Source of the DNA: an uncultured Fibrobacterota bacterium
GTDB taxonomy: Bacteria > Fibrobacterota > Chitinivibrionia > Chitinivibrionales > FEN-1185
Assembly (NCBI GenBank): GCA_963753345.1
Contig: CAVWBU010000024.1
Span: forward strand, 160,001 to 224,000
Direction: 5' to 3'
Length of the DNA: 64,000 nucleotides
The position numbers and the translations under genes were made by a program. Positions 1-64,000 of this stretch are shown here, one piece after another; within the stretch, counting starts at the first letter, position 1, and each line of letters begins with the position of its first letter. The notes beneath the pieces are model-generated. The model was not told where the DNA came from. It worked only from the letters and a program-made list of their open reading frames with translations, and did no database searches.

Positions 1-18
1 CTCCAGAGAGGCGATCAT

Positions 19-786
19 ATGAACCGGTGCATCGCCCTGCTCACCGATTTCGGCACGAGCGATTGGTTCGCGGCCAGCATGAAGGGCGCCATTCTTTCTG
101 CGAACCCCGACGCCAACATTGCGGATATCACTCACGATATTCCCGCAGGCGACCTTCGATCTGCGGCCTTCTGCCTGCTTTCCTGCTTTTCGTGCTTCCC
201 CAGGGAAACCATCTTTGTGGTTGTCGTTGACCCGGACGTTGGCGGCAGACGCGCGGCAATCGCCGTGCATGCGGGCGGATACTTTTTTGTGGGGCCGGAC
301 AACGGCGTGCTCTCGGCCGCTGCGGATAATTTTGACGATATTGAAATCAGGTCTATTGAGAATCCCCTCTGCATGCGCTCACCGGTGAGCACGACCTTTC
401 ACGGCCGAGACATTTTCGCGCCGACCGCGGCAAGACTGAGCCTCGGATTCCCTTTCGAAGACGTGGGTCCTTGTCGCGGCGACATGGTGCGCCACGCCAT
501 GCCGGTTGCGGAAAAAGAAGGCAATACCATCGTCGGCACGGTTCTTTATGCAGACCGTTTCGGCAATGTCATAACCAATATTCCGCCCTCACTTGTTTTA
601 CACCGCGCCATGGCGCTAAGGGTCGGCGACAACGCCATCCCGGTGTGCTCCTGCTATGGAGACGTCGGAGAGGGAGAGCTTCTGGCCCTTGCCGGTTCGT
701 GCGGATTCATCGAATTTTCGATCAACAGGGGAAGCGCGGCGCAGCGGCTGGGGCTCAAGGCCGGCGATACGGTTTTCGTGGATTAG
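19..786 (+). CDS. SAM hydroxide adenosyltransferase (DUF62; SAM-dependent chlorinase/fluorinase family)
   Basis: IALLTDFG, VVVVDPDVG, FVGPDNG, TTFHGRDIFAP, DRFGNVITN motifs; GAGG RBS. Confidence 0.92.
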   Translation: MNRCIALLTDFGTSDWFAASMKGAILSANPDANIADITHDIPAGDLRSAAFCLLSCFSCFPRETIFVVVVDPDVGGRRAAIAVHAGGYFFVGPDNGVLSAAADNFDDIEIRSIENPLCMRSPVSTTFHGRDIFAPTAARLSLGFPFEDVGPCRGDMVRHAMPVAEKEGNTIVGTVLYADRFGNVITNIPPSLVLHRAMALRVGDNAIPVCSCYGDVGEGELLALAGSCGFIEFSINRGSAAQRLGLKAGDTVFVD

Positions 787-916
787 CCGGCTGCCGCACC
801 CTCCTTTTTTTTAGCCCTGTCACCGCCAAGACTGGAAAGCTCGGACTCGGCAGGCCCTTCTCAGCCCCAAGGATTTGCCCCGTGCACCGTTGCCATATAT
901 TTTATCTGGCAACCTC

Positions 917-2806
917 ATGAACACATCCCTTCCCAAGGTTCCATCGGGCGTTGCGATCGGACTTGTTGTCGCCGCTCTCGGAGTGGTCTACGGGGATATC
1001 GGAACCAGCCCCTTGTATGCGTTCCGGATTTGCTTTGACGGACCCGGAGCAATTCCCACAACGCCCGAGAACATTCTTGGGGTGCTCTCACTCATTTTCT
1101 GGTCGCTGATCATCCTTATTTCCATCAAGTATCTGTCCTTTGTCCTGCGCGCGGACAACAAAGGCGAAGGTGGCATTCTTGCCATCACCACGCTCCTGGT
1201 GAAAGCAAAAGATAACGCTGTTCTAAAACGCAGCATCGTGCTGCTGCTCGGCCTGTTCGGTGCATCGCTCTTGTACGGAGATGGGCTCATAACACCGGTG
1301 ATTTCGGTGCTCAGCGCGGTTGAAGGTCTCAACACCGCCACGCCCGCGTTTACGCCGTATGTTGTGCCCATTTCCCTTGCCGTGCTTTTGTTTCTCTTCT
1401 GGTTCCAGAAACGCGGCAGCGGGACAATCGGCAAGGTCTTTGGCCCTATAATGATAGTGTGGTTTTCCGTGATCGGTTTTCTGGGACTTTTTTCGGTGGC
1501 TGCGAACCCGGCGGTGTTTCTTGCCATCGACCCGCGGCACATCCTGCCGTTTTTCCTTCACAACCGTGCGCATGCCTTCTTCACCCTCGGCACATTGTTC
1601 CTTGTGCTCACCGGCGGAGAGGCGCTGTATGCGGATATAGGACATTTCGGAACGCGTCCCATCCGTGCCGGTTGGTTCTATATCGTGTTGCCTGCCCTGG
1701 TCCTCAATTACTTCGGGCAGGGAGCGTTCCTGCTTCGCAATCCGACGCTTACCGACAACCTTTTTTACCGGCTCGCGCCTCCGTGGGCAGTGATACCCCT
1801 TGTCGTCCTTGCAACCGTCGCGACCGTCATTGCGTCGCAGGCCGTGATTTCGGGAGTGTTTTCACTCGCCCGGCAGTCGGTTCAGCTCGGCTTTTTACCC
1901 AGGTTGTCCATCATTCATACGTCAAACACCACCATCGGCCAGGTCTATGTGCCCGTTTTTAACTGGCTTCTGTGCTGCGGCACCGTCATTCTTGTTCTTG
2001 CTTTCAGGCAATCGGACAGCCTTGCTGGCGCCTATGGCGTTGCGGTGGCCACCACCATGATGATCACGACCCTCCTTCTGTTTCTCATTATGAGAAGAAC
2101 CTGGAACTGGAACCCTTTTGCCGCCGGCGGCATCTGCGCTGTTTTTTTCATGATCGACTGCACCTTCTTCTGCGCGAATCTTCTGAAAATCCGAGACGGC
2201 GGATGGATCTCGCTTGCTGTGGCCTGCTGCGTGATGTTCCTCATGATTACGTGGGACGACGGCAGGCGTTTGCTGCGCGGGAATATCGCAAGCGCGGCCC
2301 TTTCCATGAAGGACTTCATTGCCGACATCGTACCGCACAAGCCTCTCCGCGTCCCCGGAATATCCGTTTTTCTTGCCGGAGCAAAGGGGGGCGTGCCGCG
2401 CACGCTCCTGCACAATTACAAACACAACAAGATCCTTCACCACCAGGTGGTTGCCCTCACCGTTTCCACCAAAGAGGTGCCGACAGTTGACGAATCGGAA
2501 AGGCTGGAAGTGGACGACCTCGGCAACGGTTTTTACTGGATAACGGCGCGCTACGGTTTCAGCGAAACGCCGAACATCCCTTCCACTCTTTCTTCCGCGT
2601 CGGTGCGAGGGATCTCCTTCGACCCCATGCAGACCACCTTCTTTTTAGGCAGGGAAACCCTGATTGTTTCGCGCGAAAAAGGCGGGATGTCTATGCTCAG
2701 AAAAGGCGTCTTCGCGTTTCTTTCGCGCAACGCGTGCGATGCGTCGAAGTTCTTCCGGATTCCGCCGAACCGCGTCATTGAAATCGGAATTCAGGTGGAG
2801 CTCTAG
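917..2806 (+). CDS. kup: KUP/HAK/KT potassium uptake transporter
   Basis: GVVYGDIGTSPLY, ADNKGEGG, GGEALYADIGHFG motifs; many TM segments; start taken at ATG 917. Confidence 0.96.
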   Translation: MNTSLPKVPSGVAIGLVVAALGVVYGDIGTSPLYAFRICFDGPGAIPTTPENILGVLSLIFWSLIILISIKYLSFVLRADNKGEGGILAITTLLVKAKDNAVLKRSIVLLLGLFGASLLYGDGLITPVISVLSAVEGLNTATPAFTPYVVPISLAVLLFLFWFQKRGSGTIGKVFGPIMIVWFSVIGFLGLFSVAANPAVFLAIDPRHILPFFLHNRAHAFFTLGTLFLVLTGGEALYADIGHFGTRPIRAGWFYIVLPALVLNYFGQGAFLLRNPTLTDNLFYRLAPPWAVIPLVVLATVATVIASQAVISGVFSLARQSVQLGFLPRLSIIHTSNTTIGQVYVPVFNWLLCCGTVILVLAFRQSDSLAGAYGVAVATTMMITTLLLFLIMRRTWNWNPFAAGGICAVFFMIDCTFFCANLLKIRDGGWISLAVACCVMFLMITWDDGRRLLRGNIASAALSMKDFIADIVPHKPLRVPGISVFLAGAKGGVPRTLLHNYKHNKILHHQVVALTVSTKEVPTVDESERLEVDDLGNGFYWITARYGFSETPNIPSTLSSASVRGISFDPMQTTFFLGRETLIVSREKGGMSMLRKGVFAFLSRNACDASKFFRIPPNRVIEIGIQVEL

Positions 2807-3008
2807 CGAGCAGTTTGTCCTCCCTCCATCGCCACGGATTTCTTATATTTTTATGTGGTATACCATTTCCCCTTCCGGCATAGCTCCCGGCGAGGCCGTT
2901 CTTATTCGTAGACATTTGCGGGGCAAGGATTTATAATTGAAAGGCTGCCGGAGTATATCTTGACATGTTGACAAGCGCATTTCTTTTCGGTCGCCGTCCG
3001 GAACTACG

Positions 3009-4250
3009 ATGAAAAAAACCACACGCAAGAGCCCCATCCCGCCGTTTGCGCGCGCCGCATCGGCGCTTCAGGCGCGGGAGGAGCTTTCCATTGCCCGCGG
3101 GATCCAAACGGCCATGGTTCCAAAGCGGCTTCCGGCAGTGGAAGGCATCGAGATGGCTTCGCTGTACCTTCCTTCGGATCGGTTGGGCGGCGACCTCTTC
3201 GACGTAATCCAGAAAAGCGACGACGTTCTTGTGATAACCATATTCGACGTCGCGAGCAGCGGCGTCCCCGCCGCACTGCTCGCGTCCCTTGCAAAAGTGT
3301 CTTTTGCAAACAACATACGCGAGGTTTCCTCGCCGCGCGCGGTCATGGAGCGCGTCAACAGGGAAATGATGCGCAGCGTTTCGGCGCGCTATTACATCAC
3401 CGCGCTCGTCGCGTACCTTGACCTGCACGACAACAGGCTCACCTATTGCAACGCGGCCCACCCCTATCCGATTATCGTGCGCACCGGCTCAGGCGCGGTG
3501 GAGCCGATCAAGTCGACCGGCGTGTGCATGGGGCTGTTCGAAACGGGACAATTCGAGGAAAGAAGCCTGTATCTCAATTCCGGCGATTGGCTGCTGTTCT
3601 TTACCGACGGTTTGTACAGTCTCTTTCCAGGGGAGAATGCCCTCGCCAGCCGGAGACTGCTGGAACGGGAAGCTGCCGCATCGGCAGGTGACGGGTCGCC
3701 CGGGCAATTCATAAAAAGACTGCGGCGGCGCTGCACCGCGGCGGCCCGCAAAGCGGTCCGTGACGATGTCACCGTGCTGTCGATTGTGTTTCTTGCACAG
3801 TCACGCAAAAACCTTATCAAGGAAAAACTCGGCTTCATGCAAAACGATCCCGTGTATCTGCAGTTTATCAGTTATTTCGAGGAGATGGACAAGGCGACGT
3901 CGGTGATTCTGAGCGCCATGGATTCGCTCGGGTATCCCGACGAAAGCATCAGGAAGATGAAGATCATTCTCACCGAGTTGTTCGCCAACGCCATCTACCA
4001 CGGGAACAAGGGCGACCACGCGAAGAAGGTGACGGTGGGCCACACCATTGACAACAAAAAGGTGACCATATCCATCATGGACGAAGGGGACGGCTTTGAT
4101 CCGTCGAAGGTCCCCGACCCCACCCTGCCGGAAAACCTTGTGAAGGATTGCGGCAGAGGAATTTACATTGTGAGAAACTACGCCGATACATTGGAGTTCA
4201 ACGAGAAGGGAAACCGGGTGACCATAACGAAATACCATGTCACAAAATAA
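3009..4250 (+). CDS. SpoIIE/RsbU-type PP2C phosphatase fused to RsbW-like anti-sigma kinase (HATPase) domain
   Basis: GGDLFD, CNAAHP, FTDGL, DDVT in the PP2C part; ELFANAIYHG, DEGDGFD, GRGIY in the C-terminal GHKL domain. Confidence 0.9.
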   Translation: MKKTTRKSPIPPFARAASALQAREELSIARGIQTAMVPKRLPAVEGIEMASLYLPSDRLGGDLFDVIQKSDDVLVITIFDVASSGVPAALLASLAKVSFANNIREVSSPRAVMERVNREMMRSVSARYYITALVAYLDLHDNRLTYCNAAHPYPIIVRTGSGAVEPIKSTGVCMGLFETGQFEERSLYLNSGDWLLFFTDGLYSLFPGENALASRRLLEREAAASAGDGSPGQFIKRLRRRCTAAARKAVRDDVTVLSIVFLAQSRKNLIKEKLGFMQNDPVYLQFISYFEEMDKATSVILSAMDSLGYPDESIRKMKIILTELFANAIYHGNKGDHAKKVTVGHTIDNKKVTISIMDEGDGFDPSKVPDPTLPENLVKDCGRGIYIVRNYADTLEFNEKGNRVTITKYHVTK

Positions 4251-4830
4251 CCGTTCGGGACGCATCGGCGTGGCCGGATACATGGGCGCCGGAAAATCGG
4301 CGTTTTCGGCTCTGCTCTCCGAGATGAGGGGCACAAGGTGCATCGACGCCGACGCGGAAGCGAAGCTCCTCATGGAGGGCGACGGGCGGCTCCGAGACGA
4401 CCTTGCGCTCCTTTTCGGGCCCACGGTGGCTGCCGGGGCGGCCATCGATTTCGCGGCGCTCGGAAGAATTGCCTTTTCGTCAATAGCGGAAATGAGGAAG
4501 CTCAACGGCCTCGTCCATCCGCCGCTGGTGCGCAGGCTGCGCGACCTCGCATTGTCGCGGCCCGGCCCGTGCATCCTTGACGCGGCGCTCATTCCGTTCT
4601 GGCACATCGAAGACTGGTTTGATTGCTGCTTTTGGATTCAGGCGGCGCCCGGCCGCAGGCTACAGCGCGTGCTCTCCGCAACGGGACTGCCGGAAGAGGC
4701 GGTCCGGCAGCGGATGCTCATTCAGGAGACGCTCATGGCCGAACCCGCGGGGCCGAACTGGATATTTGTCAATAACGAAGGGACGCTTGGCGACCTTGCC
4801 GCCGCTGCAGGCAGGGGTTTGCGCGGATAG
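4237..4830 (+). CDS. coaE: dephospho-CoA kinase
   Basis: GYMGAGKS P-loop, IDAD, LNGLVHP, DAALI. Confidence 0.88.
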   Translation: MSQNNRSGRIGVAGYMGAGKSAFSALLSEMRGTRCIDADAEAKLLMEGDGRLRDDLALLFGPTVAAGAAIDFAALGRIAFSSIAEMRKLNGLVHPPLVRRLRDLALSRPGPCILDAALIPFWHIEDWFDCCFWIQAAPGRRLQRVLSATGLPEEAVRQRMLIQETLMAEPAGPNWIFVNNEGTLGDLAAAAGRGLRG

Positions 4831-4999
4831 GCGTGGCTTCGTGGGCGCGCGTTGCGTCCACGGACATCGAGAACAAGGATTTCGTGAATCCATTTTGCGC
4901 ATACGCGGAACAAATGCATTTTTTGCCGGATTCACGGCGAGCCGAGGGTATCACCTTCGAAGTTCCTGGCGAGTTTTCACCTGAACAACAGACCCAGCG

Positions 5000-6382
5000 T
5001 TGAGCATGTTGAAGGAACACCCATCCTTTGTCAAGCAGATGGTCGCCGCGGTCGACTGCGCGCTGATCATCGCTGCATTTGCGCTGTCCTATTCCATTGT
5101 CGTGCAGGTAAGGCCCCTCTCCCCGGCCCTCAATTACTGGTTCATGCTCGTCGGCTTTCTCGGGTTTTACCTGTATTTCGCCTGGACCAGGGAACTTTTC
5201 TCGGTGCTGCAGTTCAACTGGGCACGCCACCTGTTCTGGCGCATCGTTGCCATTTTTATGAGCGCAGGGATCTTGGGCGCATCTATTCTCTATGTAATGC
5301 GCGACACCTACAACAGCCGCATGCTGTACCTTTTTTTCGCCGGCATTTCGCTTGTCTTCATCGCCTCCGAGAAACTCGCGCTGCGGCAGTTCTTTTCCCG
5401 GATCCGGCGCAGCAACCGCAACACAACCCCGATAATCCTGTTTGGAAGAGGAAGGCAGGCCGTGCAGATGTACCAGGAAATCCTGGCGCACCCGGAATGG
5501 GGGTTCCGCGTGGTGAAGATTCTCGACTTGAAGACCATGCCGGCCCAGTTCGAGGAAATCCTCAAGAAAAACCACGTGGAAGAGGTCTTCTTCTGCATAC
5601 CTCGCCAGATAACCAAGGGAGGGTTCGTTATCGACCCCTACCTCCAGGTCTGCGAGGACATGGGCAGGCCCGCACGGGTTTTCATCAACCTGCTCGACTC
5701 GACGCGATTCGCCAGTTGGAAGTACCACAAGTTCATGGAGCGGCCCACCCTTATTTCGCATACCGTGGAGCTCGACCCCGACCAGGTGCTGTTCAAACGC
5801 ATCTTCGACATCGCGGGGGCAAGTGTCGGTCTTGTGGGGCTTGTCCTCCTGTATCCGCTCTTCGCAGCCGCGATCAAACTGAGCTCTCCCGGGCCTGTTT
5901 TTTTCAAACAGGAACGCGTGGGCCGCAACGGAAAACGGTTCCACATGTATAAGTTCCGTTCCATGACCGTGGACGCGGAAGAGCAGAAGAGACTTCTCCT
6001 TGACAGAAACGAAATGCAGGGCGCCGTTTTCAAGATCCGCGACGACCCCCGCGTCACGCGCGCGGGCCGCTTCATGCGCAGGTATTCACTCGACGAGCTG
6101 CCCCAGTTCATCAACGTTGTAAGGGGGGATATGTCGCTGGTGGGAACTCGGCCGCCCACACCCGACGAGGTGAACACCTACCAGAAATGGCAGTACCGGA
6201 GAATGAGCATCCGCCCCGGCCTCACCGGCCTCTGGCAGGTGAGCGGCCGCAACAAAGTACAGAATTTCAACGACATCGTGCGGCTCGACCTCAAGTATAT
6301 CGACTCATGGAGCATCTGGCTTGACATAAAGATATTGCTCAAGACGGTGTTCGTGATTTTTCAGAGGGACGCGGCATACTAA
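5000..6382 (+). CDS. polyprenyl-phosphate sugar phosphotransferase (WcaJ/WbaP family)
   Basis: KRIFD, KFRSM, DDPRVT, SLDELPQ, GDMSLVGTRP, PGLTGLWQV motifs; N-terminal TMs; start may be ATG 5006. Confidence 0.95.
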   Translation: MSMLKEHPSFVKQMVAAVDCALIIAAFALSYSIVVQVRPLSPALNYWFMLVGFLGFYLYFAWTRELFSVLQFNWARHLFWRIVAIFMSAGILGASILYVMRDTYNSRMLYLFFAGISLVFIASEKLALRQFFSRIRRSNRNTTPIILFGRGRQAVQMYQEILAHPEWGFRVVKILDLKTMPAQFEEILKKNHVEEVFFCIPRQITKGGFVIDPYLQVCEDMGRPARVFINLLDSTRFASWKYHKFMERPTLISHTVELDPDQVLFKRIFDIAGASVGLVGLVLLYPLFAAAIKLSSPGPVFFKQERVGRNGKRFHMYKFRSMTVDAEEQKRLLLDRNEMQGAVFKIRDDPRVTRAGRFMRRYSLDELPQFINVVRGDMSLVGTRPPTPDEVNTYQKWQYRRMSIRPGLTGLWQVSGRNKVQNFNDIVRLDLKYIDSWSIWLDIKILLKTVFVIFQRDAAY

Positions 6383-6399
6383 TAATCAATTCGTGTTTT

Positions 6400-6535
6400 G
6401 GGGGAGAGGTATCTCCCCCGGCCTCGGCCGGCTTCGCTGTCCTCGGCACTCCCCTCTCCAGGGTGACCCCCTAGAGGGAGCAGTTGCAAGAGTCAACTAC
6501 CTGTGCGGGGGCACCCACAAGCTGCAGTTGAGACG
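6400..6535 (+). repeat. structured intergenic element, family A copy 1
   Basis: Diverged homologue of 47417-47539 on the opposite strand; shared GGGGGA..GTATC..CCCC hairpin, GGGTG-N-CC...GGCACCCAC stem and AGCAGTYGCAAGA block. Confidence 0.8.
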
Positions 6536-6585
6536 GTGCCCGGTGAGAGATACTAAATCTCGCCGTAAGGAAAGGAAAGACTGCA

Positions 6586-8139
6586 TTGACGAACAAGAGA
6601 GCTATTTCATCAAGATTGATAAACTCATCATGCATGGCAGCCTTGCTATTAATCTCCATAGCGCCTTCCAATTCCTTTTCCGTTCAGCTCGAAAACTGGC
6701 GGCAGCCCTATTATACCCTCGCAAGCCGTCTCGGATGCTATTCCTCCTCGCCAAGCGGCATGTTCTGGGACGATCTGGGGCCGCTTCCGGATTCGGTGGC
6801 ATTTCTTGACAGAAGCGTGTGGCCCGACAGCGGCAGAACTGCCGCGAACCACTGGATTTTGGAACCCGCAGCGTTCGGGTCGATAGGAAACACGAACTCC
6901 TATTTCGGCAAGAACTCGGCGCTTGGCGCCACCTTGCTCAACGACATCCGCTACAAAGGATTTCTCACCCGTCAGGTTATCGACGTGGATTCGAGGTTCA
7001 TTGACGATCCGCAATACCCATGGTTAATGGACCGCGGAGTTGCCGCGCGTATTTCGGAAGCGTATCTCCAATACGGTTTCAAATACGGCTTTGTGCGCGT
7101 GGGCAGGCTCGACAGAAACTGGGGCCCGTTTGCGGACCGAAGTCTGATCCTGTCCGACAATACCTATAGCTACGACGGCATCGAGTTCGGCCTTCATTCG
7201 TCGTTTTTCGAGTTTCGCCATTTTTTCGCCGCGTTCCCGGATAAAAACCTATCTTGGGACCTCGACACCACGGGCACCAGCAGGTATCTTACCGCGCATT
7301 CCCTCGATTTCATGCTCGGCCGTTTCGGAACGGTCGGCATAACCGAAACCGTTGTATTCGGCAGGAAATCCGGCATCCCAGATTTACAGTATGTCAATCC
7401 AATGTCCGTCTATTTCGTCACGAACTGCAACGGCGAGGGCGGGGGCAACCTCATGGAGGCATTCCAGTGGAACCTGCACCCATTCACCGACAAGGTTTCC
7501 ATCAAAGGCCAGTTCCTTATCGACGACATTCAGGTTGACAGCAAGGGCCCCGGCAACGACAAGCCCAATGCTTGGGGCACTGATATGGGTCTGTTCTGGA
7601 ACGATTTTCTGCCCTTTTCACTTCCGCACGTATTGTCTTTTGAATACCGGTTCATCTCACGCTGGGTGTATACGGTCTCCGACGACAATTCCGCCGACGG
7701 CGAACGGTATACTTACCTTGGAAAGAGCCTTGGTTTTCCCACTGACGATGGCGATAGCGCGAATTTGTCATTCACGATTGCAGGCAAGAATTTCTGGGCG
7801 GCGCAGGCGGGCCTGAGTTACCAGCGTCAGGGCCAGGGAACAGTATTGTCAATATGGCATGACGACAGCTTATCGCTGGCAGACCCCTCAAAATATTCGC
7901 GCGACGCCCTTGGCTACCGGACGGAGCCGTCGATCCCCTCCGGCATTGTGGAAAGCACGTTCGATTTTTACCTTAACCTCATCGGCTATTACAAAAATTA
8001 TGTCGATTTTCAGGCGACCCTTCACAACAGATGGATAACCAATAAAGGACATGTCGTCTCTTCCCTCGCATACGATCCGCAGATATCCATTAGCCTCGGG
8101 CTGCATTACAGCAACTTCTTCGTCAAGCTGCCCAAATGA
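6586..8139 (+). CDS. Wzi-like capsule assembly outer-membrane protein
   Basis: Signal-peptide-like N-terminus; VGRLDRNWGP..SLILSDN, GITETVVFG, QFLIDD, GKSLGFP motifs; follows sugar transferase; start uncertain (ATG 6634 possible). Confidence 0.72.
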   Translation: MTNKRAISSRLINSSCMAALLLISIAPSNSFSVQLENWRQPYYTLASRLGCYSSSPSGMFWDDLGPLPDSVAFLDRSVWPDSGRTAANHWILEPAAFGSIGNTNSYFGKNSALGATLLNDIRYKGFLTRQVIDVDSRFIDDPQYPWLMDRGVAARISEAYLQYGFKYGFVRVGRLDRNWGPFADRSLILSDNTYSYDGIEFGLHSSFFEFRHFFAAFPDKNLSWDLDTTGTSRYLTAHSLDFMLGRFGTVGITETVVFGRKSGIPDLQYVNPMSVYFVTNCNGEGGGNLMEAFQWNLHPFTDKVSIKGQFLIDDIQVDSKGPGNDKPNAWGTDMGLFWNDFLPFSLPHVLSFEYRFISRWVYTVSDDNSADGERYTYLGKSLGFPTDDGDSANLSFTIAGKNFWAAQAGLSYQRQGQGTVLSIWHDDSLSLADPSKYSRDALGYRTEPSIPSGIVESTFDFYLNLIGYYKNYVDFQATLHNRWITNKGHVVSSLAYDPQISISLGLHYSNFFVKLPK

Positions 8140-8909
8140 CCGTACCTGTGCCCCGCTCTTCAAAGAGCTCATTACGGCGGAGCGCAGGACCCGCCCGCAG
8201 AACCGACCCGGCCGTTCCGTCCTCAGCAAAACGCATCGAGCGGAAGATCGCAGAAATCCTGAGGCTGCTCGCTGCATCGCGCTATCCGACATGCCTTGAC
8301 AAGAGGTTTGTCGGCGGCTATGCCCAAGTCCAAAACCTTTTTTCCGCCTATCAACGCGAGGTCCTTAAGGCCTATCCTCACAGGGTCACCTGCAGGGAAA
8401 AATGCGGCGTCTGCTGCAACCACTGGCCCGAAGACACCTATTCGTTCGAGGTGCAAATTATTGCCGAGTATCTGAAGAAGCACCGACCCGCCGAAATAAA
8501 CCGAATCACAAAAACGTTACGCGAGGACATGGCATGCCTAAAAAGAATAAGAACCGCCGTACGAAAAAGGCTGCTTGACCCTTGCGAGCGCGCCGCGCTG
8601 GGCGACATCGACCCGTACGACGTGGCGCTGTCGAGCTTCTACCGGTTCAACCGGCCCTGCCCGCTCCTTGACAAGAACGGGTCCTGCTCCATTTACCCTA
8701 TCCGGCCTTTCACGTGCAGAGTGTACGTGAGCTTTTCGCCCCCACAATATTGCAGGCCAGGCCGTATCCTCGGCGACAAGGCGATGACGTATCTGCTCGA
8801 TCTGGAAAAAGACGCCAGCGAATTATTCGACAGGCTGCACTTCATGTATGATGAGTTTGACGGGGATACGAGTTTGAGGTCGATGCTGTACAGGGCGTTG
8901 ACAAGATAA
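8136..8909 (+). CDS. YkgJ-family CxxCxxCC Zn/Fe-chelating protein
   Basis: CREKCGVCC ... CPLLDKNGSCSIYPIRPFTCR. Confidence 0.85.
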   Translation: MTVPVPRSSKSSLRRSAGPARRTDPAVPSSAKRIERKIAEILRLLAASRYPTCLDKRFVGGYAQVQNLFSAYQREVLKAYPHRVTCREKCGVCCNHWPEDTYSFEVQIIAEYLKKHRPAEINRITKTLREDMACLKRIRTAVRKRLLDPCERAALGDIDPYDVALSSFYRFNRPCPLLDKNGSCSIYPIRPFTCRVYVSFSPPQYCRPGRILGDKAMTYLLDLEKDASELFDRLHFMYDEFDGDTSLRSMLYRALTR

Positions 8910-8937
8910 TAGATAAACCAAGAATGAAAAGAAGATC

Positions 8938-9075
8938 TGGGCGCCCCGCCGAAGCCGGCGGCGGCCCTCCTTCCGGTCTCGGCCTTTGGCCTCGGGCCGC
9001 CACGGCCCTATGCCGCTTCGCGGCGGGTCCGGGCGGCACCGCGCTCCAGCGCGGCCTCCAGTCCGGCCTGGCGCG
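8938..9075 (+). repeat. structured intergenic element, family B copy 1
   Basis: Aligns by eye with 47151-47316 (CTCGGCCTT.G.CCTCG..GCCGCC..CCCTA..GGCGGCA..CGCT..AGC..CCTCC.GTCC..CCT..CGCG). Confidence 0.75.
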
Positions 9076-9402
9076 AAAAAATCACCAATAAGCAAGTTTG
9101 ATTTATCGCCGCGAAGCGGCATACCGCAAAGGTTGCGTTGCGAAGGGGCAACGCCGCGCGAGCGCAAGTCGAGCGCACCAGGCGTGCCTCTTTGCTGAAA
9201 GGGGTGTGCCACGAGACCCGCAGACGCGCGCAGCGCGGCGAGGAGGCTTGGGGCCAGGGGGAAACGCGAAGCGGTGCCCCCACCCAAGAATTGACATTTT
9301 AATTTATTTTACAATCCCCATCAAGCAAGAATTCTTCGTCAAACGCACCCTAGAGATATATTTTTATTAAACAAGATTTAACGGAGGTCAATTACGGGAA
9401 AA

Positions 9403-10554
9403 GTGATCTACTTGGACAACAACGCCACCACGGCCGTGGCCCCCGAAGTCCTCGAAGTGATGCTGCCGTTTTTAAGAGACCGGTACGGCAACCCCTCATC
9501 CATGCACCGCTTCGGCGGGCTGGTGCGCAGGCACATCGACACGGCACGCGAGCATGTCGCCGCGCTTGTCGGCGCGCATCCGGAAGAAATTTACTTTACA
9601 AGCTGCGGATCGGAAAGCGACAGCATGGCGGTGGTTGGCTTTACAAAAGCGCACAAAGCGCGCAGCCGCATCATCACCTCCACCGTTGAGCACCCGGCCA
9701 TCCGTTCCCTGTGCCACGGCCTCAAGGCCGACGGCTACGACGTCACCGAGGTCGGCGTTTCAAACGCCGGTCTTTTGTCTGTAGACGAGGTCTCGAAGCT
9801 TGCGCTCGACGCCGACACCCTTCTCACCTTCATGTGGGCCAACAACGAGACCGGCGTTCTGTTTCCCGTGCAAGAGCTTGCTTCTCTCGCGCACAACAAG
9901 GGCGCGGTGTTCCACACCGACGCGGTGCAGGCCGTGGGCAAGGTCCCTATGTCCATGCAATCGTCGGCGATCGACATGCTTTCGCTCTCGGGCCACAAGC
10001 TGCACGCCCCAAAAGGGGTGGGCGCGCTGTATGTGCGCAAGGGTACAAAGATTTCTCCGTTCCTCGTGGGCGGGCACCAGGAGCGCGGCATGCGCGCCGG
10101 CACCGAGAACGTGGCCTCCATCGTGGGGCTCGGCAAAGCGTGCGAGCTTGCCCTGGCAAACTTGACGGACGAAAACACCCGCGTGAAACGGATGCGCGAC
10201 CGCCTCGAATCCGGGCTGCTCGCCACCTGCACTGCCGCGCATCTCAACGGTGATCCGGCACACCGGCTGCCGAACACCACAAACGTAAGCTTCGAATTCA
10301 TCGAGGGCGAGGGAATACTGCTCTTGCTCGACGAGAAAGGCATCGCCGCGTCGTCCGGGTCGGCGTGCACGAGCGGCTCCCTTGAGCCCTCCCACGTGAT
10401 GATGGCCATGGGCGTGCCCTACACCCTCGCCCACAGCTCGGTGCGGTTCAGCCTGAGCCGCTACAACACCGACGCGGACGTCGACGCGGTCCTTGCGGCC
10501 ATGCCCGGCATCGTGGAACGGCTCCGGTCTTTTTCACCGTATGTCAAGAACTAG
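9403..10554 (+). CDS. nifS: cysteine desulfurase NifS/IscS family
   Basis: YLDNNATT, GNPSS, HTDAVQ, SGHKLHAPKG, SSGSACTS. Confidence 0.95.
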   Translation: MIYLDNNATTAVAPEVLEVMLPFLRDRYGNPSSMHRFGGLVRRHIDTAREHVAALVGAHPEEIYFTSCGSESDSMAVVGFTKAHKARSRIITSTVEHPAIRSLCHGLKADGYDVTEVGVSNAGLLSVDEVSKLALDADTLLTFMWANNETGVLFPVQELASLAHNKGAVFHTDAVQAVGKVPMSMQSSAIDMLSLSGHKLHAPKGVGALYVRKGTKISPFLVGGHQERGMRAGTENVASIVGLGKACELALANLTDENTRVKRMRDRLESGLLATCTAAHLNGDPAHRLPNTTNVSFEFIEGEGILLLLDEKGIAASSGSACTSGSLEPSHVMMAMGVPYTLAHSSVRFSLSRYNTDADVDAVLAAMPGIVERLRSFSPYVKN

Positions 10555-10555
10555 C

Positions 10556-11467
10556 ATGGCTTCCCCCGCAGATACAATCCGCGCTCTTGCCCGCGAGAAA
10601 AACGCCGTGATTCTCGCGCACACCTACCAGCCCGCAGACGTGCAGGACATCGCCGACTACGTGGGAGACTCCTACGGCCTGAGCATCGAGGCATCGCGCA
10701 CGACCGCCGACGTGATTATCTTCTGCGGCGTCATGTTCATGGCCGAGACCGCGGCCATCCTCAATCCGAAAAAGCGCGTGATTGTCCCCGAGCCGGGCGC
10801 CGGCTGTCCGATGGCCGACATGATCACGGCCGCCGACCTTTCGCAGCTCAAGGCACGTTACCCCGATCATGTCGTGATCTGCTATGTCAACTCGACCGCC
10901 GACATCAAGGCGCTGTCGGACATCTGCTGCACCAGCTCCAACGCCCTGAGAATCGTGCAGAAAATTCCCCCGGAGCAAGGCATCGTTTTCGTGCCGGATA
11001 AGCACCTCGGCGGCTGGGTGCAGGAAAAGACGGGCAGACAAATGGTGCTGTGGGACGGGTTCTGCCCCACGCACGTGCGCATCACGCCCGACCTGATTTT
11101 TGCTGCCCGCGCCGCGCACCCCGGCGCCACGGTGCTCATCCATCCCGAAGCGCCCAAGGCATCGCGCGATCTGGCCGACCATGTTTTTTCCACCGGCGGC
11201 ATGTGCGATTTTGTAAAGAAGGACAACGGCACCGAGTACCTTATCGCCACCGAAACGGGCATCATCCACACGCTGGAAAAGCGGAATCCCGGCAAGCGGT
11301 TCTACGCGGTGACCGAGCTGGCGCTCTGCCCCAATATGAAAAAGACCTCGCTTGCGCTCGTTGCGGGCGCGCTTGACGGAACAGTAGGACAAATCGTGAC
11401 CGTGCCTCTCGAGATCGCGGACAAGGCAAGAAAAAGCCTGGTCAGGATGATTGAGATGAGCTTATAA
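10556..11467 (+). CDS. nadA: quinolinate synthase A
   Basis: ILAHTYQ, FCGVMFMAETA, AGCPMAD, YVNSTA, HPEA, CPNMKK; ATG 1 nt after the nifS stop. Confidence 0.96.
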   Translation: MASPADTIRALAREKNAVILAHTYQPADVQDIADYVGDSYGLSIEASRTTADVIIFCGVMFMAETAAILNPKKRVIVPEPGAGCPMADMITAADLSQLKARYPDHVVICYVNSTADIKALSDICCTSSNALRIVQKIPPEQGIVFVPDKHLGGWVQEKTGRQMVLWDGFCPTHVRITPDLIFAARAAHPGATVLIHPEAPKASRDLADHVFSTGGMCDFVKKDNGTEYLIATETGIIHTLEKRNPGKRFYAVTELALCPNMKKTSLALVAGALDGTVGQIVTVPLEIADKARKSLVRMIEMSL

Positions 11468-11495
11468 GAAAAATGGCATGCACGCTGCTCCCAAA

Positions 11496-11530
11496 AAGAA
11501 CGCCCGCATGTTGCACCTGCTGGCGTTCTT
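11496..11530 (-). terminator. probable intrinsic terminator between convergent genes
   Basis: AAGAACGCC...GGCGTTCTT inverted repeat with a T-run on the minus strand. Confidence 0.45.
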
Positions 11531-11557
11531 CACGTCTGCAACTCCCGGCTTTTCACT

Positions 11558-12754
11558 TCATTTCACAAGCGTTGTTCCCGTCCGTGCATCATAGTACGAC
11601 ATGACGTACGATGCCGTGCGCACTGTGTCCCGCGCAACCACCTGGTTCACATAGTTTGTGTCGCGCTTGGACCCGACAGAGTACGACCAGAGCGGTATTG
11701 ACAAGTCGTTATTTATAAACGAATGCTCTGTGCGCAACGAGTCGGAGGCAACGGCTGTGTCGCCGGTGGCAATGACGGTTGTACCGAGGAAAACGATGGT
11801 CGTATCAGACACGTAGGTTGCATGCATGTTGTTTTGTGTCACCACTTCAAAGCAGGTGCGTGCCGCTCCCGCGAATTGATATGGCTGAGTGCCCGTCACC
11901 TCCCCCGAATCACTCATAGACAGGTACAGCTGAAGCCTTATCGGGATTAAGCCCACAAAAATCCTCACCGCCGTGTCCCCCGATAGAGAAAAGCCCTGCC
12001 ACGACGTGCCGACCGCGAGAGGCAGATCGAGCACCGTCACATCGACACTGTCCTTATTTACAATAAAGAGCCTCGGCGGCACCGTGTAGTCGACCTTGGC
12101 GGCCGTGTGCCTGAGAACCATTCCGGATTTCGACGGCTGTGCCGTGTCGGAGAGTAGGGTGTCGGTTGTTTCGATGCCGTAATACAGATTTCCGGCGATG
12201 ATGCCGGAGAACGTGACCTTGCTGTACTTGTGATGGTGGTCGTTCTTGTTGACAGTAACCCTGATGCCGGCGGTGTCCTTTACATACACCAACGAATCGT
12301 ATTCATCGGTGGTCCACCACGCGCCGTTGGCGAGTTTCCGCAGACCACCCAGTCTGGTCGAATCCACGACCAGAAAGGAATACGAAAGCGACAGGGAGTC
12401 GACCGTGGCGCCGCCCGTGGCGCGGATGCGCACGGTGTAAAGAGAATCCCATTTCAGGCTGTCGCCCGTGAGGTTCAAGGTGACGAAGGCGGTGTCGCCG
12501 CTCGAGGTGATATTGTATGCTCCCTGCGGCAGTCCGGTGACAACGGCAGCGGCCTTGTCGCCGTCGCTGTCGCCTATGGCCACCTGGAACGTGGCCGACT
12601 GTCCGTAGTACAGGGTGTCGGGAATCGTCTTTGGTGAAACGACCCTGTACCACATGGTGTTGACCGTATCAACAGGCTTGGCAGGGTTACTGCAGGAAAC
12701 CAGAAGGCAAAGACCGCCGATCAACAATACGCCTTGCGTGAGCAACGTCTTCAC
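11558..12754 (-). CDS. hypothetical lipoprotein, beta-rich
   Basis: AAGGAGG RBS before GTG 12754; lipobox LLVSC; Thr/Asp/Val-rich. Confidence 0.8.
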   Translation of the reverse strand: MKTLLTQGVLLIGGLCLLVSCSNPAKPVDTVNTMWYRVVSPKTIPDTLYYGQSATFQVAIGDSDGDKAAAVVTGLPQGAYNITSSGDTAFVTLNLTGDSLKWDSLYTVRIRATGGATVDSLSLSYSFLVVDSTRLGGLRKLANGAWWTTDEYDSLVYVKDTAGIRVTVNKNDHHHKYSKVTFSGIIAGNLYYGIETTDTLLSDTAQPSKSGMVLRHTAAKVDYTVPPRLFIVNKDSVDVTVLDLPLAVGTSWQGFSLSGDTAVRIFVGLIPIRLQLYLSMSDSGEVTGTQPYQFAGAARTCFEVVTQNNMHATYVSDTTIVFLGTTVIATGDTAVASDSLRTEHSFINNDLSIPLWSYSVGSKRDTNYVNQVVARDTVRTASYVMSYYDARTGTTLVK

Positions 12755-13012
12755 AGGACCTCCTTGAGGGTATGGTAGGATGAACAAATGATATCATTCC
12801 TTCAAGGTTTGTGCTAGAGGTGAGCCGTCTTTCGGCCGGATTTCCATACTCCGCTTCTCCACAAATCATTTCCCGTATCCATGGTGACTCTGGCTTCAGA
12901 ACAAACGTATCGTTTATGACGGTGGCAATTGCAAATATGACCTCATCGTCCCAGCCTTGCCTCGATGATTTATATTATTCCGTACCCACATTCCCCCCCC
13001 CCAGGAGAAACC

Positions 13013-13711
13013 ATGCGCCGCCATTCCTTTATTATCTTTGTCCTGTGCACCATGTGTCTCGCTCAGCAGTCCACCATCGACATCGAGCAGTACAAAAAAT
13101 CAAAGAAGCATTCCTTCAGCGAACGTTCCTTTACCGTGGGCAAGCACACCTACCGTGTGGTGAACATCAAGCCGCTCGGCGCGTCCGACACCGCCTGCAT
13201 ATCCGCGGTCGTGCTGGACAAACGGAAATACGTGCTGTTCGACGTCAACGTGACGTCGGGCCCGTTCGGCATGATAGTCCCCTCCCGGCAACCGGTTCCC
13301 GGCGGTCTCATTATTCTCAAGGCGTCCCCGCTGGACGCCAAAGTATTTCTTATGTTGTCAAGCGGCAAGGTCGTGACCCTGCCCGGGGCCCTGGTGTTCG
13401 CCGACACCGCCGGCTCGTGCCTGTATTGCGTGTGGGACAACGACAAAACCTTCCGGCTCACCGTGTTCGACTACAAGAACCTCCGCCTCGTGTTCAACAC
13501 CCTTGCGACAGCGGAGCCGAAGCAGTGGTACACCGACGGGTTTGCGTACGGATTTTCGGCCGCCGACGGCGCCTACTACACGGTGGACTTCCTGCAGAAG
13601 GCGGTCGTCAAAGGGGAAAAACCGGCAAGCGGGCTTGCGGCCGTGTCCTACGTCGCCGACCTCGACAAAATCGACCGTGCCTCGTGCTGCGGCGCCGCCA
13701 TCCTCAAGTAG
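13013..13711 (+). CDS. hypothetical secreted protein
   Basis: AGGAG RBS, signal-peptide-like N-terminus, typical codon usage. Confidence 0.75.
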   Translation: MRRHSFIIFVLCTMCLAQQSTIDIEQYKKSKKHSFSERSFTVGKHTYRVVNIKPLGASDTACISAVVLDKRKYVLFDVNVTSGPFGMIVPSRQPVPGGLIILKASPLDAKVFLMLSSGKVVTLPGALVFADTAGSCLYCVWDNDKTFRLTVFDYKNLRLVFNTLATAEPKQWYTDGFAYGFSAADGAYYTVDFLQKAVVKGEKPASGLAAVSYVADLDKIDRASCCGAAILK

Positions 13712-13720
13712 CGACAATGC

Positions 13721-14350
13721 TCAGCCGCAATACTGTTTGTAAACCGCCAGGATCCGCTTGAGCGTTGTTTCCGGCTCGGCTGAGGTTGTTACGGGCCGCA
13801 CCATGCAGAAGTTTTTCGCGCCCGCCGAAAGCACCAGGGGCAGGTTTTCAAGGGTTATGCCGCCGATCGCCACCGCAGGAACCGTCGCCTGCCCGATCAT
13901 TTCCTTCATCCCTGTAATCCCGATTACCGGATCAGGTTTCTTTTTTGTCGGCGTGGCGTACACCGGACCCACGCCCACATAGCCGGGCGCATGGCCGCAC
14001 GCCGCCCGCATCTGCGCAACGGAATGTGTTGACAAACCAATAATCGCGTTTTCCCCGACAATCCTTCGCGCATCGGCATACGGCATGTCGCTTTGCCCGA
14101 GGTGCACGCCGTCTGCCCCGGCTTCCCTCGCGATTTCCGGATCGTCATTGATAATAAGCCGCGTCGCGGTTCCGCGGGTGATCTCGCGCATCGCCCGTGC
14201 CGTGTTGACCACGGCATCACGCGGCGCATCTTTCATCCTGAGCTGGACAAACGCAATTTGATAATCGACAAACAGCTTTGTGCAGTACTCGTAGCCGCGC
14301 ACCGGATCGGTGAGTATGCCGTAGAATCCGAACGAGTAAGGGATCACCAT
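13721..14350 (-). CDS. thiE: thiamine-phosphate synthase
   Basis: VQLRMK, IINDD, GVHLGQSD, GLSTH, GPVYATPTK, AIGGI. Confidence 0.93.
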   Translation of the reverse strand: MVIPYSFGFYGILTDPVRGYEYCTKLFVDYQIAFVQLRMKDAPRDAVVNTARAMREITRGTATRLIINDDPEIAREAGADGVHLGQSDMPYADARRIVGENAIIGLSTHSVAQMRAACGHAPGYVGVGPVYATPTKKKPDPVIGITGMKEMIGQATVPAVAIGGITLENLPLVLSAGAKNFCMVRPVTTSAEPETTLKRILAVYKQYCG

Positions 14351-14412
14351 GGGGCGCTGTTCTTTCTGTCAAGGCGCGCCCTGGGGCGGGAACAACGCGC
14401 CGCTTGGCGGCC

Positions 14413-16146
14413 TTACAATTTCCGTATCAATTCGAAATTGCAGATCCGCGCGTCGAAACCGCCCGATTCGTCACGCATGATGACGCCGCCGGGATCGAGC
14501 GCCAGAAGAATGTCGTTGCCCTCGAGCAGCGAGCCGTCGTAGCCGAGGCCAAGGAGCCTGCGCTGCACCGAGCCGAAGATCTCCTTGTATTCGGTGTGCG
14601 AAATCCGGTTGTTGGTGCGCGCGCTCACCAGGTCCATGGGCCTGCACAACAGTCCCTTCTGCTGGGCGACCCACGAGTCGGGGCCGTTGTAGTATCCGCG
14701 GATGGACAGGTAATTGCGGTTTTCCAGGAGGATCGGATTGCCGTCGGGCCCGACAAGGCTCTTGTGCGACTCATAGCGCCTCGCATCGGTCGACTGCTCC
14801 ATCTTGTCGCTTCCGGTCATGTAAATCGCGCGCACGTACACAGTGCCCACCCCGTGTTCGAGAAGAACCTGCGCAATGGCGAACTCCTCGAACGGAGAGT
14901 TGAATCCGAATTCGGCCGCCTTCCGGTTGTGTTCTTCCGACGGGCCGCCTGCGGGCGTTTCTCCCACGCGCGAGGTTTTCCATACGATATGGACGTTGTC
15001 CTTGGTCACGGTGTAGAACACCTCGTTGTCCTCCGAAAGCCTGAAGCTCACGGTCTTGCGCCACCGCTCCGGCAGAAAATAGTCGAACAGGCGGGCGTTG
15101 CGGCCCACCACCCACAGCTGACCGCCCGTGCTTTCCACATGGCCGTGAACGTACGGCACGCCGAACACCTCCGTTGACTGCAGGTACGGCGGCAGCGGCG
15201 CGGGGATGAAACGGTCGCGCTGGTCATCGAGATACGAATGCCTGCGGGAGTACTTGACCTCCTCGTCGTGCGGCGGCGTGCGGAGCAGGAGTTCGTAATC
15301 GACGACCGAATAGCGTCCGGCCTCCACGAGACCGTACACGAATTCCACCTGCTTCGTGCGCGCCGCCTCCCCGCCGGAGGCCGCGATCTGCGCAAGCGCC
15401 CTCGTGTATTCCTCGCCGACAATCACGTGCTCCGGCTTCATGTCGGCGACCACGTAGCCCTTTTTGTCAAGATCCCCTATTGCCTTGCGGGTGATGGGCT
15501 CAAGGGCGGTGATAAGCGCCTCGTCGTTGAGCCCCAGGCCCGCAAACGCCTCCACCACGTTTTCCCCCTGTATCCAGCCGTACACGAGTTTGTACTGCCG
15601 GAGGATGTCGAGGTCCACGCCCGGATGGCGCGCCTTGATCTTGTTGATCTTCGAGCGGGAGCGGCCGCTTTGCCACAACTGCATCTTCTCGGGAGGGACG
15701 TAGATCGCCAGCGGTTCCTGCGTGTTGATGGCCACGTCCTGGGGGCCGTATTTCCCTTCGCGCAACTCCTCGACAAGGGAGAATTCCTCCCACGGGCTGT
15801 TGAACTCCGCGTTGATGAACTCCATGAGCATGTGCGTGTCGAGCGGCACGTCCTCGCCCACGCGGCAGTTCTTCACCACAAGTTCGATGCTCACGCCATC
15901 CACGGTTTTCGTCGGAACCCGGTACACGGCGCCGGTCCCCTGGAGGTGCTCGCGGTGCTCCTCGAACCATTCCTTTTCGTACCAGTTTTCGATCGCCAGG
16001 AGGGATGCGAGCGGCAGGCCGTGGCGCGTGAAATACATGTCGCCGTTGTCGCTGGTCTTCTTGTGCACATACACCACGCCCAGGATGCTGATGAGGGATT
16101 CCGGCGCGACAAGCACCTGGACGTTCGACGGGTTGTGCTGTTCCAT
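14413..16146 (-). CDS. hypothetical protein with two tandem protein-kinase-like repeats
   Basis: Internal duplication VVKNCRVGE/VWKTSRVGE, FNSPWEEF/FNSPFEEF, VVDYELL/ICNFELI; DMKPEH in repeat 1. Confidence 0.75.
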   Translation of the reverse strand: MEQHNPSNVQVLVAPESLISILGVVYVHKKTSDNGDMYFTRHGLPLASLLAIENWYEKEWFEEHREHLQGTGAVYRVPTKTVDGVSIELVVKNCRVGEDVPLDTHMLMEFINAEFNSPWEEFSLVEELREGKYGPQDVAINTQEPLAIYVPPEKMQLWQSGRSRSKINKIKARHPGVDLDILRQYKLVYGWIQGENVVEAFAGLGLNDEALITALEPITRKAIGDLDKKGYVVADMKPEHVIVGEEYTRALAQIAASGGEAARTKQVEFVYGLVEAGRYSVVDYELLLRTPPHDEEVKYSRRHSYLDDQRDRFIPAPLPPYLQSTEVFGVPYVHGHVESTGGQLWVVGRNARLFDYFLPERWRKTVSFRLSEDNEVFYTVTKDNVHIVWKTSRVGETPAGGPSEEHNRKAAEFGFNSPFEEFAIAQVLLEHGVGTVYVRAIYMTGSDKMEQSTDARRYESHKSLVGPDGNPILLENRNYLSIRGYYNGPDSWVAQQKGLLCRPMDLVSARTNNRISHTEYKEIFGSVQRRLLGLGYDGSLLEGNDILLALDPGGVIMRDESGGFDARICNFELIRKL

Positions 16147-16180
16147 GAAGAAAAACGCTCCAATCACGCGGCGGACGCGC

Positions 16181-16931
16181 CTAGTTTTGCCCCGTGGAAA
16201 ATAACCCCTGCCGCGTCTCCTCCATCGGGTGGAGCTCGCACCCTGCCGGGAGCGTGAAGGCGTCGCCGCGCACCGCCCTGTTCACCGATGCGGCTGGAGA
16301 TGAGGACCGTGTCGGCCGTGAGCATGCCGCCGCATTTCCTCCTCACCACGATGCGTACGGGAAAGTCATAGTTATGGCGGCCTTCGTCGAAGCGCGCCTT
16401 GAGCTGCTGAAACATCACGCCCTTCTCGTCAAAGCTTTCGATGCAGTCGACAGCGCCCGTTTCTATGCTTCGCGCAAGAATGTCGGTGCCGGAGCGGTTT
16501 CTCCGCCCATAGTACCAGTGGGACTCGGTGCAGCCCGCAGGCGTCAAGGTCTCCCGGTCGGCATTGACACATCGGAGATACGCGCCGAAGAAATGGACGG
16601 TTTCAAAGAGATCGTCGCACCCTTCCAGGTCCGTTGTGCGGCGCGCTGCATAGCCCGCGTTGCGCCTGGTGTCGATGCCGACAATCGCGGTGTCGTTGAC
16701 GATAAACCGGTAAAGAAACGGCGCATCGTATACATACGCCGCCGCACCCGCGGCAGCATCATAGGAGAACCGGCCCTTGACGACCTTGGAAAATTTGTTG
16801 CAGGAGTTTTTCCTGATAATGGAGCATTCCACGGAGGCGACGCGGCCGGCCATGGGCGCGGCTTCCTGCGCGGAGAGTGAAGACTGCGCGGCGAGAAGTG
16901 CAGCAATGAACAGAAGGTATGCGGGTATCAT
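16181..16931 (-). CDS. LolA-like secreted protein (apparent +1 frameshift near 16292)
   Basis: Signal peptide; the alternate frame after ...VLISS gives ASVNRAVRGDAFTLPAG..., a LolA-like C-terminal motif, with stop at 16181. Confidence 0.55.
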
Positions 16932-17118
16932 GATTCGTGCTTTACTTACAGCCCCTGCAAATGATAGAATTATGAATCCCGGCGAATACTGCTTTTGACA
17001 GCGCCGTTCATTTGATTATATATTGGTGAAAGGCCGGAGAAGCATACTTTTTTGTTCGGTGCGCAGGACATGCGACCGGCGTGGATACGGCACACACTTT
17101 TCCGCAAGGGGGTATTCA

Positions 17119-18033
17119 ATGTCGCGTCTTGTGAAAATCACGCTTTTCGCCCTTGGCTTTGTGCTCACAATGACTCTCCCTTCCGGAGCTCTGGTGGGAA
17201 TAGGGCTGCACTACGGCCTTGATTACACCCTCAGCATGAAAAACACCACGGGGTTCGGCGAGCAGGTGAGCTTCGACAGCCTCAAGCTTGACCTGGGACC
17301 AAATACAGGCAACGCCATACTAATCGGGCAGGACATTCCCGCCTATGTCACGCGATCAAATTTCAAGTCCGATTTCGCTTTCGGCGGCAAGATCTATGTC
17401 GACGTCATCCCGTTTATTGACGCGGTGGAGGTATCGGCCGATTTCGGCCTGTGGGATTATGTCGGTCAAATCAAATACCCGAATGGAATCGTAGACCCGA
17501 CTGCGGCAAATCTTGCAGCCCCATCCAATTTCACCTATGACTCGACAAAGCTCACGCTTGACAATTTCGGCCTTGGATACTTCGGGCTCAAGAACACGCC
17601 GTACGCCAAACTGCAGCTTGACGCCACCGTGCGCAAGTACATCACACGGCTTCCCAAAACGCTCAAGGTCTTCAATCTTTACGGCGGCGCAGGCCTCACC
17701 GTGAATTTCGCCACGCCCATGCTCTCCAGCAATCTCGTGGAGGATGTGATCAAGGAAAACGCGAACAGCAGTCTGGATCTTGGCACCCTTGGCCCCAACC
17801 TCCTCGACAACAGCCAGATCATGAAAGGCGTGGTGAATAAGATCATCAGCGGCCTCACCCAGCCCTCCTACGGGGCCCACATCGACCTCGGCTTCATGGT
17901 GAAGATCCCGGTTGTCCCCCTCGGCGTGTATGTGGACGGCAAGTTTATGATTCCCTTCGGGAAACTTGACAAGTACGTTGACATCGGGGGATTAGGCGTC
18001 CTCCTCAACGGCGGCGTTGCGCTGGCGTTCTGA
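17119..18033 (+). CDS. hypothetical outer-membrane beta-barrel protein
   Basis: Signal peptide, alternating beta-strand pattern, C-terminal Phe (GGVALAF); AAGGGGG RBS; TTGACA at 16995. Confidence 0.75.
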   Translation: MSRLVKITLFALGFVLTMTLPSGALVGIGLHYGLDYTLSMKNTTGFGEQVSFDSLKLDLGPNTGNAILIGQDIPAYVTRSNFKSDFAFGGKIYVDVIPFIDAVEVSADFGLWDYVGQIKYPNGIVDPTAANLAAPSNFTYDSTKLTLDNFGLGYFGLKNTPYAKLQLDATVRKYITRLPKTLKVFNLYGGAGLTVNFATPMLSSNLVEDVIKENANSSLDLGTLGPNLLDNSQIMKGVVNKIISGLTQPSYGAHIDLGFMVKIPVVPLGVYVDGKFMIPFGKLDKYVDIGGLGVLLNGGVALAF

Positions 18034-18046
18034 AAGGCACACATCC

Positions 18047-18544
18047 ATGGACAGACTCTGGGCGCCCTGGCGCATGAAATACATAAAGGAAAGCATTGAC
18101 AAGCCGGAAAACGGCTGCATCCTGTGCACAAAGCCCGGCCAGGCCGACGACAGAGCGAACCTCATCCTTCACAGAGGGAAAACCGCGTACGTCATCTGCA
18201 ACAAGTTTCCCTACAACAACGGCCACCTCATGGTGGTGCCCTATGCGCACACGGCCAGCCTCGACGACGTGGGCGATGAGTGCGGCCTGGAGCTGTGGAA
18301 GCTCATCGCGCTGTGCCGCAGGATCCTCGCCGATGCGTTTTCGCCCGACGGGTTCAACATCGGCATCAACCTCGGCCGCGTGGCCGGCGCCGGCATCGAC
18401 ACTCACCTGCATATCCACATTGTTCCGCGGTGGAACGGCGACGTCAATTTCATGCCGGTGATTGGGGAGACAAAAGTGATTTCGCAGGGGCTGGAAGAAA
18501 CGTATGAGGAGCTGGCGGGGAGGTTTACGGCGATAAAGGGCTGA
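18047..18544 (+). CDS. HIT-family hydrolase (Ap4A phosphorylase-like)
   Basis: LWAPWR, CILC, NKFPYNNGHLMVVP, HLHIHIVPRW. Confidence 0.93.
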   Translation: MDRLWAPWRMKYIKESIDKPENGCILCTKPGQADDRANLILHRGKTAYVICNKFPYNNGHLMVVPYAHTASLDDVGDECGLELWKLIALCRRILADAFSPDGFNIGINLGRVAGAGIDTHLHIHIVPRWNGDVNFMPVIGETKVISQGLEETYEELAGRFTAIKG

Positions 18545-18755
18545 CCGCAACCCGGCTTTTCCTCCCGGCGGCAGCGGGTCGTTGCGGAATGCGACACAAC
18601 GCACGATGCGGCGAACCTGGATTGACAACGTTGCGTGGAGAATCTGTTTTTTTTCGTTGTCGTTTTCCGTCAATGCCGCGCTTCCGCCAACGTTCGCACC
18701 GTGAATCCGACTGCACGACAATCGGCCACACACCTATTTCACCGAAGGGCCTCCC

Positions 18756-19675
18756 ATGAAAACCACCCGCTTGCTCCTGTGCGGCATTGCCTGCGCAGCC
18801 GCTCTTCTCTCGAATTGCACGACCACCACGGGTCCCTCGAGTCCAACCGGTCCTTCCCAGCCGACGCAGCCCGCCACGCTCACCGTTTACAACAATTCTT
18901 TAGGGGTTATCGGGTATGTGTATCTGTCGACAAGCCAGGCGTCCCTGGGAACCGATGAGCTGGGAAGCTCGACGATCTCGGCAGGCTCATCCTTCAGCAT
19001 CACCGGGATTTCGGCCGGATACTACTATCTTGCGGCCGTCCATCTTTACACGCACGACACTGCTTGGGCGAGCTTGAGTATTACTGCGGGACAATCCTAC
19101 ACCTGGACGCTTTCCGATGCCGACTTTTCCAATGGCTCCCGCGGCGGCCTCACGATCATCAACAATTCCTCCTACACCATCGAATATGTGTATCTGTCGC
19201 AAAGCAACTCAACATGGGGCAGCGATTGGCTGGGCAGCAGCACCTGGATATCCCCGGGGTTCTACTACACTATTTCCGGTGCGCCCACCGGATACGTGAA
19301 CTCGAAGATGGTGTGTACCGATGCAACCAGGTATGCGCTGCACCTGCTCTATGTTCCAAGCAGCGGCTTGGACACGATCACGGTCTATAACACCGATTTT
19401 CCAAGCTACGCGCACGGAAGTCTCAAGGTCGTCAATACTTCCTCAACTTCCATTTACTACCTTTTCATGCGCATGTCCGGCACCACCACGTGGAGCGACG
19501 ACGTGCTCGGCGTAGTATCAACAATCGGCGTTGGTGAACAGTACCAGCAGGACCTGATAGCTCCAGGCACCTACGATTTCCGCGTGGAGTCTTCGAGCGG
19601 CGCCGCGCCGAGGTCGACAATCAGGACATCACCGCAGGAGAGCTTCTGACCTGGACGGTAAGCTCGATGAACTGA
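18756..19675 (+). CDS. lipoprotein with three tandem ~95-aa beta domains (apparent -1 frameshift near 19605)
   Basis: Lipobox LLSNC; repeats LTVYNNS/LTIINNS/LKVVNTS; the alternate frame DITAGELLTWTVS matches repeat-1 SITAGQSYTWTLS. Confidence 0.75.
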
Positions 19676-19758
19676 TGATGCGGGAAGCGTGCGTTTGTTT
19701 GTGCGGGAGAAACTTCACCGGACTGTTTGAGGTTTCACGGCCGCGGGAGTGGAGCGTC

Positions 19759-20508
19759 TCACCCCATCTTCTCCGCCTGCCTGCCGGGAAACCATTCCCA
19801 TAACCCGATCGTTCCGTTTTCCATTTTCGCAAACGTGTATTTCCTGATCCATTCCCCTGTGTTAACGTACACCTTGTCGCCGTATCGCCGCAGTTCCGGA
19901 CGGTGCGTGTGCCCGAAAATCACGATATCGCTTCCCTCAAGCAGCTTCCTGGCGCAGCGCCGGTATTCCTCGAGCTTTTCCTCGGTGATCCAGTCGGCGA
20001 GCATTTTCCTGCTGTTGCCGGAGAAGAATGAGGCCAGCGGCACCCCGATATCGGGGTGAAGCAGCTTGTAAAGCCGTTGATTGAGCCGATTGCGGAGAAT
20101 GCGCTTGAGGATGCGGTATCCCACGTCTTTCTTGACCACGCCGTCGCCGTGAAACAGATGAACCCTTTTCCCCTGGATCGTTGTCTCGAAATGGTCGAGA
20201 TGAATGCGAAGGCCCACAATGTCTCGCAGGAAAGGTCCCAGGGCGAAGTCGTGATTGCCGGCGAGATAGTGGATTTCCACCCCCGATTCCACCAGACCGG
20301 CCAGCCGCGAAACGACCGCAACATAGTCCGGCCTTATCGCGTGCCGGTATTCGATCCAGAAATCGAAAAGATCGCCCACGATATACAGCGCTTCGGCGCC
20401 GTCTTCGATTTCGTCAAGAAACGACAAAAGGTGCTTCTGCCGGTCATCGTGGCCCGGCATTGTTATGCCGAGGTGCGCGTCGGAAATGAAATACGTTGCC
20501 GATTTCAT
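19759..20508 (-). CDS. lpxH: UDP-2,3-diacylglucosamine diphosphatase
   Basis: SDAHLG, GDLFDFW, GNHDF, HGD, GHTH metallophosphoesterase motifs. Confidence 0.88.
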   Translation of the reverse strand: MKSATYFISDAHLGITMPGHDDRQKHLLSFLDEIEDGAEALYIVGDLFDFWIEYRHAIRPDYVAVVSRLAGLVESGVEIHYLAGNHDFALGPFLRDIVGLRIHLDHFETTIQGKRVHLFHGDGVVKKDVGYRILKRILRNRLNQRLYKLLHPDIGVPLASFFSGNSRKMLADWITEEKLEEYRRCARKLLEGSDIVIFGHTHRPELRRYGDKVYVNTGEWIRKYTFAKMENGTIGLWEWFPGRQAEKMG

Positions 20509-20653
20509 GATAGTGCCCGATGTTCTTTACAAAGAGAGAAGACGAAATGCGGGGAATTTTTGGAAGGATGAGGCAGAGCGACCATCCTGGAATGCGCTCT
20601 CTGCGGCGTGCGCGTCCGGGGAGTGCCCCGTGCACCGCCGCCGTACGCTCCCG

Positions 20654-20833
20654 CTATTCCCACAGGTCGTCGGTGCTATCGAGATCGCTTGCCATGTCGC
20701 TGAAGTTTGCGTTTTCGTCGTGGAGCGTGCCGAAATTAAGTTCCCTCATATCTTCGGGGGTGTCGTCGTCGTCGTCCAATTCATCTACGTCGCGCAGGAT
20801 TTCGTCCGCGTCGAACTGTTCGTCCAGAATCAT
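20654..20833 (-). CDS. 59-aa highly acidic small protein (not in ORF track)
   Basis: MILDEQFDADEILRDVDELDDDDDTPEDMRELNFGTLHDENANFSDMASDLDSTDDLWE; GGAGGTGA RBS; consensus promoter upstream. Confidence 0.8.
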   Translation of the reverse strand: MILDEQFDADEILRDVDELDDDDDTPEDMRELNFGTLHDENANFSDMASDLDSTDDLWE

Positions 20834-20889
20834 TCGATCTCACCTCCCTTCCCATGATGCTCGCTTGGCGTTCCGTAATTTGCAAGAGA

Positions 20890-20918
20890 ATTATAATGGA
20901 TTTTCTAATCCGTGTCAA
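20890..20918 (-). promoter_or_regulatory. consensus sigma70 promoter
   Basis: TTGACA (20918-20913), 17-nt spacer, TATAAT (20895-20890), A-tract upstream of the -35. Confidence 0.88.
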
Positions 20919-21130
20919 TATTTTTTTTGAAAAGGTTTTCGCGCAAAATCCCCGAATTCCCGCCGGTGCGCAACGTCCCGCCACCGGCACTCGATACTAC
21001 GTCGTGCGTTTCCCGAATATTACTCCCCATGCCGAAAAAGAGACGGACATTCGACGGCGGCTTGCAGGCGTGGAACGGTGCCCGTGTGCGACTGATTTGC
21101 CGAGAGGATTATACCGAGGATCCGAGGAGC

Positions 21131-21391
21131 CTACGACGAGCCTTTTTTCTTGAAGATGTCGTTGATTTCCTGCTGCACTTTCGCTTTGTAAAGCACTTCT
21201 TCGAGGTCGTGGGCAATCTGCTTGCCTTCGCTGAGCATTGCCGCCCTTTTTTCGAGAAGTGCGATTTCAAGTTCGCGGCGCTTGTTTTCTTCTTTGCGTA
21301 TCTTGAAAACAAGGATCGAATGTCCCAGGGAGAGTCCCAGAAGCACGATGAGGATTTGAATAATCCAGAAAATGAGATATTCTTCGAACAT
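21131..21391 (-). CDS. small membrane protein with coiled-coil tail
   Basis: One N-terminal TM followed by an E/K-rich helix. Confidence 0.65.
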   Translation of the reverse strand: MFEEYLIFWIIQILIVLLGLSLGHSILVFKIRKEENKRRELEIALLEKRAAMLSEGKQIAHDLEEVLYKAKVQQEINDIFKKKGSS

Positions 21392-21530
21392 CCGAATCGG
21401 CCCCGTTTCACTACGTGCGCACCTTTTTCCGCCGCCCTCTTTTCAATGCACCCTTAAAATATCTCCGGCATGAGGGGATTTCAATAATTTCGGGATTTAT
21501 TTGGCCGCACGTCCAGGCATTTTTCCGGCG

Positions 21531-23990
21531 CTAGACCACCGGAAACGCATCGGTGTTGAAGTTCATCCTGCGCGCGAATTCGAGGAGCCGGATAAGGGTG
21601 TCCCGGTGCACCGAGCCCGGCGATTTCCGGAATTCCTGGTACAGGGGAACAAGCGTGGTTTCCATAATTGAGAAGAAAAGGTCTTCGGGCTTGCTTTTTG
21701 AAAACGGGATGCCGAACCGGTCGACGATGTTGAGCAGGTACCGCACACGGTCGGCGGAAACCTCGCTGAGCGTTTCGCCGAATATCTGGAGCTCCGAGAG
21801 GAGCAGGTCGAGCAGGAGCCGGGCGCTTTCGGCGTAATCGATGGTGATGCCGTACTTCCGCGACTTTTTCCATAAGTCAAGAAGCCTGGTCCACACCTCG
21901 TCCTCGCGGCCGTAAATCTCTATCTCGTTGATGGTGACGTTCCACGTCGCGGTGAGGACGTAGGCGATGGGCGCGGCGACGTACGGGGGCAGCGGCACGC
22001 CGAGGCTGGACAGCGAATCGAGTATCTTTTCGTTGCGCTCCATCCATGACGCGTACTTTTCGCGCGTGTCCTTCGCCATCTCGCCGAGAAAGAATCCGGC
22101 GAGTCTCACTTTCGATTCCTCGAACATCGACGAAAGGTTAAGCGCCACGGAGGTCGGATGGGCCTTGATGCCCTCGGGGTTCTCCGCGGCCGCATCGGCG
22201 GGAACGCACCACCCGTTAAGCAGGCCGTCCTCCTTTTCGAGGCACAGGGAAAAACGGCCGCGCTCCCCGCTGCTGCGGTTGCGTATGTCCGCCGTGAACA
22301 AGCCGCCGGCCTTGTGCCCGCCCGGCCGGGCACCCCCCGGAACCGACAGGGACACCTCGAAGCCGTAATAGTCGAACCTGCGCTCGGCCGCCTTGTCCGG
22401 CGCGACGGTCTTTTCCGCCGCCGCCGTAAAACAGAGCATTTCGAGATGGCGGAGGTAGGGCGCGACGGTCTCCCGGAAAATGGTGGCCCCGCTCTTTTCC
22501 GGAATGTTGCTTTTCGCGCCGGAAAGCATTTGCACGAACTCGTCGGTGACGCTTTCGCGCCGCAAGGGGTCGATGCCGAGCTGGAGCGCACGTCCGGCGT
22601 ACATGATGTTCTGCACGGTCTCTATGCCGCTCACGTCCGAGAAAAACCACCCGCACGAGGTGAACGAGAACAGCATGTACTTCTGGGCCTCGAGCAGGCG
22701 CCTCAGGGCGAGAGCGTCCTCGTCGGAACAGCCGGCGCGCACGCCATGCTTTACAATATGCGATTTGAATTCCGCGAGCGTGCGGGTGTCTGCAAACCCC
22801 ATATACGCATCGCGCAGTTTCCACGGATCGGCCGCGTGCGGCGAGACGGCCGCTTCGAATTCGTCGTCGACATGCTTCTGCAGGCGCTCAAACGCGGCGC
22901 GGAGCGGGCCGCGCCACGCCTGGTTCCACGAGGGCGGGCCGCCCGCCTTGCATCCGCAGTCCCGCGCCCACCTGCCCACGCCGTGGATGCAGCTCCATGC
23001 CGTGCCTTCGCCGAATTCGTTCTTGAGCGCCACCTCGAACACGGGAGGATTCTTCTCCAGATACCAGCCGAAATTGACCGGCACGATGTTCATTTCGGAC
23101 GCAAGCCTTCCAAAGAAATAGGCAAGGCACATGTCGCCGAACGGCTTGTGGTGACCGAACGTCTCGCCGTCGGTGGCGATCACCACCACCTGGTCGCGTT
23201 CGTCTGCGTCGTCGTAGCAGGAACGTATCTTCGCTCCGAGCGCGCCGGCGCTCGACAGGAGATCGCCGAAGCTCACCTCTCTCGACAGGCCTTCGTTGAA
23301 GAAAAACGCGTCGATGTGGCCGCCGAGCCTTGCGCCGGCCTGGTCGCGGTTGTAAATACGGTACGCGCGCTTCGTGTCGAAACCGCTCCCGGCGGGCCGC
23401 CACGGCCCCTTCCCGTCGAGGCCCCGGAATGTCTCGGCCTGGGCCGGCGACAGCACCACGAACCGCACGCCTTCCTCGATGAGGCACTGCACGGTCTCCA
23501 TGTTGATTGCCGTCTCGGCGAGCCAGATCCCTTCGCATTCGCGTTTGTAACGCGACCGGAAGAATTCCTTTGCCCAGCGTATCTGCGTTAGTTTGTCCCG
23601 CCGGGACGCGAGCGGCATAATCACGTGGTTGTACACCTGGGCCACGGCATTGCCGTGCCCGCCCCGGGCCGCGCAGGTCTCCCGGTCCGCCGCCACGATC
23701 CGCGCCGTGACCTTCGGGTGGTTCTTTTCGAGCCACCGAAAGAGCGTGGGGCCGAAGTTGTGGCTCATGTGCAGGTAGTTGTTGCGTATGTCAACGATCA
23801 TGCCGCGCTGGTCGAGGATGCGCGAGAAGGCATTGGGCCGGTAGCACTGGTCGTAGATGCGCTCGTTCCAGTCGTGGTAGGGCGACGCGGAACCCTGTTT
23901 TTCTATAAAGTCAAGCCACGGGTTTTCGCGCGGCGGCTGGTAGAAATGGCCGTGGATCACCACGTACCGGTTCGCGGCGCCGCCCGTCAT
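21531..23990 (-). CDS. GH57-related DUF3536 domain protein
   Basis: IHGHFYQPPRENPW, YHDWNERI, GIWLAETA, ATDGETFGHH, SFTSCGWFF; the ORF-track N-terminal extension runs into a repeat and is not credible. Confidence 0.9.
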   Translation of the reverse strand: MTGGAANRYVVIHGHFYQPPRENPWLDFIEKQGSASPYHDWNERIYDQCYRPNAFSRILDQRGMIVDIRNNYLHMSHNFGPTLFRWLEKNHPKVTARIVAADRETCAARGGHGNAVAQVYNHVIMPLASRRDKLTQIRWAKEFFRSRYKRECEGIWLAETAINMETVQCLIEEGVRFVVLSPAQAETFRGLDGKGPWRPAGSGFDTKRAYRIYNRDQAGARLGGHIDAFFFNEGLSREVSFGDLLSSAGALGAKIRSCYDDADERDQVVVIATDGETFGHHKPFGDMCLAYFFGRLASEMNIVPVNFGWYLEKNPPVFEVALKNEFGEGTAWSCIHGVGRWARDCGCKAGGPPSWNQAWRGPLRAAFERLQKHVDDEFEAAVSPHAADPWKLRDAYMGFADTRTLAEFKSHIVKHGVRAGCSDEDALALRRLLEAQKYMLFSFTSCGWFFSDVSGIETVQNIMYAGRALQLGIDPLRRESVTDEFVQMLSGAKSNIPEKSGATIFRETVAPYLRHLEMLCFTAAAEKTVAPDKAAERRFDYYGFEVSLSVPGGARPGGHKAGGLFTADIRNRSSGERGRFSLCLEKEDGLLNGWCVPADAAAENPEGIKAHPTSVALNLSSMFEESKVRLAGFFLGEMAKDTREKYASWMERNEKILDSLSSLGVPLPPYVAAPIAYVLTATWNVTINEIEIYGREDEVWTRLLDLWKKSRKYGITIDYAESARLLLDLLLSELQIFGETLSEVSADRVRYLLNIVDRFGIPFSKSKPEDLFFSIMETTLVPLYQEFRKSPGSVHRDTLIRLLEFARRMNFNTDAFPVV

Positions 23991-24122
23991 ACTACACCGC
24001 CCGGGCCCGCCGGGGGTAATTCGCGGAACCTCGGGGAAAATACGCCTGCTCTTTTGTGGATGATCGCGCGTGCGGCCGGCCTGGTGCTCATGGTTCTCCG
24101 GGTGAAAGAAATCCGATCCAAT

Positions 24123-24278
24123 CGGTGGAGCCCCGCCGACAGGAGTCGGCGGCACCAAAAATTTCCTTCGGCTCCGGGAGCCGAAGGCTGCTTGTGCGAC
24201 GCTTCGGCGTCCCCGAAGGGGGGCGACATCCCGAAGCAGAAGGCCCCCGACAAAATCGGGGGCCTTCTGCGTAGTGGG
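24123..24278 (-). mobile_element. palindromic non-autonomous element (PATE/MITE-like), family C copy 1
   Basis: 122 bp (24123-24244) match 49064-49185 with one mismatch; four hairpins; preceded by TTTTA on the minus strand. Confidence 0.85.
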
Positions 24279-24322
24279 TAAAAATATACTTCATGGAAAT
24301 CAGCTTCCCGCAGGAGCATCCG

Positions 24323-25759
24323 TCAATGGCGCGGCCCCTTTCCGAGGCGCGAAAGGAGCTGCTTCGCCCTGATCGCGAACACGTCGCCCGGACTCGAAAG
24401 CACGAGTTTTTCCAGAAGGGCGGCGCCCCGGCTGCCGTCGCCTTGCCTTATGAGAATTTCGGCGCGAAAGTATTCCAGTTCCGGCGACGTTTCGGCGGCC
24501 CCGATCTGCGAAAGAACCTTCGCGGCGTCGTCGACACAATCCTGTTCCAGCAAAGCGGCGACCATCTCGCACGCAAGCATCCGCCGCGCGCCGGGTGCAA
24601 ACGCGGACAGCGGCACGGCCGCGGCCTTTTTCGGCCTGCCCAGCCACAGGGCGTATTCCACGGCGCCGAAATCCTTCAGCGCATCGGGCGAGTCCCTGAG
24701 CACCTCGAGCTTGTAGCGGAACGCAAGCACCTCGCGGCCGTATTCCCAGCCCGGCGCAACGGCAACCGTGTCGATCCACCCTTCGAGGCTGTCCGCCTGC
24801 CCCAGAAACACGGTTGTCCGGATCTTCCACACCGTCTGCGCCTGGCGGTCTCCGCGGATCGCGGCAGCGCACCCGGCCGCGCGTACACAATCGCCCGAAT
24901 ACAGCGCCTGGCGTACCGCAAGGGTGTCCCGGGGGACCGACGCGGGAAGGGCGGCGATCAGGCTGTCTGCTTTGTCAAGGAGCCCGGCTCGCTGCAGGAA
25001 CGCGGCCGCCTGCGCGCGGAAGCGCGGGTCGGAAAGCCGGGCACGCGGGAGCCACAGTGCGGCCTCCGCGTTTTTTCCCATTTTCAAATAGCACTGGTAC
25101 ACGATGGCCGCAGCCAGCGATTGCTCCCTGGGATCGGTACAGCGGCGGAAGGCCTCTGTGGCCGGCGCCACCGCATCGGAAACAAAACCCATGGCCATCC
25201 GCTCGCGCGCGAGACCGAGAAAGTCGCGGGCCGACGGGAAATGCGGCGTGTCGAGCTCCCGAAGCACGTCGACCGCCTCCGCAAACAGGGAGGAATATTC
25301 GTAGGTGCGCGACAGCCATTGCTTGATTCTCAATGTGTCGCACCGGTCGCGGGCAAGGGCGCATTGGCGGTACGCACCAAGGGCCAGGCGCCGTGTTTCC
25401 ATGGGCCTGTCTTTCAGGATTTCGGACAGCCGCGCGCAGGCGAGGTCCGCCATGCCGGGCGCCATCGAGCCGGTTTTGCAGCAGAGCACGCCGGCATCGC
25501 CGTATCGGGCAAGCGCGGCCTTTGCCGGCATCCAGGTGAGGTAGTCGAGACCGTCGAGCGCTCCCGCCGAATCGGCGATGGAAAGCAGGCTGTCGGCCTC
25601 CGCGATGTTCCCTTTGTCAAGATCGGAAAGGCCGCGCAAGCGGCAGGCTTGGACCTTCTGGCGGTCGAAACGGGGCGCAGCGCCGACCGGCGGCGGTCCG
25701 GCGGCCGCCGCGCACACCGCAACAAGGATCGTCAGCAAGGTCTTGACAGCATGCGCCAT
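24323..25759 (-). CDS. secreted TPR-like helical repeat protein
   Basis: Signal peptide, Ala/Leu-rich helical repeats, C-terminal TPR-like segment; follows Omp85 gene. Confidence 0.7.
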   Translation of the reverse strand: MAHAVKTLLTILVAVCAAAAGPPPVGAAPRFDRQKVQACRLRGLSDLDKGNIAEADSLLSIADSAGALDGLDYLTWMPAKAALARYGDAGVLCCKTGSMAPGMADLACARLSEILKDRPMETRRLALGAYRQCALARDRCDTLRIKQWLSRTYEYSSLFAEAVDVLRELDTPHFPSARDFLGLARERMAMGFVSDAVAPATEAFRRCTDPREQSLAAAIVYQCYLKMGKNAEAALWLPRARLSDPRFRAQAAAFLQRAGLLDKADSLIAALPASVPRDTLAVRQALYSGDCVRAAGCAAAIRGDRQAQTVWKIRTTVFLGQADSLEGWIDTVAVAPGWEYGREVLAFRYKLEVLRDSPDALKDFGAVEYALWLGRPKKAAAVPLSAFAPGARRMLACEMVAALLEQDCVDDAAKVLSQIGAAETSPELEYFRAEILIRQGDGSRGAALLEKLVLSSPGDVFAIRAKQLLSRLGKGPRH

Positions 25760-25762
25760 GGC

Positions 25763-27553
25763 CTACCGCCCCATCCCGGCCGATATCGGGTTCATGACCG
25801 ACACATGCACCCTGCCCAGACTCTTGGTGTCCTGATAATTCCTGGCCCACTCAACGGCCGCGCTGCCGATTTTTGACGGAATGCGAATGCCAAGGCCGTA
25901 GCCGAAGAGTTTGGTCCCGGAGGACAGGGTAAGACGGTCGGCGGGGCCGAAACCCATGCCGGCGTCTGCGAAGAGATAGAGGGAACCCTGGGGATTGTAA
26001 TAGAACAGACACTCGGCCTGGCCAAAGCCGACCGTCTTGAACGCGAACTCCTGGTCGGCGTAGCCGCGAAGGGAATTGTAGCCGCCCACGCGATACAGCT
26101 CGGCCTGGTTCAGCGAGTCGGCCGCCTCGGAAAACAGCGCGTCACCCGTGAACCTTCCCGCAACTGCCCACCGCTTTGTCAAGGGCACGTGCAGGTTGCC
26201 CGTCATGTCGACATGCCAGCGGTCGAACTGCCGTCCGTTGTTTTTCGCTATACCGCTGCCCGACCGGAGGGAAAAACCGCGGCTCAGTTCGCCGGCGCGG
26301 TAGGCGTTCACGTTCCGCACCAGGATGATGTCGGCGCCCCCGAATTCCGACGACGAACCGGCGGACTCGTTGGAGACTTGGACTTCGTGCGCGGTCACGG
26401 CCAGGCCGAACTGCCAGTAGGAACGCAGCTCCATGAGGCCTTCGAGGCTGCCGTGGAGGTAGCCGTACTGGGACGTATCCTGGCGGATTTCGAGCCCGAA
26501 ATCGCCGGAAGCGAACACGGGAAAATCCAGAAGATACGGCTTGGAAAGCGAAAGTTCCATGCGCTGAAGGTCCTGCTGGCCGTTGTAGGAAAGCTGGGCC
26601 GTTTCGCCCGAATGCAGGATGTTGAGAAGGGAAATATTGACAACGCCGTAAAAGCTGTTCGCAAGCGATGCTCCGCCCGCCTGAAAGGTGAGCGCGCCCT
26701 CGAAGCCGAATCCGCTCTTGTCGGAGCAGGAAAACGGGACCATCACTTTGTCCGGCGGGGCCGTATTTGCTGCGCGGCCGACCGTGTCGGACGGAAGCGC
26801 CGCGTCGAGCACCACGGCCGGTGACGAGACTTCCACCGAGGTCACGTATGCCCGCGACAGCAGCCGTTCACGGGATTCCTCCACCGCGCGCACGCTGAAC
26901 GGCGCGTTTTCCCGGATCGAAACATCGTGCAGAAGCAGCTTGCGGCCGGTCTTGAACTTGCCTATAAGGAGCGGCTTTGCGAAAACGTAGCGTCCGTTTT
27001 CGCGAACGTCAAAAACAACGGAAAGGGAACGTTGCCGCGCACCGCGGGGCCCGGCGGGAAAATCGGCGATGGTACGGACGGCAACTGAAAGGCTCGCAAA
27101 CGGGTACCCCCGGCAGCCGAGATAGTAGATCGTCCTTCCGGCAAGCCACTGGACATACCCGGCGTCGTAGGGAAACGGCAGCTTTACTTTCGCAACCGAA
27201 TCGAGCGGCACGGCGGCGTCGCCCTGCACCCGTACGGAGTCGACGCGGCTGCGTCCGCCCGGGTCGATATGCACGGTCTTCGGGGCAACCGTGTCCCACA
27301 CGGCAAGGAAGAAACCCAGGGAATCGAGCAGGCCGCGCACAGCGGCCGCCTTTGCGCCGGGAGGCGCCTTCTGCACACGGTCGAGCACAAGCCGCGTTGC
27401 GAGGTCGCGTGATTCAACCATGAGATAGGTGTGACCCGAATCGGAGAACTGGACCGGGGTAAACGCTTGCTTTGCGGCTGCAGGAAACGCACAGAGCTGA
27501 ATTACGAGGAGAAGAAGAACGTGTCGCGCGGGGCGCGGCAGGCGACGCGGCAT
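25763..27553 (-). CDS. BamA/TamA (Omp85) family outer-membrane protein
   Basis: POTRA-like GYPFASL; YRVGGYNSLRGY; FADAG; GYGLGIR. Confidence 0.85.
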   Translation of the reverse strand: MPRRLPRPARHVLLLLVIQLCAFPAAAKQAFTPVQFSDSGHTYLMVESRDLATRLVLDRVQKAPPGAKAAAVRGLLDSLGFFLAVWDTVAPKTVHIDPGGRSRVDSVRVQGDAAVPLDSVAKVKLPFPYDAGYVQWLAGRTIYYLGCRGYPFASLSVAVRTIADFPAGPRGARQRSLSVVFDVRENGRYVFAKPLLIGKFKTGRKLLLHDVSIRENAPFSVRAVEESRERLLSRAYVTSVEVSSPAVVLDAALPSDTVGRAANTAPPDKVMVPFSCSDKSGFGFEGALTFQAGGASLANSFYGVVNISLLNILHSGETAQLSYNGQQDLQRMELSLSKPYLLDFPVFASGDFGLEIRQDTSQYGYLHGSLEGLMELRSYWQFGLAVTAHEVQVSNESAGSSSEFGGADIILVRNVNAYRAGELSRGFSLRSGSGIAKNNGRQFDRWHVDMTGNLHVPLTKRWAVAGRFTGDALFSEAADSLNQAELYRVGGYNSLRGYADQEFAFKTVGFGQAECLFYYNPQGSLYLFADAGMGFGPADRLTLSSGTKLFGYGLGIRIPSKIGSAAVEWARNYQDTKSLGRVHVSVMNPISAGMGR

Positions 27554-27609
27554 TAAGAAATGGCGGGAAAGAACCGGAGCGCGAAAAGCGGAAACAACCG
27601 CTTTCCGGG

Positions 27610-28125
27610 TTACGCGGCGCCTTTCTGTTTGCGCTTTTCCAATATTTCCTTGCCCTTCACGGAGTACTTGGCAACCGGGACTTCTTCCAGGCGTTCCACG
27701 GGAATCGGCTCGCCCGTCACGAGGCACGTGCCATAGGTGCCCTCTTCAATACGTTGGAGCGCCTCATCTATTTGCTCAAGATATTTCTGCTGGCGTTCGG
27801 CCAGCCCCATGGAGAATTCCCTGCCGTAGGCAAGCGACGCAGTGTCGCCGAGGTGATAACTGTACCGTGAGTTCTCGCCGGACTGGTCGGCGATGGAGGT
27901 CTTGAGGTTCTCGTTCTGGATCTCGCCCATTTCCTCGAGCACCCTCTTCTTTTCCTTGAGGAGTCTCTCCTTGAAATACGAAAGCTCCTTCCTGGTGAGC
28001 TTTCGCACGGAGACGGCTTCCCGGGACAGAGCCTTCGAGGCTTTCCGGGGCTTGTGCGGCTTTTGCTTTTTTGACGGCTTTGAGGGCCGCTTCGCACCCT
28101 TTTTCGGACGCGATTTCTTGTTCAC
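27610..28125 (-). CDS. DksA/TraR family protein
   Basis: HLGDTAS coiled-coil tip; IDEALQRIEEGTYGTC..GEPIPVERL..VP; Lys-rich N-terminus. Confidence 0.9.
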   Translation of the reverse strand: MNKKSRPKKGAKRPSKPSKKQKPHKPRKASKALSREAVSVRKLTRKELSYFKERLLKEKKRVLEEMGEIQNENLKTSIADQSGENSRYSYHLGDTASLAYGREFSMGLAERQQKYLEQIDEALQRIEEGTYGTCLVTGEPIPVERLEEVPVAKYSVKGKEILEKRKQKGAA

Positions 28126-28412
28126 GGTAAGGTTCCTTGTTGAAAAAGAATTTTCAAATATAGTTCTCGAAGCAGGTGAAAGACAATCCTTTGTTTTAAT
28201 CTTTGTCCTTCATTGTATCATTGCCCAGCAAGGCGTGCCATACAAAAAACCGATGTACCGCGCGCCGCAGGTGTTGGTGATGGCCGACCCTGCCATCGTT
28301 TACTTCCATAGCCCCCTAATCTATTTTTCGGAAGACGCACGAACATTTTCAGAATGTCTCCAACTCCTGCGCTTTGCCCTCCTTGGGGCCACAGAAAGCG
28401 AAACGCACCTTG

Positions 28413-29696
28413 ATGACACGAGTCGAAGCAGCAAAAGAAGGCCTGATCACACCAGAGATGAAAAAGGCGGCCTCCGCGGAGGGCATTGACGCCCGCACCC
28501 TTCGCAGCAGCCTTGCCGATGGCTCCATTGTCATCGCCCGCAACACCGGAAGAAAAATCCGACCGCTCGCCATCGGCGCCGGCACGAGGATAAAGGTAAA
28601 CGCGAACATCGGCACGTCGTCGGCCAAGGCGAGCATCAGGGAAGAACTGCACAAGATGCGCGTGGCGGTCAAACACGGCGCCGACGCGATTATGGACCTT
28701 TCCACCTCCGGCGACCTTTCCGCAATCCGCGCGGCCATTCTCGACGCGTGCCCGGTGGCCGTGGGAACGGTGCCCCTGTACGAAATGGCGCTTGTCGCAA
28801 AGAGAAAACGCAAATCGATCGTGGATCTTTCGGCGCAGGAAATGTTCGAGGTCGTACAGAGCCACTGCGAGCAGGGCGTGGACTTCCTCACGCTCCACTG
28901 CGGCGTAACGCTGCAGTCGGTGGAGCGTTTCAGGCGGGCAGGGAGGCTTGCAGGGTCGGTCTCGCGCGGCGGCACCATCATGATGGAATGGATCCACCAC
29001 AACCGGAAGGAAAATCCGCTGTACGCCGACTTCGGCCGGGTTCTTGACATCTGCGCAAAGCACGACGTGTGCGTGAGCCTGGGCGACGCCTTCCGTCCGG
29101 GCGCCATCGCCGACGCGACCGACCGCGTGCAGGTGGAGGAGCTGGTGATTCTTGGCGAGCTCGTGCAGGCGGCGCGCAAAAAAAACGTGGGCGTGTTCGT
29201 GGAAGGCCCGGGCCACGTGCCCCTCAACCAGATCGCGGCCAACGTGCAGATTGAAAAGACCCTGTGCAACAATGCGCCGTTTTACGTTCTGGGCCCCATT
29301 GTCACCGACGTGTCGCCCGGCTACGACCATGTCTCGGCGGCCATCGGCGGCGCGGTGGCGGGAATGGCCGGCGCCGATTTCCTGTGCTACGTGACGCCCG
29401 CCGAGCACCTGCGGCTTCCGTCCGTCGAGGACGTGCGGGAAGGGGTGATCGCGTCGCGCATCGCGGGCCATGCGGCCGACATTGCCCGCGGACTCCCCGG
29501 CGCAGCCGATTGGGACCGCGCCGCTTCCCGGGCGAAAGTGGACCTTAACTGGGACAAGTTCCTTTCTCTCTGCGTCGACCCGGACAAGGCGCGCGCCTAC
29601 CGCGCATCGCTGCCGCCCAGCGACGATGGGTCCCTGTGCAGCATCTGCGGCGAATTCTGCGCGATCAAGAGGTCTAAGAAGGTACGCCCATTCTAG
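28413..29696 (+). CDS. thiC: phosphomethylpyrimidine synthase
   Basis: KVNANIGTS, MDLST, GTVPLY, VSRGG, EGPGHVP, YVTPAEHL, CSICGEFCA. Confidence 0.95.
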   Translation: MTRVEAAKEGLITPEMKKAASAEGIDARTLRSSLADGSIVIARNTGRKIRPLAIGAGTRIKVNANIGTSSAKASIREELHKMRVAVKHGADAIMDLSTSGDLSAIRAAILDACPVAVGTVPLYEMALVAKRKRKSIVDLSAQEMFEVVQSHCEQGVDFLTLHCGVTLQSVERFRRAGRLAGSVSRGGTIMMEWIHHNRKENPLYADFGRVLDICAKHDVCVSLGDAFRPGAIADATDRVQVEELVILGELVQAARKKNVGVFVEGPGHVPLNQIAANVQIEKTLCNNAPFYVLGPIVTDVSPGYDHVSAAIGGAVAGMAGADFLCYVTPAEHLRLPSVEDVREGVIASRIAGHAADIARGLPGAADWDRAASRAKVDLNWDKFLSLCVDPDKARAYRASLPPSDDGSLCSICGEFCAIKRSKKVRPF

Positions 29697-29733
29697 GCTG
29701 GTCCGTACTTTTCCTCACCCCAGGAACATCGTC

Positions 29734-30588
29734 ATGCGAGCCTATTGTCTTACGTGCGAACTTTCTCCTGAGTCAAGCGAGCTTGCCCAGGCCCAATGGT
29801 ACGGGATAGGGATGCTCGGGTGCGAGGAGGAATCCGCAGGGAAAAACGTGCGGCTCAAATGCTATTTTCCCACGAGCGCGACGCTGCACGCCGCAGAGTT
29901 CCATCTCATGGATTTGAGCCCGTCGCAGCCGATTACCGTTTCGGTGGTTCCGGACGAGGACTGGAACGCGCGGTGGAAGCAGTCGATGAAGCCCGTGCAG
30001 GTTGCTCCCGGCATCTGGGTGTCGCCCGCATGGCTTAGGCCGCCCCTGTCGCCCGGCCACAAATGGATAAAAATCGAGCCGAAAATGGCCTTCGGCACCG
30101 GCCATCACGAGACCACGAGGCTTGCCTGCCGCATCCTGCAGGAAGTGATGGAAAAGGCGGACGCCCCTCCGTCGCTTCTTGACATAGGCTCGGGTTCCGG
30201 CGTCCTGTGCCTCGTTGCCGACTGTTGCGGCGCCTCGCGCGCCGTCGGCGTGGAGGTTGACCCCGTGTGCGGCCCGAACATGGCCGAAAACCTGCGCAGG
30301 AACCGCCCGAAATCGCCCGTGGGTTTTGCCGTGGGCGACGTGCGCTGCCTCAAGGAAAATGCGCGATTCGACATCGTCGTCATGAACATGATATCGTCAC
30401 AGGGAATGCCGATTCTCGACGACGTGCGCCTGCTGCTCAGGGACGGCGGGCGGTTTGTCTGGTCGGGGCTTCTGCTGGATGAGAGGAAGGGCCTTACGGC
30501 CTCGGCCCGCGCTCACGGATTCGCGTTCGACAAGGACGCCCACGAGAACGAATGGTGGTGCGCCTCTTTTGTCAAGACTGCGTCATAG
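29734..30588 (+). CDS. prmA: ribosomal protein L11 methyltransferase
   Basis: EDWNARWK, IEPKMAFGTGHHETT, LDIGSGSGVL, SGLL. Confidence 0.92.
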   Translation: MRAYCLTCELSPESSELAQAQWYGIGMLGCEEESAGKNVRLKCYFPTSATLHAAEFHLMDLSPSQPITVSVVPDEDWNARWKQSMKPVQVAPGIWVSPAWLRPPLSPGHKWIKIEPKMAFGTGHHETTRLACRILQEVMEKADAPPSLLDIGSGSGVLCLVADCCGASRAVGVEVDPVCGPNMAENLRRNRPKSPVGFAVGDVRCLKENARFDIVVMNMISSQGMPILDDVRLLLRDGGRFVWSGLLLDERKGLTASARAHGFAFDKDAHENEWWCASFVKTAS

Positions 30589-30597
30589 GGAACCTCC

Positions 30598-32487
30598 ATG
30601 GAAAACGGATCACCCGATCGAGAAGTGGAGAGCGGCGGCCCTGGGCCTTCGTCCCCGGGCATTCTCTCACGGGAGATTCCGGTGCTGCCCGACGGCTCCG
30701 CTCCCCTGCCGCTCGGCTCCGGCACCATCGTGTCGGTGCTCGGCGAGGGCGGCGTTGCTATCGTGTACGAGATCTGGGTGGAAAAGCTCGGGGTCGCCCG
30801 CGCCGTGAAGGTGCTCAAGCCGAACGCCTCCATCGAATCGGCCGGCAGGTTCGAAACCGAAATGCGGATAACGGCCCAGTTGCGCCATCCCAACATCATC
30901 GAAATCCACAACGTGGGCGAGTGGCACGGGCTCCCCTACATCGAGATGGAAAAGATAGAAGGGTTTTCCCTCGACACCATCATCCGCGAACGGGGGAGCC
31001 TGCCCCTTCCAATCTGCACGTCCATAGCGATCATCACGTGCAGGGCGCTTTCCTACACGCACAACCATGTCTATCTTGTAAACGATGTGGAACACCGCGG
31101 GATCCTGCACCGCGACCTCAAGCCGGGCAACATCATGATCTCGCGGTCGGGCGCGGTGAAACTCATGGACTTCGGCCTTGCCACGCCGACCGGCATCTCC
31201 ATGCACACCATGGAGGGGACCGTGGTGGGATCGCTGCAGTACATAGCGCCGGAGCTTTTAGAGGAAAGCCGGCGGGCCGATGCGCGGTCCGACATCTTTT
31301 CGCTCGGCTGCGTGCTGTACGAGATGATAACCGGTCACAAAACGTTCTCCGAGAAGAACATGGCCAAGCTGGTGACGGCGCGGCTCAAGAACGACTACAA
31401 ACCGCTGGGGGAATTCAGGGTCAAATGCCCTCGCTCGCTTGCAACGCTGGTGACCGGCTGTCTCGCGCTGCACCCGGAAAAACGCTTTCGTTCCGCCGCG
31501 GAAGTCCTGAGGCGGCTGGAGAAAATTCACGCAAGACTGACAAATGACAAGCCGGAAGACCTTGTCGAATGCTACATCAACTCCAGCCTCCGGAAGAACA
31601 CCGTCTCGTTCAGGCGGCCGCTGCCCCGTTTCGGCGTCGCTCCCGCGGTCGCCGCCGCGGCGGTCGCTATCGGCGGGTGCCTGTTTGCCATGCCCGATCT
31701 CCCCTACCGTATTGAGCGCTTCATCGCGTACGCGCGATTCACCAGCGCGCCGGAGGCCTATCGCCGGATAACCGGCTTGCCCGCGGCGAGGCGGTTGTCC
31801 GGGAAACGGCAGGGCCAGTCTTCCGAAGGACCGGTTCCCTCCCGTAAAGCTTGGACCGGCGAGAATCCTGCGTCCCCGGCCGAGCCGAAGAGCGGCTGGC
31901 AGTCCGGTGCGGCTCCCGGCCCGGAAGACCGGGCTCTTGTCGCGGCGCTGCAGAGAAAATACGGCACCAGAGACATGCTCGACATACTGGGCCGCGAAAC
32001 GGACAAAGGCAAATTCGTTTCCACGCTCAGGCTGTTCGACGCGCTCGACAGGGAGAGCGCCGCCACGGTTAGAGCGCGCCTGTACCTAATGCGCGCGCTG
32101 AAGGGGCTGGGCAACAAAGGGGCGCTCGCGGCATTCTTCATGAGGCCCGACATTCCCGACAAGGAATACTTTGTCGCCAAGGCCCAGTACCTTGCGTCCC
32201 TCAAACGGTACATCGAAGCGATTGACATGTGCGAAACAGGCAGGCAGTCGCCGGCCTGCATCGGCGTGGCCGATTCCCTCGATCGGATGGCGTCGTATCT
32301 CAAGGCGTCCTGCCTCACGAGCCTGTTCGTGGCATCATCGACTGAGGCGAACAGAAAGCGCGCCCTGGAAAGCTGGAACGAACTCAAGGCCCTTATGCGC
32401 ACCAGGCAGGACGACCCGTACTACGGTCTTGCGGAAAAGAACATCCGCCTGCTCTCCGACCGGCCGAGCGGGGCGGCCCGTGAATAG
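30598..32487 (+). CDS. Hanks-type Ser/Thr protein kinase with TM and helical C-terminal domain
   Basis: GEGGVAIV, AVK, HRDLKPGN, DFG, APE, DIFSLG. Confidence 0.93.
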   Translation: MENGSPDREVESGGPGPSSPGILSREIPVLPDGSAPLPLGSGTIVSVLGEGGVAIVYEIWVEKLGVARAVKVLKPNASIESAGRFETEMRITAQLRHPNIIEIHNVGEWHGLPYIEMEKIEGFSLDTIIRERGSLPLPICTSIAIITCRALSYTHNHVYLVNDVEHRGILHRDLKPGNIMISRSGAVKLMDFGLATPTGISMHTMEGTVVGSLQYIAPELLEESRRADARSDIFSLGCVLYEMITGHKTFSEKNMAKLVTARLKNDYKPLGEFRVKCPRSLATLVTGCLALHPEKRFRSAAEVLRRLEKIHARLTNDKPEDLVECYINSSLRKNTVSFRRPLPRFGVAPAVAAAAVAIGGCLFAMPDLPYRIERFIAYARFTSAPEAYRRITGLPAARRLSGKRQGQSSEGPVPSRKAWTGENPASPAEPKSGWQSGAAPGPEDRALVAALQRKYGTRDMLDILGRETDKGKFVSTLRLFDALDRESAATVRARLYLMRALKGLGNKGALAAFFMRPDIPDKEYFVAKAQYLASLKRYIEAIDMCETGRQSPACIGVADSLDRMASYLKASCLTSLFVASSTEANRKRALESWNELKALMRTRQDDPYYGLAEKNIRLLSDRPSGAARE

Positions 32488-32488
32488 G

Positions 32489-32980
32489 ATGCCACAGCAT
32501 GCGCGCGCCGCGGCCGCGCTGCTTGCGTGTTGCGCGCTGCACGCATTCCCCGACGCCATCGTTATCAGCGGCAACGGCCCCGACTTCCCCCTTGACGTGG
32601 ACAGCGTTTCCTTTGTCGCCTGGCACGACTCCGGCAAAACGGCCGATTCGCTGGTGAAGCCGCTTCCCGCCTCGCTGTACGCCGAAGTGCGGGACAACAT
32701 CGACTCGGTGTACAATTACGCCTCCGCGCTCTCGCTGCGCAGAAAGGAACTTTCCGGCTGCCCGCATGGACGGCCCTACAACGCGCGCCTTTCGTTCTTC
32801 ACCATGGGAACGCCGTCGCTCAGGATCCTGTTTTCGTGCGGGAACTACGCAAGCGCCAAGCTGCTCACCGCGACCGACCGGTATCCGTTCGTGGTAAAGT
32901 TTACAAAGGGGTTTGCGGAGAAATTGAGGAAGATTGCGCGGGGCAAGCAAGGACGGCTGAGTGAGGTCCCGATAAAGTAG
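32489..32980 (+). CDS. hypothetical secreted protein
   Basis: ATG 1 nt after the kinase stop; signal-peptide-like N-terminus. Confidence 0.65.
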   Translation: MPQHARAAAALLACCALHAFPDAIVISGNGPDFPLDVDSVSFVAWHDSGKTADSLVKPLPASLYAEVRDNIDSVYNYASALSLRRKELSGCPHGRPYNARLSFFTMGTPSLRILFSCGNYASAKLLTATDRYPFVVKFTKGFAEKLRKIARGKQGRLSEVPIK

Positions 32981-33020
32981 CCGGATATTTCTTGCGAAAA
33001 AGAGACTTCTCTTCTGAAAT

Positions 33021-33056
33021 AACCTCACCCCCGGCCCCTCTCCGCCCGGAGAGGGG
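33021..33056 (+). repeat. left inverted repeat flanking DUF559 gene
   Basis: AACCTCACCCC-CGG-CCCCTCTCCGCCCGGAGAGGGG. Confidence 0.9.
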
Positions 33057-33069
33057 AGAATGGACTGCT

Positions 33070-33483
33070 ATGAAACAAAATATGACAAGTGGTGTGGTGG
33101 CGCTGCAATATGTGGATGATTACAAGAAACGACAGTGCCGCGCTTTACGGCAGGAATCAACCAAAACGGAGAAATTATTCTGGCGTGCAGTCCGAAACAG
33201 GAAAATAGAGGGACTTAAATTCCGGCGTCAACAAGTGATCGAAGGTTTTGTTGTTGATTTCTATTGTGAGGAATTGAGGCTGATCGTTGAGTTGGATGGA
33301 TGCGTACACGATGAAATCGAACAGCAAAAAATGGACGAACAACGAAAAAGAGTATTTGAAAGACGCGGTCTGACTGAAATCCGGTTCTCCAACGATGAAA
33401 TCATGAATAACATGCCGAAGGTGCTTCAAAAAATAGGTGCCCGAAAATTCCCCTCTCCGGGCGGAGAGGGGATACAGGGGTGA
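33070..33483 (+). CDS. DUF559 / Vsr-like endonuclease
   Basis: LRQESTKTEKLFWRAVR, KFRRQ, VDFYC, IVELDG..H, IRFSN; AT-richer than its flanks. Confidence 0.93.
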   Translation: MKQNMTSGVVALQYVDDYKKRQCRALRQESTKTEKLFWRAVRNRKIEGLKFRRQQVIEGFVVDFYCEELRLIVELDGCVHDEIEQQKMDEQRKRVFERRGLTEIRFSNDEIMNNMPKVLQKIGARKFPSPGGEGIQG

Positions 33484-33487
33484 GGTT
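33450..33487 (-). repeat. right inverted repeat flanking DUF559 gene
   Basis: Reverse complement reads AACCTCACCCC-TGTAT-CCCCTCTCCGCCCGGAGAGGGG; contains the gene's TGA stop. Confidence 0.9.
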
Positions 33488-33552
33488 CCCTCGGATGTGG
33501 AAGGCGGATGGCATTTTGATCATTTGGTAAAAGCGCGCACAAGCTGCGGCCC

Positions 33553-34581
33553 CTATTTCTTCCTACTCTTATGCGTCAACTTTACCTCCCGCCACGCTCC
33601 GATGCGCTTGTCTTTCACGAGCTTGAGGTGCGGCGTCTCCCCGGCGTCGAATATCATAAGCTCCTTGTCGGTGATCACCGTGCGTCCGCGCAGCGTCACG
33701 CCCATTCTGTTGATCGCCCGGTACTGCGTCACGAGGTGCTCGCGCATGCGCTCGAAGTCGTCGTGCTGCTCGCTGAAGGAGAAGAACAGCGTGGCGATCC
33801 CGGCCTCCCGGAGGCGCCGGTAGAGTTTGAGGGGGAACTGCTTGATCTGGCGCCGCCGCTCGAAACCGCGCTTCTGGTAGATGGAATTCCTGTCGGTAAA
33901 TAGTAAATAACAGAAGTGGGCGTCGGGAAACAGGGTGGCGAGCGGTCCGAACAGGTTGCGCAGGAGATCGTCGGCGTTCACCGTGAGTTTCTCAAGCTTG
34001 CTTTCCAGCACCAGAATGTTGCGCTGGCGGAAGTAGCGGTAGTCGAACAGGCCGTCGAGCTCCTTGATGTTCTCATAGCCGAACTTGCCCCTGCCGGTCT
34101 TCTTGAGGATCACAAGGTTGGGATATTTTCGTATTTTAAGGATATACTGCTGGGTGTTGGTGATGATGAAATCGTCGCGTTCTTTGGGATTGAAGCGCCG
34201 GTCGAAGATACCGCCGGTCTTGCCGAGCGGGTTAACGTGCTTAAGCCAGTATTTGGTGACGCGTCGCGCAATGCGCTCGGCGATGTCGCCCACGATATTG
34301 CCCCACGCGGCATTGTCAAACGCGTACGGCGCGGCCAGAAGATCGCCCACGGTGTACAGCGGATAGCTGATGCTTTCGATCCGGTACTCGATGATGACTT
34401 TGTCAAGGTTGCCGCGGCCTTCGTTGATTTCGTCGTTGGGGTTGTGCAGGCGGTATGTTCCACGAACGCCGTGGTCGCGCCGCAGGGAATGGATGACCTC
34501 GCCGTCCGCCGCTCCGGAAGGGTTCCAGGCGGCCGGCTCAAAACCGGCGAACAGGGAATAGGGATCGTAGGGTGCGGTCAT
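33553..34581 (-). CDS. hypothetical protein, possible PD-(D/E)XK fold
   Basis: 342-aa ORF with host-like codon usage; ELDGLF...VLESK motif. Confidence 0.7.
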   Translation of the reverse strand: MTAPYDPYSLFAGFEPAAWNPSGAADGEVIHSLRRDHGVRGTYRLHNPNDEINEGRGNLDKVIIEYRIESISYPLYTVGDLLAAPYAFDNAAWGNIVGDIAERIARRVTKYWLKHVNPLGKTGGIFDRRFNPKERDDFIITNTQQYILKIRKYPNLVILKKTGRGKFGYENIKELDGLFDYRYFRQRNILVLESKLEKLTVNADDLLRNLFGPLATLFPDAHFCYLLFTDRNSIYQKRGFERRRQIKQFPLKLYRRLREAGIATLFFSFSEQHDDFERMREHLVTQYRAINRMGVTLRGRTVITDKELMIFDAGETPHLKLVKDKRIGAWREVKLTHKSRKK

Positions 34582-34784
34582 GGTCTTTTTACGCGCCGGT
34601 AAATTTACCGGCGGTTGTCAATGTTCACGCTCGCCATTTGTGTAATGAAATACTGCATGGGACGCGCCCGCCGCAACGATTTGCGCCGGGCGTGCCCGGC
34701 GCTTGCGATGGCGCGCCGTTTGGATGCATATTTACAGAGTGAAATCCGCCCGACGCGCGGCTGCGGAGAAGGCGCAGGCATCCC

Positions 34785-35546
34785 ATGACCTACGACAGAG
34801 AACTCAAAACGGCAATGGACGCGGCGAGGGCCGCCGGTAAAATCCACCTTGCCTATCGAGGACGCGTTATGGCCGTGGAAACCAAAGCCGACGCGTCGCC
34901 CGTCACCGAGGTCGACCGGAAATGCGAGACCGTGATCCGCGACATGCTGTTGCGCCGGTTTCCCGCAGACGGTTTTCTGGGCGAGGAGACCGGACGCGAA
35001 CCGGGAAGGAGCGGCAGAACGTGGATCGTGGACCCGCTCGACGGCACGCGGCCGTTTCTCCGCGGCATCCCGACCCACAGTGTTCTTATCGCCCTTGAGG
35101 ATGAAGACAAACTCGCGGTCGGCTGCATGCACCTTCCCGCGCTCGGCGAAACCTACTGGGCGCAGAGGGGCCGCGGCGCGTACCTGAATGCAAGGCGCAT
35201 CCGCGTTTCGAAGACCCGCAAACTTTCCAGGGTGATGGGCAGCGGCCTCGGATTTTTGGAGCATTCCACGGAGCGCAAGGGAAAGCGGCTTCTTTCCCTC
35301 ATGAAAACGTGGGACTACGCCTACGGGTTCATGGACGCGTATTCGTACGGCGGCGTTGCGTGCGGTCGGCTTGACGTGTGCGTTAACCTTCTCGACAAAC
35401 CATGGGACTGCGCCGCGGCCGCGTGCATCGTTGCGGAAGCGGGCGGCGCATTTTCTGATGTCAATGGACGCCGGTCGGTGCACAACGGCTCGGTGATTCT
35501 TTCCAACGGCTTTGTCCACGATGCTGTTTTAGAGTATTTTGAGTAA
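34785..35546 (+). CDS. inositol monophosphatase family (HisN-like)
   Basis: GEE, WIVDPLDGT, PWDCAA..IVAEAGG. Confidence 0.92.
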   Translation: MTYDRELKTAMDAARAAGKIHLAYRGRVMAVETKADASPVTEVDRKCETVIRDMLLRRFPADGFLGEETGREPGRSGRTWIVDPLDGTRPFLRGIPTHSVLIALEDEDKLAVGCMHLPALGETYWAQRGRGAYLNARRIRVSKTRKLSRVMGSGLGFLEHSTERKGKRLLSLMKTWDYAYGFMDAYSYGGVACGRLDVCVNLLDKPWDCAAAACIVAEAGGAFSDVNGRRSVHNGSVILSNGFVHDAVLEYFE

Positions 35547-35603
35547 TCGCTTTGGCTTTTGATACTGGCGTTCGCTGCTCTGGCGGACCATGCAGGAGTT
35601 TTC

Positions 35604-36656
35604 GTGGGCACAAAATCGGACGAAAAACAGGACGAGGGACCGGGGCAGTCGCAGCGGCGATCCGAGAAAGCGGGCATCACCCACTTCACCAAGGACATGG
35701 TTTCCGCGCTGGCCATGGCGCTCGTGGCAATCGTCTACATCATTCAGGCGTTCAAAATACCGAGCGGGTCCATGGAAGACAGCCTCCTGGTGGGCGACTT
35801 CCTTCTCGGCCTCAAGTTCATCTACGGCGCGCCGGTGCTGCCCTTTTCATACACCAAGTTTCCCGGCCTTGCCGACCCCAAGCCCGGCGACGTCATCATC
35901 TTCAAGTATCCCGGCACCGACAGGAAGGACTACATCAAGCGCTGCATCGCGGGCCCGGGCGACATTGTCAAGGTCGACACCACGCGGGTCACGGTCAACG
36001 GCATGCCGTTCGCGCTTCCGCCCAAGGGGAAATTCATCCTTGGCGGCCGTGTGTTCGATTCATGCATCACCGACTTCGCGCCGCTGAGAGTGCCGAAGAA
36101 GGGCGACACCCTGCGGCTGGACGCCGACGTTCCCGGCCGTGAATTCCTGTACTACAAACACCTTGTCCATCAGGAAAATCCGCACGCGGTTGTTTCGGTG
36201 AAATATCAGCTTTACATCAACGGCGAATTCGCCAACAGCGAACGGGTGGTGGTCAGCTATTGGGGAGGCGCGTTCGGCGATATCGATTTCAACCGGATGG
36301 ACAACTGGGTGGAGATCGACAGGATACTACGGCAGGTGCCGGGACAATTCCCCGGCAAAACGGTTGAAATCAGGAAGCTCTTATACCTCAACAACAGTCT
36401 CGTAAAGCAATACGTCATCAAGAACGACAACTACTTTATGATGGGCGACAACCGCGACAATTCCACCGATTCCCGCTACTGGGGATTCCTCAACCGCAAC
36501 TTCGTGAAGGCAAAGGCCTTTATCCTCTATTTTTCCTGGGACAGCCGCCTGCCGCTGTGGGACCTGCCCGCAAAGATACGCTGGAACCGCATCGGAAAAC
36601 TCATCCGCACCTGGGACGGCCGCGCGCTGCGCGCGCAGCACGCTGCGGTGCAGTAA
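35604..36656 (+). CDS. lepB: signal peptidase I
   Basis: IPSGSMED, DYIKRC, MMGDNRDNSTDSRYWG; AGGAG RBS before GTG 35604. Confidence 0.94.
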   Translation: MGTKSDEKQDEGPGQSQRRSEKAGITHFTKDMVSALAMALVAIVYIIQAFKIPSGSMEDSLLVGDFLLGLKFIYGAPVLPFSYTKFPGLADPKPGDVIIFKYPGTDRKDYIKRCIAGPGDIVKVDTTRVTVNGMPFALPPKGKFILGGRVFDSCITDFAPLRVPKKGDTLRLDADVPGREFLYYKHLVHQENPHAVVSVKYQLYINGEFANSERVVVSYWGGAFGDIDFNRMDNWVEIDRILRQVPGQFPGKTVEIRKLLYLNNSLVKQYVIKNDNYFMMGDNRDNSTDSRYWGFLNRNFVKAKAFILYFSWDSRLPLWDLPAKIRWNRIGKLIRTWDGRALRAQHAAVQ

Positions 36657-36688
36657 GCGTTCCGCACGCTTTCCTCAGTTCTCTTAAG

Positions 36689-37630
36689 TCAATTTCTCCG
36701 GAGTTCGCCGCGCCAGTATTCGAGAAGGTCGCCAAGGGTTGTGGCAAAGGGGATTTCCGGCTCCCACGAGGTTTCGGCGCGCAGCCTGGCGTTGTCGCCG
36801 GCGAGCCTGAGGGAGGTCTTTACTTCCCGGAGCTTGGTCGGTTCCTCGACCACGGTCAGGGACGCTGTGGACATCCCCACCAGAGCGGCGAGAACGTCGG
36901 CCAGCCTGCGCGTGACGCCCGAACACACGTTGTACACCCGTCCGCGCCCGCCATTGTCCATGATGAGCCGGTAGGCGTTCACCACGTCGCGCACGTCCGA
37001 AAAGTCAATTTCAACCTCGCAGTCGCCCACGCGGATCTCCTGCGGCGCAAGCCCGGCCTCGGCCTGCGCGATCTGCCTGGCCCAGTCGGAACAGACGAAC
37101 AGGGGGGACTGTCCCGGTCCGGTGTGGTTGAACGAGCGGGTGAAGCGGATGTCAAGCCCGTACTGGCGGCAGTATTGAAGCCCGACAAGTTCCGTTGCAT
37201 ACTTGGAAATGCCGTAGAAATTCGAGGGGTTCGGCAGCGCGTCCTCGGACACAAGGCCTTCGGCGGTGATGTCGTATTCCTTTGCCGATCCGACCAGCAG
37301 CAGTTTTGCCTGCGGGGAGAACCGTTTCATTGCGTCGATGACGGAAATGGTTCCGACGATGTTGATCGCAAGCGCGCTGCGCGGCGTGCGGTCCGCTTCC
37401 GCCGGGAAGCTCACGCCGGCAAGGTGGTAGATTTCCTGGGGTTCATGGCGGGAGAGTGACTGGGCGACCATATCGCTGTCGGTGATATCGACGAAATCGT
37501 AGGCAACACCCTCGAGCAGGCACGTCTGCTCGATACCCATGCCTGTAACGCGCCGGCCGTTCCTTGACAGCAAGCCGGCAAGGTGCTGGCCCGCAAAACC
37601 GTTTATCCCGGTGATGAGCGCGGTGATCAT
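36689..37630 (-). CDS. GDP-sugar dehydratase/reductase (Gmd/Rmd-type SDR)
   Basis: ITGINGFAG, YHLAG, YGISK, RSFNHTGPGQ, DVRDVV. Confidence 0.9.
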   Translation of the reverse strand: MITALITGINGFAGQHLAGLLSRNGRRVTGMGIEQTCLLEGVAYDFVDITDSDMVAQSLSRHEPQEIYHLAGVSFPAEADRTPRSALAINIVGTISVIDAMKRFSPQAKLLLVGSAKEYDITAEGLVSEDALPNPSNFYGISKYATELVGLQYCRQYGLDIRFTRSFNHTGPGQSPLFVCSDWARQIAQAEAGLAPQEIRVGDCEVEIDFSDVRDVVNAYRLIMDNGGRGRVYNVCSGVTRRLADVLAALVGMSTASLTVVEEPTKLREVKTSLRLAGDNARLRAETSWEPEIPFATTLGDLLEYWRGELRRN

Positions 37631-37664
37631 TGATTGGTGTTTTTCCTGTCCTTATTAAAAATAG

Positions 37665-40664
37665 TTACCGTGCATGGAATTCATGAAATTTTCGATATAC
37701 CTCTTTGAGAAGATTTTCGCCTACCAGGGTCTTGAAATCCTTGTCATTCATGTACTTCGCGGTGATCTCCTCATTGCTTTCCATGCGGTCGATGAACAGC
37801 CCTTCAAGCGCCTTTACAAAAACATATCCGAAATTTTCCATGGTATTTGCCAAGGCAGCCTGCCGTAAGGCAGGATCAGCCAAGGCATCCTCCTTGATCG
37901 AATCGAAAAAGAGCTGGTCGGAAGGCTTGAACTCGGTCCCAAACCGTTCATTCAGAATGTCGATAAGTTTTGAAAGCTCGATTTTCGGTTCACGCACGAT
38001 ATGAGTGCCAACCTCGGACGGTCCGCTCACCGGATACGGTTTCCCGCTTTCAAGAACAATTGAACCCTCGGAAATCTTTTGGAGCCGGTAATATTTGAGC
38101 GACACTTCATCGTCGAACGAATAGGATATTCCCGAGGAACGTCTTGGTAATTTGACAAGAAGGAAGCGAACAAATGCGTAGAACTTTTCGAGGTCTACAT
38201 CTTGAAACGGAATGATCTGCGAAAGGAAGGAATAGAGATTACGAAAAGCAGACAGAACCTTTCGGAAATTCTCCCGTTCCTCTTCTTCGAGTGCCTTAAA
38301 CCGGCCAACCGCCGGATCGATGGCCGCATTGATGCGGGCGTGGTCGGTGGGCGTCTGGTTCGCCGTGGGCTTAAAGAACGCCTCTGCAAAGGCCTCCACC
38401 TCGGCCTTGTAGTACACCTGCGCCGAATCAAGACGGGCTTGGAGTTCATAAAGATGGCGTGCTTCGACCCGCTCCCCCACTTCAGTTTGTTCATAGTAGG
38501 GCTGAAATGCCTCTACTATTTCTTCCCTATCATTTACAAAATCGAGCACAAAGGTTTCTTCCTTGCCCGGATGAGTGCGATTCAAGCGAGAAAGGGTCTG
38601 AACAGCTTGAATGCCGGAAAGCCGTTTGTCCACGTACATGGTATGAAGGAGCGGCTGGTCAAAGCCGGTTTGGTACTTCTCCGCGACAAGAAGCACCTGG
38701 TACTCGTCGGTTCCGAATTTCTCAGGAAGTTCTTTTTCTTTGATACTCTTATTCATGGCTGGTTCCGTATATGACGCATCCGCGTTTTCATGGTCAATGA
38801 CGGTTCCCGAAAATGCGACAAGTGTCTTGATACCGGCATATCCCTTCTCCGCGATATACTTGTCAAAAGCAATCTTGTACCTGACGGCATGAAGGCGTGA
38901 CGAGGTCACGACCATGGCCTTTGCTCTTCCGCCAATGCGCTGTTTGACGAAGGTTCTGAAGTGCTCGACCATCACCTCTGTCTTCTGGGCGATATTGTGG
39001 GGATGCAGCGACATAAACCTCGCCAGCGCTTTGGCGGCCTTTTTCTTGTCCACCTGCGGATCGTCGGCTATGGATTTGATAAGGCGGTAATAGGTAGTGT
39101 ATGTGACATAGTTCTCCAGGACATCGAGTATGAATTTTTCCTGGATAGCCTGACGCATGCTGTAAAGATGAAAAGGCTCCGGTTTACCGTCTTTTCCGAC
39201 AATGCCGAACATTTCCAGCGTCTTGTATTTCGGGGTGGCCGTAAAGGCGAAGAAACTGATATTCGGCTGGCGGCCGCGGCGGGCAAGGGTCTTGAGAATT
39301 TCCTCTTCGAAATCGGGCAGGCTGCGTTCCTCCGCCTGCTCTGCCGCGGCATCCCCGGCTTCGCGGCCTGCAAGAACGCCCCGCATTTCAGCAGCGCCTT
39401 CCCCGCTCTGCGAGCTGTGCGCTTCGTCGATAATGACCGCATATTTGCGCGACGGCAGGTCGCCGATTTTGTCCGTAACAAAGGGGAATTTCTGTAATGT
39501 GGTAATAACGATTGGAACGGCAGATGAAAGCGCCGCGGCAAGTTGGTTCGAGCTTTCGTCAATTTTCTGCACCACACCCTGCTTATGTTCAAATTGGTAA
39601 ACGGTGTTCTGCAATTGCTGGTCGAGCACCAGGCGATCCGTAATGACAATGACGGAATCAAAAACCTTTTCGTCCTTTGCACTATAGAGGCTCGAAAGCC
39701 GGTGCGCCAACCACGCAATGGAATTGCTTTTCCCGCTTCCTGCCGAATGTTGCACCAGATAATTATTGCCAACGCCGTTTGTGCGTGCGTGCGCTATCAT
39801 CTTCCGCACGGAATCGAGTTGATGGTAACGGGGGAAAATCATGGTCTCTTTCTTGAGTTTCTGCCCGCCGAATATTTTTTCCTCGATTTGCAAATGCAGG
39901 AAGCGTGCAAATATGTCAAGAAAACTGTCCCGCTGCCATACCTCTTCCCACAAATACGCCGTCTTGTACCCGTTTGGATTATCCGGATTGCCTGCCGCCG
40001 TGCCGTTGCCCTTGTTGAAAGGCAGGAAATAGGTGTTCTGCCCTGCAAGCTTCGTAGTCATGTACACTTCATCCGGATCGACGGCAAAATGAACAAGGCT
40101 ACGTTTGCGAAATTGGAAAAAGAGGTCTTTAGGATCGCGGTCGTTTTTATACTGGTGAATGGCATTTCGCCAGGTCTGACCGGTTAGTGGGTTCTTGAGT
40201 TCCGCCGATACTACAGGAATGCCGTTGATGTTGAGTACAAGGTCAATTTCGTTCTTATGGTTTTGGCTGTAACGAAGCTGCCGCGTTACGGTGAGGCGGT
40301 TGGAGTCGTAGAGGCGTTTGATTTCCGGGTTCATTCCGCTTGCGGGCGCAAAATAAGCAACCCTGAAGAGCTTCCCGAAGCACTTGAATCCGTGGCGGAG
40401 AACTTTTAGACACCCCTCACTTTCCGAGTCAAGCGCCTTGCAAAGGTCGTCGAGAAGCGTGGCCTCGGCTTTGCCTTTCTGAAGACCTTCGAGATAATCC
40501 CAGGTGTCCGGCTGAGTTTTTTTGACAAACGGGATAAGCACCGTAGGATCGAGACAGCGTGCCGGGTCGAACGATACCGGATCGCCCCTGGAGAAGTCCC
40601 CTGTGGTGAGAAGGCAATGCTCGATTGCCGTTTCAAAGGCTTTTTCTGAATGGTCGGTGGGCAT
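37665..40664 (-). CDS. hsdR: type I restriction endonuclease subunit R
   Basis: DLVLNINGIP..AELKN nuclease motif; HSAGSGKS; IIDEAHSSQ; FTATPK; QTGFDQP; QTLSRLNR. Confidence 0.96.
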   Translation of the reverse strand: MPTDHSEKAFETAIEHCLLTTGDFSRGDPVSFDPARCLDPTVLIPFVKKTQPDTWDYLEGLQKGKAEATLLDDLCKALDSESEGCLKVLRHGFKCFGKLFRVAYFAPASGMNPEIKRLYDSNRLTVTRQLRYSQNHKNEIDLVLNINGIPVVSAELKNPLTGQTWRNAIHQYKNDRDPKDLFFQFRKRSLVHFAVDPDEVYMTTKLAGQNTYFLPFNKGNGTAAGNPDNPNGYKTAYLWEEVWQRDSFLDIFARFLHLQIEEKIFGGQKLKKETMIFPRYHQLDSVRKMIAHARTNGVGNNYLVQHSAGSGKSNSIAWLAHRLSSLYSAKDEKVFDSVIVITDRLVLDQQLQNTVYQFEHKQGVVQKIDESSNQLAAALSSAVPIVITTLQKFPFVTDKIGDLPSRKYAVIIDEAHSSQSGEGAAEMRGVLAGREAGDAAAEQAEERSLPDFEEEILKTLARRGRQPNISFFAFTATPKYKTLEMFGIVGKDGKPEPFHLYSMRQAIQEKFILDVLENYVTYTTYYRLIKSIADDPQVDKKKAAKALARFMSLHPHNIAQKTEVMVEHFRTFVKQRIGGRAKAMVVTSSRLHAVRYKIAFDKYIAEKGYAGIKTLVAFSGTVIDHENADASYTEPAMNKSIKEKELPEKFGTDEYQVLLVAEKYQTGFDQPLLHTMYVDKRLSGIQAVQTLSRLNRTHPGKEETFVLDFVNDREEIVEAFQPYYEQTEVGERVEARHLYELQARLDSAQVYYKAEVEAFAEAFFKPTANQTPTDHARINAAIDPAVGRFKALEEEERENFRKVLSAFRNLYSFLSQIIPFQDVDLEKFYAFVRFLLVKLPRRSSGISYSFDDEVSLKYYRLQKISEGSIVLESGKPYPVSGPSEVGTHIVREPKIELSKLIDILNERFGTEFKPSDQLFFDSIKEDALADPALRQAALANTMENFGYVFVKALEGLFIDRMESNEEITAKYMNDKDFKTLVGENLLKEVYRKFHEFHAR

Positions 40665-40955
40665 TTCTTATCTTTCGAAATTGTCTATTGCTATTACTTC
40701 CGTATTGCTACTACGCTTCTTTCTGAATGCGGAAGTAGCAAATCGTATCTCGCATTGATTCAATCCATTATATGATTTTACGGCTGCGTTTACTGCTAAT
40801 TCAATCTCTTTTTTATTGCTATTGTTCTTCCATTGTTGACTTATGTTGTCTTTTGTGTTATCTTATTATTGCAGGCAAGCGCAGGATTGTAGAGGTCGCC
40901 GGACAACGGCGGCAGCCCGTTTCGGGTGGGATCCTCGAACCTGGGGCCTGTTAAG

Positions 40956-40989
40956 AAGCGAACTTCTCAATATGAGAGTTCGCTTTTTT
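40956..40989. terminator. terminator-like hairpin at the 3' end of the ATPase gene
   Basis: AAGCGAACT(T)CTCA-ATA-TGAGAGTTCGCTT, with a T-run on the plus strand. Confidence 0.5.
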
Positions 40990-40994
40990 CATTG

Positions 40995-42560
40995 CTATGC
41001 CGAACGCCATGTGGAAATGAATTCCCTGATTTTATTTGCCAATTCATAAACTTCACCACGTTTGGCAGAGGTTTCTTTTTTTGCGAGAATACGCATTATT
41101 TGCGGAGGGGTCTTTGCTAATTCAGTGGCAAATGAAAAAAATCTGTTTTTAGCTATGGCTTGAGGCTTATCGGCAGCATTGGCGTATAATGCGGTCAGGC
41201 GGCCCAATTTTTCGAGAATTATTTCTCCGGTCATGTTGAAAAGCTCGGTATAGTCTTCGGGATGCTGGCTAATTGTCTTCCATGCCCATTCTTCCGGTAC
41301 GTCGTTACCAGGGAGAAAAACAATCTGAGCAATCTGGCCCATTTGGGTAGCTTTCGCTTCCAACTCCGGGCCGATTTCCCTTCCGTCACCGTCAAGTACA
41401 AAGACCATATCATTTAATTTACGAAATTTTCCCAACGTATCAAGATGATTGGAAAATTGGTCTTTTCCGGTATCCCTGCCTACGTCAATATCATTCTGTA
41501 GAAAATCGAGTTCGGGACCCAAATAATCAAGAATACCCCTGATAAAATTTTCCGACTCCTCATCTTCACAAAGGAAAGATAACGTGTTTTGTGATCGACC
41601 GTATAAGGCTTTCTGGATTAAATCGCGATATGCATCTCGTCGAACAACGTTCCTGTTTGACCGCTCCAGAAAAAGCCGCCCTTCGGGTGGCACGGTTTCA
41701 AGAATCGTCGGGCTATGGCTGGTTACCACGATCTGCAGCTTGTTCCGAAGAGCGAGACGTTGTAATTCCAGCATGAGCATTTGCTGTAAATAAGGATGAA
41801 GCCCGGTCTCTACTTCGTCGATCAGCACCAGGGCTTCTGACATTTTCGATACTGCCATAGAGAGTCTCAGGATCGAACGTTCTCCGGCAGACATGTTGAA
41901 TTCCGAATATGAGGGAATGGTTCCGTCGGATTCGGCGCTACGCTGGGCGAACAACAAGTCGCGAACGCCAGAAGAAATTTTATTCAGCGCGGTGTAACGA
42001 TACGGTAAAATGGCATGAGCGAAAGCTATATCCGAAGCGTCAATCACGATGGAGTCATATTGTTTATATGCCAATTGGAGGACACTCCTGACTTCAGAAG
42101 GATTACTTAAATTCGCCAGTGTGCGAAGGTATACTTGTCGTTCAGGTTGCATGGCCTTGGGACGTCCAAAAAAACTCTTGCTCCACTTTTCCTTATTGCG
42201 CTTCCAACGCATCTGCATCGTCGCGCCCAGGTGGATATAGGTAAAAGTCAATTCGGTTTCAAACCGCGTGTCACGAAGATGTTCCTCCCCGCTCGAAGGA
42301 GAAAAAGCCGGAAAAAGACGCGCCGGCGTTAAATCGTAGCGACCAACATTATAAGCGGTAGCCAAGGCAAACAAAACCGTCGACTTACCGCACCCGTTCG
42401 CGCCGGCCAGAACCGAAACAGGGTATGAAAGGGGTACATTCAACTCGGCAATGCCGCGCAGATTCCTGATTTCGATTTTGTCGAGATTTTCCGCGCGGTT
42501 CGGTTTCTGGCCGCGAAGCTGATCCCAGATTTGTTCAAGATTTTTTTTGATCGGATTCAT
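40995..42560 (-). CDS. ABC-type (AAA_21/OLD-like) ATPase fused to TOPRIM-like domain
   Basis: Walker A GANGCGKS, signature MSAGE, Walker B LIDEVETGLHP, H-loop TSHS; C-terminal FLCED, VLDGD, FLPG..PE. Confidence 0.88.
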   Translation of the reverse strand: MNPIKKNLEQIWDQLRGQKPNRAENLDKIEIRNLRGIAELNVPLSYPVSVLAGANGCGKSTVLFALATAYNVGRYDLTPARLFPAFSPSSGEEHLRDTRFETELTFTYIHLGATMQMRWKRNKEKWSKSFFGRPKAMQPERQVYLRTLANLSNPSEVRSVLQLAYKQYDSIVIDASDIAFAHAILPYRYTALNKISSGVRDLLFAQRSAESDGTIPSYSEFNMSAGERSILRLSMAVSKMSEALVLIDEVETGLHPYLQQMLMLELQRLALRNKLQIVVTSHSPTILETVPPEGRLFLERSNRNVVRRDAYRDLIQKALYGRSQNTLSFLCEDEESENFIRGILDYLGPELDFLQNDIDVGRDTGKDQFSNHLDTLGKFRKLNDMVFVLDGDGREIGPELEAKATQMGQIAQIVFLPGNDVPEEWAWKTISQHPEDYTELFNMTGEIILEKLGRLTALYANAADKPQAIAKNRFFSFATELAKTPPQIMRILAKKETSAKRGEVYELANKIREFISTWRSA

Positions 42561-42618
42561 TGAATATCCTCTATTCTTTGTTACAAACTAAAATAACTAT
42601 TCCACAATCGAAATGGCA

Positions 42619-43965
42619 CTATGTAGCACTATTAGGAACTTTCACTTCGTTGCGGACGTCGATTTTGCCGGTGACGGCGGAGGAGATGAGGGAGGTGCGA
42701 TATTTTTGAAGAAGCACAACGCTCTGCGCTACTTTGCCAAAAACCCGATCAACCGAATCAAGCGCCTTTTCAACGGCAGAAACGATTTGAGCCTGTTCGT
42801 CCGTTGGCGGAATCGCTAGAAAAAAATTGCCCAAGTCTTCCATGGACAAATTAGGCTGAGCAGATTGAACGGCGTCTATCCAAAGCCGTTTTTGCATGAA
42901 ATCCGATTGTAAGCAAAAATGCAAGAAAGAGGGATTAGCGCTTGGCTTGGGTCTTATAAAAGCAACGGCTTGATTTGTATTGGCGGGCAGAAACTTCTTT
43001 TCGAGAATAGCAGATTTCCCAATTGTGGCACCTGCTATAACAAAAAGAATATCGGATTCCCGGAGGCATGATCTGAATATGAGCTTATTTGTTTCATCAT
43101 CTATGAAGAATTGTGGATTGGGAGAGACCGTATTGTTTATTATGTTTTCAGCCTTAATAAACCGAACAGTCCCTTCAAGTTCAATTTCTTTGCCAATAGT
43201 AGAAGGAGTTGTACCCTTAGAAATACGATCAGTTTGGAATTTAAGTCGGGATATTTTCCAGTGCTCCGGCACCTTCCCCAACCATTCCACCCCCGAATCC
43301 TTCATCTTCACCTTCGGGTCAAGCCCTTGGGTCACCGCTTGACTTATGAGCGCCACACGTTTCTTCTGCAAGAGCTCGAGTTGTTTGCGCTTCTTTTCTA
43401 TGAGGGTATCTATCCGCTCGGTCTCGCGGTCGAGAAAGGCGGCGATGGCACGTTGTTCGGGGAGAGGGGGAACAGGTATTGGAATATCTCCAACGATATC
43501 TGTGTTAAGGTTAAGTTGGGTGCCAAATTTACCAAGACCGCCATATGGTTTACCACTTGAGAAGATGTAATATAGGAAGTCACGGTTTTGTGAGAGATAT
43601 GGGAAGTAAACAAAGCCGTCGTGAATACAGCACTTTATTTTGGTGATAATAGGCTTGCCTACTGAGCCTGCAATGCTCAAAAAAAGGTCGCCTGGTTGCA
43701 TAGGAACGCTGAGTGATTTGCCCAGAATGGAAAGTCGTTGGGTAGTGGACTTAAGGTAGCGATCACTGGCTGTAACATCTGCAATACGAACCCAAGAATA
43801 TTCACCATCAGCATCGAAATATTTGGGGTCATCTATTGGACGAGGGGACGCACCGCGTTTGACAAGTGATAGCCGTTTGGTTTTCATGACTTGCCAATGA
43901 GATGGAACACGGCCAATCCATTGACTACCCGACTCTTTGTATTGCAGGTGGAATTTGTATCTCAT
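42619..43965 (-). CDS. hsdS: type I RM specificity subunit
   Basis: Two TRDs between repeats YKESGSQWIGRVPSHW / MKDSGVEWLGKVPEHW; PPLPEQ, PPTDEQ, SAVTGKIDV. Confidence 0.95.
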   Translation of the reverse strand: MRYKFHLQYKESGSQWIGRVPSHWQVMKTKRLSLVKRGASPRPIDDPKYFDADGEYSWVRIADVTASDRYLKSTTQRLSILGKSLSVPMQPGDLFLSIAGSVGKPIITKIKCCIHDGFVYFPYLSQNRDFLYYIFSSGKPYGGLGKFGTQLNLNTDIVGDIPIPVPPLPEQRAIAAFLDRETERIDTLIEKKRKQLELLQKKRVALISQAVTQGLDPKVKMKDSGVEWLGKVPEHWKISRLKFQTDRISKGTTPSTIGKEIELEGTVRFIKAENIINNTVSPNPQFFIDDETNKLIFRSCLRESDILFVIAGATIGKSAILEKKFLPANTNQAVAFIRPKPSANPSFLHFCLQSDFMQKRLWIDAVQSAQPNLSMEDLGNFFLAIPPTDEQAQIVSAVEKALDSVDRVFGKVAQSVVLLQKYRTSLISSAVTGKIDVRNEVKVPNSAT

Positions 43966-45977
43966 TCTCCCCCCGCCAGCATCTCCGCAATCTCCCTCTC
44001 AATCCCCTTCAACTCCGCCTCAATCTTCTCCAGCGGTTCCGGCGGCTCATACTTATAGAAATATCTATTGAAATTTATTTCATATCCTATCTTCGTCTTT
44101 TCCTCATCAATCCAGGCATCCGGCACATGCGGCAGCACTTCCCGCTTCATGTATTCGTCAACCTTTTCCTTGAGCGGCACGTTTTCGTAATCCCGTAGTT
44201 CTGAGTCGGGTTCCGGCTTTCCGTCGCTGTCCAGGCATATTTCCGCGGTTGGGTCGCGTTCCGAAAGTGCATCGAGGATTCCATTAAAAAGACCGGAAGA
44301 TACGGGCACATCAGCATCCTTGAGGGCACGCCGCAGAATTGAAATAAACTTCTCCCTGTTTTTGCAGAGTGGCTGCTTCTTTAACGGTTCCAAAACGGAA
44401 AGTACCTGTTTCTGCTGTTCGCGGCCTTCCTTTTCTTCCTGATCTTTGGCTTTTATGTCCTTTTTCTTTTTGCTCTCCGCAAGGCCAACAAATGATGACA
44501 AGACTTTTACCCGTTCAATTCTCTCATCCGAGACAATGAAATTGAGCTTGAGCGGCCTTTCAACGGTGATCCGCCTGTATCCGAAATCTTCATTGTCAAA
44601 TACTTTCACCTTCTCCCCGTCCTTGTAATCCCCATAGAGCCGAACTATTTCTTCAATGTGGGGCTGTGAAATTTCGTTGCGTTTGTTGCCCAGGCTCTTC
44701 CGCATCTTTTGGAAAGCTCCCGTGGCGTCGATCATCTGTATTTTTCCACGCCGCTGTCTGGCTTTGCGGTTGGTGACAATCCAAAGATACGTGCTGATGC
44801 CGGTATTGTAGAAAAGCTGGTCGGGCAAGGCGACAATGGCTTCCAGCCAGTCGTTTTCTATGATCCATTTCCTGATGTTACTCTCGCCGGAATCCGCGCT
44901 GCCGGTAAAAAGCGGCGAACCATTGAAAACAATGGCCAGTCGCGTTCCACCCTCGGCCATTGGTTTCATCTTGCTTATCATGTGCTGAAGGAAAAGAAAC
45001 GAACCATCGTTGATCCGCGGCAGGCCTGCGCCGAAGCGGCCGTCTGTGCCGCGTTCGTTGTATTCCTTGTCAATGAAATCTTTTTCCGGTTTCCATTCGA
45101 CGCCAAAGGGCGGATTTGCGAGCATGTAATCGTATTTCTTACCGGTAAAGTAATCCTCGGTGAAACTGTCCCCGAAACGGATATTCTCGATATTCTGTCC
45201 TTTTATCATCATGTCGGAGCCGCACACGGCAAAGGCTTGGTCGTTGTAGTCCTGTCCGAACACCTCCAGCGTCGCATCCGGATTGAGCTCACGAAGATAA
45301 TCTTCGGAAACCGACAGCATGCCGCCTGTGCCGCACGCAGGGTCAAAAAGCGTTCTTATTGTGCCGGGTTTCCGCAGCAGATCATCATCCGGATCGAAAA
45401 TCAGGTCTACCATGAGGCGGATAACTTCCCTCGGCGTGAAATGGTCTCCGGCCTCTTCGTTGGAGGCTTCGTTAAACCGCCTGATGAGTTCCTCGAATAT
45501 GTATCCCATTTCGATGTTGGAAACGACATCAGGGTGGAGGTCAATTTCACAGAATTTCGAAACGACCAGAAAGAGACGGTTGTGCTTGTCGAGGTTTGCA
45601 ATATGTTCTTCGAACTTGAAATGTTCGATTATTTCTCTCGCATGTGGGGAAAAATTCTTGATGTAGTGAGTAAGGTTTGCTGCAATATTTTCCGGGTCGC
45701 CTTTGAGTTTTTCGAACGTAAACCTGCTCGTGTTGTAAAATGACTGCCCGGAAGCCCGTAGTAGGATTCGTTCCTTGCCGATTTCGTTGAGCTTGCCGCC
45801 TTTCAGTTCCTTGGCCTTGGCAAGGACTTTGTCCTTGGTTGATTCCAGGACGCAATCCAGGCGCCGGAGCACCGTGAGCGGCAACATCACATCTTTATAT
45901 TGGTTGGGACGGTACGGGCCCCGGATCAGGTCGGCAACGCTCCAGATGAAACCCACTTTATCGCTGAAATTGGTCAT
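43962..45977 (-). CDS. hsdM: type I RM N6-adenine methyltransferase subunit
   Basis: FIWSVAD, GDHFTPREV, DPACGTGG, NPPF, FYNTGI. Confidence 0.96.
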   Translation of the reverse strand: MTNFSDKVGFIWSVADLIRGPYRPNQYKDVMLPLTVLRRLDCVLESTKDKVLAKAKELKGGKLNEIGKERILLRASGQSFYNTSRFTFEKLKGDPENIAANLTHYIKNFSPHAREIIEHFKFEEHIANLDKHNRLFLVVSKFCEIDLHPDVVSNIEMGYIFEELIRRFNEASNEEAGDHFTPREVIRLMVDLIFDPDDDLLRKPGTIRTLFDPACGTGGMLSVSEDYLRELNPDATLEVFGQDYNDQAFAVCGSDMMIKGQNIENIRFGDSFTEDYFTGKKYDYMLANPPFGVEWKPEKDFIDKEYNERGTDGRFGAGLPRINDGSFLFLQHMISKMKPMAEGGTRLAIVFNGSPLFTGSADSGESNIRKWIIENDWLEAIVALPDQLFYNTGISTYLWIVTNRKARQRRGKIQMIDATGAFQKMRKSLGNKRNEISQPHIEEIVRLYGDYKDGEKVKVFDNEDFGYRRITVERPLKLNFIVSDERIERVKVLSSFVGLAESKKKKDIKAKDQEEKEGREQQKQVLSVLEPLKKQPLCKNREKFISILRRALKDADVPVSSGLFNGILDALSERDPTAEICLDSDGKPEPDSELRDYENVPLKEKVDEYMKREVLPHVPDAWIDEEKTKIGYEINFNRYFYKYEPPEPLEKIEAELKGIEREIAEMLAGGE

Positions 45978-46120
45978 GGGTAACAGTCCTCTTATGCAAA
46001 GAGTCAATCGCGGTATCAACAGGCAGTGAGGTAATATAATGCCGAAAGAAGTTTACAATCCAGCAATTTCTTAGTTTCAAAGCAATCGTTACCTCTGCGC
46101 GATTTCCTTTCCAACATGGC

Positions 46121-47111
46121 TCAACCGCATCGCCCCATAACCGCCATGCACGCATCAAACACCTGCGAAACCGGAATTGCACTCATGCACGCCTTTCCGC
46201 ACTCGCCGAGAGGAATGGAGGTTGACGGATGGCAATGGAAGCACGCTTCCTGCGGTGCGGAAACAACGGTGACGTTGTCGCCCCCGGGCCGCCACACGGC
46301 CGGATCGGACGGCCCAAACAGCACGACGCTGGGCGCGCCCGCGGCCGCGGCACAGATGGGAAATTCCGGAGTCGTTGCCCACGTAGAAAACGCAGCGGGA
46401 AAAAATATGAACAAGCGCCGGCAGTGAAGCTTCCCGCACAACCCTGTCCTGGGCGCGGGCTGCAACCTTCCGTTCCGCTGGCCCCATGATCCACACGATG
46501 CGGACTTTTCTTTCGGCCAATTGTTCCGCTAAATCAAGATAGCGCTCCAAGGGCCAGTTCTTCCTCGCGCTGCCACTGCCGGGATGCAGTGCGACAAAGG
46601 TTCCGATTCCGTCAAGCAGCCGGTCCGATTCGCTTTTGAATTCTGGATGAGGGGCCAAAGCCGGGAGGTCGCGCGCGGCCCCGGTTCCCATGCCGAAAAG
46701 CGACAAATGGTAATCGCTGACATGAATGCACTGACGCGGAAACGGGTCCTGAAACAGGAGGCGGTGCATTCCGAATTGCCTGAACCGCGCGAGCACCGGG
46801 GAGTCGGGCGCGGTAAAAAGCAGGGCAGACCGGACAGCGGACAATTTGGCCTTTATTGACAAAGGAATTGCCGTCTCGCGTGCGTAAAGCCACGAAAACG
46901 CCGCGCTTTCGACATCCAAGACCTCGTCAAAAAGGCCGCAATGAACGCCCAGGATGCCGTAGGATGGTTTCCCGAGCAGAACTCTTCTGCTTTGAGTGTC
47001 TTGCCTGTTCCATTCCCCCAGCGCAGGAAAGGTGGTGATAAAATCTCCCAGGCCGCCGGTGTGGTAGACAAGAGAGATAGTAGATGATTTTGGTTTGTTG
47101 ATTTGAGGCAT
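46121..47111 (-). pseudogene. glycosyltransferase family 9 (heptosyltransferase-like), +1 frameshift at ~46352 (pseudogene or sequencing error)
   Basis: GGLGD, HPGSG..KNWP, GNDSGISHL in one frame; AAAAGAPSVVLFGPSDP in the next frame. Confidence 0.8.
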
Positions 47112-47150
47112 TGGGTGGAGAGTAAAATAAATTTGAAAAAGAAAAAGAGT

Positions 47151-47316
47151 TGCGCGTTCCCCTGCCTTCGGCAGGGTCGGTCCACCCCTTCGGGTGCTTC
47201 GAGGCGTCGTCCCTGTCGGGCTCGGCCTTCGTCCTCGTTGCCGCCCGTCCCTACCGCCTTCGGCGAGGGATCAGGCGGCAATTCGCTTTAGCTCACCCTC
47301 CGGTCCACCTAACGCG
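47151..47316 (+). repeat. structured intergenic element, family B copy 2
   Basis: Homologous to 8938-9075; several stems closed by TTCG/TTC loops. Confidence 0.75.
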
Positions 47317-47416
47317 CGGCAGAGGAATTCTTATAAGTCAAAATAATTTTCCTACGCCAATCAGCGTCAGCTGGAAAGCAATTAATGCTTTTTTGAACTT
47401 CTCAACTCTCAACTTT

Positions 47417-47539
47417 TCAACTTTCTTTCGTGGGTGCCGCCACAACAATGCATGGTCTTGCGACTGCTTTATCAAGGCGGCCACCCAGGAGGGGGTAGCG
47501 GAGGACCGAAGGGCCGAAGCGAGGGGGATACTTCCCCCT
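47417..47539 (-). repeat. structured intergenic element, family A copy 2
   Basis: Homologous to 6400-6535 in reverse orientation, with a compensatory stem change. Confidence 0.8.
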
Positions 47540-47563
47540 ATAAAAACTTCTTTTCTTATGCTA

Positions 47564-48556
47564 TCAAAAACACAACTTCGTAAAATATTCCTTCTCTTTG
47601 TCCAACGACACGTCAGGATATTTCCTCTCCAACTCCTGAACTCGTTTCAATTGCTCATTTCCAAACTTTTTTGCCGCCGCCCCGCCTTTCATCACCTCAT
47701 GGCACATTGCGTTTCGTATCGGCTCATAGTCTTTGATAAACTTCTTTGATTCTTCATCCACGCACGCCTCAACGAATTTTTCCCACAAGTAATCGATTGC
47801 AATTTCATTCGGGTGCGCCATATCGCGTTCATAAAATCGGTAGTCGCGCAGCTCGTCCATCATTATTTCGTAGGCGGGAAAATAGTACAGCCGGGGAAAC
47901 ATCTTTTCCAGCTCGTGCACCGCGCACGCGAGGATCGATTTGCTCACCAGATTTTCATGCGGATTGTCGCGAAGGTGGCGCACCGGGCTCACGGTGAGGA
48001 TGCAGTGGGCATCGGGGCGCAATGTGTAAACGCGATTGAACATACGGGCGTATTCGTCAACAATATCCTTTACAGACAATAGCTCCCTCGCAAACAGGCC
48101 CGGGGGCTGTTTGTGGCAGTTTGCAACGATGTTGCCGGTTATTGCATGCCGGTAGACAAACGCAGTGCCGAAGGTGAGCATGAGAACGTCGAGATTCTTG
48201 AATGCCGCGGCCCCGTCGGTGAGTGCCGCATTAATCGCCGCGAGGCATTCCCCGGGTGTGGCCGCCGAGAACGTCCCGTGATGGTCCCAACTGTGCCACA
48301 GTCCGCCGCTTTCAAACAGGTCCGCCTCGGCGTATGGTTCCTGCAAGTCAAGTCTTCGAAGAAGAGCGGCGATGGATGCGGGATTGAACAGCGAACCCGA
48401 GGGATTGACGCAGGCATCGAAGCGGAAGTCCCGGAGCCGCTGCCCCACGGTCTCGGCAAAGCACGACCCCGCGCAGAGAATGGCATGACGGCGCCCTATT
48501 GAGAATTGACTTCCGGGAACATCAACGACAGTCCTGAATCTGTCCGCCGTGCTCAT
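47564..48556 (-). CDS. GSCFA domain protein
   Basis: GSCFAE, FNPASI, TFGTA, ANCHK, TVSPVRH, YFPAYEIMMDELRDYRFY. Confidence 0.93.
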   Translation of the reverse strand: MSTADRFRTVVDVPGSQFSIGRRHAILCAGSCFAETVGQRLRDFRFDACVNPSGSLFNPASIAALLRRLDLQEPYAEADLFESGGLWHSWDHHGTFSAATPGECLAAINAALTDGAAAFKNLDVLMLTFGTAFVYRHAITGNIVANCHKQPPGLFARELLSVKDIVDEYARMFNRVYTLRPDAHCILTVSPVRHLRDNPHENLVSKSILACAVHELEKMFPRLYYFPAYEIMMDELRDYRFYERDMAHPNEIAIDYLWEKFVEACVDEESKKFIKDYEPIRNAMCHEVMKGGAAAKKFGNEQLKRVQELERKYPDVSLDKEKEYFTKLCF

Positions 48557-49035
48557 GGCGCCCCTTGCGCGGCCGCTCCCTGCACGGCGGAAAGCCGGGC
48601 GGCCACCGTCTCGTTCACCAGCTTGCCATCGGCCCTGCCCTTCACCTGCGGCATCACGATCTTCATCACCTTTCCCACGTCCTGTTTTCCCTGCGCGCCC
48701 GATTCGGTGATGGCCGCCGTCACGATCGTCTCGATTTCCACCTTGGAAAGCTGAGGGGGAAGGTACTTTGTAAAGAGACCGATTTGGAACCGCTCGCGGT
48801 CGGCGAGGTCGGCACGGCCCGCGGCCCTGAACTGCTCCTCGGATTCGGTGCGCTGCTTGATGGCCTTGGCAACAACGCCTGCAACATTTCCGTCGGAAAG
48901 TTCCTTGCGCTCCATGAGTTCGAGGTTCTTGATCTCCGAGTGCAGCGTGCGCAGCGCCAGAAGTTTTTCCTTTTCCTGCGCCTTCATCGCGGCTTTGATG
49001 TCGGCAAGCAGCGTTTCGAGAATGGTTAATGCCAT
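48553..49035 (-). CDS. GatB/YqeY domain protein
   Basis: DIKAAMKA, KQRTES..QF..AGR.DL, YLPPQL, GKVMK, GRADG. Confidence 0.93.
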   Translation of the reverse strand: MALTILETLLADIKAAMKAQEKEKLLALRTLHSEIKNLELMERKELSDGNVAGVVAKAIKQRTESEEQFRAAGRADLADRERFQIGLFTKYLPPQLSKVEIETIVTAAITESGAQGKQDVGKVMKIVMPQVKGRADGKLVNETVAARLSAVQGAAAQGAP

Positions 49036-49063
49036 GGCGTCTCCTTTTGCGGGTTTGTCGTTA

Positions 49064-49234
49064 CGGTGGAGCCCCGCCGACAGGAGTCGGCGGCACCAAA
49101 AATTTCCTTCGGCTCCGGGAGCCGAAGGCTACTTGTGCGACGCTTCGGCGTCCCCGAAGGGGGGCGACATCCCGAAGCAGAAGGCGCATTCATCCCCCGA
49201 CAAAATCGAGGGCCCGCTTTGCGTGCGTAGTGGG
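49064..49234 (-). mobile_element. palindromic non-autonomous element (PATE/MITE-like), family C copy 2
   Basis: Near-identical to 24123-24278; sits between TTA and TAA at the end of a YkgJ-family gene. Confidence 0.85.
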
Positions 49235-49771
49235 TAAAATACGTTCGGGAAGGGCGCCGCTATGGACCTGCTCCATGGTGAACCGTTTGGAGGCGAGCCG
49301 CGCGTCGCCCGCGGTTACGCAGAAGGCCATGTTGAGCCTCATGAGATTGCCGGTGACCGCTGCGGTGTCGAATACGTGGCCGGCCGGCAGCGATGCCGGC
49401 GCAACGTTCGTGAAATTGCGGCCGCAGCTCAAGTACGCGGTCGCCCCCCTGTCTGCGCGAAGCGCAGCGCCGTGCGTGCGGCAGATCACCGGCCTCGCCG
49501 GATAGGCCAGGCATTCCCCTTTGAAAAGCAACGCACAGCGGTCACCGGTTCTGCGCAAGGTGCGAATCTTTGTCCTTCGGCGGCGTACGGCAAGGAAGGC
49601 CGAAAGCGCATGCGCCTCGATCGCGCACACGCTGTGCAGCTCGCAGCATGCACTGCAGCCTTTTGTGCACCGGATCTCATTCCTATACAAACCGGAAACC
49701 GATTCGAAGAACGAGTCGCAGTACCGGCAGAGGGCGGCGTAATTGTCAAGAACTGCATGCATGCCGTTCAT
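49190..49771 (-). CDS. YkgJ-family CxxCxxCC protein (last 14 codons supplied by the repeat)
   Basis: CTKGCSACC ... CALL..GECLAYPARPVICRTHG. Confidence 0.85.
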   Translation of the reverse strand: MNGMHAVLDNYAALCRYCDSFFESVSGLYRNEIRCTKGCSACCELHSVCAIEAHALSAFLAVRRRRTKIRTLRRTGDRCALLFKGECLAYPARPVICRTHGAALRADRGATAYLSCGRNFTNVAPASLPAGHVFDTAAVTGNLMRLNMAFCVTAGDARLASKRFTMEQVHSGALPERILPTTHAKRALDFVGG

Positions 49772-49777
49772 ACCGTT

Positions 49778-50570
49778 TCAGCGGGGCGCGCAGACGGCCG
49801 GCGCGGAAAGCAGGCTGTCGAGAAAGTCAACGGACTTGAAGCCGGAGGCCGTCTGGAAATGATACTGGCAGAACCGCGCAAACAGCCCGAGTATCCTGCC
49901 GCGCCTCGACCGCGGAAATGCGGCGCGGTTCCGGCACGCATTCGCCGTCCAGCGGTTCGGACAACGTCGAAAGGACCGCGGCGGGAATGAACGCAGTGCC
50001 GCCCCGCGGCAGGCGCGCACACGCGTCGCACGCAAGAATGCCGCTTTCCAGAAGCAGGTGCGCGCCTGCCATTCCCGCAAGGGTTCTTCCGCACGTTCCG
50101 CAGGCGTCCACGTTGAGTCCGAAGCCCATAAGCCACGAGAAGTCGTGGAAGAACCGCCATGCCATGGCGGGAAAACACCGGCGGGGCGGCCTGCTTTCCA
50201 GACGCGAAAGAAAATCCGACAGATACGAAAAGACATCCGGATGAGGAGCGTCGGTCGACATGGTCTTGATGATCACCTCGAACGCCATGTCGCGCACCGC
50301 GTTCTTGTGCAGGTCGGTGCGGATGCCGGGAAAGAAATCGAGCACCGAGATGCCCGAGAGCGTGTGCAGGTCCCGGTGCGGTCTTGAATACAGCAGAAGC
50401 TCCACGAGGAACCCCCGCTCCAGGCATGGAAGTCCGGTCTTTTTCCTGCGCACGCCTTTTGCAATGCCGTGAACCAGGCCGTGCCGTTCCGAGTACAGGT
50501 ACAGGAGGCTGCTCGACTCGCGGTACGGGTTTGCCTTGAGGACAAAGGCCTTTGTCTTTTCGGCGGCCAT
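49778..50570 (-). CDS. recO: DNA repair protein RecO (apparent +1 frameshift near 49899)
   Basis: YRESSSLL...GLVHGIAKGVR, CGTCG/CDAC zinc finger; the C-terminus YHF...KSVDFL lies in the next frame. Confidence 0.85.
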
Positions 50571-50698
50571 GGTTGCACTGCGCCCGGCGCGCCGGGCGTT
50601 CGTTTACAAACAGTTTTGGGTCGCGCGCGTCGTTGGCCGGCAGCCCGCCCGGCCAAGGAGCGCGCGGGTGCGGATAACGCCCCGCGCCTTGCGCACGG

Positions 50699-51004
50699 TT
50701 ACTTCGTCTCCGGAATGAACTTGTACACCTTTTCGTCTTTCCGCGCCATGCCGAGCTTCTCCCGGGCGATTTTCTCCATGTAGGCGGTGTCGCTCTTGAG
50801 CCGGGCGTTCTGCGCGGCAAGCGAATCAAGCTCCGCCCGCTGGCGCACGAGCGCGCGTTCTTTTTTCCTCACGTCAACGAAAGACCGGTAGATCCGGCCC
50901 ACGCCGGCCCTGCCCACAAACAAGGAAGCAACAAGCAGGCATGCCGCGAAAAGCACGATCCATCTGCCTATCTTCTTTGTGGGTATTCTTGGCCGGTGAC
51001 TCAT
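50699..51004 (-). CDS. ftsB: septum formation initiator FtsB/DivIC
   Basis: TM plus coiled coil; YMEKIAREKLGMARKDE. Confidence 0.88.
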   Translation of the reverse strand: MSHRPRIPTKKIGRWIVLFAACLLVASLFVGRAGVGRIYRSFVDVRKKERALVRQRAELDSLAAQNARLKSDTAYMEKIAREKLGMARKDEKVYKFIPETK

Positions 51005-52132
51005 CTAGTCCGCCCGCACGTATTGCTGGCCCGCCACCTGGCGTATCACGCCCTTGAGCTCGAGGCTGAGCAGAATGTCGAACAACTGCGAGACCGCACG
51101 TCCCGCTTTTTCGGCAATTGCATCGAGCCTGAGCGGCTCTGCCGACAGCACGCCCGCCACATTCTGTTCGTCGGGCGAAAGAAGCTCAAGCGGCATGGAC
51201 GGCGCCGCTTCCCGGCCCGGCACCGCTGCACCGGTGACTCCCGGCATGGAAAGGTGCGTCATGTTGTCAAGGATATCGTCGCCGCTCCGCACGGGTATGG
51301 CCCCGCTTTTCAGGAGATTGAACGTGCCCGCGCTCGCGTTTGAAAAGATGGAGCCGGGGACCGCGAACACGTCGCGCCCCTGCTGGAGCGCGTAGCCCGC
51401 CGTGATGAGGCTGCCGCTTCTCTCCGGCGCCTCGACCACCAGTACGCCCGCCGACAGACCCGCGATGATCCTGTTGCGCCGCGGAAAATGATAGGCCTCG
51501 GGCAGCGACCCGAGATCGAATTCCGACACGAGAGCGCCCGATTCCGCGATGCGTTCCGAAAGCTCCCTGTTTGCGGCCGGGTACACGGTGTCGAGCCCGC
51601 AGCCAAGCACCGCGATGGTGACGCCGCCGCAGTCGAGGCACGTTGTGTGCGCAACGGTGTCGATGCCGAGCGCAAGGCCGCTCACGACCGCCACCTTTTT
51701 CTCAACCAGCTTCTTTACAATATGGGCGGCGGCGTTCCTGCCGTACTGGCTCGCGCCGCGCGTTCCCACCACGGCGCAGGCATGACCGGCAAAGCTGTCG
51801 AGCTTCCCCTTTACGAACAGGACTGGTGGCGGGGCGTAGATCTCGCGCAGCAGCGGAGGATAGGCGTCGTGGTCCCAGGTGAGCACCGTAATGCCGAGGG
51901 ACTCGGCCCGCATAAGCTGCTCCTGCGCCGCGTCGAGAAGGGCGGGCGGGTCAATGGCGTCGCCGCCGGAAAACGCGGAAGCCGCCTGCACGAGCGAGGC
52001 CCGGCCCTCACGCTCAAATAATGAGGTCGCAGAGCCGTAGTGACCGATAAGCGCTTTGATGCGCACGGGGCCGAGGCCCTTCACCGAATTGAGCGCAAGG
52101 AGCGCCGCGACCGTGCTTTTGTCCGGGTCCAT
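51005..52132 (-). CDS. dprA: DNA-processing protein DprA
   Basis: YPPLL, VVGTR, VSGLALGID, FPRRNRIIAGLS, SGSLITA, C-terminal wHTH. Confidence 0.96.
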   Translation of the reverse strand: MDPDKSTVAALLALNSVKGLGPVRIKALIGHYGSATSLFEREGRASLVQAASAFSGGDAIDPPALLDAAQEQLMRAESLGITVLTWDHDAYPPLLREIYAPPPVLFVKGKLDSFAGHACAVVGTRGASQYGRNAAAHIVKKLVEKKVAVVSGLALGIDTVAHTTCLDCGGVTIAVLGCGLDTVYPAANRELSERIAESGALVSEFDLGSLPEAYHFPRRNRIIAGLSAGVLVVEAPERSGSLITAGYALQQGRDVFAVPGSIFSNASAGTFNLLKSGAIPVRSGDDILDNMTHLSMPGVTGAAVPGREAAPSMPLELLSPDEQNVAGVLSAEPLRLDAIAEKAGRAVSQLFDILLSLELKGVIRQVAGQQYVRAD

Positions 52133-52240
52133 AACCAGAAAATAATTCGGGGCTGTCCTGTTTACCGTGTGCGTTCACTTGCCAAAAGGCCGGCCATCAT
52201 TATATTATTAGGGTTCTCACCCACCGAAAGGAAACCTACC

Positions 52241-53098
52241 GTGAAATGCTACGAAGTGCGAAAATGCTCGAAAGAAGAACGCGAGGCGTGTTACGTCTGG
52301 AACAGCTTCCGTGACAATCCGCAGGACATCGAAAACGTCAAGTGCTGGGTGCTCAAAGGAGCCTACCAGGAAGAATCGGGCCAGCAGCTCAAGAAATGCA
52401 AACAATGCCCGTATTTTGCCGCCATGAACCGGGATGCCGGCATCGCCTCTGAAGGCGACGCCGACGTTGCGGTCATCACGTGCGAAGGCGCCATCAACAC
52501 GGAGCGCACCAAGGCGCTGGAAAAAGTGTGGGAAACCCTGCGCCAGCAGAACCGCGTCAAGATTCTTCTCGACATGTCGCGGGTCAGCAACATCTATTCG
52601 TGCGGCCTGGGAGCCATCATCAAGATCCACAAGGAGGCCAGCGCCGCCAAGGGCCTGCTCGTGGTGGTGGTCAACGACGAGTACATCATCAACCTGTTTA
52701 CCGTCACCAAGCTTTCACGCCTTCTCCACATTGTCAAGAACAACCGCGACGCACGCGACGTTTTCGACGCCCTCAAGAAACGCGAACTGGAGGCGCAGAA
52801 GAAGGCGATGGAGACAACGGCGGCGGCTGCGGCAAAAGCGGGGGCCGACGCGAAGGCCGCGGCCGAGGCGGCGAAACCGCCCAAGCCCAAGGAGCGGCCC
52901 GCATGCTGGGTCTACTGGAAGGGCCACAATCCCAACAATGCGACCAAATGCGACGAGTGCTTCACTAAGATAAAACCCACCGGTCAGCCCTGCTGGATAG
53001 TTGACGGAATGATAGAAGGCATCTCGTTCCAGTACGTGGACCAGGACTGCGAGGCCTGCCGGTATTTCCAGGAATTCGCGGGCGCCGAGGAGCTGTAG
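52241..53098 (+). CDS. STAS (anti-sigma antagonist) domain flanked by two Cys/Trp (two-CW-like) domains
   Basis: CYEVRKC..CWVLKG..CKQCPYF; LLDMSRVSNIYSCGLG; CWVYW..CWIVDG..CEACRYF; AAGGA RBS before GTG. Confidence 0.8.
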   Translation: MKCYEVRKCSKEEREACYVWNSFRDNPQDIENVKCWVLKGAYQEESGQQLKKCKQCPYFAAMNRDAGIASEGDADVAVITCEGAINTERTKALEKVWETLRQQNRVKILLDMSRVSNIYSCGLGAIIKIHKEASAAKGLLVVVVNDEYIINLFTVTKLSRLLHIVKNNRDARDVFDALKKRELEAQKKAMETTAAAAAKAGADAKAAAEAAKPPKPKERPACWVYWKGHNPNNATKCDECFTKIKPTGQPCWIVDGMIEGISFQYVDQDCEACRYFQEFAGAEEL

Positions 53099-53100
53099 CC

Positions 53101-53373
53101 ATGGCGCTTCTGGAATGTCCCGAATGCAAAGGCCAAGCGTCGTCCTCCGCGTGCCGCTGCCCGCACTGCGGGTTCCGCCTCAAGGGCCGGTGCGGCCCGC
53201 TGTGCCGGTGTGTTCCTGTTGTGCTCGCGTGCGCCCTTGCATGCGCGCTCCTCTTCATTTTCTGCTCCGTTGCCGTGAATATCAACAGCAACAACGGCAT
53301 GATCAATTTCAACTCGAACAAACGAGGAATCTTCCCGCGGCTCCGGATCAGGTGCGGGCGGCGTTGCAGGTAG
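53101..53373 (+). CDS. small zinc-ribbon membrane protein
   Basis: MALLECPEC....S.....CPHCG plus a hydrophobic segment. Confidence 0.7.
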   Translation: MALLECPECKGQASSSACRCPHCGFRLKGRCGPLCRCVPVVLACALACALLFIFCSVAVNINSNNGMINFNSNKRGIFPRLRIRCGRRCR

Positions 53374-53457
53374 GATCGTTTTTGCGCACCCTTGCACCTG
53401 TGAAGAATCCCCTTTTCACTTCGCTTGCCAACACTCCGCCAATCGGTATTATCATTC

Positions 53458-53486
53458 TTGACAAAACTTAATGGGGACCGTATATT
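53458..53486 (+). promoter_or_regulatory. sigma70-type promoter
   Basis: TTGACA-17 nt-TATATT; a second candidate TTGCCA-16-TATTAT lies at 53425-53452. Confidence 0.7.
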
Positions 53487-53541
53487 CTCATTTGAGGATT
53501 TTCTCGGAAGAGACAGCAGTGCAAAGTACAGGGGGGGCAAT

Positions 53542-54270
53542 ATGGCGGATGATGAAGAATTTATTGTACTCTACCAAAAACCACTGGAAACAAAATCCCT
53601 CTCAGTATCTGTCCGTCCCAGCTTGCGGGCACGTTGCTTTTTCGCCGTGCTGCTGCTTTCCGCTTTTGGAATGTCGGCGGCCGCAGTTGTCCCGGTAAAA
53701 GTCATGGGGACTCAACAAACATCGCTTCTGGTTGTCCCAAATCCTTCAAGTCCATCAGCGATGCATGAAATGCCGGGAGAATTTTATTTTTCGAACCAGC
53801 CGAATGCCCGTAACTGGGTGCGGGTGGACAATAGAGGAATCGTTATTTCCTTTATGGTTGGCCCCCAAAATTATTCTTTCACGGAATCAAGTCTCAAGAT
53901 TTATGATTCCTATGGTACTGCGGTGGCTACTGCCGGGGGTTCAATAGTTATTCCTGCCAGTTGGACTGCCGCTTCGAACACCTACGATTACGATGTCTAT
54001 TGGAACGGCACAAAGACGAATGGGGAATTTGTTCATGAGGGAATTTACACGGCGGAATTGAAGTATACCTTGACAGGTTCAACCGATCCTGTGGTACTGA
54101 CTGGAGCATTTTACATGGAACAGCCGGGAGCAGCGGATACCCTCTACAGTAATGTAAAAAAGAATGTCTGTGGCACCGGCTATGCTCTTGCACTAATTCC
54201 AGCCATAGGTATTAGGCTACGGCGTCCGCTCCTTGCGGCTTTCAGAAAGAAATCGGGGAGGCAATCATGA
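53542..54270 (+). CDS. surface protein with FlgD-Ig-like domain and C-terminal membrane anchor
   Basis: LKIYDSYG, YWNGTKTNGEFVHEGIY; ends CGTG-hydrophobic-RLRR; start uncertain. Confidence 0.7.
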   Translation: MADDEEFIVLYQKPLETKSLSVSVRPSLRARCFFAVLLLSAFGMSAAAVVPVKVMGTQQTSLLVVPNPSSPSAMHEMPGEFYFSNQPNARNWVRVDNRGIVISFMVGPQNYSFTESSLKIYDSYGTAVATAGGSIVIPASWTAASNTYDYDVYWNGTKTNGEFVHEGIYTAELKYTLTGSTDPVVLTGAFYMEQPGAADTLYSNVKKNVCGTGYALALIPAIGIRLRRPLLAAFRKKSGRQS

Positions 54271-54893
54271 AACGATTAGCCTTCTATCTCATGATCGTCT
54301 TGTTTTCCACGAATGCCTGCTCCTTTGATAACGACCGTAAGGGGTTCGTTTTCGGCATTGGATTGTCACCAGACTTCACGTACACGTATGTGTCAACCTC
54401 CCTCGGCAGCCAATCCGGTTGGTACAATAACTATCTTGGGGGACTTGCCGGGGAGTTGCGCCTCGGTTATTCGAGATCAGGGAAGAATATTTCAAGCTTC
54501 ATTTCTTCCTTTACATGGAATTATCCAAGCGACCAGTTTAATTATTCTTTGTTCGGAGGTTACGCATTTTCCCATTATATCAATGAATCGGGGCCGTCAC
54601 TTGCATATGATTTTTCTGTGGACTTGGGTTTTAGGCATACCAACGTCATTGACCAAGGAATAGGTTCCTTTGGGATGAGGACGGCTTTCAAGGTGGGGTT
54701 TGAGCTTGGCAAGCACATCAGTGTCTGGCTTGGGGACAGGATATTTTATCAGGTTGATTCTTACACTATTAATCGGACGACGATTGATCCAAACGACCCT
54801 ACAAATACGATCCGCTCTCTGGGCAGCCAAAGTGTGACGGAAAACGGCTTCGGCAATTCGGTTTTTATTATTCTCGGTTACACGCTGTATTGA
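54267..54893 (+). CDS. hypothetical outer-membrane beta-barrel protein
   Basis: Signal peptide, RKGFVFGIG, beta-strand pattern, C-terminal aromatic residue. Confidence 0.7.
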   Translation: MKRLAFYLMIVLFSTNACSFDNDRKGFVFGIGLSPDFTYTYVSTSLGSQSGWYNNYLGGLAGELRLGYSRSGKNISSFISSFTWNYPSDQFNYSLFGGYAFSHYINESGPSLAYDFSVDLGFRHTNVIDQGIGSFGMRTAFKVGFELGKHISVWLGDRIFYQVDSYTINRTTIDPNDPTNTIRSLGSQSVTENGFGNSVFIILGYTLY

Positions 54894-54942
54894 TTAACGG
54901 GGCGGGACCCGTTTAAAATAAGAATACCCGCGCGCTTCTCAC

Positions 54943-55212
54943 CTACCGCAGCACCCTTGCCGTCACCTCTTCCTTTGTCAACCCGATAACCTTCACCAGT
55001 TTGTTCTTCGATGCCAGCCCATGCAGTATCGAGATGCAGGATTTCGGCAGGTCAAGCGTTTCGGCAAGGAGCGCGATAAGAGCGGCATTGGCCTTTCCCT
55101 CGATGGGAGGCGCGTGCACGCGCGCCAGAAGCGAACCGTCGGGCCCTGTTTCGATTGCGTCCTGTTTCGCGTTCGGCCTGAGGCGGACGCCGACGGTGCA
55201 GGACGGCGCCAT
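54943..55212 (-). CDS. DUF167 (YggU) protein
   Basis: VRLRPNAK, APPIEGKANAAL, G..SKNK. Confidence 0.9.
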   Translation of the reverse strand: MAPSCTVGVRLRPNAKQDAIETGPDGSLLARVHAPPIEGKANAALIALLAETLDLPKSCISILHGLASKNKLVKVIGLTKEEVTARVLR

Positions 55213-55216
55213 CGCG

Positions 55217-55774
55217 TTACAGGTCCATGCCCTGCGCGAGGTCGGGCCGGGAGGGAATTTCGTCCAGGGTTTCTTCGCCGGCGATGGACGTGTCGGAAGC
55301 ACGGCCGGCCGCAGCCCCTCCGCTCAGGTCGTCGCTGATCACGCTCAGCAGTTCGAGCTGGGTCTTGAGCATGGCGCGGAAGCGGGCGAGAAAACTGTCG
55401 CGCTGGGTCTTGAGCGATATGATCTCGCTTTCCAGGTCGTGCACGCGGCGGCGCGAATCGTCCTCGTAGCGGCCGGCCCGCACCTGCGCGTCCTTCAGGA
55501 TAAGCTCCGCTTCCTTCTGCGCATTGAGCCGCGCCTCGTCGGTCGCCTTCTGGGCGGTAAGCAGGGTGTCGCTGAGGGTCTGCTCTATCTTGACATAATG
55601 ATCGAGCTTCTCCTCGAGGTGCTTGATGCGCGTGGTGAACTCGTCGTTCTCCCGGATGATCTTCTCGTACTCGTTCGCCACCTGTTCGAGGAACGTGTTG
55701 ACCTGGTCCCGGTCAAACCCGCTCAGGGTGTGGCGGAACGGCATTTTTCTGATGTCAAGGGGCGTAAGGTGCAT
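55217..55774 (-). CDS. divIVA: DivIVA domain protein
   Basis: LTPLDIRKMPF....GFDRDQVNTFL plus coiled coil; AGGAG RBS. Confidence 0.9.
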   Translation of the reverse strand: MHLTPLDIRKMPFRHTLSGFDRDQVNTFLEQVANEYEKIIRENDEFTTRIKHLEEKLDHYVKIEQTLSDTLLTAQKATDEARLNAQKEAELILKDAQVRAGRYEDDSRRRVHDLESEIISLKTQRDSFLARFRAMLKTQLELLSVISDDLSGGAAAGRASDTSIAGEETLDEIPSRPDLAQGMDL

Positions 55775-55940
55775 AGACTGTCTCCTCTTTGAGGTACCGG
55801 CTGTGCGGATAAAATAATTCGTGAAGCGCCGCGGGTTTCGGTTTGTGAAGACTCCGCGGGCCGCCGGCTTCCTTGCCTGATTGTTCAAAACCTCGCCGCC
55901 AAGGCTCGCCCGCGACCTGATCGGGGGCGCAAAGGACGGG

Positions 55941-56636
55941 CTAGCGCTGCGGCGCATTCCTGTTCCCCAGAAGCAAGGTCCCGACCCGTATGATGGTCGC
56001 GCCCTCTTCTATGGCCCATTCGAAATCCGAGCTCATGCCCATGGAAAGCTCGGGCCTGGGGCGCCATTGCCTGCACCCTTCGGCAAGCGCACGCAGCGCT
56101 GCGAACGACGCGCGCGTTGCGGCCTCGGGGGCCGAAAGCGGGCCGATGGTCATGAGGCCGCAAAACTCGAGATTGGCGCAAGCGGCAACGTGTCCCGCGA
56201 GTTCGAGGCATTCTTCCGGCGCGCAACCCGACTTGGCCTCCTCGGCCGAGGTCTTCACCTGCACGAGCGCTCTTATTCTCTTCTGACAAGTCTGCGCCGC
56301 GGCATTCACCTTGTCGGCGAGACGGGCGCTGTCGATGGACTGGATCCAGGACACCAGCGGGACAGCCTTGTTCACCTTGTTGGTCTGCAAATGGCCCACC
56401 AGATGCATGTCGAACGCGCCGCAAAGATGCGGGACCTTGGCCTCGATCTCCTGCACCCGGTTCTCGCCGATGTCCCTTATCCCCGCGTCGACAAGCGCCT
56501 GCACGGTCTCTGTCGGGTGCGTTTTCGTCACGACCACGATGCGGATGTCGGAGGGATTTCTTCCGCAACGGGCGCAGGCGGCGGCGATGCGGTCTTGAAG
56601 TGCGCGATAGCGGGAGGAGAAATCCAAGGTGTCCAT
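55941..56636 (-). CDS. yggS: PLP homeostasis protein YggS
   Basis: VVTKTH, GENRVQE, GHLQTNK, GLMTI, LSMGMSSD, RVGT. Confidence 0.95.
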   Translation of the reverse strand: MDTLDFSSRYRALQDRIAAACARCGRNPSDIRIVVVTKTHPTETVQALVDAGIRDIGENRVQEIEAKVPHLCGAFDMHLVGHLQTNKVNKAVPLVSWIQSIDSARLADKVNAAAQTCQKRIRALVQVKTSAEEAKSGCAPEECLELAGHVAACANLEFCGLMTIGPLSAPEAATRASFAALRALAEGCRQWRPRPELSMGMSSDFEWAIEEGATIIRVGTLLLGNRNAPQR

Positions 56637-56810
56637 ACAGTACCTTTCGCATATACTGCGAAGGAAAAGGGTTTCGATGATATGTCTGATCAAAAAATAA
56701 TTCGAGCCCCACCGCCGGTTTCCCCGGTTCTCTTTTGCGCGCCGCACCGGCGCTCCTCAGTTATTTTTCCATCAAACACTTTCCTTTCATTAACCTTGTT
56801 ATCATACAGT

Positions 56811-57857
56811 ATGCCGACACCAACCATCCTTCACTTTTCCACCGGAAGACATTTTCGCGGCGGAGAACGGCAGATCGAATTCCTGCATACCGGTCTCGGC
56901 GGCGCGGGAATGCGAAGCATTCTGGTCTGCAGAAAGGGCGGCGGGCTTTCCGGCCGGAACCTTGCCAACGTCATTCCCCTGCCGTGGCGCGGAGAGTGGG
57001 ACGCCCTAGGTTTGGCGGAGTTTATTCGCATTTGCAAACAGTACCGTCCTGCGATCATCCACAGTCACGACGGCCACTCGCTTGCGCACGCGTCAATTGC
57101 CGGCGCGTTCACGGGCGCGGCCGTGGTCCACACGCGGCGCGTGAACTTCCCGCTCGGGCAGTCGGCGTTTTCCCGGTGGAAATATGCGCGGTGCAGGGCC
57201 GTCATCGGCGTTTCCGAAGCGGTCGCGCGCGCCTGCAAGGAGGCGTTCCCCACGGTGCGGGTGCACACGGTGCACGACGGCGTCGACTGGTCCGCGCCCA
57301 TCCTTGCGCGGAGCAACGCGCGGCAAGAGCTCGGCATCAGCGGCGAGGCATTCGTGATCGGCGCGGTCGCATACTTTACCGAAGAGAAAAACCTTGTGCT
57401 TCTCGCCTCCCTCGCGCGGTCCCTTCTGTCCCGCTTCCCGTCGGCGCGCGTCGTATGCATCGGACCGGTTCACGCCGGAACAAAGGGACTTCCCCCGAAC
57501 ATGGTCTTTGCGGGGTTTCGCGACAACGCCGTCCGCTACTACGCCGCGTTCGACGCGTTCGTCTCGGCATCCCTGTGGGAGGGCCTGGGCAGCGCGCTTC
57601 TCGACGCGGTGGTGCGCGATATCCCGTGCGTTGCGGTTGACGGAGGCGGGACGCGCGACCTGTTTCCCGACCCGGGCGCGCTCGTCAAGCCTGGGGATGA
57701 GGAGGGATTCGTTTCCGCAACGGCGCGTCTCATTGACGGATACGAGCAAGCGCGCGCAGCGGCAGCCGCCTGCGGCGTACGCGCGCGGGACATGTTTTCA
57801 ATCAGGACCATGGTGCAAAGGACTATGGACGTGTATCGGACGGCAGCGTCCCTGTGA
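56811..57857 (+). CDS. glycosyltransferase family 4
   Basis: RGGERQ, HTRRV, WEGLGSALLDA. Confidence 0.9.
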   Translation: MPTPTILHFSTGRHFRGGERQIEFLHTGLGGAGMRSILVCRKGGGLSGRNLANVIPLPWRGEWDALGLAEFIRICKQYRPAIIHSHDGHSLAHASIAGAFTGAAVVHTRRVNFPLGQSAFSRWKYARCRAVIGVSEAVARACKEAFPTVRVHTVHDGVDWSAPILARSNARQELGISGEAFVIGAVAYFTEEKNLVLLASLARSLLSRFPSARVVCIGPVHAGTKGLPPNMVFAGFRDNAVRYYAAFDAFVSASLWEGLGSALLDAVVRDIPCVAVDGGGTRDLFPDPGALVKPGDEEGFVSATARLIDGYEQARAAAAACGVRARDMFSIRTMVQRTMDVYRTAASL

Positions 57858-57883
57858 TCAATGGAAGGTAGTGCGAGATAACG

Positions 57884-58783
57884 GTGAAAATATCCGGATT
57901 TTCATTTGCGAGAAACGCGGACACGCTTGGCTACCCGGTGGCCGAGTCGATTCAATCCATCCTGCCGGTGTGCGACGAATTTGTTGTTGCCGTGGGCAAA
58001 GGCGACCCCGGCGACCGCACCCGCGATCTCATCGAAGGGATAGCGTCGCCCAAGATCAGGATCATCGACACCGAATGGACCGACCGCGAGACCCTGAGGA
58101 GCCGCATCTACAGCCAGCAGACCAACCTCGCCCTTGCGCAGTGCACGGGCGACTGGTGTTTTTACATCCAGGCCGACGAGGTGATGCACGAGCAGTATCT
58201 GCCCGCGGTCCGCGCGAGGTGCGAAGCGCTTCTTGACAATACGCAAGTCGAGGGGCTGCTCTTCGCCTTTCGCCACTTCTGGGGGGATTACCGCCATTAC
58301 CAGGACGCCCACGGCTGGTATCCGTTCGAGATTCGGATCGTGCGCAACCGCATCGGCGTGCAGTCCATCAACGACGCCCAGTCGTTCCGGAAGGAAGAAA
58401 GGAAACTGCATGTCGCCTATGCAAACGCCACGATGTTCCATTACGGCTGGGTCCGGCACCCGAGGCTTATGCAGCAGCGGAACCGCGCGGTGAGAACCAC
58501 CTACCAGGGAAGCGAAGCCGCGGCCCTCCAGTGCGACAAGGCGCCCGACTCCTACGATTTCGGGGCAGTCGACGCGCTGCCCGTGTTTTCCGGCACGCAT
58601 CCGGGCGTGATGGAACAGCGGATACGGGCCATGGACTGGGCCCACCTTCTCGTGCGTAAAGGACCTTTGCGGCCGCCCGGCCAGTCGCTCAAGCACCGGA
58701 TCCTCACGGCAATCGAAAAGCGGTTCTTCGGCGGGAGACAAGTCGGCGGATACAGGAATTATGTGCTGCTGAAGCGGGTTTGA
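57884..58783 (+). CDS. glycosyltransferase family 2-like
   Basis: YP..ESIQSILP.CDE, WCFYIQADE, FHYGWVR. Confidence 0.88.
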   Translation: MKISGFSFARNADTLGYPVAESIQSILPVCDEFVVAVGKGDPGDRTRDLIEGIASPKIRIIDTEWTDRETLRSRIYSQQTNLALAQCTGDWCFYIQADEVMHEQYLPAVRARCEALLDNTQVEGLLFAFRHFWGDYRHYQDAHGWYPFEIRIVRNRIGVQSINDAQSFRKEERKLHVAYANATMFHYGWVRHPRLMQQRNRAVRTTYQGSEAAALQCDKAPDSYDFGAVDALPVFSGTHPGVMEQRIRAMDWAHLLVRKGPLRPPGQSLKHRILTAIEKRFFGGRQVGGYRNYVLLKRV

Positions 58784-58863
58784 GACGTTGTGCGGCCTGC
58801 GGAACATACGAAAGGCGCCGTCATGTGCCGGCGCCTCGTTTGTCATACGCGAATGCCTGACAA

Positions 58864-59391
58864 TCAGAACTGCAAGGTGAGCCCTCCATCGAGAAACCCG
58901 AACCCGCCGCAGTCTTCGAGAAACACGCCGAGCTTCGGGGTGAAATGCCAGCGCGCCCCGAGATACTCCCGGACGCCCCAGTCGGGAGCATACCCATTGA
59001 GCGCCGGCGCGACCCAGACGGTCGGCCCCACCCACACGTCAAGCTTGTCGCGGACCTTTATCTTGTCGGCCCACACCTTCAGATTGAACGGATGAAACGC
59101 GGCCCTGCCGAGAAAGGTGATATAGGCTGCGTCCCAGGGGTACCATGCAGCGTCGGTGTAATAGTATCGAAAACCGATTCCGCCGCCGCCGGATATCGCG
59201 TCATGAAAAGCGTAATCGAAGGCAACGTGCGTGCCGAACACAAAAACCGGAAGCGCCACGCCCATGTCGAGATACTTGTCCCCTTTTGCGTAGCAGCTCC
59301 CCGAGCCCGTCGCCCAGTCTGCGGCGGCATTGGTTGACAAAACAAAACAGGCGCTCACAACGGCGCACAACAACGCAACGTGCTTTTTCAT
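58864..59391 (-). CDS. small outer-membrane beta-barrel protein
   Basis: GGAGG RBS, signal peptide, beta-strand pattern, C-terminal GLTLQF. Confidence 0.8.
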   Translation of the reverse strand: MKKHVALLCAVVSACFVLSTNAAADWATGSGSCYAKGDKYLDMGVALPVFVFGTHVAFDYAFHDAISGGGGIGFRYYYTDAAWYPWDAAYITFLGRAAFHPFNLKVWADKIKVRDKLDVWVGPTVWVAPALNGYAPDWGVREYLGARWHFTPKLGVFLEDCGGFGFLDGGLTLQF

Positions 59392-59440
59392 GGAAAACCT
59401 CCCTGTCTGAACGTTTGGGGGACCCTTGCTAAAAATATAA

Positions 59441-61087
59441 CTATTGTCGCGCGACCAAGTCCTGTTTCACGATTCCCTTTACGGCCCAGGGGGTCTGCGG
59501 CCGGCCCATCCGGGAAATCGTCTCGCGGTCGTGCGGTATCGGGTTCGATTCGTGAAACAGGTGGTACTGAATCGCCGAGCGCGCCACGGTGCGCACCCGC
59601 ACGCCAGCGACCTTGAACCGGTTGGAAAGGTTGTTGTCCTCGAGCCCCCTGCCCACGATGCTCTCCTCGTAGCCGTTGACACGAAAGAAATCCCCCGTAA
59701 ACACCGAAAAGTTGCTGCCGAGGATGCAGTAGTTTTTCCCGGCCGCCCGTTTCCATCCGTCCTCGAGGGCGGCCACGACCGGCGCGCGCACGCCGTGCCT
59801 GGAGCTTCCCTGCTCGGCGTGGCCGAACCAGAACGACATTCGCTCCAGCCGCCCGCTTTCCACGTCGTCGAGCGTGAGCGCGGAGGTGAGCTGTTTGTCA
59901 AGCATCACGCGCCTGCCGGAAAGCACGGTCCCCACGCGGCGCGCGCGCAGATGGCTGTGCAAAAACCGCCGGTGCGGCACCGAGTCGCCGTCGATGAAGC
60001 AGAGGTAGTCGCTGCGCGACCGCAGCGCGGCCCTGTTGGCGATCATGGTCTTTCTGAACCCGCAATGCTCCTGCCGCACATGCGCTACGGGATAGCGGAA
60101 GCGGCCCTGCCACTTGTCAATTACGCCGGCGACCTCCGGCCCCGACCCGTCGTCGGCGACGACCACTTCGAAGTCGCCGACGGTCTGGCGTGCAAGACCG
60201 GCAAGGACTTTCTCAAGGAAATCCGGCCTCTGGTGAACAGCAACAATCACCGATAGTGCGGGCCGGCACAGATAGACCAGGTCGTTCTTACGGTACGCCT
60301 CCGTGATCACGCGCAGCGGATGGGTGCAAGCGCGCGCCGAGGGCCGCGCGCGGAACGTTGCGCGGATAAAGTGGTGCACGAACACGTCGCCGGCGATCAT
60401 GCACTGCCGGGCGCGGCCGTCTTCGCTCTGCGACTTTACACAACGGAGTTGCAGGTCCCAGTCCGGCGCGGCGGCCGTCTCGTTCCATTGCCCGATCCGT
60501 TCGAAGAGGTCCCTTCTCGCCACCACCGCGTTGCCGGAAATGCCGGGATACATAAAGCGCGCGAAGTCCCTGCGTCTCTTGTCGGTAAACCTCTCCCAGT
60601 TGCCGTACATGCGGCCTATGAGCTTGCCAAGATCGCGCGCGGCGTACCGGATTCCGGATGCGGCGCGGAGCCGCTGCAGGGCGTTTATCCTCCGCCAGCG
60701 CCGCATGAAGCGCTTCGTCTTTTCAGGAGATTCCATGGTCTCGATGCCGCAGGGCGATATCGCATCGAGCTTGTAGTCGTCCATGTAGCCGATGAGGGTC
60801 GCGTCCCAGGCTCTTGACAGATAGATGTCGTTGTTGAGGAACGCAACATAGTCGCCCATGGCCTTTTTGAGGCCCAGGTTCTGCGAGCAGCCATAGCAGA
60901 GGTTGTGCGGATTGCGGATCACCTCCGCGCCGTTTTCCTCAAAAAAATCGGCCGAGCCGTCGCGGGAGCCGTTGTCGACCACCACGAGCTGATAGGGCTG
61001 CGACGTGTACTTCTCGAGCGACTCCAGGAACAGCCTGGAGTACTCGATCTGGTTGTGGACCGCGGTGACAACGGACAGCTTCTTCAT
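59441..61087 (-). CDS. two-domain glycosyltransferase family 2
   Basis: VVDNGSRD..FLNND in the N-domain; ADDGS..FIDGD..GLEDNN in the C-domain. Confidence 0.9.
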   Translation of the reverse strand: MKKLSVVTAVHNQIEYSRLFLESLEKYTSQPYQLVVVDNGSRDGSADFFEENGAEVIRNPHNLCYGCSQNLGLKKAMGDYVAFLNNDIYLSRAWDATLIGYMDDYKLDAISPCGIETMESPEKTKRFMRRWRRINALQRLRAASGIRYAARDLGKLIGRMYGNWERFTDKRRRDFARFMYPGISGNAVVARRDLFERIGQWNETAAAPDWDLQLRCVKSQSEDGRARQCMIAGDVFVHHFIRATFRARPSARACTHPLRVITEAYRKNDLVYLCRPALSVIVAVHQRPDFLEKVLAGLARQTVGDFEVVVADDGSGPEVAGVIDKWQGRFRYPVAHVRQEHCGFRKTMIANRAALRSRSDYLCFIDGDSVPHRRFLHSHLRARRVGTVLSGRRVMLDKQLTSALTLDDVESGRLERMSFWFGHAEQGSSRHGVRAPVVAALEDGWKRAAGKNYCILGSNFSVFTGDFFRVNGYEESIVGRGLEDNNLSNRFKVAGVRVRTVARSAIQYHLFHESNPIPHDRETISRMGRPQTPWAVKGIVKQDLVARQ

Positions 61088-61093
61088 CGCGCC

Positions 61094-61921
61094 TTACCTT
61101 TTGACAATGCCAAGGTCGGCCCACGCCTTTGCGGGAAAGCAGTATGCAAGCACCGCCTCCCTGTCGTGCGGGACCGGGTCCGATTCGTGGAACAGGTGGT
61201 ACTGGAGCGCGACCCGGGTGACCGAGCGCACGGCGGCGCCCGAAAGTTTGAGCCGCTCGCGAAGGTTGTCGTCCTCCAGGCCCCTGCCCACGATGCCCTC
61301 GTCGTATCCGTTGACGGAACAGAAATCGTCCTTAAACAGCGAAAAATTGCTGCCGTACATCGAATATCCCTTTTTCCGCAGGTTCGAAAACCGCTGCAGC
61401 GCGGGGGCATACAGTCCGTGCTTGCGGTCGGACGGGTCGCAGTGGTTCCACCAGAGCCAGGGGCGCTCGATGCGGCCCGACAACACGTCGTCGTTTGTCA
61501 ATTTATCGGTGAGGAATTTGTCGAGCATCACACGCCTGCCGCCGAGCACGAAGCCGCGACGGCGATACCGAACATGGTTTTCCAGGAACCGCCGGTGAAG
61601 GATGCAGTCGCCGTCGATGAACGCAAGGTACTCGGACGACGACGACGCGACCGCCGCGTTGGCGATGGCGGTCTTGCGGAACCCCTGATGCTCGTGCCGG
61701 ACGTGCACGATGGGCCGCCCGAACCGCGGCGAGTACTGTTTGACAAGATCGACTATTGCCGGGCCCGAACCGTCGTCGGCCACCACGGTCTCGAAGTCCC
61801 CGAGGGTCTGGTTTACAAGCGACAAGAAAACCTTTTCGAGAAAATCGGGCCTCTGGTACACCGCCACAATGAGCGACACGAGCGGCCGGTTCCCGGCCGA
61901 AGCAGGCCTTGCGCTCATCAT
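61094..61921 (-). CDS. glycosyltransferase family 2
   Basis: ADDGS, GFRKT, FIDGD, VNGYDE, GLEDD, YHLFH. Confidence 0.92.
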   Translation of the reverse strand: MMSARPASAGNRPLVSLIVAVYQRPDFLEKVFLSLVNQTLGDFETVVADDGSGPAIVDLVKQYSPRFGRPIVHVRHEHQGFRKTAIANAAVASSSSEYLAFIDGDCILHRRFLENHVRYRRRGFVLGGRRVMLDKFLTDKLTNDDVLSGRIERPWLWWNHCDPSDRKHGLYAPALQRFSNLRKKGYSMYGSNFSLFKDDFCSVNGYDEGIVGRGLEDDNLRERLKLSGAAVRSVTRVALQYHLFHESDPVPHDREAVLAYCFPAKAWADLGIVKR

Positions 61922-62667
61922 GCCTCACCGCAATTCTTTTTGATCCGCCGCGACCAGTCCTCCGATGCGTACCCGCCGCGCGACTTGACACCCACGTACA
62001 CGTCCCACAGCGATCCGAAATCGATGAGCCACGATGTTGCGCCCAGGTCGGGATACAGCCGGTGAATGAGCACGTTGGCGGTCATGGACGCCGAAAACGC
62101 AAACACCGCGGGACCGGACCGCAAGAAATACTCGCGCGCCTGCGCTTCGGTCTCGCGCCGTGCGGTGTAGCAGTTCTTGAGCGGCACCTCTATGAAATGA
62201 TCGTAGGGAAACAACATGCTCTTTACGCCGCGAAGGTGCGCCGGACCCACCACCACCACCTTCATGGCCCGGAGCTGCTTTACGAGAGGGAACAGAGTCG
62301 CGTCGTTGTTTGCATAGTGGAACACGTCGGCGTCGTGCCAGTCCAGCGCAACCGCGTTGGCGTCGAGAAACGCGCGGATGGCGGTCCCCATGTCGCGGAT
62401 GGCACGGTATTGCATGCCGCACCAGTAGGCCGGGCGCGAAACGAGCGCCTCGCGCAAATCTGCGCCGAGTTCGGGAAAAAACTCGTGGCCGTCGCAGTTT
62501 TCGCCGGGACGGCCCAGTATGGCGTTCCATTCCCCGTCGCCGAACCGGGAGAACGAAAAGGGCTTCCCCGCGGCCATCATCGAAACATAGTGCGACACCG
62601 GCCTGGCCTTCACCCGCACGAGCGAGCCCGGAAGATATTTCTGGCGAAATCGTTCAACAAATCTCAA
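61918..62667 (-). CDS. GT-D-fold-like / polysaccharide biosynthesis protein
   Basis: FSFSRFGDGE, LIDFGSLWD; AGAGGA RBS before TTG 62667. Confidence 0.7.
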   Translation of the reverse strand: MRFVERFRQKYLPGSLVRVKARPVSHYVSMMAAGKPFSFSRFGDGEWNAILGRPGENCDGHEFFPELGADLREALVSRPAYWCGMQYRAIRDMGTAIRAFLDANAVALDWHDADVFHYANNDATLFPLVKQLRAMKVVVVGPAHLRGVKSMLFPYDHFIEVPLKNCYTARRETEAQAREYFLRSGPAVFAFSASMTANVLIHRLYPDLGATSWLIDFGSLWDVYVGVKSRGGYASEDWSRRIKKNCGEA

Positions 62668-62897
62668 GCGGTTTCCTCTTTGTTGCAGTGGCGCGGGAAG
62701 ACTGCGACGGCGCCCTGAGGCATGCCCCGGGGCCACGCGCCGGCGGACCCTATCAAAATACATTTTCTCGGCGCGGAGCCATACGGCCGTCGTCAAATCG
62801 AAACTGCGGCGCGGTCCTTTTCATTTGCGTCCAGAGCGGACATTGCCGCGCCGGTATATACTATATTTTTCGAACGACATTTTGTGCGGGAAACCCC

Positions 62898-63575
62898 ATG
62901 CTCGACTACATTCTCCTCCAATTCCAGCGCCTGCGCGGCCGGCGCCGTTACTTCCTTGCAAAGAACCGTCTTTACGGCCAGCGCGACTATTGGAACTGGC
63001 TCGCCGACGGAAAGCCGGCTGCGGTGCCGCATATTGTCAAGCAGATGGCCGTCAAGGAGTATGCGCGGCGGTTCGGGACCCGCGTGTTCATCGAAACAGG
63101 CACGTTTCTGGGAGAAATGATCGACGCGGTGCATCCGCTGTTCTCCCGCGTCTATTCCATCGAGCTGGCCGACCGGTTCTTCCGGGAGGCCCGGCACTAT
63201 TTTCGCGGGCTGCCCCACGTCACCATCGTGCACGGCGACAGCGGCTCCCGGCTCCCCGAGCTTCTCTCCTCCGTCAATGAGCCCGCATTGTTCTGGCTCG
63301 ACGGGCACTACTCCGGCGGGGACACGGCGCACGGCGCGCAGCCCACGCCCATTGTCGCCGAGCTGCGCGCCATTCTGGGCCATTTTGTCAAGAGCCACGT
63401 CGTCCTCATCGACGATGCGCGCTGCTTTACCGGCAGCGGCGGGTATCCCACCCTTCGCGACGTGTACGACCTGGTGCGGCCCGAAGAACGCGGCCTTCGC
63501 ATGGAACTCCGCGACGACATCGTCCGCATTTGTCCGGACATTGGCCCGCTCGAGACGTTTTCGCGCCCCGCGTGA
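62898..63575 (+). CDS. class I SAM methyltransferase-like protein
   Basis: FIETGTFLG, YSIEL, GDS, FWLDGH.SGG, ILIDDAR-like VLIDDAR. Confidence 0.8.
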   Translation: MLDYILLQFQRLRGRRRYFLAKNRLYGQRDYWNWLADGKPAAVPHIVKQMAVKEYARRFGTRVFIETGTFLGEMIDAVHPLFSRVYSIELADRFFREARHYFRGLPHVTIVHGDSGSRLPELLSSVNEPALFWLDGHYSGGDTAHGAQPTPIVAELRAILGHFVKSHVVLIDDARCFTGSGGYPTLRDVYDLVRPEERGLRMELRDDIVRICPDIGPLETFSRPA

Positions 63576-63602
63576 TCTCGTTGCACGCCCGCACTCGGCA
63601 GG

Positions 63603-64000
63603 CTACCCTGCATGCTTCACAAAATGCAATCCGGCGTCAAAGTGGGTCGCGGTCGGCTCGGCCGCGTAAAGTCTGGGGTTGTCGATCCGCATTCCTCCGA
63701 GAAACGCCCTGTTAATCTCCTCCGGCGAAACGCCGGCGTTCCATGTTTCTCCCTCGTCCTGAACACGGTTGAGCGGATTGTTGAATACCACGGCGTCAAG
63801 GGGCGCCAGGGCCTTCTTTATCCGTTTGACCCACCAGCGATGGCGGTACGCGTGCATCCTGCCTTCAAGGGAGTTGGGGGCCGCAAACGAAATCTCCCGG
63901 ATGATCTTTTTGATATGCGCGGCATGAAAGATATTGCCGTCGATGCTGAAGGGATAATTCCACGTGACCGGTTTTCTTTTGGAATAATTCCATTTCCACT
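63603..64000 (-). CDS. 3' part of a probable glycosyltransferase-like protein (truncated by window edge)
   Basis: Open frame to the window edge: WNYPFSIDGNIF...PNSLEG...NNPLNRVQ. Confidence 0.55.
   Translation of the reverse strand, partial: WKWNYSKRKPVTWNYPFSIDGNIFHAAHIKKIIREISFAAPNSLEGRMHAYRHRWWVKRIKKALAPLDAVVFNNPLNRVQDEGETWNAGVSPEEINRAFLGGMRIDNPRLYAAEPTATHFDAGLHFVKHAG

Follow-up and report, generated by a model that had tools for sequence, protein, structure and literature searches.

Among described acidic proteins, the phage DNA mimics Ocr and Ugi use a high negative charge to occupy nucleic-acid-binding sites. In Firmicutes, the delta subunit of RNA polymerase (RNAP; RpoE) carries a polyanionic disordered segment and is anchored to the enzyme by a folded N-terminal domain. 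Eukaryotes have DSS1/Sem1 and prothymosin-alpha, polyacidic, disordered proteins of ~60–110 a.a, of which DSS1 uses conserved aromatic anchors to bind basic grooves on its partners. SutA from Pseudomonas aeruginosa (bioRxiv 10.1101/423384) is a small, acidic, and largely disordered regulator of slow growth with a central conserved helix, which binds the beta1 domain of RNAP and is thought to act via disordered acidic regions approaching a nucleic-acid-binding site. Other sources describe the acidic protein MsyB of E. coli as an HU inhibitor (bioRxiv 10.1101/2025.02.25.640118), DMP12 of Neisseria as an acidic HU-binding protein (PMC3643605), and Gp44 of SPO1 phage as an acidic inhibitor acting on RNAP (PMC8208478).

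The protein described here, of 59 a.a and hyper-acidic, is encoded in a 64,000-nt stretch of DNA from an uncultured Fibrobacterota bacterium (the window, i.e., the whole stretch analyzed). Like SutA, it is small, acidic, mostly disordered (by prediction), and stand-alone. SutA differs in having a central conserved helix and a described RNAP partner, and in being a slow-growth regulator, where the acidic gene carries constitutive-looking consensus signals; the two also belong to different taxa, with no sequence relation detected (the profile search returned the acidic family only). MsyB and DMP12 are folded, roughly twice the size of the 59-a.a protein, and show no homology to it. Both are reported to be chromosomal acidic proteins that bind the abundant basic nucleoid protein HU and keep it off DNA, a type of target that would suit an abundant polyanion. 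Ocr, Ugi, and Gp44 are phage-encoded and mostly rigid, whereas the acidic gene is chromosomal and vertically inherited, with a product predicted to be disordered, and no sequence or profile relation links the 59-a.a protein to a solved mimic of the Ocr, Ugi, ArdA, or DMP12 type. DSS1/Sem1 and prothymosin-alpha come from another domain of life and share no sequence relation with it, the analogy being one of mechanism only, and RNAP delta shares the polyanionic disordered segment but differs in that the 59-a.a protein has no Pfam domain.

The gene and its expression signals are arranged as follows, in the direction of transcription:

20919..20940, minus strand: A/T-rich, UP-element-like stretch, read directly, abutting the −35 hexamer on its upstream side
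20913..20918, minus strand: −35 hexamer TTGACA (promoter scan)
20890..20895, minus strand: −10 hexamer TATAAT (promoter scan)
20834..20889, minus strand: 5′ leader (~50 nt), carrying the Shine-Dalgarno (SD) sequence GGAGGTGA at 20847-20840
20654..20833, minus strand: coding sequence of the 59-a.a hyper-acidic protein, with the ATG at 20833 and the TAG stop codon (20656-20654) included

A preliminary description of this region had reported a minus-strand TTGACA-17-TATAAT promoter with an A-tract, a ribosome-binding site, and the open reading frame (ORF), and we found every element in its place, with the promoter and its 17-nt spacer scoring 12/12 in our scan. Across the 4.5-Mb genome (56% G+C), six perfect TTGACA-N16-18-TATAAT sites were observed, against 0.58 expected from base composition. 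The A8 tract (20928-20921, minus strand) lies within the A/T-rich stretch, A/T making up 17–18 of the 20–25 bases preceding the −35 hexamer; most orthologous loci also have an A/T-rich stretch ahead of the −35, for which we infer an UP-element function. The GGAGG of the SD ends 9 nt ahead of the ATG at 20833. SD/anti-SD pairing is assumed for GGAGGTGA, and a pattern search did not find the 16S 3′ end in the assembly.

These signals recur throughout the family. We counted them at 74 non-redundant family loci (each scoring at least 60 bits, with a few paralogues and one end-cut locus included), of which 70 have, in the 170 nt upstream, a sigma-70-like site scoring at least 10/12; the score is at least 11/12 in 57 loci and 12/12 in nine, and an SD was found at 68. 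TTGACA is the −35 of the best-scoring upstream site in nearly all orthologous loci scanned, the −10 is mostly TATAAT or TATTAT, and in most family loci the −10 ends ~55 nt ahead of the ATG. Among 14 aligned leaders, GGAGGTGA was the sole conserved block, with the SD invariant, and RNAalifold predicted no pairs of a conserved secondary structure (0 pairs). A search of the region against Rfam gave one match only, at 23.9 bits where the gathering score is 80.

Because both promoter and SD are conserved order-wide, high expression is a fair inference, and the acidic gene is probably heavily expressed. The high abundance put forward in the preliminary description is likewise a reading of the expression signals. 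A perfect consensus promoter does not imply maximal output. The codon adaptation index (CAI) of the ORF is 0.77, at the 92nd percentile of long ORFs (reference: 23 ribosomal-cluster ORFs); however, the ribosomal genes' own values are 0.64–0.79, and as codon bias is weak genome-wide, codon usage says nothing on expression. The public sequencing runs listed with the locus comprise 15 of DNA and none of RNA.

The ORF translates to MILDEQFDADEILRDVDELDDDDDTPEDMRELNFGTLHDENANFSDMASDLDSTDDLWE, which starts with MILDEQ and ends with DDLWE. Its composition agrees with the earlier count, with 24 acidic residues (17 D and 7 E), two R, and no K, giving a pI of 4.05 and a net charge of about −22 at pH 7. 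It is the only ORF of 40–100 a.a in the genome with D+E of at least 33% and K+R of at most 8%; this unique composition, together with the six perfect promoters where 0.58 were expected, argues that the signals and composition are not due to chance. Among seven 59-codon orthologues, dN/dS was 0.026–0.105 in the 12 pairs with computable dS, with synonymous sites near saturation (pS 0.5–0.7). The frame is open and full-length in 40 of 41 related genomes (best E 1e-32), in contrast to two hyper-basic small ORFs from the same genome, each of which was found in 0 of 40 relatives. Judged by this substitution pattern, the acidic ORF is a genuine protein gene under strong purifying selection. Near-identical proteins have been called in public collections, where they are named 'hypothetical protein'.

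A family profile matched 78 of the 81 genomes of the order (77 of 80 across nine families, plus the window's genome) and one of 120 genomes in the rest of the phylum (eleven other families of Fibrobacterota). This lone out-of-order match (E 8e-4, inside a 976-a.a frame) is most likely spurious. The relatives carry public labels of Chitinivibrionales, Chitinispirillales, Chitinispirillaceae, Chitinivibrionia or, loosely, 'Fibrobacter/Fibrobacteres' metagenome-assembled genomes (MAGs), and nearly all records behind the 71 loci of a contig search have names beginning Chitinivibrio, Chitinispirill, or Fibrobacter, with three labeled just 'bacterium'. In an exhaustive search of 1.84 billion cluster representatives, the profile retrieved just 60 proteins at E ≤1e-3. 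Except for one long match (1317 a.a), a repeat protein in which no stretch aligned, these are small (48–106 a.a), and the 30 small ones inspected carry the family motifs. Two seemingly longer forms (122 and 124 a.a) proved not to be fusions, the extra N-terminus being leader read-through from an upstream GTG, and the search for longer forms found no fused version of the acidic protein.

Database comparisons placed the family beside nothing described. Pfam and NCBIfam returned no family for the 59-a.a protein at E ≤0.1, PHROGs and PADLOC matched 0 of 28 family members, and a 28-sequence profile searched against PDB chains gave one match (E 3.9), an unrelated segment of PPIL4. In the ESM Atlas, the best feature scores were 0.84 and below, all from unnamed clusters, and the 'named' search was empty. 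Our literature search found no paper on an acidic protein of Chitinivibrionia, nor one pairing LpxH with an intrinsically disordered acidic protein, and the titles and abstract openings of work on Chitinivibrio alkaliphilus proteomics and Chitinivibrionales metatranscriptomics make no mention of such a protein. Within the collections searched, then, the family is an orphan, restricted to a single order of Fibrobacterota, and the gene is chromosomal, order-wide, and vertically inherited. While a small acidic disordered binder is a known kind of protein, the family, the order-wide conservation of its promoter, and its linkage to lpxH are new.

Several known small acidic proteins were considered and set aside. 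An acyl carrier protein does not fit, since no Pfam match at E ≤0.1 means no PP-binding domain. Modifiers of the Pup/UBact type conjugate through a C-terminal Gly-Gly-Gln/Glu, whereas the C-terminus here is DDLWE (family consensus (E/D)DLWE). The acidic tail of SSB is a D-D-D-I-P-F-like tip on an OB-fold protein; the DLWE tip is likewise acidic-aromatic but different, and belongs to a stand-alone 59-a.a protein without an OB fold. The RNAP delta subunit was rejected on the count of zero Pfam families and on length, 59 a.a leaving no room for the folded N-terminal domain.

Three acidic-hydrophobic motifs are near-invariant in the family, namely the N-terminal FDADEILRD, the central (M)RELNFG, and the C-terminal NANFSDMASDLD..(E/D)DLWE. 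Among 28 aligned orthologues and paralogues, D10, L13, E31, L32, and F34 are invariant, and at least 90% of the sequences keep D8, E11, R14, D15, D17, D50, and W58; overall identity is 40%, yet the motifs are retained. The RELNFG motif and the terminal W, whose conservation the preliminary description had proposed as a check, are thus both upheld. The pattern extends to 146 non-redundant family sequences, with E31 in all 146, D10 in 145, L13 in 144, F34 in 139, D8 in 136, R14 in 131, and W58 in 100; at W58 another 43 sequences have a gap, for the most part paralogues with a shorter C-terminus. The spacer between the first and second motifs varies in sequence and length while keeping its acidic composition.

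AlphaFold2, given the 28-sequence alignment, returned a mean pLDDT of 66 and a pTM of 0.19, with helices at residues 9-13, 40-50, and 54-58 only and no tertiary packing, and the protein is predicted to be disordered, without a stable fold. Read off the alignment, the C-terminal anchors F44, M47/A48, and L51 are spaced i, i+3/4, i+7, and the anchor pattern suggests short linear motifs that would fold upon a partner. Conservation is highest at hydrophobic and aromatic positions and at one Arg, and lowest across the most acidic run, which argues for specific docking and not bulk charge. This weighs against a non-specific polyanion with no dedicated partner, serving as a divalent-cation buffer or an anti-aggregation 'entropic bristle', although the extreme Asp content and the variable acidic spacer would suit such a role. 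Many neighbors of family genes do encode metal-dependent enzymes (LpxH, GT2, HAD, HD, and TPM), and one distant paralogue (L126, a single case) lies 48 nt ahead of two HSP20 genes; metal-dependent neighbors are, however, frequent by chance, and we consider a partnerless polyanion improbable.

Downstream of the acidic gene, the locus continues as follows:

20603..20641, minus strand: GC-rich bulged stem-loop without a T-run, 3′ of the acidic-gene stop codon
20509..20653, minus strand: intergenic spacer (145 nt) between the acidic gene and lpxH
19759..20508, minus strand: lpxH-type UDP-2,3-diacylglucosamine diphosphatase gene (249 a.a), directly downstream of the acidic gene
18017..18544, plus strand: HIT-family gene (HIT domain, E 1.4e-11), convergent on lpxH

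The product of the lpxH-type gene is a calcineurin-like phosphoesterase with Metallophos/Metallophos_2 domains (Pfam). It matched NF003743 (E 1.6e-30, 106 bits, under the curated cut-off of 134) and TIGR01854 (E 3e-27, 95 bits, under the curated cut-off of 190), and is the sole TIGR01854 match in the genome, with LpxC encoded elsewhere. The catalytic residues D10, H12, D46, N85, H120, H200, and H202 do not vary among 26 orthologues, and on these matches the phosphoesterase is most likely LpxH.

The pairing of the two genes is conserved throughout the family. A Metallophos gene is next downstream on the same strand in 27 of 29 primary loci, with the two exceptions (L021 and L029) still showing the LpxH N-terminal motif, and this motif occurs within 500 nt downstream in 69 of the 74 family loci, so that the lpxH synteny proposed earlier as a check is confirmed. 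The upstream neighbor varies by family (GH57-DUF3536, ArgJ, GlgC, Omp85, GH15, RsmG, and others), and a convergent HIT gene lies beyond lpxH at roughly half of the 29 annotated primary loci. In relatives, the spacer between the acidic gene and lpxH is 22–433 nt; at the three most divergent loci (L024-L026), lpxH starts at −6 to +10 nt from the acidic-gene stop, so that in L024 and L025 the two coding sequences share the final codons of the acidic ORF. The lpxH gene is also present in five out-group Fibrobacterota genomes, there with no small acidic ORF upstream. Given the order-wide pairing and these out-groups, the acidic gene looks like an innovation of the order at the head of the lpxH unit.

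Our scan detected no sigma-70-like promoter in the 145-nt spacer, and the minus-strand promoter-like sites within 19500-22000 are just those at 20918 and 21484; the acidic gene probably also supplies the lpxH promoter. The conserved adjacency could reflect just the reliance of lpxH on this upstream promoter. The GC-rich hairpin that had been noted after the ORF is indeed present (20641-20603), as part of a two-hairpin intergenic fold with a minimum free energy (MFE) of −55.9 kcal/mol and z = −2.05 (7 of 200 shuffles as stable), making it real but only modestly above chance. As it has no T-run, and the scan listed no terminator there, it is not a canonical terminator, although its position is the site of a canonical intrinsic terminator in relatives. 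Of 61 non-redundant orthologous loci, 38 have a hairpin with a T-run between the acidic gene and lpxH; in the window's own genus, all five loci carry a GC-rich hairpin that lacks the T-run.

A spacer with a hairpin or terminator and no promoter-like site would also be in keeping with a role in RNA only, whether as the leader of lpxH, as an expression platform, or as a small RNA, with the peptide incidental. What decides the matter is dN/dS, at 0.03–0.1 with synonymous change saturated, along with motifs kept at 40% overall identity, an invariant SD, no Rfam family, and a leader without conserved structure. Because purifying selection acts on the protein, the ncRNA-only or leader-only alternative, named earlier as the outcome that would undo the ORF, is refuted, and we regard it as extremely improbable.

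The lpxH linkage itself suggests another role, in which the acidic protein would be a dedicated regulator, chaperone, or subunit of LpxH, binding this peripheral-membrane enzyme as a mimic of the anionic membrane or lipid surface and holding it off the membrane, soluble or inactive, to gate lipid A synthesis. The small disordered regulators of PP1-type phosphatases offer an analogy. In line with such a role, lpxH follows the acidic gene order-wide while the upstream neighbor changes, the start and stop codons overlap or abut in L024-L026, and the out-groups that have lpxH lack the acidic ORF. Both genes are also missing together from the three genomes of the order that have no acidic gene (G018, 96% complete; G133, 70%; G162, 59%), although this joint absence may represent a single unassembled locus. 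Comparing LpxH of the order with the five out-group proteins, we noted just two columns, I52 and R59, whose conservation is specific to the order, and of these R59 is basic; this is almost no order-specific change of the LpxH surface, however, and the net charge of LpxH is just ~+2. The terminator-like element (38 of 61 loci) and near-consensus promoter would, moreover, put the small protein in large excess over LpxH, and paralogues occur away from lpxH. We hold LpxH to be an unlikely partner.

The window's genome has a second copy on another contig (54 a.a, 64% identical), which lacks the LWE tip, and other genomes carry up to four copies, with recognizable subtypes. One subtype, …EL.FESG…DLWE/DLLE, is convergent to GT2-TPR genes (L111, L112, L114, and L119), and another, …SPEELFSLD, sits after a GT4 gene (L117, L120, and L124). 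Single cases include a paralogue preceding a TPM-domain gene (L123) and a distant paralogue that starts 30 nt after a 282-a.a sigma-70-family gene (L031). These contexts share no single theme, and none of these paralogues adjoins lpxH.

The L031 context bears on the proposal of the preliminary description, drawn from charge, that the protein is a nucleic-acid mimic or a modulator of RNAP, the nucleoid, or the ribosome. Here, the polyanion would occupy the DNA/RNA-binding surface of HU, RNA polymerase, or a similar protein and tune its availability. A net charge of −22 with no Lys would suit this role, conserved strong expression signals fit an abundant target, and small acidic precedents are published for RNAP (SutA and SPO1 Gp44) and for HU (MsyB and DMP12). 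Against this, the protein has no homology to a solved chain (the best PDB profile match being that at E 3.9), and no stable fold is predicted that would present a DNA-like array of charges, although folding on binding or oligomerization might provide one. Recurrent nucleic-acid-binding neighbors are also lacking, with only the one paralogue beside a sigma gene. With no relation to a solved mimic, no predicted rigid scaffold, and that one distant paralogue, the proposal is neither supported nor refuted by our results, and we treat it as a tentative reading, itself rather unlikely.

A narrower version, in which the protein acts as sigma region 1.1 in trans, was not supported, as the sigma-linked paralogue is a single case and the 512-a.a RpoD opens with a region-1.1-like segment (by eye), leaving a trans-acting region 1.1 unneeded; this segment also counts against the wider RNAP reading. 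PF03979 was not found in the genome, as in most control genomes. The anti-sigma-28 factor FlgM was likewise rejected, with PF04316 absent from the protein and from the whole genome at E ≤1, and a FlgM-like role finds little context in this 94%-complete genome, where the best FliA match reached 119.6 bits (cut-off 189.6) and no FHIPEP/FlhA was found at E ≤1e-10. We also looked for a hyper-basic, order-wide small partner among 40 SD-preceded ORFs. These were mostly ribosomal proteins or Arg-rich spurious frames, and with the two most extreme non-ribosomal ORFs occurring in 0 of 40 relatives each, the screen gave no candidate partner.

On balance, we lean toward a reading in which the acidic protein is abundant and, as a polyanionic ligand, folds as it docks onto the basic surface of some conserved partner. 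In such a mechanism, the aromatic and aliphatic anchors (F7, I12/L13, L32, F34, F44, M47, L51, and L57/W58) would insert into grooves of the partner while the carboxylates cover the neighboring basic surface, and the protein would compete with the partner's natural polyanionic ligand, whether nucleic acid or an anionic membrane/lipid surface. The acidic gene would be the promoter-proximal cistron of the lpxH unit, with the intergenic hairpin or terminator keeping the small protein abundant and LpxH scarce; the terminator-like element found between them in 38 of 61 loci is what points to such unequal amounts of product. As to the partner, an abundant nucleic-acid-binding protein of the HU or RNAP type, suggested by charge and probable abundance, is a possible but doubtful candidate and LpxH, suggested by gene context, a somewhat weaker one, with the rest of our expectation falling on another partner.

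If LpxH were the partner, the acidic protein would be, as far as the literature searched goes, the first protein found to regulate the LpxH step, and a bacterial counterpart to the disordered regulators of PP1-type metallophosphatases, adding a new control point to lipid A synthesis. If the target were instead a hub such as HU or RNAP, the protein would be a lineage-specific global regulator in polysaccharide-degraders of peat, sediments, digesters, and termite guts. Small proteins that fall under the thresholds of gene callers and annotation are a blind spot, and the acidic protein comes with unusually clean evidence of importance. It would offer a compact, testable bacterial example of a disordered protein acting via short linear motifs, a class well known in eukaryotes and less charted in bacteria.

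Upstream of the gene for the 59-aa hyper-acidic protein, the window carries the following open reading frames:

Window 21131-21391, minus strand: 86-aa ORF, flanked by the GH57 gene and the promoter of the acidic gene
Window 21531-24158, minus strand: 875-aa ORF with GH57 and DUF3536 domains

The 86-aa ORF combines a hydrophobic N-terminal segment with a charged, helical-looking tail and gave no family match (best Pfam E-value 0.085). Because the GH57 and DUF3536 domains of the 875-aa ORF begin only at around residue 130, its TTG start is probably placed too far upstream. Among the other families of the order, several (loci L015, L017, and L020) likewise have the GH57-DUF3536 gene as the upstream neighbour of the acidic gene.

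Besides the perfect promoter of the acidic gene (TTGACA-17-TATAAT), the window's own genome (G000) contains these perfect sites and sigma-70-family genes:

C16:112091 (minus), C26:276642 (minus), C28:71033 (plus), C24:68474 (minus), C34:65396 (minus): the other five perfect TTGACA-17-TATAAT sites
C49:21812, C48:2428, C52:51668, C26:127248, C24:278620: five sigma-70-family genes with region 1.2

Three of the other sites each precede an ORF, namely a 95-aa Cys-rich ORF with a hydrophobic N-terminal segment, a 163-aa ORF that on visual inspection resembles a regulator of the Fur family, and a third ORF that is prepilin-like; the other two showed no obvious ORF within 200 nt. One sigma-70-family gene is long (512 aa), its product likely being the primary sigma factor of the genome, and the four short ones (279–318 aa) start directly at region 1.2. 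Neither FlgM nor FlhA was found in this genome, nor any FliA above the cut-off, and the organism therefore appears to lack flagella.

Paralogues of the acidic protein were noted both in this genome, outside the window, and elsewhere in the order:

G000, C46:323-484 (locus L030): 54-aa paralogue, 64% identical to the 59-aa protein
L031:2117-3171 (G035, contig C11): distant paralogue, ~40% identical, with a sigma gene
L111, L112, L114, L119: paralogues convergent with GT2-TPR glycosyltransferase genes
L117, L120, L124: paralogues 220–350 nt downstream of a GT4 glycosyltransferase gene
L123: paralogue 55 nt upstream of a TPM-domain gene
L126: paralogue 48 nt upstream of two HSP20 genes
G016, C398:5-166, C372:5-166, C322:1287-1472: three extra paralogues of one related genome

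The L030 paralogue, the second copy in this genome, has ...DLNNE as its C-terminus and lacks the LWE tip. Its gene is not preceded by a consensus promoter, and the genes downstream of it encode an SDR protein and a pentapeptide-repeat protein. At L031, the paralogue starts 30 nt past a 282-aa sigma-70-family gene (regions 1.2, 2, 3, and 4) on the same strand, the only such linkage among the loci examined. Each paralogue subtype has conserved neighbours of its own, in which a loose envelope-enzyme theme is possible, though this apparent theme could be chance. Two of the extra G016 paralogues occupy the extreme ends of short contigs, as if the DNA were repeated or hard to assemble.

Only three genomes of the order (G018, G133, and G162; one of them 96% complete) lack the acidic gene, and all three lack an lpxH match at E ≤ 1e-10, which could reflect joint loss or an unassembled locus. 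In the small genomes (2.2–2.7 Mb) of one family, the two genes are 10 nt apart at L026, and at L024 and L025 the lpxH start codon (L024:3171; L025:3171) falls within the final codons of the acidic gene, its ATG formed inside GAATGG, the Glu-Trp codons. This placement of the lpxH start suggests that the acidic gene and lpxH are translationally coupled at L024 and L025.

Follow-up and report, generated by a model that had tools for sequence, protein, structure and literature searches.

Genes for DUF559 nucleases are accompanied by copies of a structured DNA module, and this linkage is general across phyla. One such gene, bracketed by two inverted modules, lies in the window, the 64-kb stretch of Fibrobacterota DNA analysed here. 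The module is a repeat already known as BoxC, PIT or TM; what appears to be new is its pairing with DUF559/YcjD nuclease genes, including that of E. coli. The flanking modules are candidate cognate repeats of the nuclease. The reading we lean towards, with modest confidence, is a partnership resembling that of REP elements and RAYT proteins, in which a Vsr-fold nuclease is the partner of the BoxC/PIT/TM repeat; the window would hold one copy of a widespread unit whose parts travel together. No publication tying DUF559 or YcjD to these repeats was found in a literature search with few subscription papers within reach.

A nuclease gene between two inverted modules

The unit occupies most of a 572-bp spacer between convergent open reading frames, which end at 32980 (+) and 33553 (-); its features are listed in Table 1. 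Each arm is made of a C-rich box (ACCTCACCCC), a loop of 3-5 nt and a 10-bp GC hairpin (CCCCTCTCCG..CGGAGAGGGG). The arms are 36-38 nt long (33021-33056 and 33450-33487) and have identical blocks of 11 and 22-23 nt in common. The letters of the window agree with the arm sequences given by an earlier, sequence-only reading, which had also claimed identical blocks of 11 and 22 bp and hairpins of 10 bp. A repeat search bore this out: it recovered an inverted repeat of 23 nt, 100% complementary (33035-33057 with 33449-33471), and a hairpin of 10-11 bp within each arm. The 22-nt hairpin block was found in two places only in the 64 kb, and none of 100 shuffles matched it. The 11-nt outer block AACCTCACCCC was likewise confined to both arms within the 64 kb; by itself it carries little weight, as at least two matches at no more than one mismatch turned up in 17 of 100 shuffles. 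Folding of the four arm strands as single-stranded DNA gave energies of -9.7 to -13.1 kcal/mol, with z-scores between -1.9 and -3.4.

Table 1 Features of the unit in the Fibrobacterota window (position 1 is the first letter of the window)
Feature	Position	Strand	Remarks
Whole unit, 467 bp	33021..33487	+	left module, DUF559 gene, right module inverted
Left outer box AACCTCACCCC	33021..33031	+	its complement supplies the third strand in the predicted intrastrand triplex
Left GC hairpin CCCCTCTCCG-CC-CGGAGAGGGG	33035..33056	+	inverted repeat, folding, covariance model
DUF559/YcjD-like PD-(D/E)XK nuclease gene (putative)	33070..33483	+	137 aa from ATG at 33070
Right GC hairpin, 22 nt identical to left, inverted	33450..33471	-	within the end of the coding frame
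Right outer box, + strand reading GGGGTGAGGTT	33477..33487	-	provides the TGA stop of the gene

A covariance model made from modules of other genomes gave the two window arms 34.5 and 31.9 bits. The 64-kb window contains only these two real module copies, both at the DUF559 gene. A third match to the model (48730-48764, 18.6 bits) sits within a YqeY-family coding frame and was therefore rejected as chance. Around the unit, no intron or other Rfam family was found at the gathering threshold, and Rfam holds no family for the module itself. Sub-threshold Rfam matches, in the window region and in six repeat-rich loci, were limited to microRNA-precursor hairpins and whalefall-1.

The sole gene inside the unit matched PF04480 (DUF559) with an E-value of 1.8e-33 and 115 bits, against a cut-off of 20.6, and the GC content of its core is 42.9% versus 57.8% in the remaining window, as expected from the earlier description of a single, AT-richer DUF559 gene. 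The same description had placed the stop codon within the right repeat and had seen no target duplication. The TGA at 33481-33483 does fall in the right outer box, and neither a target-site duplication nor a direct repeat is visible in the bases bordering the unit. The window copy is a lone, low-GC, gene-bearing unit between convergent genes and is, most simply, probably a fairly recent arrival.

The gene most likely starts at the ATG given in Table 1; its frame is open already from a TTG at 32992. The end of the left purine arm GGAGAGGGG is 13 nt upstream of this ATG, a position from which it could act as a ribosome-binding site or as the hiding place of one. The final ~14 residues of the protein are encoded by the right module and are disordered in the predicted structure. 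A promoter-terminator scan found neither a promoter-like site on the gene's strand nor a classical terminator for the DUF559 gene. What the scan returned was a single promoter-like site, on the strand opposite the gene, and, on the minus strand, three terminator-like sites; this is about the number expected from shuffles, and the sites were not used.

Pfam analysis of the gene product returned DUF559, MTES_1575 and DUF2726 only, and the NCBIfam YcjD equivalog was matched below its cut-off (66.8 bits versus 218). The AlphaFold model is confident (pLDDT 83.2) and predicts a Vsr-like fold. Its nearest solved structures are 3HRL (profile E 9.3e-29, TM 0.82), a structural-genomics entry for a putative endonuclease-like protein from N. 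gonorrhoeae, and the catalytic domain of the homing endonuclease I-Bth0305I (3R3P; Foldseek E 1.8e-4, probability 1.0; profile E 6.6e-6). Weaker structural matches were to E. coli Vsr (E 0.09-0.2), TnsA and R2 endonuclease domains, and the Vsr profile PF03852 did not match the DUF559 protein. D63 and D76 are invariant and E74 and H80 nearly invariant in 34 sequences; these four are the putative catalytic residues, and the window protein is a putative active nuclease. DUF559 is a very large family for which we know of no demonstrated substrate. Besides the DUF559 frame and the three frames closest to it, 52 further window frames were scanned; among these 52 no C5 cytosine methyltransferase, recombinase, invertase or transposase was found, and the only methyltransferases were an N6 type I HsdM and a PrmA-like protein.

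The arms and the BoxC/PIT/TM repeats

The three-block motif was named BoxC, later PIT (potential intrastrand triplex) and then TM or TMECO, according to Holder et al. 2015 (PMC4666352), the main text of which is the source for this paragraph. E. coli copies have been on record since the 1990s, and the motif is now listed for more than 260 genomes, with a very high frequency in some cyanobacteria and enterobacteria. E. coli MG1655 has 23 copies, always intergenic and often in inverted pairs, and the E. coli consensus folds as a triplex in vitro. TM loci are tied to genomic instability by a mechanism called unclear; the discussion puts this instability down to replication stalling. The same text reports that the motif was found neither associated with transposons, phages or plasmids nor correlated with what the flanking genes do. 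It gives no enzyme, no origin and no mechanism of spread, and neither 'ycjD' nor 'endonuclease' occurs in it. Its introduction, citing other work, describes PIT elements as having neither promoter nor terminator activity.

Judged by their blocks, the window arms belong to this family. In a TM, three blocks follow one another, stems measure 6-15 nt and loops 1-6 nt, and no more than one triad is mismatched (PMC4666352, main text). Both window arms have this block structure and contain 9/9 canonical triads in the purine-motif code. The best register found by script has a second loop of 3 nt in both arms, and a plain reading in 9-nt blocks gives a spacer of 3 nt on the left and 5 nt on the right. 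The arms are also intergenic in the published sense, lying in a spacer between convergent frames, the right one overlapping only the unit's own gene. They resemble the published repeats in the order of a C block followed by two G blocks, with short loops, in intergenic position, in the frequent occurrence as inverted pairs and in similar block sequences (CCCTCTCCC / GGGAGAGGG / GGGTGAGGG). Unlike these, which the main text of PMC4666352 treats as orphan repeats, the window copies bracket a nuclease gene. The G-rich strand of the window arms can, by prediction, fold into an intrastrand triplex.

Modules of relatives showed that this code is maintained as the sequences diverge. At least 8/9 canonical triads are kept in 143 of 171 unique modules, and the mean number of triads was 8.01, compared with 7.40 when boxes were swapped among modules; none of 500 swaps reached 8.01. 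Box and stem change together, in the combinations TCA/TCTCC (43 times), TAA/TTCCC (41), TCT/TCTCC (24) and CC[A/T]/TCCCC (21). In the hairpin, 97.2% of stem cells pair, and changes on both sides were present in 176 cells versus 61.5 in shuffles (0/500 shuffles reached 176), counted on sequences that had been chosen or aligned with the hairpin in mind. A less biased test, in which sites were picked by the box and the 5' arm, found a recognisable 3' arm within 16 nt in 130 of 191 cases and none in the other 61; 112 of the 130 were exactly complementary at both variable positions. The covariation preserves both the hairpin and the triplex code of the modules. The purine-motif reading on the G-rich strand is the published one and fits better than a pyrimidine reading: a pyrimidine third strand for the box (a mirror repeat on the C-rich strand) failed on the ACCTAACCCC / CCCCTTCCC type.

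Linkage of gene and module across genomes

Homologous loci were collected by a genome scan with alignment of homologues, and the best 80 of 365 relatives, with 39-57% identity, were analysed; L054, which is the L053 region assembled twice, is counted among the 80 together with L053. Using a strict pattern, 158 modules were found within 300 bp of the gene (2.11 per kb), compared with 46 in the remaining 567 kb of the same loci (0.081 per kb), a 26-fold higher density near the gene. At least one module lies near the gene in 67 of these best 80 loci and one on each side in 45, and the strict pattern found none near the gene in 13. First-order randomised loci contained 0-1 modules versus 209 in the real ones. 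A covariance model built from 31 modules gave 336 matches at E <= 0.01 and added modules at loci missed by the pattern (for example L004, L043, L073 and L074). Loci with gene-near modules span 13 named phyla among the best 80 of 365. Homologues thus carry flanking repeats, which the sequence-only reading had suggested as a check. Copies without a gene, another of its proposed checks, exist as single, paired and arrayed modules in other genomes and in either orientation.

The arrangement around the gene is variable. The nearest modules are oriented +/- at 20 of the 80 loci, -/+ at 12, +/+ at 8 and -/- at 5, the others being one-sided or without modules, and in L044 and L003 the gene sits between two direct copies of a gene-less doublet. 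The inverted repeats claimed around the nuclease are thus real for the window and the 20 +/- loci, but they are not a uniform layout. The TGA of the box serves as the stop codon at the same offset in 9 of 81 cases (the window and 8 loci), and the TAA of ACCTAACCCC does so in 4 further loci. On a Pseudanabaena plasmid the gene is flanked by inverted doublets of the CCCCCCAATTCTGGGGGG type. Divergent module sequences also flank the gene in Deinococcus megaplasmids, E. coli and N. gonorrhoeae. Strong module copies within 40 kb of D. aetherius are confined to the two at the gene.

Several comparisons bear on how the locus is inherited. Nucleotide homology between phyla ends exactly at the boxes in L065/L066, in L053/L058 and at the left edge of L058/L065. 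In the hpa operons of Deinococcus the cassette is polymorphic for presence and absence. It lies antisense at the hpaE|oxidoreductase junction in NW-56, at oxidoreductase|hpaB in D. proteolyticus and D. wulumuqiensis and at hpaE|VOC in D. aetherius. The corresponding hpa junctions of D. ficus, D. deserti, D. psychrotolerans, D. sp. D7000 and D. radiodurans are tight or overlapping and free of the cassette, so that the empty sites proposed as a check are found in relatives. The D. proteolyticus insert is ~460 bp long with ~45-nt inverted ends, and no target duplication was seen at the D. proteolyticus or D. wulumuqiensis inserts. As an exact empty/occupied pair, D. radiodurans and D. wulumuqiensis have junctions too different for base-level boundaries. 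The appearance of three insertion points could arise if the cassette stayed in place while accessory genes next to it were gained and lost.

In 56 of 75 loci the gene has a lower GC content than its flanks (median difference -3.9 points), and the window, at -15 points, shows one of the larger gaps. Some clades have kept the locus in place: it is syntenic over 1-3.4 kb at 71-86% identity in L009/11/12/14/15, in L026/L032 and in L057/60/68, which indicates vertical inheritance there. The refutation foreseen by the sequence-only reading, a syntenic, vertically inherited locus with no empty sites, did not materialise, since synteny is seen in some clades yet empty junctions exist in Deinococcus. 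The gene tree, in which 8 of 77 inner branches have strong support, mostly follows phylum (18 changes versus ~40 in shuffles), and module type follows the gene tree (17 changes versus 28 in shuffles). As both follow it, co-evolution is inseparable from shared descent by the tree. An identical second copy of the cassette was seen in no genome, the near-identical L053 and L054 being the one region assembled twice.

The pairing includes E. coli, in which BoxC was reportedly first noticed beside envM (fabI). The ycjD frame runs through a module and its stop is a TGA in the module's hairpin loop, and the ycjD-fabI spacer is filled by three modules. The model made from modules of the relatives finds the E. 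coli copy adjoining ycjD with an E-value of 0.004. Kaplan et al. (PMC5100583) list one ycjD-fabI motif, at K-12 position 1351215, as fabI to 'yjcD' and without comment. A 256-nt doublet adjacent to ycjD has matches in 5419 of 5426 E. coli genomes, the median number of places in a genome being 20. Of 60 genomes sampled at even spacing, 37 possess the ycjD locus, and their number of places ranges over 14-37 (median 23); in the 23 that lack it the range is 1-23 (median 5). This contrast is confounded with phylogroup and is thus no test of the link. Among the 23, 12 hold at most 5 places and 8 hold 13-23. According to the accessible part of PMC12817139, ycjD occupies the fabI-sapF site only in the absence of the eefRABCD operon. 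The N. gonorrhoeae homologue, which was found by its similarity to the window protein, is flanked by modules.

Explanations of the pairing

The REP/RAYT analogy holds as architecture because homologues carry flanking repeats, empty sites exist and gene-less copies occur elsewhere. In this respect the element proposed by the sequence-only reading, REP-like and with a Vsr-fold nuclease, stands; it had missed the family to which the repeat belongs, and it is qualified by the varying layout and by the vertical inheritance in some clades. Like a RAYT gene with its REPs (or REPINs), the nuclease gene is usually single-copy and flanked by inverted short structured repeats, which in relatives and in E. 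coli are also dispersed as gene-less singlets and doublets, and it is often inherited vertically. The systems differ in their enzymes, RAYT being an HUH Y1 (IS200-like) transposase that acts through a covalent intermediate, whereas the window enzyme is a putative PD-(D/E)XK hydrolase. They also differ in their repeats: a REP combines a GTAG or CGTC head with a simple hairpin, whereas the modules have a C-rich block of 9-10 nt with a triplex code.

By analogy with REP/RAYT, the nuclease would recognise the structured module, as hairpin, triplex or cruciform, and would nick or cut there. Repair or recombination at the break would then move or copy the gene with its flanking modules to new intergenic sites, and could also seed gene-less modules, doublets and arrays elsewhere in the genome. 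Both the action on the modules and the manner of copying are inferred from this analogy. We put forward more tentatively, as a possibility we would not yet back, the stronger proposal that DUF559/YcjD nucleases are the missing enzymes of the BoxC/PIT/TM repeats, which would read a three-stranded or hairpin DNA structure within their own terminal repeats, the cassette of ~470 bp being moved, and gene-less modules scattered, by break-induced copying. To our knowledge, a lone hydrolytic PD-(D/E)XK enzyme has no route to strand transfer.

The gene-repeat link gives DUF559 and the BoxC/PIT/TM repeats each a candidate partner. Their recurring pairing may point to the enzyme behind the repeat, and the link makes the question testable in E. 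coli K-12, which has ycjD and adjacent modules. If the nuclease acts on the modules, the logic of REP/RAYT would have been invented a second time, independently and with another fold, and the enzyme would be a rare protein evolved for reading an intrastrand triplex or hairpin. If DUF559/YcjD nucleases are indeed the missing enzymes, they would define a class of prokaryotic mobile elements with no DDE, HUH, serine, tyrosine or Cas1-type enzyme, and would offer a mechanism by which the genomic instability reported for these repeats arises.

Other nucleases of this fold occur in different settings. YcjD of E. coli, NGO0050 of N. gonorrhoeae (PDB 3HRL) and VsrA of Caulobacter belong to the same family as the window protein; for none of the three do we know of a demonstrated biochemical substrate. 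The EDxHD (Vsr-like) homing endonucleases, such as I-Bth0305I (PMC3239194, in the part available), have the same catalytic fold and are likewise encoded by selfish, free-standing small nuclease genes. They sit in group I introns or in 'fractured' genes with split inteins, whereas the window gene is intergenic and bounded by repeats, with no interrupted host gene. Two of the fractured-gene proteins bear separate NUMOD-3 DNA-binding motifs, according to the accessible text of PMC2677866, whereas the window protein has a single domain. Very-short-patch repair by Vsr differs in that both its profile match and its C5 methyltransferase partner are absent here, the latter from the window frames scanned.

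The association could also be one of neighbourhood only, which we regard as unlikely. The repeats would then owe their spread to a different process, for instance replication or repair by the host at non-B DNA, and would accumulate in permissive spacers, and DUF559 would be an unrelated, ordinary Vsr-type mismatch-repair or restriction-like nuclease. In line with this, E. coli genomes without the ycjD locus still contain the repeats, and the discussion in PMC4666352 attributes TM instability to replication stalling. Caulobacter VsrA is, in the portion of PMC12907096 accessible, a candidate Vsr-type repair nuclease that is functionally tied to a cytosine methyltransferase and proposed to act in T:G mismatch repair; that portion makes no mention of repeats beside the gene. 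The 26-fold enrichment argues against mere neighbourhood, its control being the flanks of the same loci, as does the recurrence of the association with different module sequences in cyanobacteria, Deinococcus, E. coli and Neisseria. A fixed junction with the stop codon inside the module, and the restriction of strong copies to the gene both in the window and in 40 kb of D. aetherius, also speak against it, and the window frames scanned lack the C5 cytosine methyltransferase to which such a repair nuclease would be linked. An autonomous transposon, which is the sequence-only reading taken strictly, is in our view quite unlikely. The modules would in that case be genuine terminal inverted repeats, and DUF559 would serve alone as the transposase of a cut-and-paste or copy-and-paste IS of ~470 bp. 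The unit shares with IS elements and MITEs the terminal inverted repeats, the stop codon within its right end and, in relatives, gene-less doublets. The recurrence of the +/- layout with the stop in the terminal repeat, the ~460-bp insert with inverted ends at Deinococcus operon junctions that are otherwise module-free, the homology between phyla that ends at the boxes and the low GC of the window copy are all compatible with such an element. The window unit differs from IS elements and MITEs, however, in having neither a target duplication, also absent from the Deinococcus inserts, nor a DDE, HUH, serine or tyrosine enzyme, and no transposase chemistry is known for a lone Vsr-fold hydrolase. 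The orientation of the repeats around DUF559 genes varies, moreover: the +/- layout is confined to 20 of 80 loci, many others having the opposite or direct order or gene-less doublets on both sides, and no genome has an identical second copy.

Two further explanations concern what the repeats might do for the gene. Modules that control or insulate a potentially toxic nuclease gene in cis, the upstream hairpin hiding the ribosome-binding site or blocking read-through and the downstream one stabilising or ending the transcript, seem improbable to us. The distance of 13 nt between GGAGAGGGG and the ATG would suit this role, as would the lack of a same-strand promoter-like site or classical terminator in the scan, and hairpins upstream of free-standing Vsr-like homing endonuclease genes are noted in the accessible text of PMC2677866. 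The same module with its conserved box nevertheless occurs in arrays far from any DUF559 gene and in either orientation, and the activity assays cited in the introduction of PMC4666352 also argue against a promoter or terminator role. Programmed inversion of the gene between its inverted repeats appears very improbable, since flipping would alter neither the gene nor any promoter relation, and no invertase or recombinase was present in the 52 window frames scanned. In its favour, the available part of PMC9881135 reports a 14-fold enrichment of 'DUF559 domain-containing protein' among predicted targets of programmed inversion. DUF559 is listed there as a predicted target without analysis, and the prediction rests on inverted repeats, which the modules explain.

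Arrangements of the DUF559 gene and its flanking modules in other genomes

Among the loci of other genomes carrying DUF559 homologues (L-numbers), two showed the nuclease gene with a doublet on each side, the two doublets being direct copies; each consists of a module and its inverted partner separated by a spacer without the gene. These copies measured 163 and 168 bp in L044 (4808-5520) and 99 bp each in L003 (1961-2636). Such a layout would result if a circle integrated at a doublet. Modules were also found in regularly spaced tandem arrays at five places in L062, L064, L052 and L090 (see table).

In D. wulumuqiensis, the DUF559 gene of the cassette was broken by an insert of ~130 bp (L092:~3027-3160). 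This insert has terminal inverted repeats of its own (TACGGATTCCG...CGGAATCCGTA) and looks like a small non-autonomous element. On the Pseudanabaena plasmid, the DUF559 gene and doublets were surrounded by very large helicase, exonuclease, AAA, kinase/phosphatase and toxin-antitoxin genes (L081, 1-40363), a stretch that looks like a defence island.

Variation within the module and the E. coli ycjD locus

Analysis of the modules, each made of a C-rich box, a short loop and a GC hairpin, revealed a variant purine arm, GGCGAGGG in place of GGAGAGGG, that recurs across distant genomes and results in a T·C mismatch at one position of the stem. At that position the mismatch was present in 8 of the 185 unique modules, and also in both E. 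coli copies (L089:1843-1882 and 2044-2083). Other loci showing it were L009, L011, L012 and L014 (right modules), L010, L013 and L062. An additional small GC hairpin, which makes the modules concerned tripartite, was found in L001 (5401-5444), L010, L039 and L041, and in Deinococcus L082, L084, L088 and L092. In some modules (e.g. GGCCTTCGGCC) it separates the box from the main hairpin; in the Deinococcus modules it lies outside the box.

Upstream of E. coli ycjD, the module-flanked DUF559 gene beside fabI, an inverted repeat was identified (L089:1460-1504) whose 19-bp arms match perfectly around a 7-nt loop. The 3' arm has GAGGTGA at its end, leaving a single base before the ATG at 1506. In sequence, this repeat is unrelated to the modules. 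In an evenly spaced sample of E. coli genomes (n = 60), the median number of repeat copies was 23 in genomes with the ycjD locus versus 5 in those without, phylogroup being a confounder in this comparison.

Neighbourhood of the DUF559 unit in the window

Searches against Pfam and NCBIfam assigned no family to either of the ORFs adjoining the unit (for the upstream ORF, the NCBIfam search covered the last 166 aa only). A type I restriction-modification cluster lies ~4 kb away on the minus strand (window 37668-46019).

Tandem module arrays and genes neighbouring the DUF559 unit
Feature	Position	Strand	Remark
Tandem module array	L062:4550-4925		spacing ~105-123 bp
Tandem module array	L062:7472-7866		spacing 119 bp
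Tandem module array	L064:4522-4873		spacing ~104 bp
Tandem module array	L052:5407-5663		spacing 73 bp
Tandem module array	L090:1993-2689		N. gonorrhoeae; spacing 281 bp
Upstream flanking ORF	window 32171-32980	+	up to 269 aa; adjoins unit
Other flanking ORF	window 33553-34581	-	342 aa; adjoins unit
HsdR-like	window 37668-40664	-	type I cluster
AAA_21/AAA_15 ATPase gene	window 40998-42560	-	type I cluster, between R and S
HsdS	window 42622-43965	-	type I cluster
HsdM	window 43965-46019	-	type I cluster

Follow-up and report, generated by a model that had tools for sequence, protein, structure and literature searches.

HEC-04 and IbfA are the closest described relatives of the protein considered here. 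According to the available part of the preprint of Payne, Hughes, Fineran & Jackson, HEC-04 is the fourth of their Hma-embedded candidates, a single-protein ABC ATPase-TOPRIM defence that is active in E. coli MG1655 deltaRM, is toxic when induced, and loses its defence by the exchanges K62A and E319A/D375A/D377A (Payne et al., bioRxiv 10.1101/2024.01.29.577857). IbfA of the IncI1 plasmids R64/pUA1135 is presented, in the part of the publication available, as an abortive-infection-type defence (PMC12111858). Further related systems are the OLD nucleases (P2 Old; class 1 Ts OLD 6p74; class 2 Bp/Xcc OLD 6nk8/6njv), in which an ABC ATPase is followed by a TOPRIM and a helical region, PARIS (AriA + AriB) and Gabija (GajA + GajB), in which an ABC ATPase is paired with a TOPRIM nuclease, and PrrC of EcoprrI, an ABC ATPase effector that occupies a slot of a type I operon.

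In the window, by which the whole analysed stretch of 64,000 nucleotides is meant, a protein of this kind (X; 40995-42560, minus strand, 521 aa, full-length frame) is encoded within a type I RM operon. The features of the locus are as follows:

37635..46139, strand not assigned: horizontally acquired 8.5-kb island hsdM-hsdS-X-sRNA-hsdR, without integrase (GC, same-genus comparison)
43962..45977 (alternative TTG start 46019), minus strand: hsdM, type I methyltransferase subunit (Pfam N6_Mtase 4.3e-58 and HsdM_N 2.6e-27; PADLOC MTase_I E 3.5e-293)
42619..43965, minus strand: hsdS, specificity subunit with two target-recognition halves (Pfam Methylase_S in 2 stretches; PADLOC Specificity_I E 2.9e-112)
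41661..42560, minus strand: residues 1-300 of X, ABC ATPase head with Walker A K59, signature MSAGE, Walker B D248/E249 and H-loop H282 (Pfam AAA_21 1.1e-21 and AAA_15 4.1e-20; invariant residues; Foldseek)
40995..41660, minus strand: residues 301-521 of X, OLD-type TOPRIM (E332, D390-G-D392, E423) and C-terminal helical domain (HEC-04 profile, model, VIA-align, Foldseek, IbfA alignment)
40956..40989, read on both strands: hairpin with a T-run on the plus strand and a preceding A-run on the minus strand, 5 nt from the stop codon of X (sequence)
40870..40957, plus strand: DUF3800-VII small RNA (Rfam RF02967) in the X-hsdR gap and tail-to-tail with X (69.1 bits, gathering score 36.2; entire model, positions 1-90 of 90)
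40836-40864, plus strand: promoter-like TTGACT-17-TATCTT just upstream of the small RNA (consensus scan)
40775..40804, minus strand: weak promoter-like site TTGAAT-18-TAAAAT, ~110 nt upstream of hsdR and back to back with the promoter of the small RNA (consensus scan only)
37665..40664, minus strand: hsdR, type I restriction subunit (Pfam HSDR_N, SWI2_SNF2, ResIII and T1R_D3-like; PADLOC REase_I E 9.6e-41)

The order hsdM-hsdS-X-hsdR with four co-oriented genes on the minus strand, as given in the initial annotation, was borne out by the ORF listing with its translations and by Pfam, PADLOC and NCBIfam. The ORF of hsdM covers 43962-46019 when read from the TTG; since the PADLOC MTase_I match starts at residue 16, translation more probably begins at the ATG at 45977. 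The genes hsdS and hsdM overlap by 4 nt, X starts 58 nt downstream of hsdS, and a gap of 330 nt lies between X and hsdR, whose match to NCBIfam TIGR00348 (4.9e-59) falls under the cut-off of the model. Most likely, hsdR is transcribed from its own promoter and X together with hsdM-hsdS. The promoter-like site in front of hsdR is considered weak, since the number of sites in the consensus scan equals that in shuffles.

The GC content of the island was 48.2%, that of the two 10-kb flanks 59.8% and 58.1%, and no direct repeats of at least 8 nt were found at its borders. In two genomes of the same genus (G001, G002) the whole four-gene island is absent, and the epimerase and heptosyltransferase genes that flank it here are adjacent, ~84 nt and ~200-310 nt apart. 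The island consists of the four genes alone, and a scan of ten ORFs in its flanks showed housekeeping genes. The initial statement that the window contains neither a reverse transcriptase nor a GajB-like helicase was checked on the island, for which it holds. A Gabija reading of the locus was rejected, as there is no GajB in the four-gene island and HsdR is the sole helicase-like protein there. A retron type I-B reading was rejected as well, since the island has no reverse transcriptase gene and no Rfam retron RNA was found in it.

X comprises an ABC ATPase fused in a single chain to an OLD-type TOPRIM and a helical domain. All motifs quoted in the initial annotation are present in the translation, those of the ATPase at residues 53-60 (GANGCGKS), 223-227 (MSAGE), 246-256 (LIDEVETGLHP) and 280-283 (TSHS), those of the C-terminal part at residues 329-333 (FLCED), 388-392 (VLDGD) and 416-423 (LPGNDVPE). 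Across an alignment of 36 relatives, K59, D248, E249, H282, E332, D333, D390, D392 and E423 are invariant. The model of the full protein (pLDDT 87.7) gave PtuA, OLD and GajA as top matches in Foldseek. The model of the C-terminal domain (pLDDT 90.3) gave no Foldseek match at E <=0.001, and its top rows were C-terminal regions of OLD (6njv, 6nk8; 5e-3 to 3e-2). In VIA-align, this model reached Z 9.9 over 173 aligned residues with the C-terminal region of Bp OLD, Z 8.1 with Ts OLD and Z 7.0 over 180 residues with AriB, values to be read against the many unrelated Rossmann-like folds that also score Z 7-9. For this reason, the TOPRIM assignment combines three lines, namely the greater length of the alignment, the motifs and the profiles. 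With the motifs aligned to IbfA, these confirm the proposed TOPRIM nature of the C-terminal domain and, with it, the description of X as a single-chain ABC ATPase-TOPRIM of the defence type inside a type I operon.

Compared to OLD, to whose C-terminal regions the C-terminal half of X is structurally closest, the ATPase inserts of X are shorter, and X matches no Pfam model for OLD or TOPRIM. Residues 301-521 alone matched no Pfam family, TOPRIM models included, even at E 10, a PDB sequence search gave matches confined to the ATPase part (PtuA, AriA, OLD), and the PADLOC Old model (4e-15) matches via the ATPase part only. Judged by its modelled fold, X would work like OLD, yet it is not classed as OLD by sequence models. 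The AriA and GajA models of PADLOC likewise match the ATPase part, but PARIS and Gabija consist of two genes each and X of one chain. In the test for PARIS, the best stretch of a fused AriAB model covered only residues 26-69 of X (E 4.4e-17), and DUF4435 was not detected. PrrC resembles X in the slot that it occupies, but the C-terminal domain of X is a TOPRIM and not the anticodon nuclease of PrrC. Moreover, PrrC has been described as confined almost entirely to type I RM systems, in contrast to the family of X, for which this applies to 7 of the 80 closest loci.

The initial annotation considered X a candidate new defence system, a claim refuted by the PADLOC match to HEC-04 and the homology to IbfA. 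The best match of X is the already described HEC-04 (PDLC04149), with E 2.9e-36 and 123.1 bits over residues 19-439 of X and positions 20-413 of the 494 of the profile, corresponding to 81% of X and 80% of the profile; the second match is the retron ATPase-Toprim_I-B (1.2e-25). HEC-04 was also the best match for all ten X homologues tested, which stem from Hma systems, type I operons and further contexts (121-170 bits). X shares with HEC-04 a length of ~500 aa in a single chain and the combination of an ABC ATPase with a C-terminal OLD-like TOPRIM. Its residues K59, E332, D390 and D392 match the set K62, E319, D375 and D377 of the tested protein, the comparison being made through the PADLOC profile and the residues given in the paper.

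A profile of X relatives found one gene on plasmid R64 (hmmsearch, E 3.6e-27), a 1557-bp gene annotated as 'AAA family ATPase' that adjoins a ProQ/FinO gene. Since this gene and its ProQ/FinO neighbour fit the published description of ibfA, it was taken as ibfA. In hhalign, the profile and IbfA were related with 99.15% probability (E 3.6e-19, 386 columns, 26% identity), and the Walker A, signature, Walker B, E, DGD and LP..PE motifs all align, the homology extending over the ATPase and TOPRIM parts of proteins of 518 aa (IbfA) and 521 aa (X). Differences lie in the location of ibfA on plasmids, next to the ProQ/FinO gene and outside an RM operon, and in its distance: a tblastn search with X against plasmids at E 1e-5 gave 21 weak matches, with no close relative and no IncI1 ibfA among them. 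Against phages, tblastn gave 2 weak matches, both in one Burkholderia phage. Given the moderate HEC-04 match (123 bits on a profile of 494 positions) and the tblastn outcome with plasmids, X belongs to a divergent branch of the HEC-04/IbfA group. X adds one more member to a known kind of protein; its family is already described and lies mostly outside RM operons. The group reaches far beyond enterobacterial plasmids, and such genes should be annotated as HEC-04/IbfA-like and not as new RM guards.

Related type I operons carry unrelated cargo in the same slots: PDC-S02 and IetA-IetS (G019), HEC-01A/B (L063), PDC-S15 and PtuA-PtuB (L013) or SoFic (L032), and one is free of cargo (G022). Within one type I family, the same slots are either empty or filled by Ietas, Septu, HEC-01, SoFic or a HEC-04-like gene. 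Altogether, X is probably a single-chain anti-phage protein of the HEC-04/IbfA group that acts on its own and occupies, as interchangeable cargo, one of the slots of a type I RM operon gained by horizontal transfer. It is a clean natural example for the view that gaps in RM operons are swap slots for self-contained defence genes. By analogy to the literature on its relatives, X would confer a defence phenotype that requires Walker A and the E/D/D residues. Its ATPase may act as sensor and switch that keeps the nuclease inactive, until a phage cue alters ATP binding or hydrolysis and the oligomeric state. The TOPRIM site (E332, D390, D392), a putative metal-dependent nuclease, would then cleave nucleic acid, either DNA or tRNA, and phage replication would be halted at a cost to growth, as abortive infection or as a second line of defence. 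For such a mechanism, a physical tie of X to HsdMSR would be unnecessary; the gain from the embedding would consist of joint transfer and co-expression.

The contexts of the homologues were determined in a collection that represents 185,579 species by one genome each, in which 455 loci with X relatives were found, archaea included. The family has spread by transfer over many phyla, and its neighbours are variable, many of them being defence genes. Among the closest 80 of the 455 loci, 12 lie in Hma and 7 in type I systems, 3 show a helicase only and 58 none of these; in 28 of the 80, the flank is shorter than 3 kb on one side or both, which hides some contexts. The hsd genes were detected with the window's own proteins as seeds, and the cross-check covered the immediate neighbours only. 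In this PADLOC tally of neighbours, HmaB was found upstream in 8 of 77 cases, HmaC downstream in 3, and MTase_I and Specificity_I in 3 each. Clustering of the genes within +-5 positions at the closest 80 loci gave no conserved neighbour, the largest cluster comprising 9 loci.

In sum, Hma and type I, both methylation-based systems, account for 19 of the 80 closest loci, so that a functional link of the family with such systems is conceivable. One form of this link, a refinement of the cargo explanation, would be a self-acting X that is triggered, similar to PARIS, by phage anti-restriction proteins such as DNA mimics. A trigger of this kind would account for the frequent embedding of the family in methylation-based systems, and for AriA, GajA and OLD, its relatives by fold and profile, the reported triggers are Ocr, Stp or RecBCD inhibitors (Payne et al., bioRxiv 10.1101/2024.01.29.577857). 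T7 is a phage that encodes Ocr. Against the refinement stands the report in the IbfA paper that HEC-04 is active against T4 and T5 but inactive against T7 (PMC12111858). The idea has already been raised for embedded ABC ATPases in the preprint, which, in its available part, gives no trigger for HEC-04, just as the available part of the other publication gives none for IbfA (Payne et al., bioRxiv 10.1101/2024.01.29.577857; PMC12111858). The 'genomic sink' idea of the same preprint and linked transfer offer other explanations of the embedding (Payne et al., bioRxiv 10.1101/2024.01.29.577857). A PARIS-like trigger is considered a possible but rather doubtful addition.

Less probable still is the role put forward in the initial annotation, in which the HsdMSR complex would physically restrain X, similar to PrrC, in a latent state, and X would fire once phage anti-restriction proteins disable the complex. 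This proposal draws on the slot, which is the one of PrrC in EcoprrI according to the account of slot and Stp in the available part of the preprint (Payne et al., bioRxiv 10.1101/2024.01.29.577857), and on the co-orientation and probable co-transcription of X with hsdM-hsdS. In addition, the hsd genes found within 8 kb at 7 of the 80 closest loci, all co-oriented with the X homologue, would be a share well above chance, judged from the small share of genomes taken by hsd loci. However, 73 of the 80 loci have no detected hsd gene, and only 2 of the 52 with flanks of at least 3 kb on each side have one. The enrichment of homologues in hsd loci, for which a count had been suggested, thus turned out to be a weak and non-specific association. 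Furthermore, the slots differ, the homologue lying between M and S in three of the hsd-linked loci (L013, L054, L063) and after S or before R in four, and the same slots of related operons hold unrelated cargo or none. The clade of X itself, with 11 rows, contains no second type I case, its nearest relatives being located outside hsd loci. As regards the expected RM-dependent phenotype, the tested relative HEC-04 needs no RM and defends in an RM-less strain, as far as the available part of the preprint describes it (bioRxiv 10.1101/2024.01.29.577857). Because of this RM independence, the few hsd-linked loci, the varied slots and the location of the nearest relatives, a dedicated guard role of X for the type I complex is unlikely and the claim remains unsupported.

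A non-defence function of X in DNA repair or topology, or its decay to functionless cargo, is highly improbable: N222 of X does stand at a nearly invariant position (H in at least 90% of relatives) and host-beneficial roles besides defence are speculated on in the available part of the IbfA paper (PMC12111858), but the frame is full length, all invariant catalytic residues are retained, and the transfer of the family over phyla and archaea next to many defence genes argues for defence.

The small RNA in the gap between X and hsdR was considered separately. The hairpin at 40956..40989 is the probable terminator of this RNA and perhaps also that of the hsdM-hsdS-X transcript; as minus-strand RNA it showed -18 kcal/mol with a z of -2.15, and it was not listed by the consensus terminator scan. 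In G006, a DUF3800-VII RNA abuts a DUF3800 gene. No match to the DUF3800 gene (PF12686) was found in the genome of the window, which is 94% complete, and a PDB sequence search with the 503-aa ORF after hsdM in G006 gave nothing. A role of the RNA as a regular partner of the X family was rejected, as no further copies were found at the homologue loci. A covariance model built from the copies of the window and G006 found no match in 85 other sources, all 80 homologue loci included (1.39 Mb with the window), and Rfam found no DUF3800-VII RNA in 11 hsd-type loci. A 10-nt core pattern of the RNA matched in L018 only, where Rfam did not confirm it.

It is very improbable that this RNA, tail-to-tail with X and equipped with a promoter-like site, a terminator hairpin and compensatory pair changes, is still active and has become a partner of the HEC-04-like nuclease or of the RM operon, for example as an antitoxin-like or sensor RNA. 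If it had, one structured RNA would serve interchangeable effectors in the type I cargo slot, an RNase H-like DUF3800 in G006 and an ABC-TOPRIM here. As an orphan, the copy offers a small concrete handle on the function of the enigmatic DUF3800-associated RNAs. Compared to the copy in G006, it showed two compensatory pair changes.

Four genes follow one another on the minus strand in the order hsdM, hsdS, X and hsdR. This arrangement, described in the initial annotation, was recovered in the ORF listing and the translations, and all motifs quoted there for X were found in its translated sequence. The identities of HsdM, HsdS and HsdR were unambiguous in Pfam, PADLOC and NCBIfam.

Genes of the type I operon
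43962-45977, minus strand: hsdM
42619-43965, minus strand: hsdS, overlapping hsdM by 4 nt
40995-42560, minus strand: X, 521 aa, 58 nt past hsdS
37665-40664, minus strand: hsdR, after a gap of 330 nt behind X

For hsdM, the upstream TTG at 46019 could serve as an alternative start, but the MTase_I profile match begins only at residue 16.

Residues 1-300 of X comprise an ABC-type ATPase (Pfam AAA_21 with 1.1e-21 and AAA_15 with 4.1e-20, SMC_N and ABC_tran weaker), and no Pfam family was matched in the C-terminal half. Among the PADLOC defence profiles, HEC-04 (PDLC04149) ranked first with an E of 2.9e-36, spanning residues 19-439 and with them both domains, followed by the retron type I-B ATPase-Toprim (1.2e-25), while the profiles of AriA, PtuA, GajA and Old rank below and match X via its ATPase part. 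Among 8000 candidates scored, at least 1953 proteins were related to X at E <= 0.001, the nearest being 61% identical; the relatives span many phyla and also Methanothrix. In an alignment of 36 relatives, the invariant residues are K59 of Walker A, D248/E249 of Walker B and H282 of the H-loop in the ATPase, and E332/D333, D390-G-D392 and E423 in the C-terminal half.

The AlphaFold model of full-length X (pLDDT 87.7) was closest to PtuA, the Thermus OLD nuclease 6p74 and GajA, with E of about 1e-10 to 6e-12. Modelled separately, the C-terminal 221 residues (pLDDT 90.3) form four parallel strands interleaved with helices and, behind these, a helical bundle. Foldseek gave no match to this model at E <= 0.001, and its best rows were the C-terminal regions of OLD proteins from Xanthomonas and Burkholderia, at E 4.7e-3 to 2.9e-2 and TM 0.45-0.52. 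VIA-align against 48,161 chains showed a Z of 10.3 for PH0156 (2p62, 178 residues aligned), 9.9 for Bp OLD (6nk8, 173/204 aligned), 8.1 for Ts OLD, 7.5 for the small Toprim protein 2i5r and 7.0 for AriB (180 aligned), while generic Rossmann-like folds reached a Z of 7-9 over just about 100 residues. Since profiles, fold and the E...DxD motif combine in this direction, the C-terminal half of X is read as an OLD-type TOPRIM.

A profile of X relatives matched one gene of plasmid R64 (E 3.6e-27), a 1557-bp ATPase gene adjoining a ProQ/FinO gene, which fits the description of ibfA in the accessible portion of PMC12111858; tblastn from X alone reached no IncI1 plasmid. The same portion describes ibfA of IncI1 plasmids as a HEC-04 homologue whose interference is of the abortive-infection type. 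By hhalign, the X family aligned with R64 IbfA at 99.15% probability over 386 columns with 26% identity, pairing Walker A, the signature, Walker B, the TOPRIM glutamate, DGD and LP..PE. Judged by sequence, X is a distant branch of the HEC-04/IbfA group. The single-chain ATPase-TOPRIM assigned initially thus stands on profiles, fold and motifs, while its description as a new system does not, given HEC-04 as best PADLOC match and the homology to IbfA.

With one genome per species scanned, relatives of X are encoded at 455 places. Contexts were examined for the best 80 of these 455 loci (28 of the 80 with short flanks), with hsd and Hma genes detected by jackhmmer seeded with the window's Hsd proteins and the Hma parts. 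Type I genes lay within 8 kb at 7 loci, Hma (helicase-methylase-ATPase) genes at 12, an SNF2/PLD helicase only at 3 and neither at 58; for the 52 of the 80 with at least 3 kb of flank on both sides, the counts were 2, 10, 2 and 38. Independent counts on the immediate neighbours, with 77 scanned per side, are consistent with these contexts: upstream, Pfam gave DUF1156 (6) and N6_Mtase (3) and PADLOC HmaB (8) and MTase_I (3); downstream, Methylase_S (3), HSDR_N (2) and DUF499 (2), and HmaC (3) and Specificity_I (3), respectively. The remaining neighbours are mostly housekeeping genes. In three of the seven hsd loci among the best 80 (L013, L054, L063), the homologue lies between hsdM and hsdS, and in four (L032, L014 and the truncated L070 and L078) it follows hsdS or precedes hsdR. 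Type I cases are dispersed over an 81-protein tree of X and its homologues, on which X falls into an 11-row clade (SH-aLRT 97) with no further type I case and has L005 as nearest relative (59% identical). HEC-04 was the best PADLOC match in 10/10 homologues tested across contexts, and HEC-04 itself was discovered embedded in Hma systems, according to the available part of Payne et al. (bioRxiv 10.1101/2024.01.29.577857). Context counts, tree and PADLOC matches therefore show the X family to resemble HEC-04, in that its gene is self-contained and, although frequently found inside methylation-based systems, resides elsewhere in most cases.

The same slots of related type I operons are filled by other cargo.

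Related type I operons
L094 of G019 (same order), 3907-9970: hsdM, PDC-S02, hsdS, IetA, IetS, hsdR
L063, 10001-15794: hsdM, X homologue, hsdS, HEC-01A, HEC-01B, hsdR
L013, 1114-10316: hsdM, X homologue, hsdS, PDC-S15, PtuA, PtuB (Septu), hsdR
L032: hsdM, SoFic, hsdS, X homologue, hsdR
G022 (same order): hsdM, hsdS, hsdR, 12 nt from hsdS to hsdR, without cargo

PDC-S02 of G019 is a PD-DExK protein, and the IetA-IetS (Ietas) pair there is complete. L063 and L013 hold two or three embedded systems together in one operon. In the same-genus genome G004 (L090, 4402-9061), a related hsdM is directly followed by an hsdR whose alignment to the window's HsdR starts at residue 237 of the latter; no hsdS was detected, and the type I locus may have decayed or been rearranged. 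In the window, the operon lies in an island of 8505 nt (37635-46139) with a GC content of 48.2% compared to about 59% in the flanks. Because the flanking epimerase and heptosyltransferase genes are neighbours in two same-genus genomes, the island arrived as one unit.

On family, fold, residues and context as determined here, X is quite likely a TOPRIM nuclease under ATP regulation that stands alone: it would travel and be expressed together with the RM system yet act independently of it. A phage cue would turn the nuclease on, and the activated protein, presumably by cutting DNA or tRNA, would halt the infection at some cost to the host cell. Phenotype and mutant data are those of relatives: in the accessible sections of Payne et al. 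(bioRxiv 10.1101/2024.01.29.577857), HEC-04 defends E. coli MG1655 deltaRM, loses protection with K62A or E319A/D375A/D377A, and is toxic upon induction. As a refinement of this stand-alone reading, a PARIS-like trigger by anti-restriction proteins is less likely but conceivable. The PrrC-like guard of the initial annotation, if physically tied to the type I complex and firing under phage anti-restriction, is unlikely; a PrrC-style backup for embedded ABC ATPases was already raised in the Discussion of the same preprint.

The gap between X and hsdR contains an RNA gene, arranged tail-to-tail with X within 40836-40990 together with its putative signals.

Features between X and hsdR
40870-40957, plus strand: DUF3800-VII RNA (RF02967), full-length Rfam match, 69.1 bits (gathering score 36.2)
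plus strand: promoter-like TTGACT-17-TATCTT, ending 6 nt upstream of the RNA
40956-40989: terminator-like hairpin with T-run, downstream of the RNA, 5 nt from the X stop codon

The RNA is single-copy in the window's genome (94% complete), in which no DUF3800 gene was found, and occurs in only 2 of 151 sampled genomes of the phylum. In the second, G006, it lies tail-to-tail with an adjoining DUF3800 gene, 3.3 kb downstream of a type I hsdM; both RNA regions share 86% identity across 165 nt with two compensatory pair changes. Searching the best 80 of the 455 X-homologue loci with a covariance model built from both copies yielded no such RNA. The likeliest explanation is that the slot formerly held a DUF3800 gene with its RNA as cargo, and that X replaced the protein gene while the RNA gene stayed, perhaps still active. 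The accessible parts of the DUF3800 and RNA-motif literature, including Weinberg et al. 2017, Mestre et al. 2020 and the Adt1 preprint, yielded no published function for DUF3800-associated RNAs. The hsdM-to-DUF3800 interval of G006 (L099, 2614-5731) encodes a 503-aa ORF, for which no sequence relative was found in the PDB, and three small ORFs of 145, 155 and 106 aa. A weak Rfam match to tp2 sRNA at 40660-40764 (plus strand), overlapping the hsdR start, scored 25.3 bits, below the gathering score of 50 (E 0.067), and is most likely due to chance.
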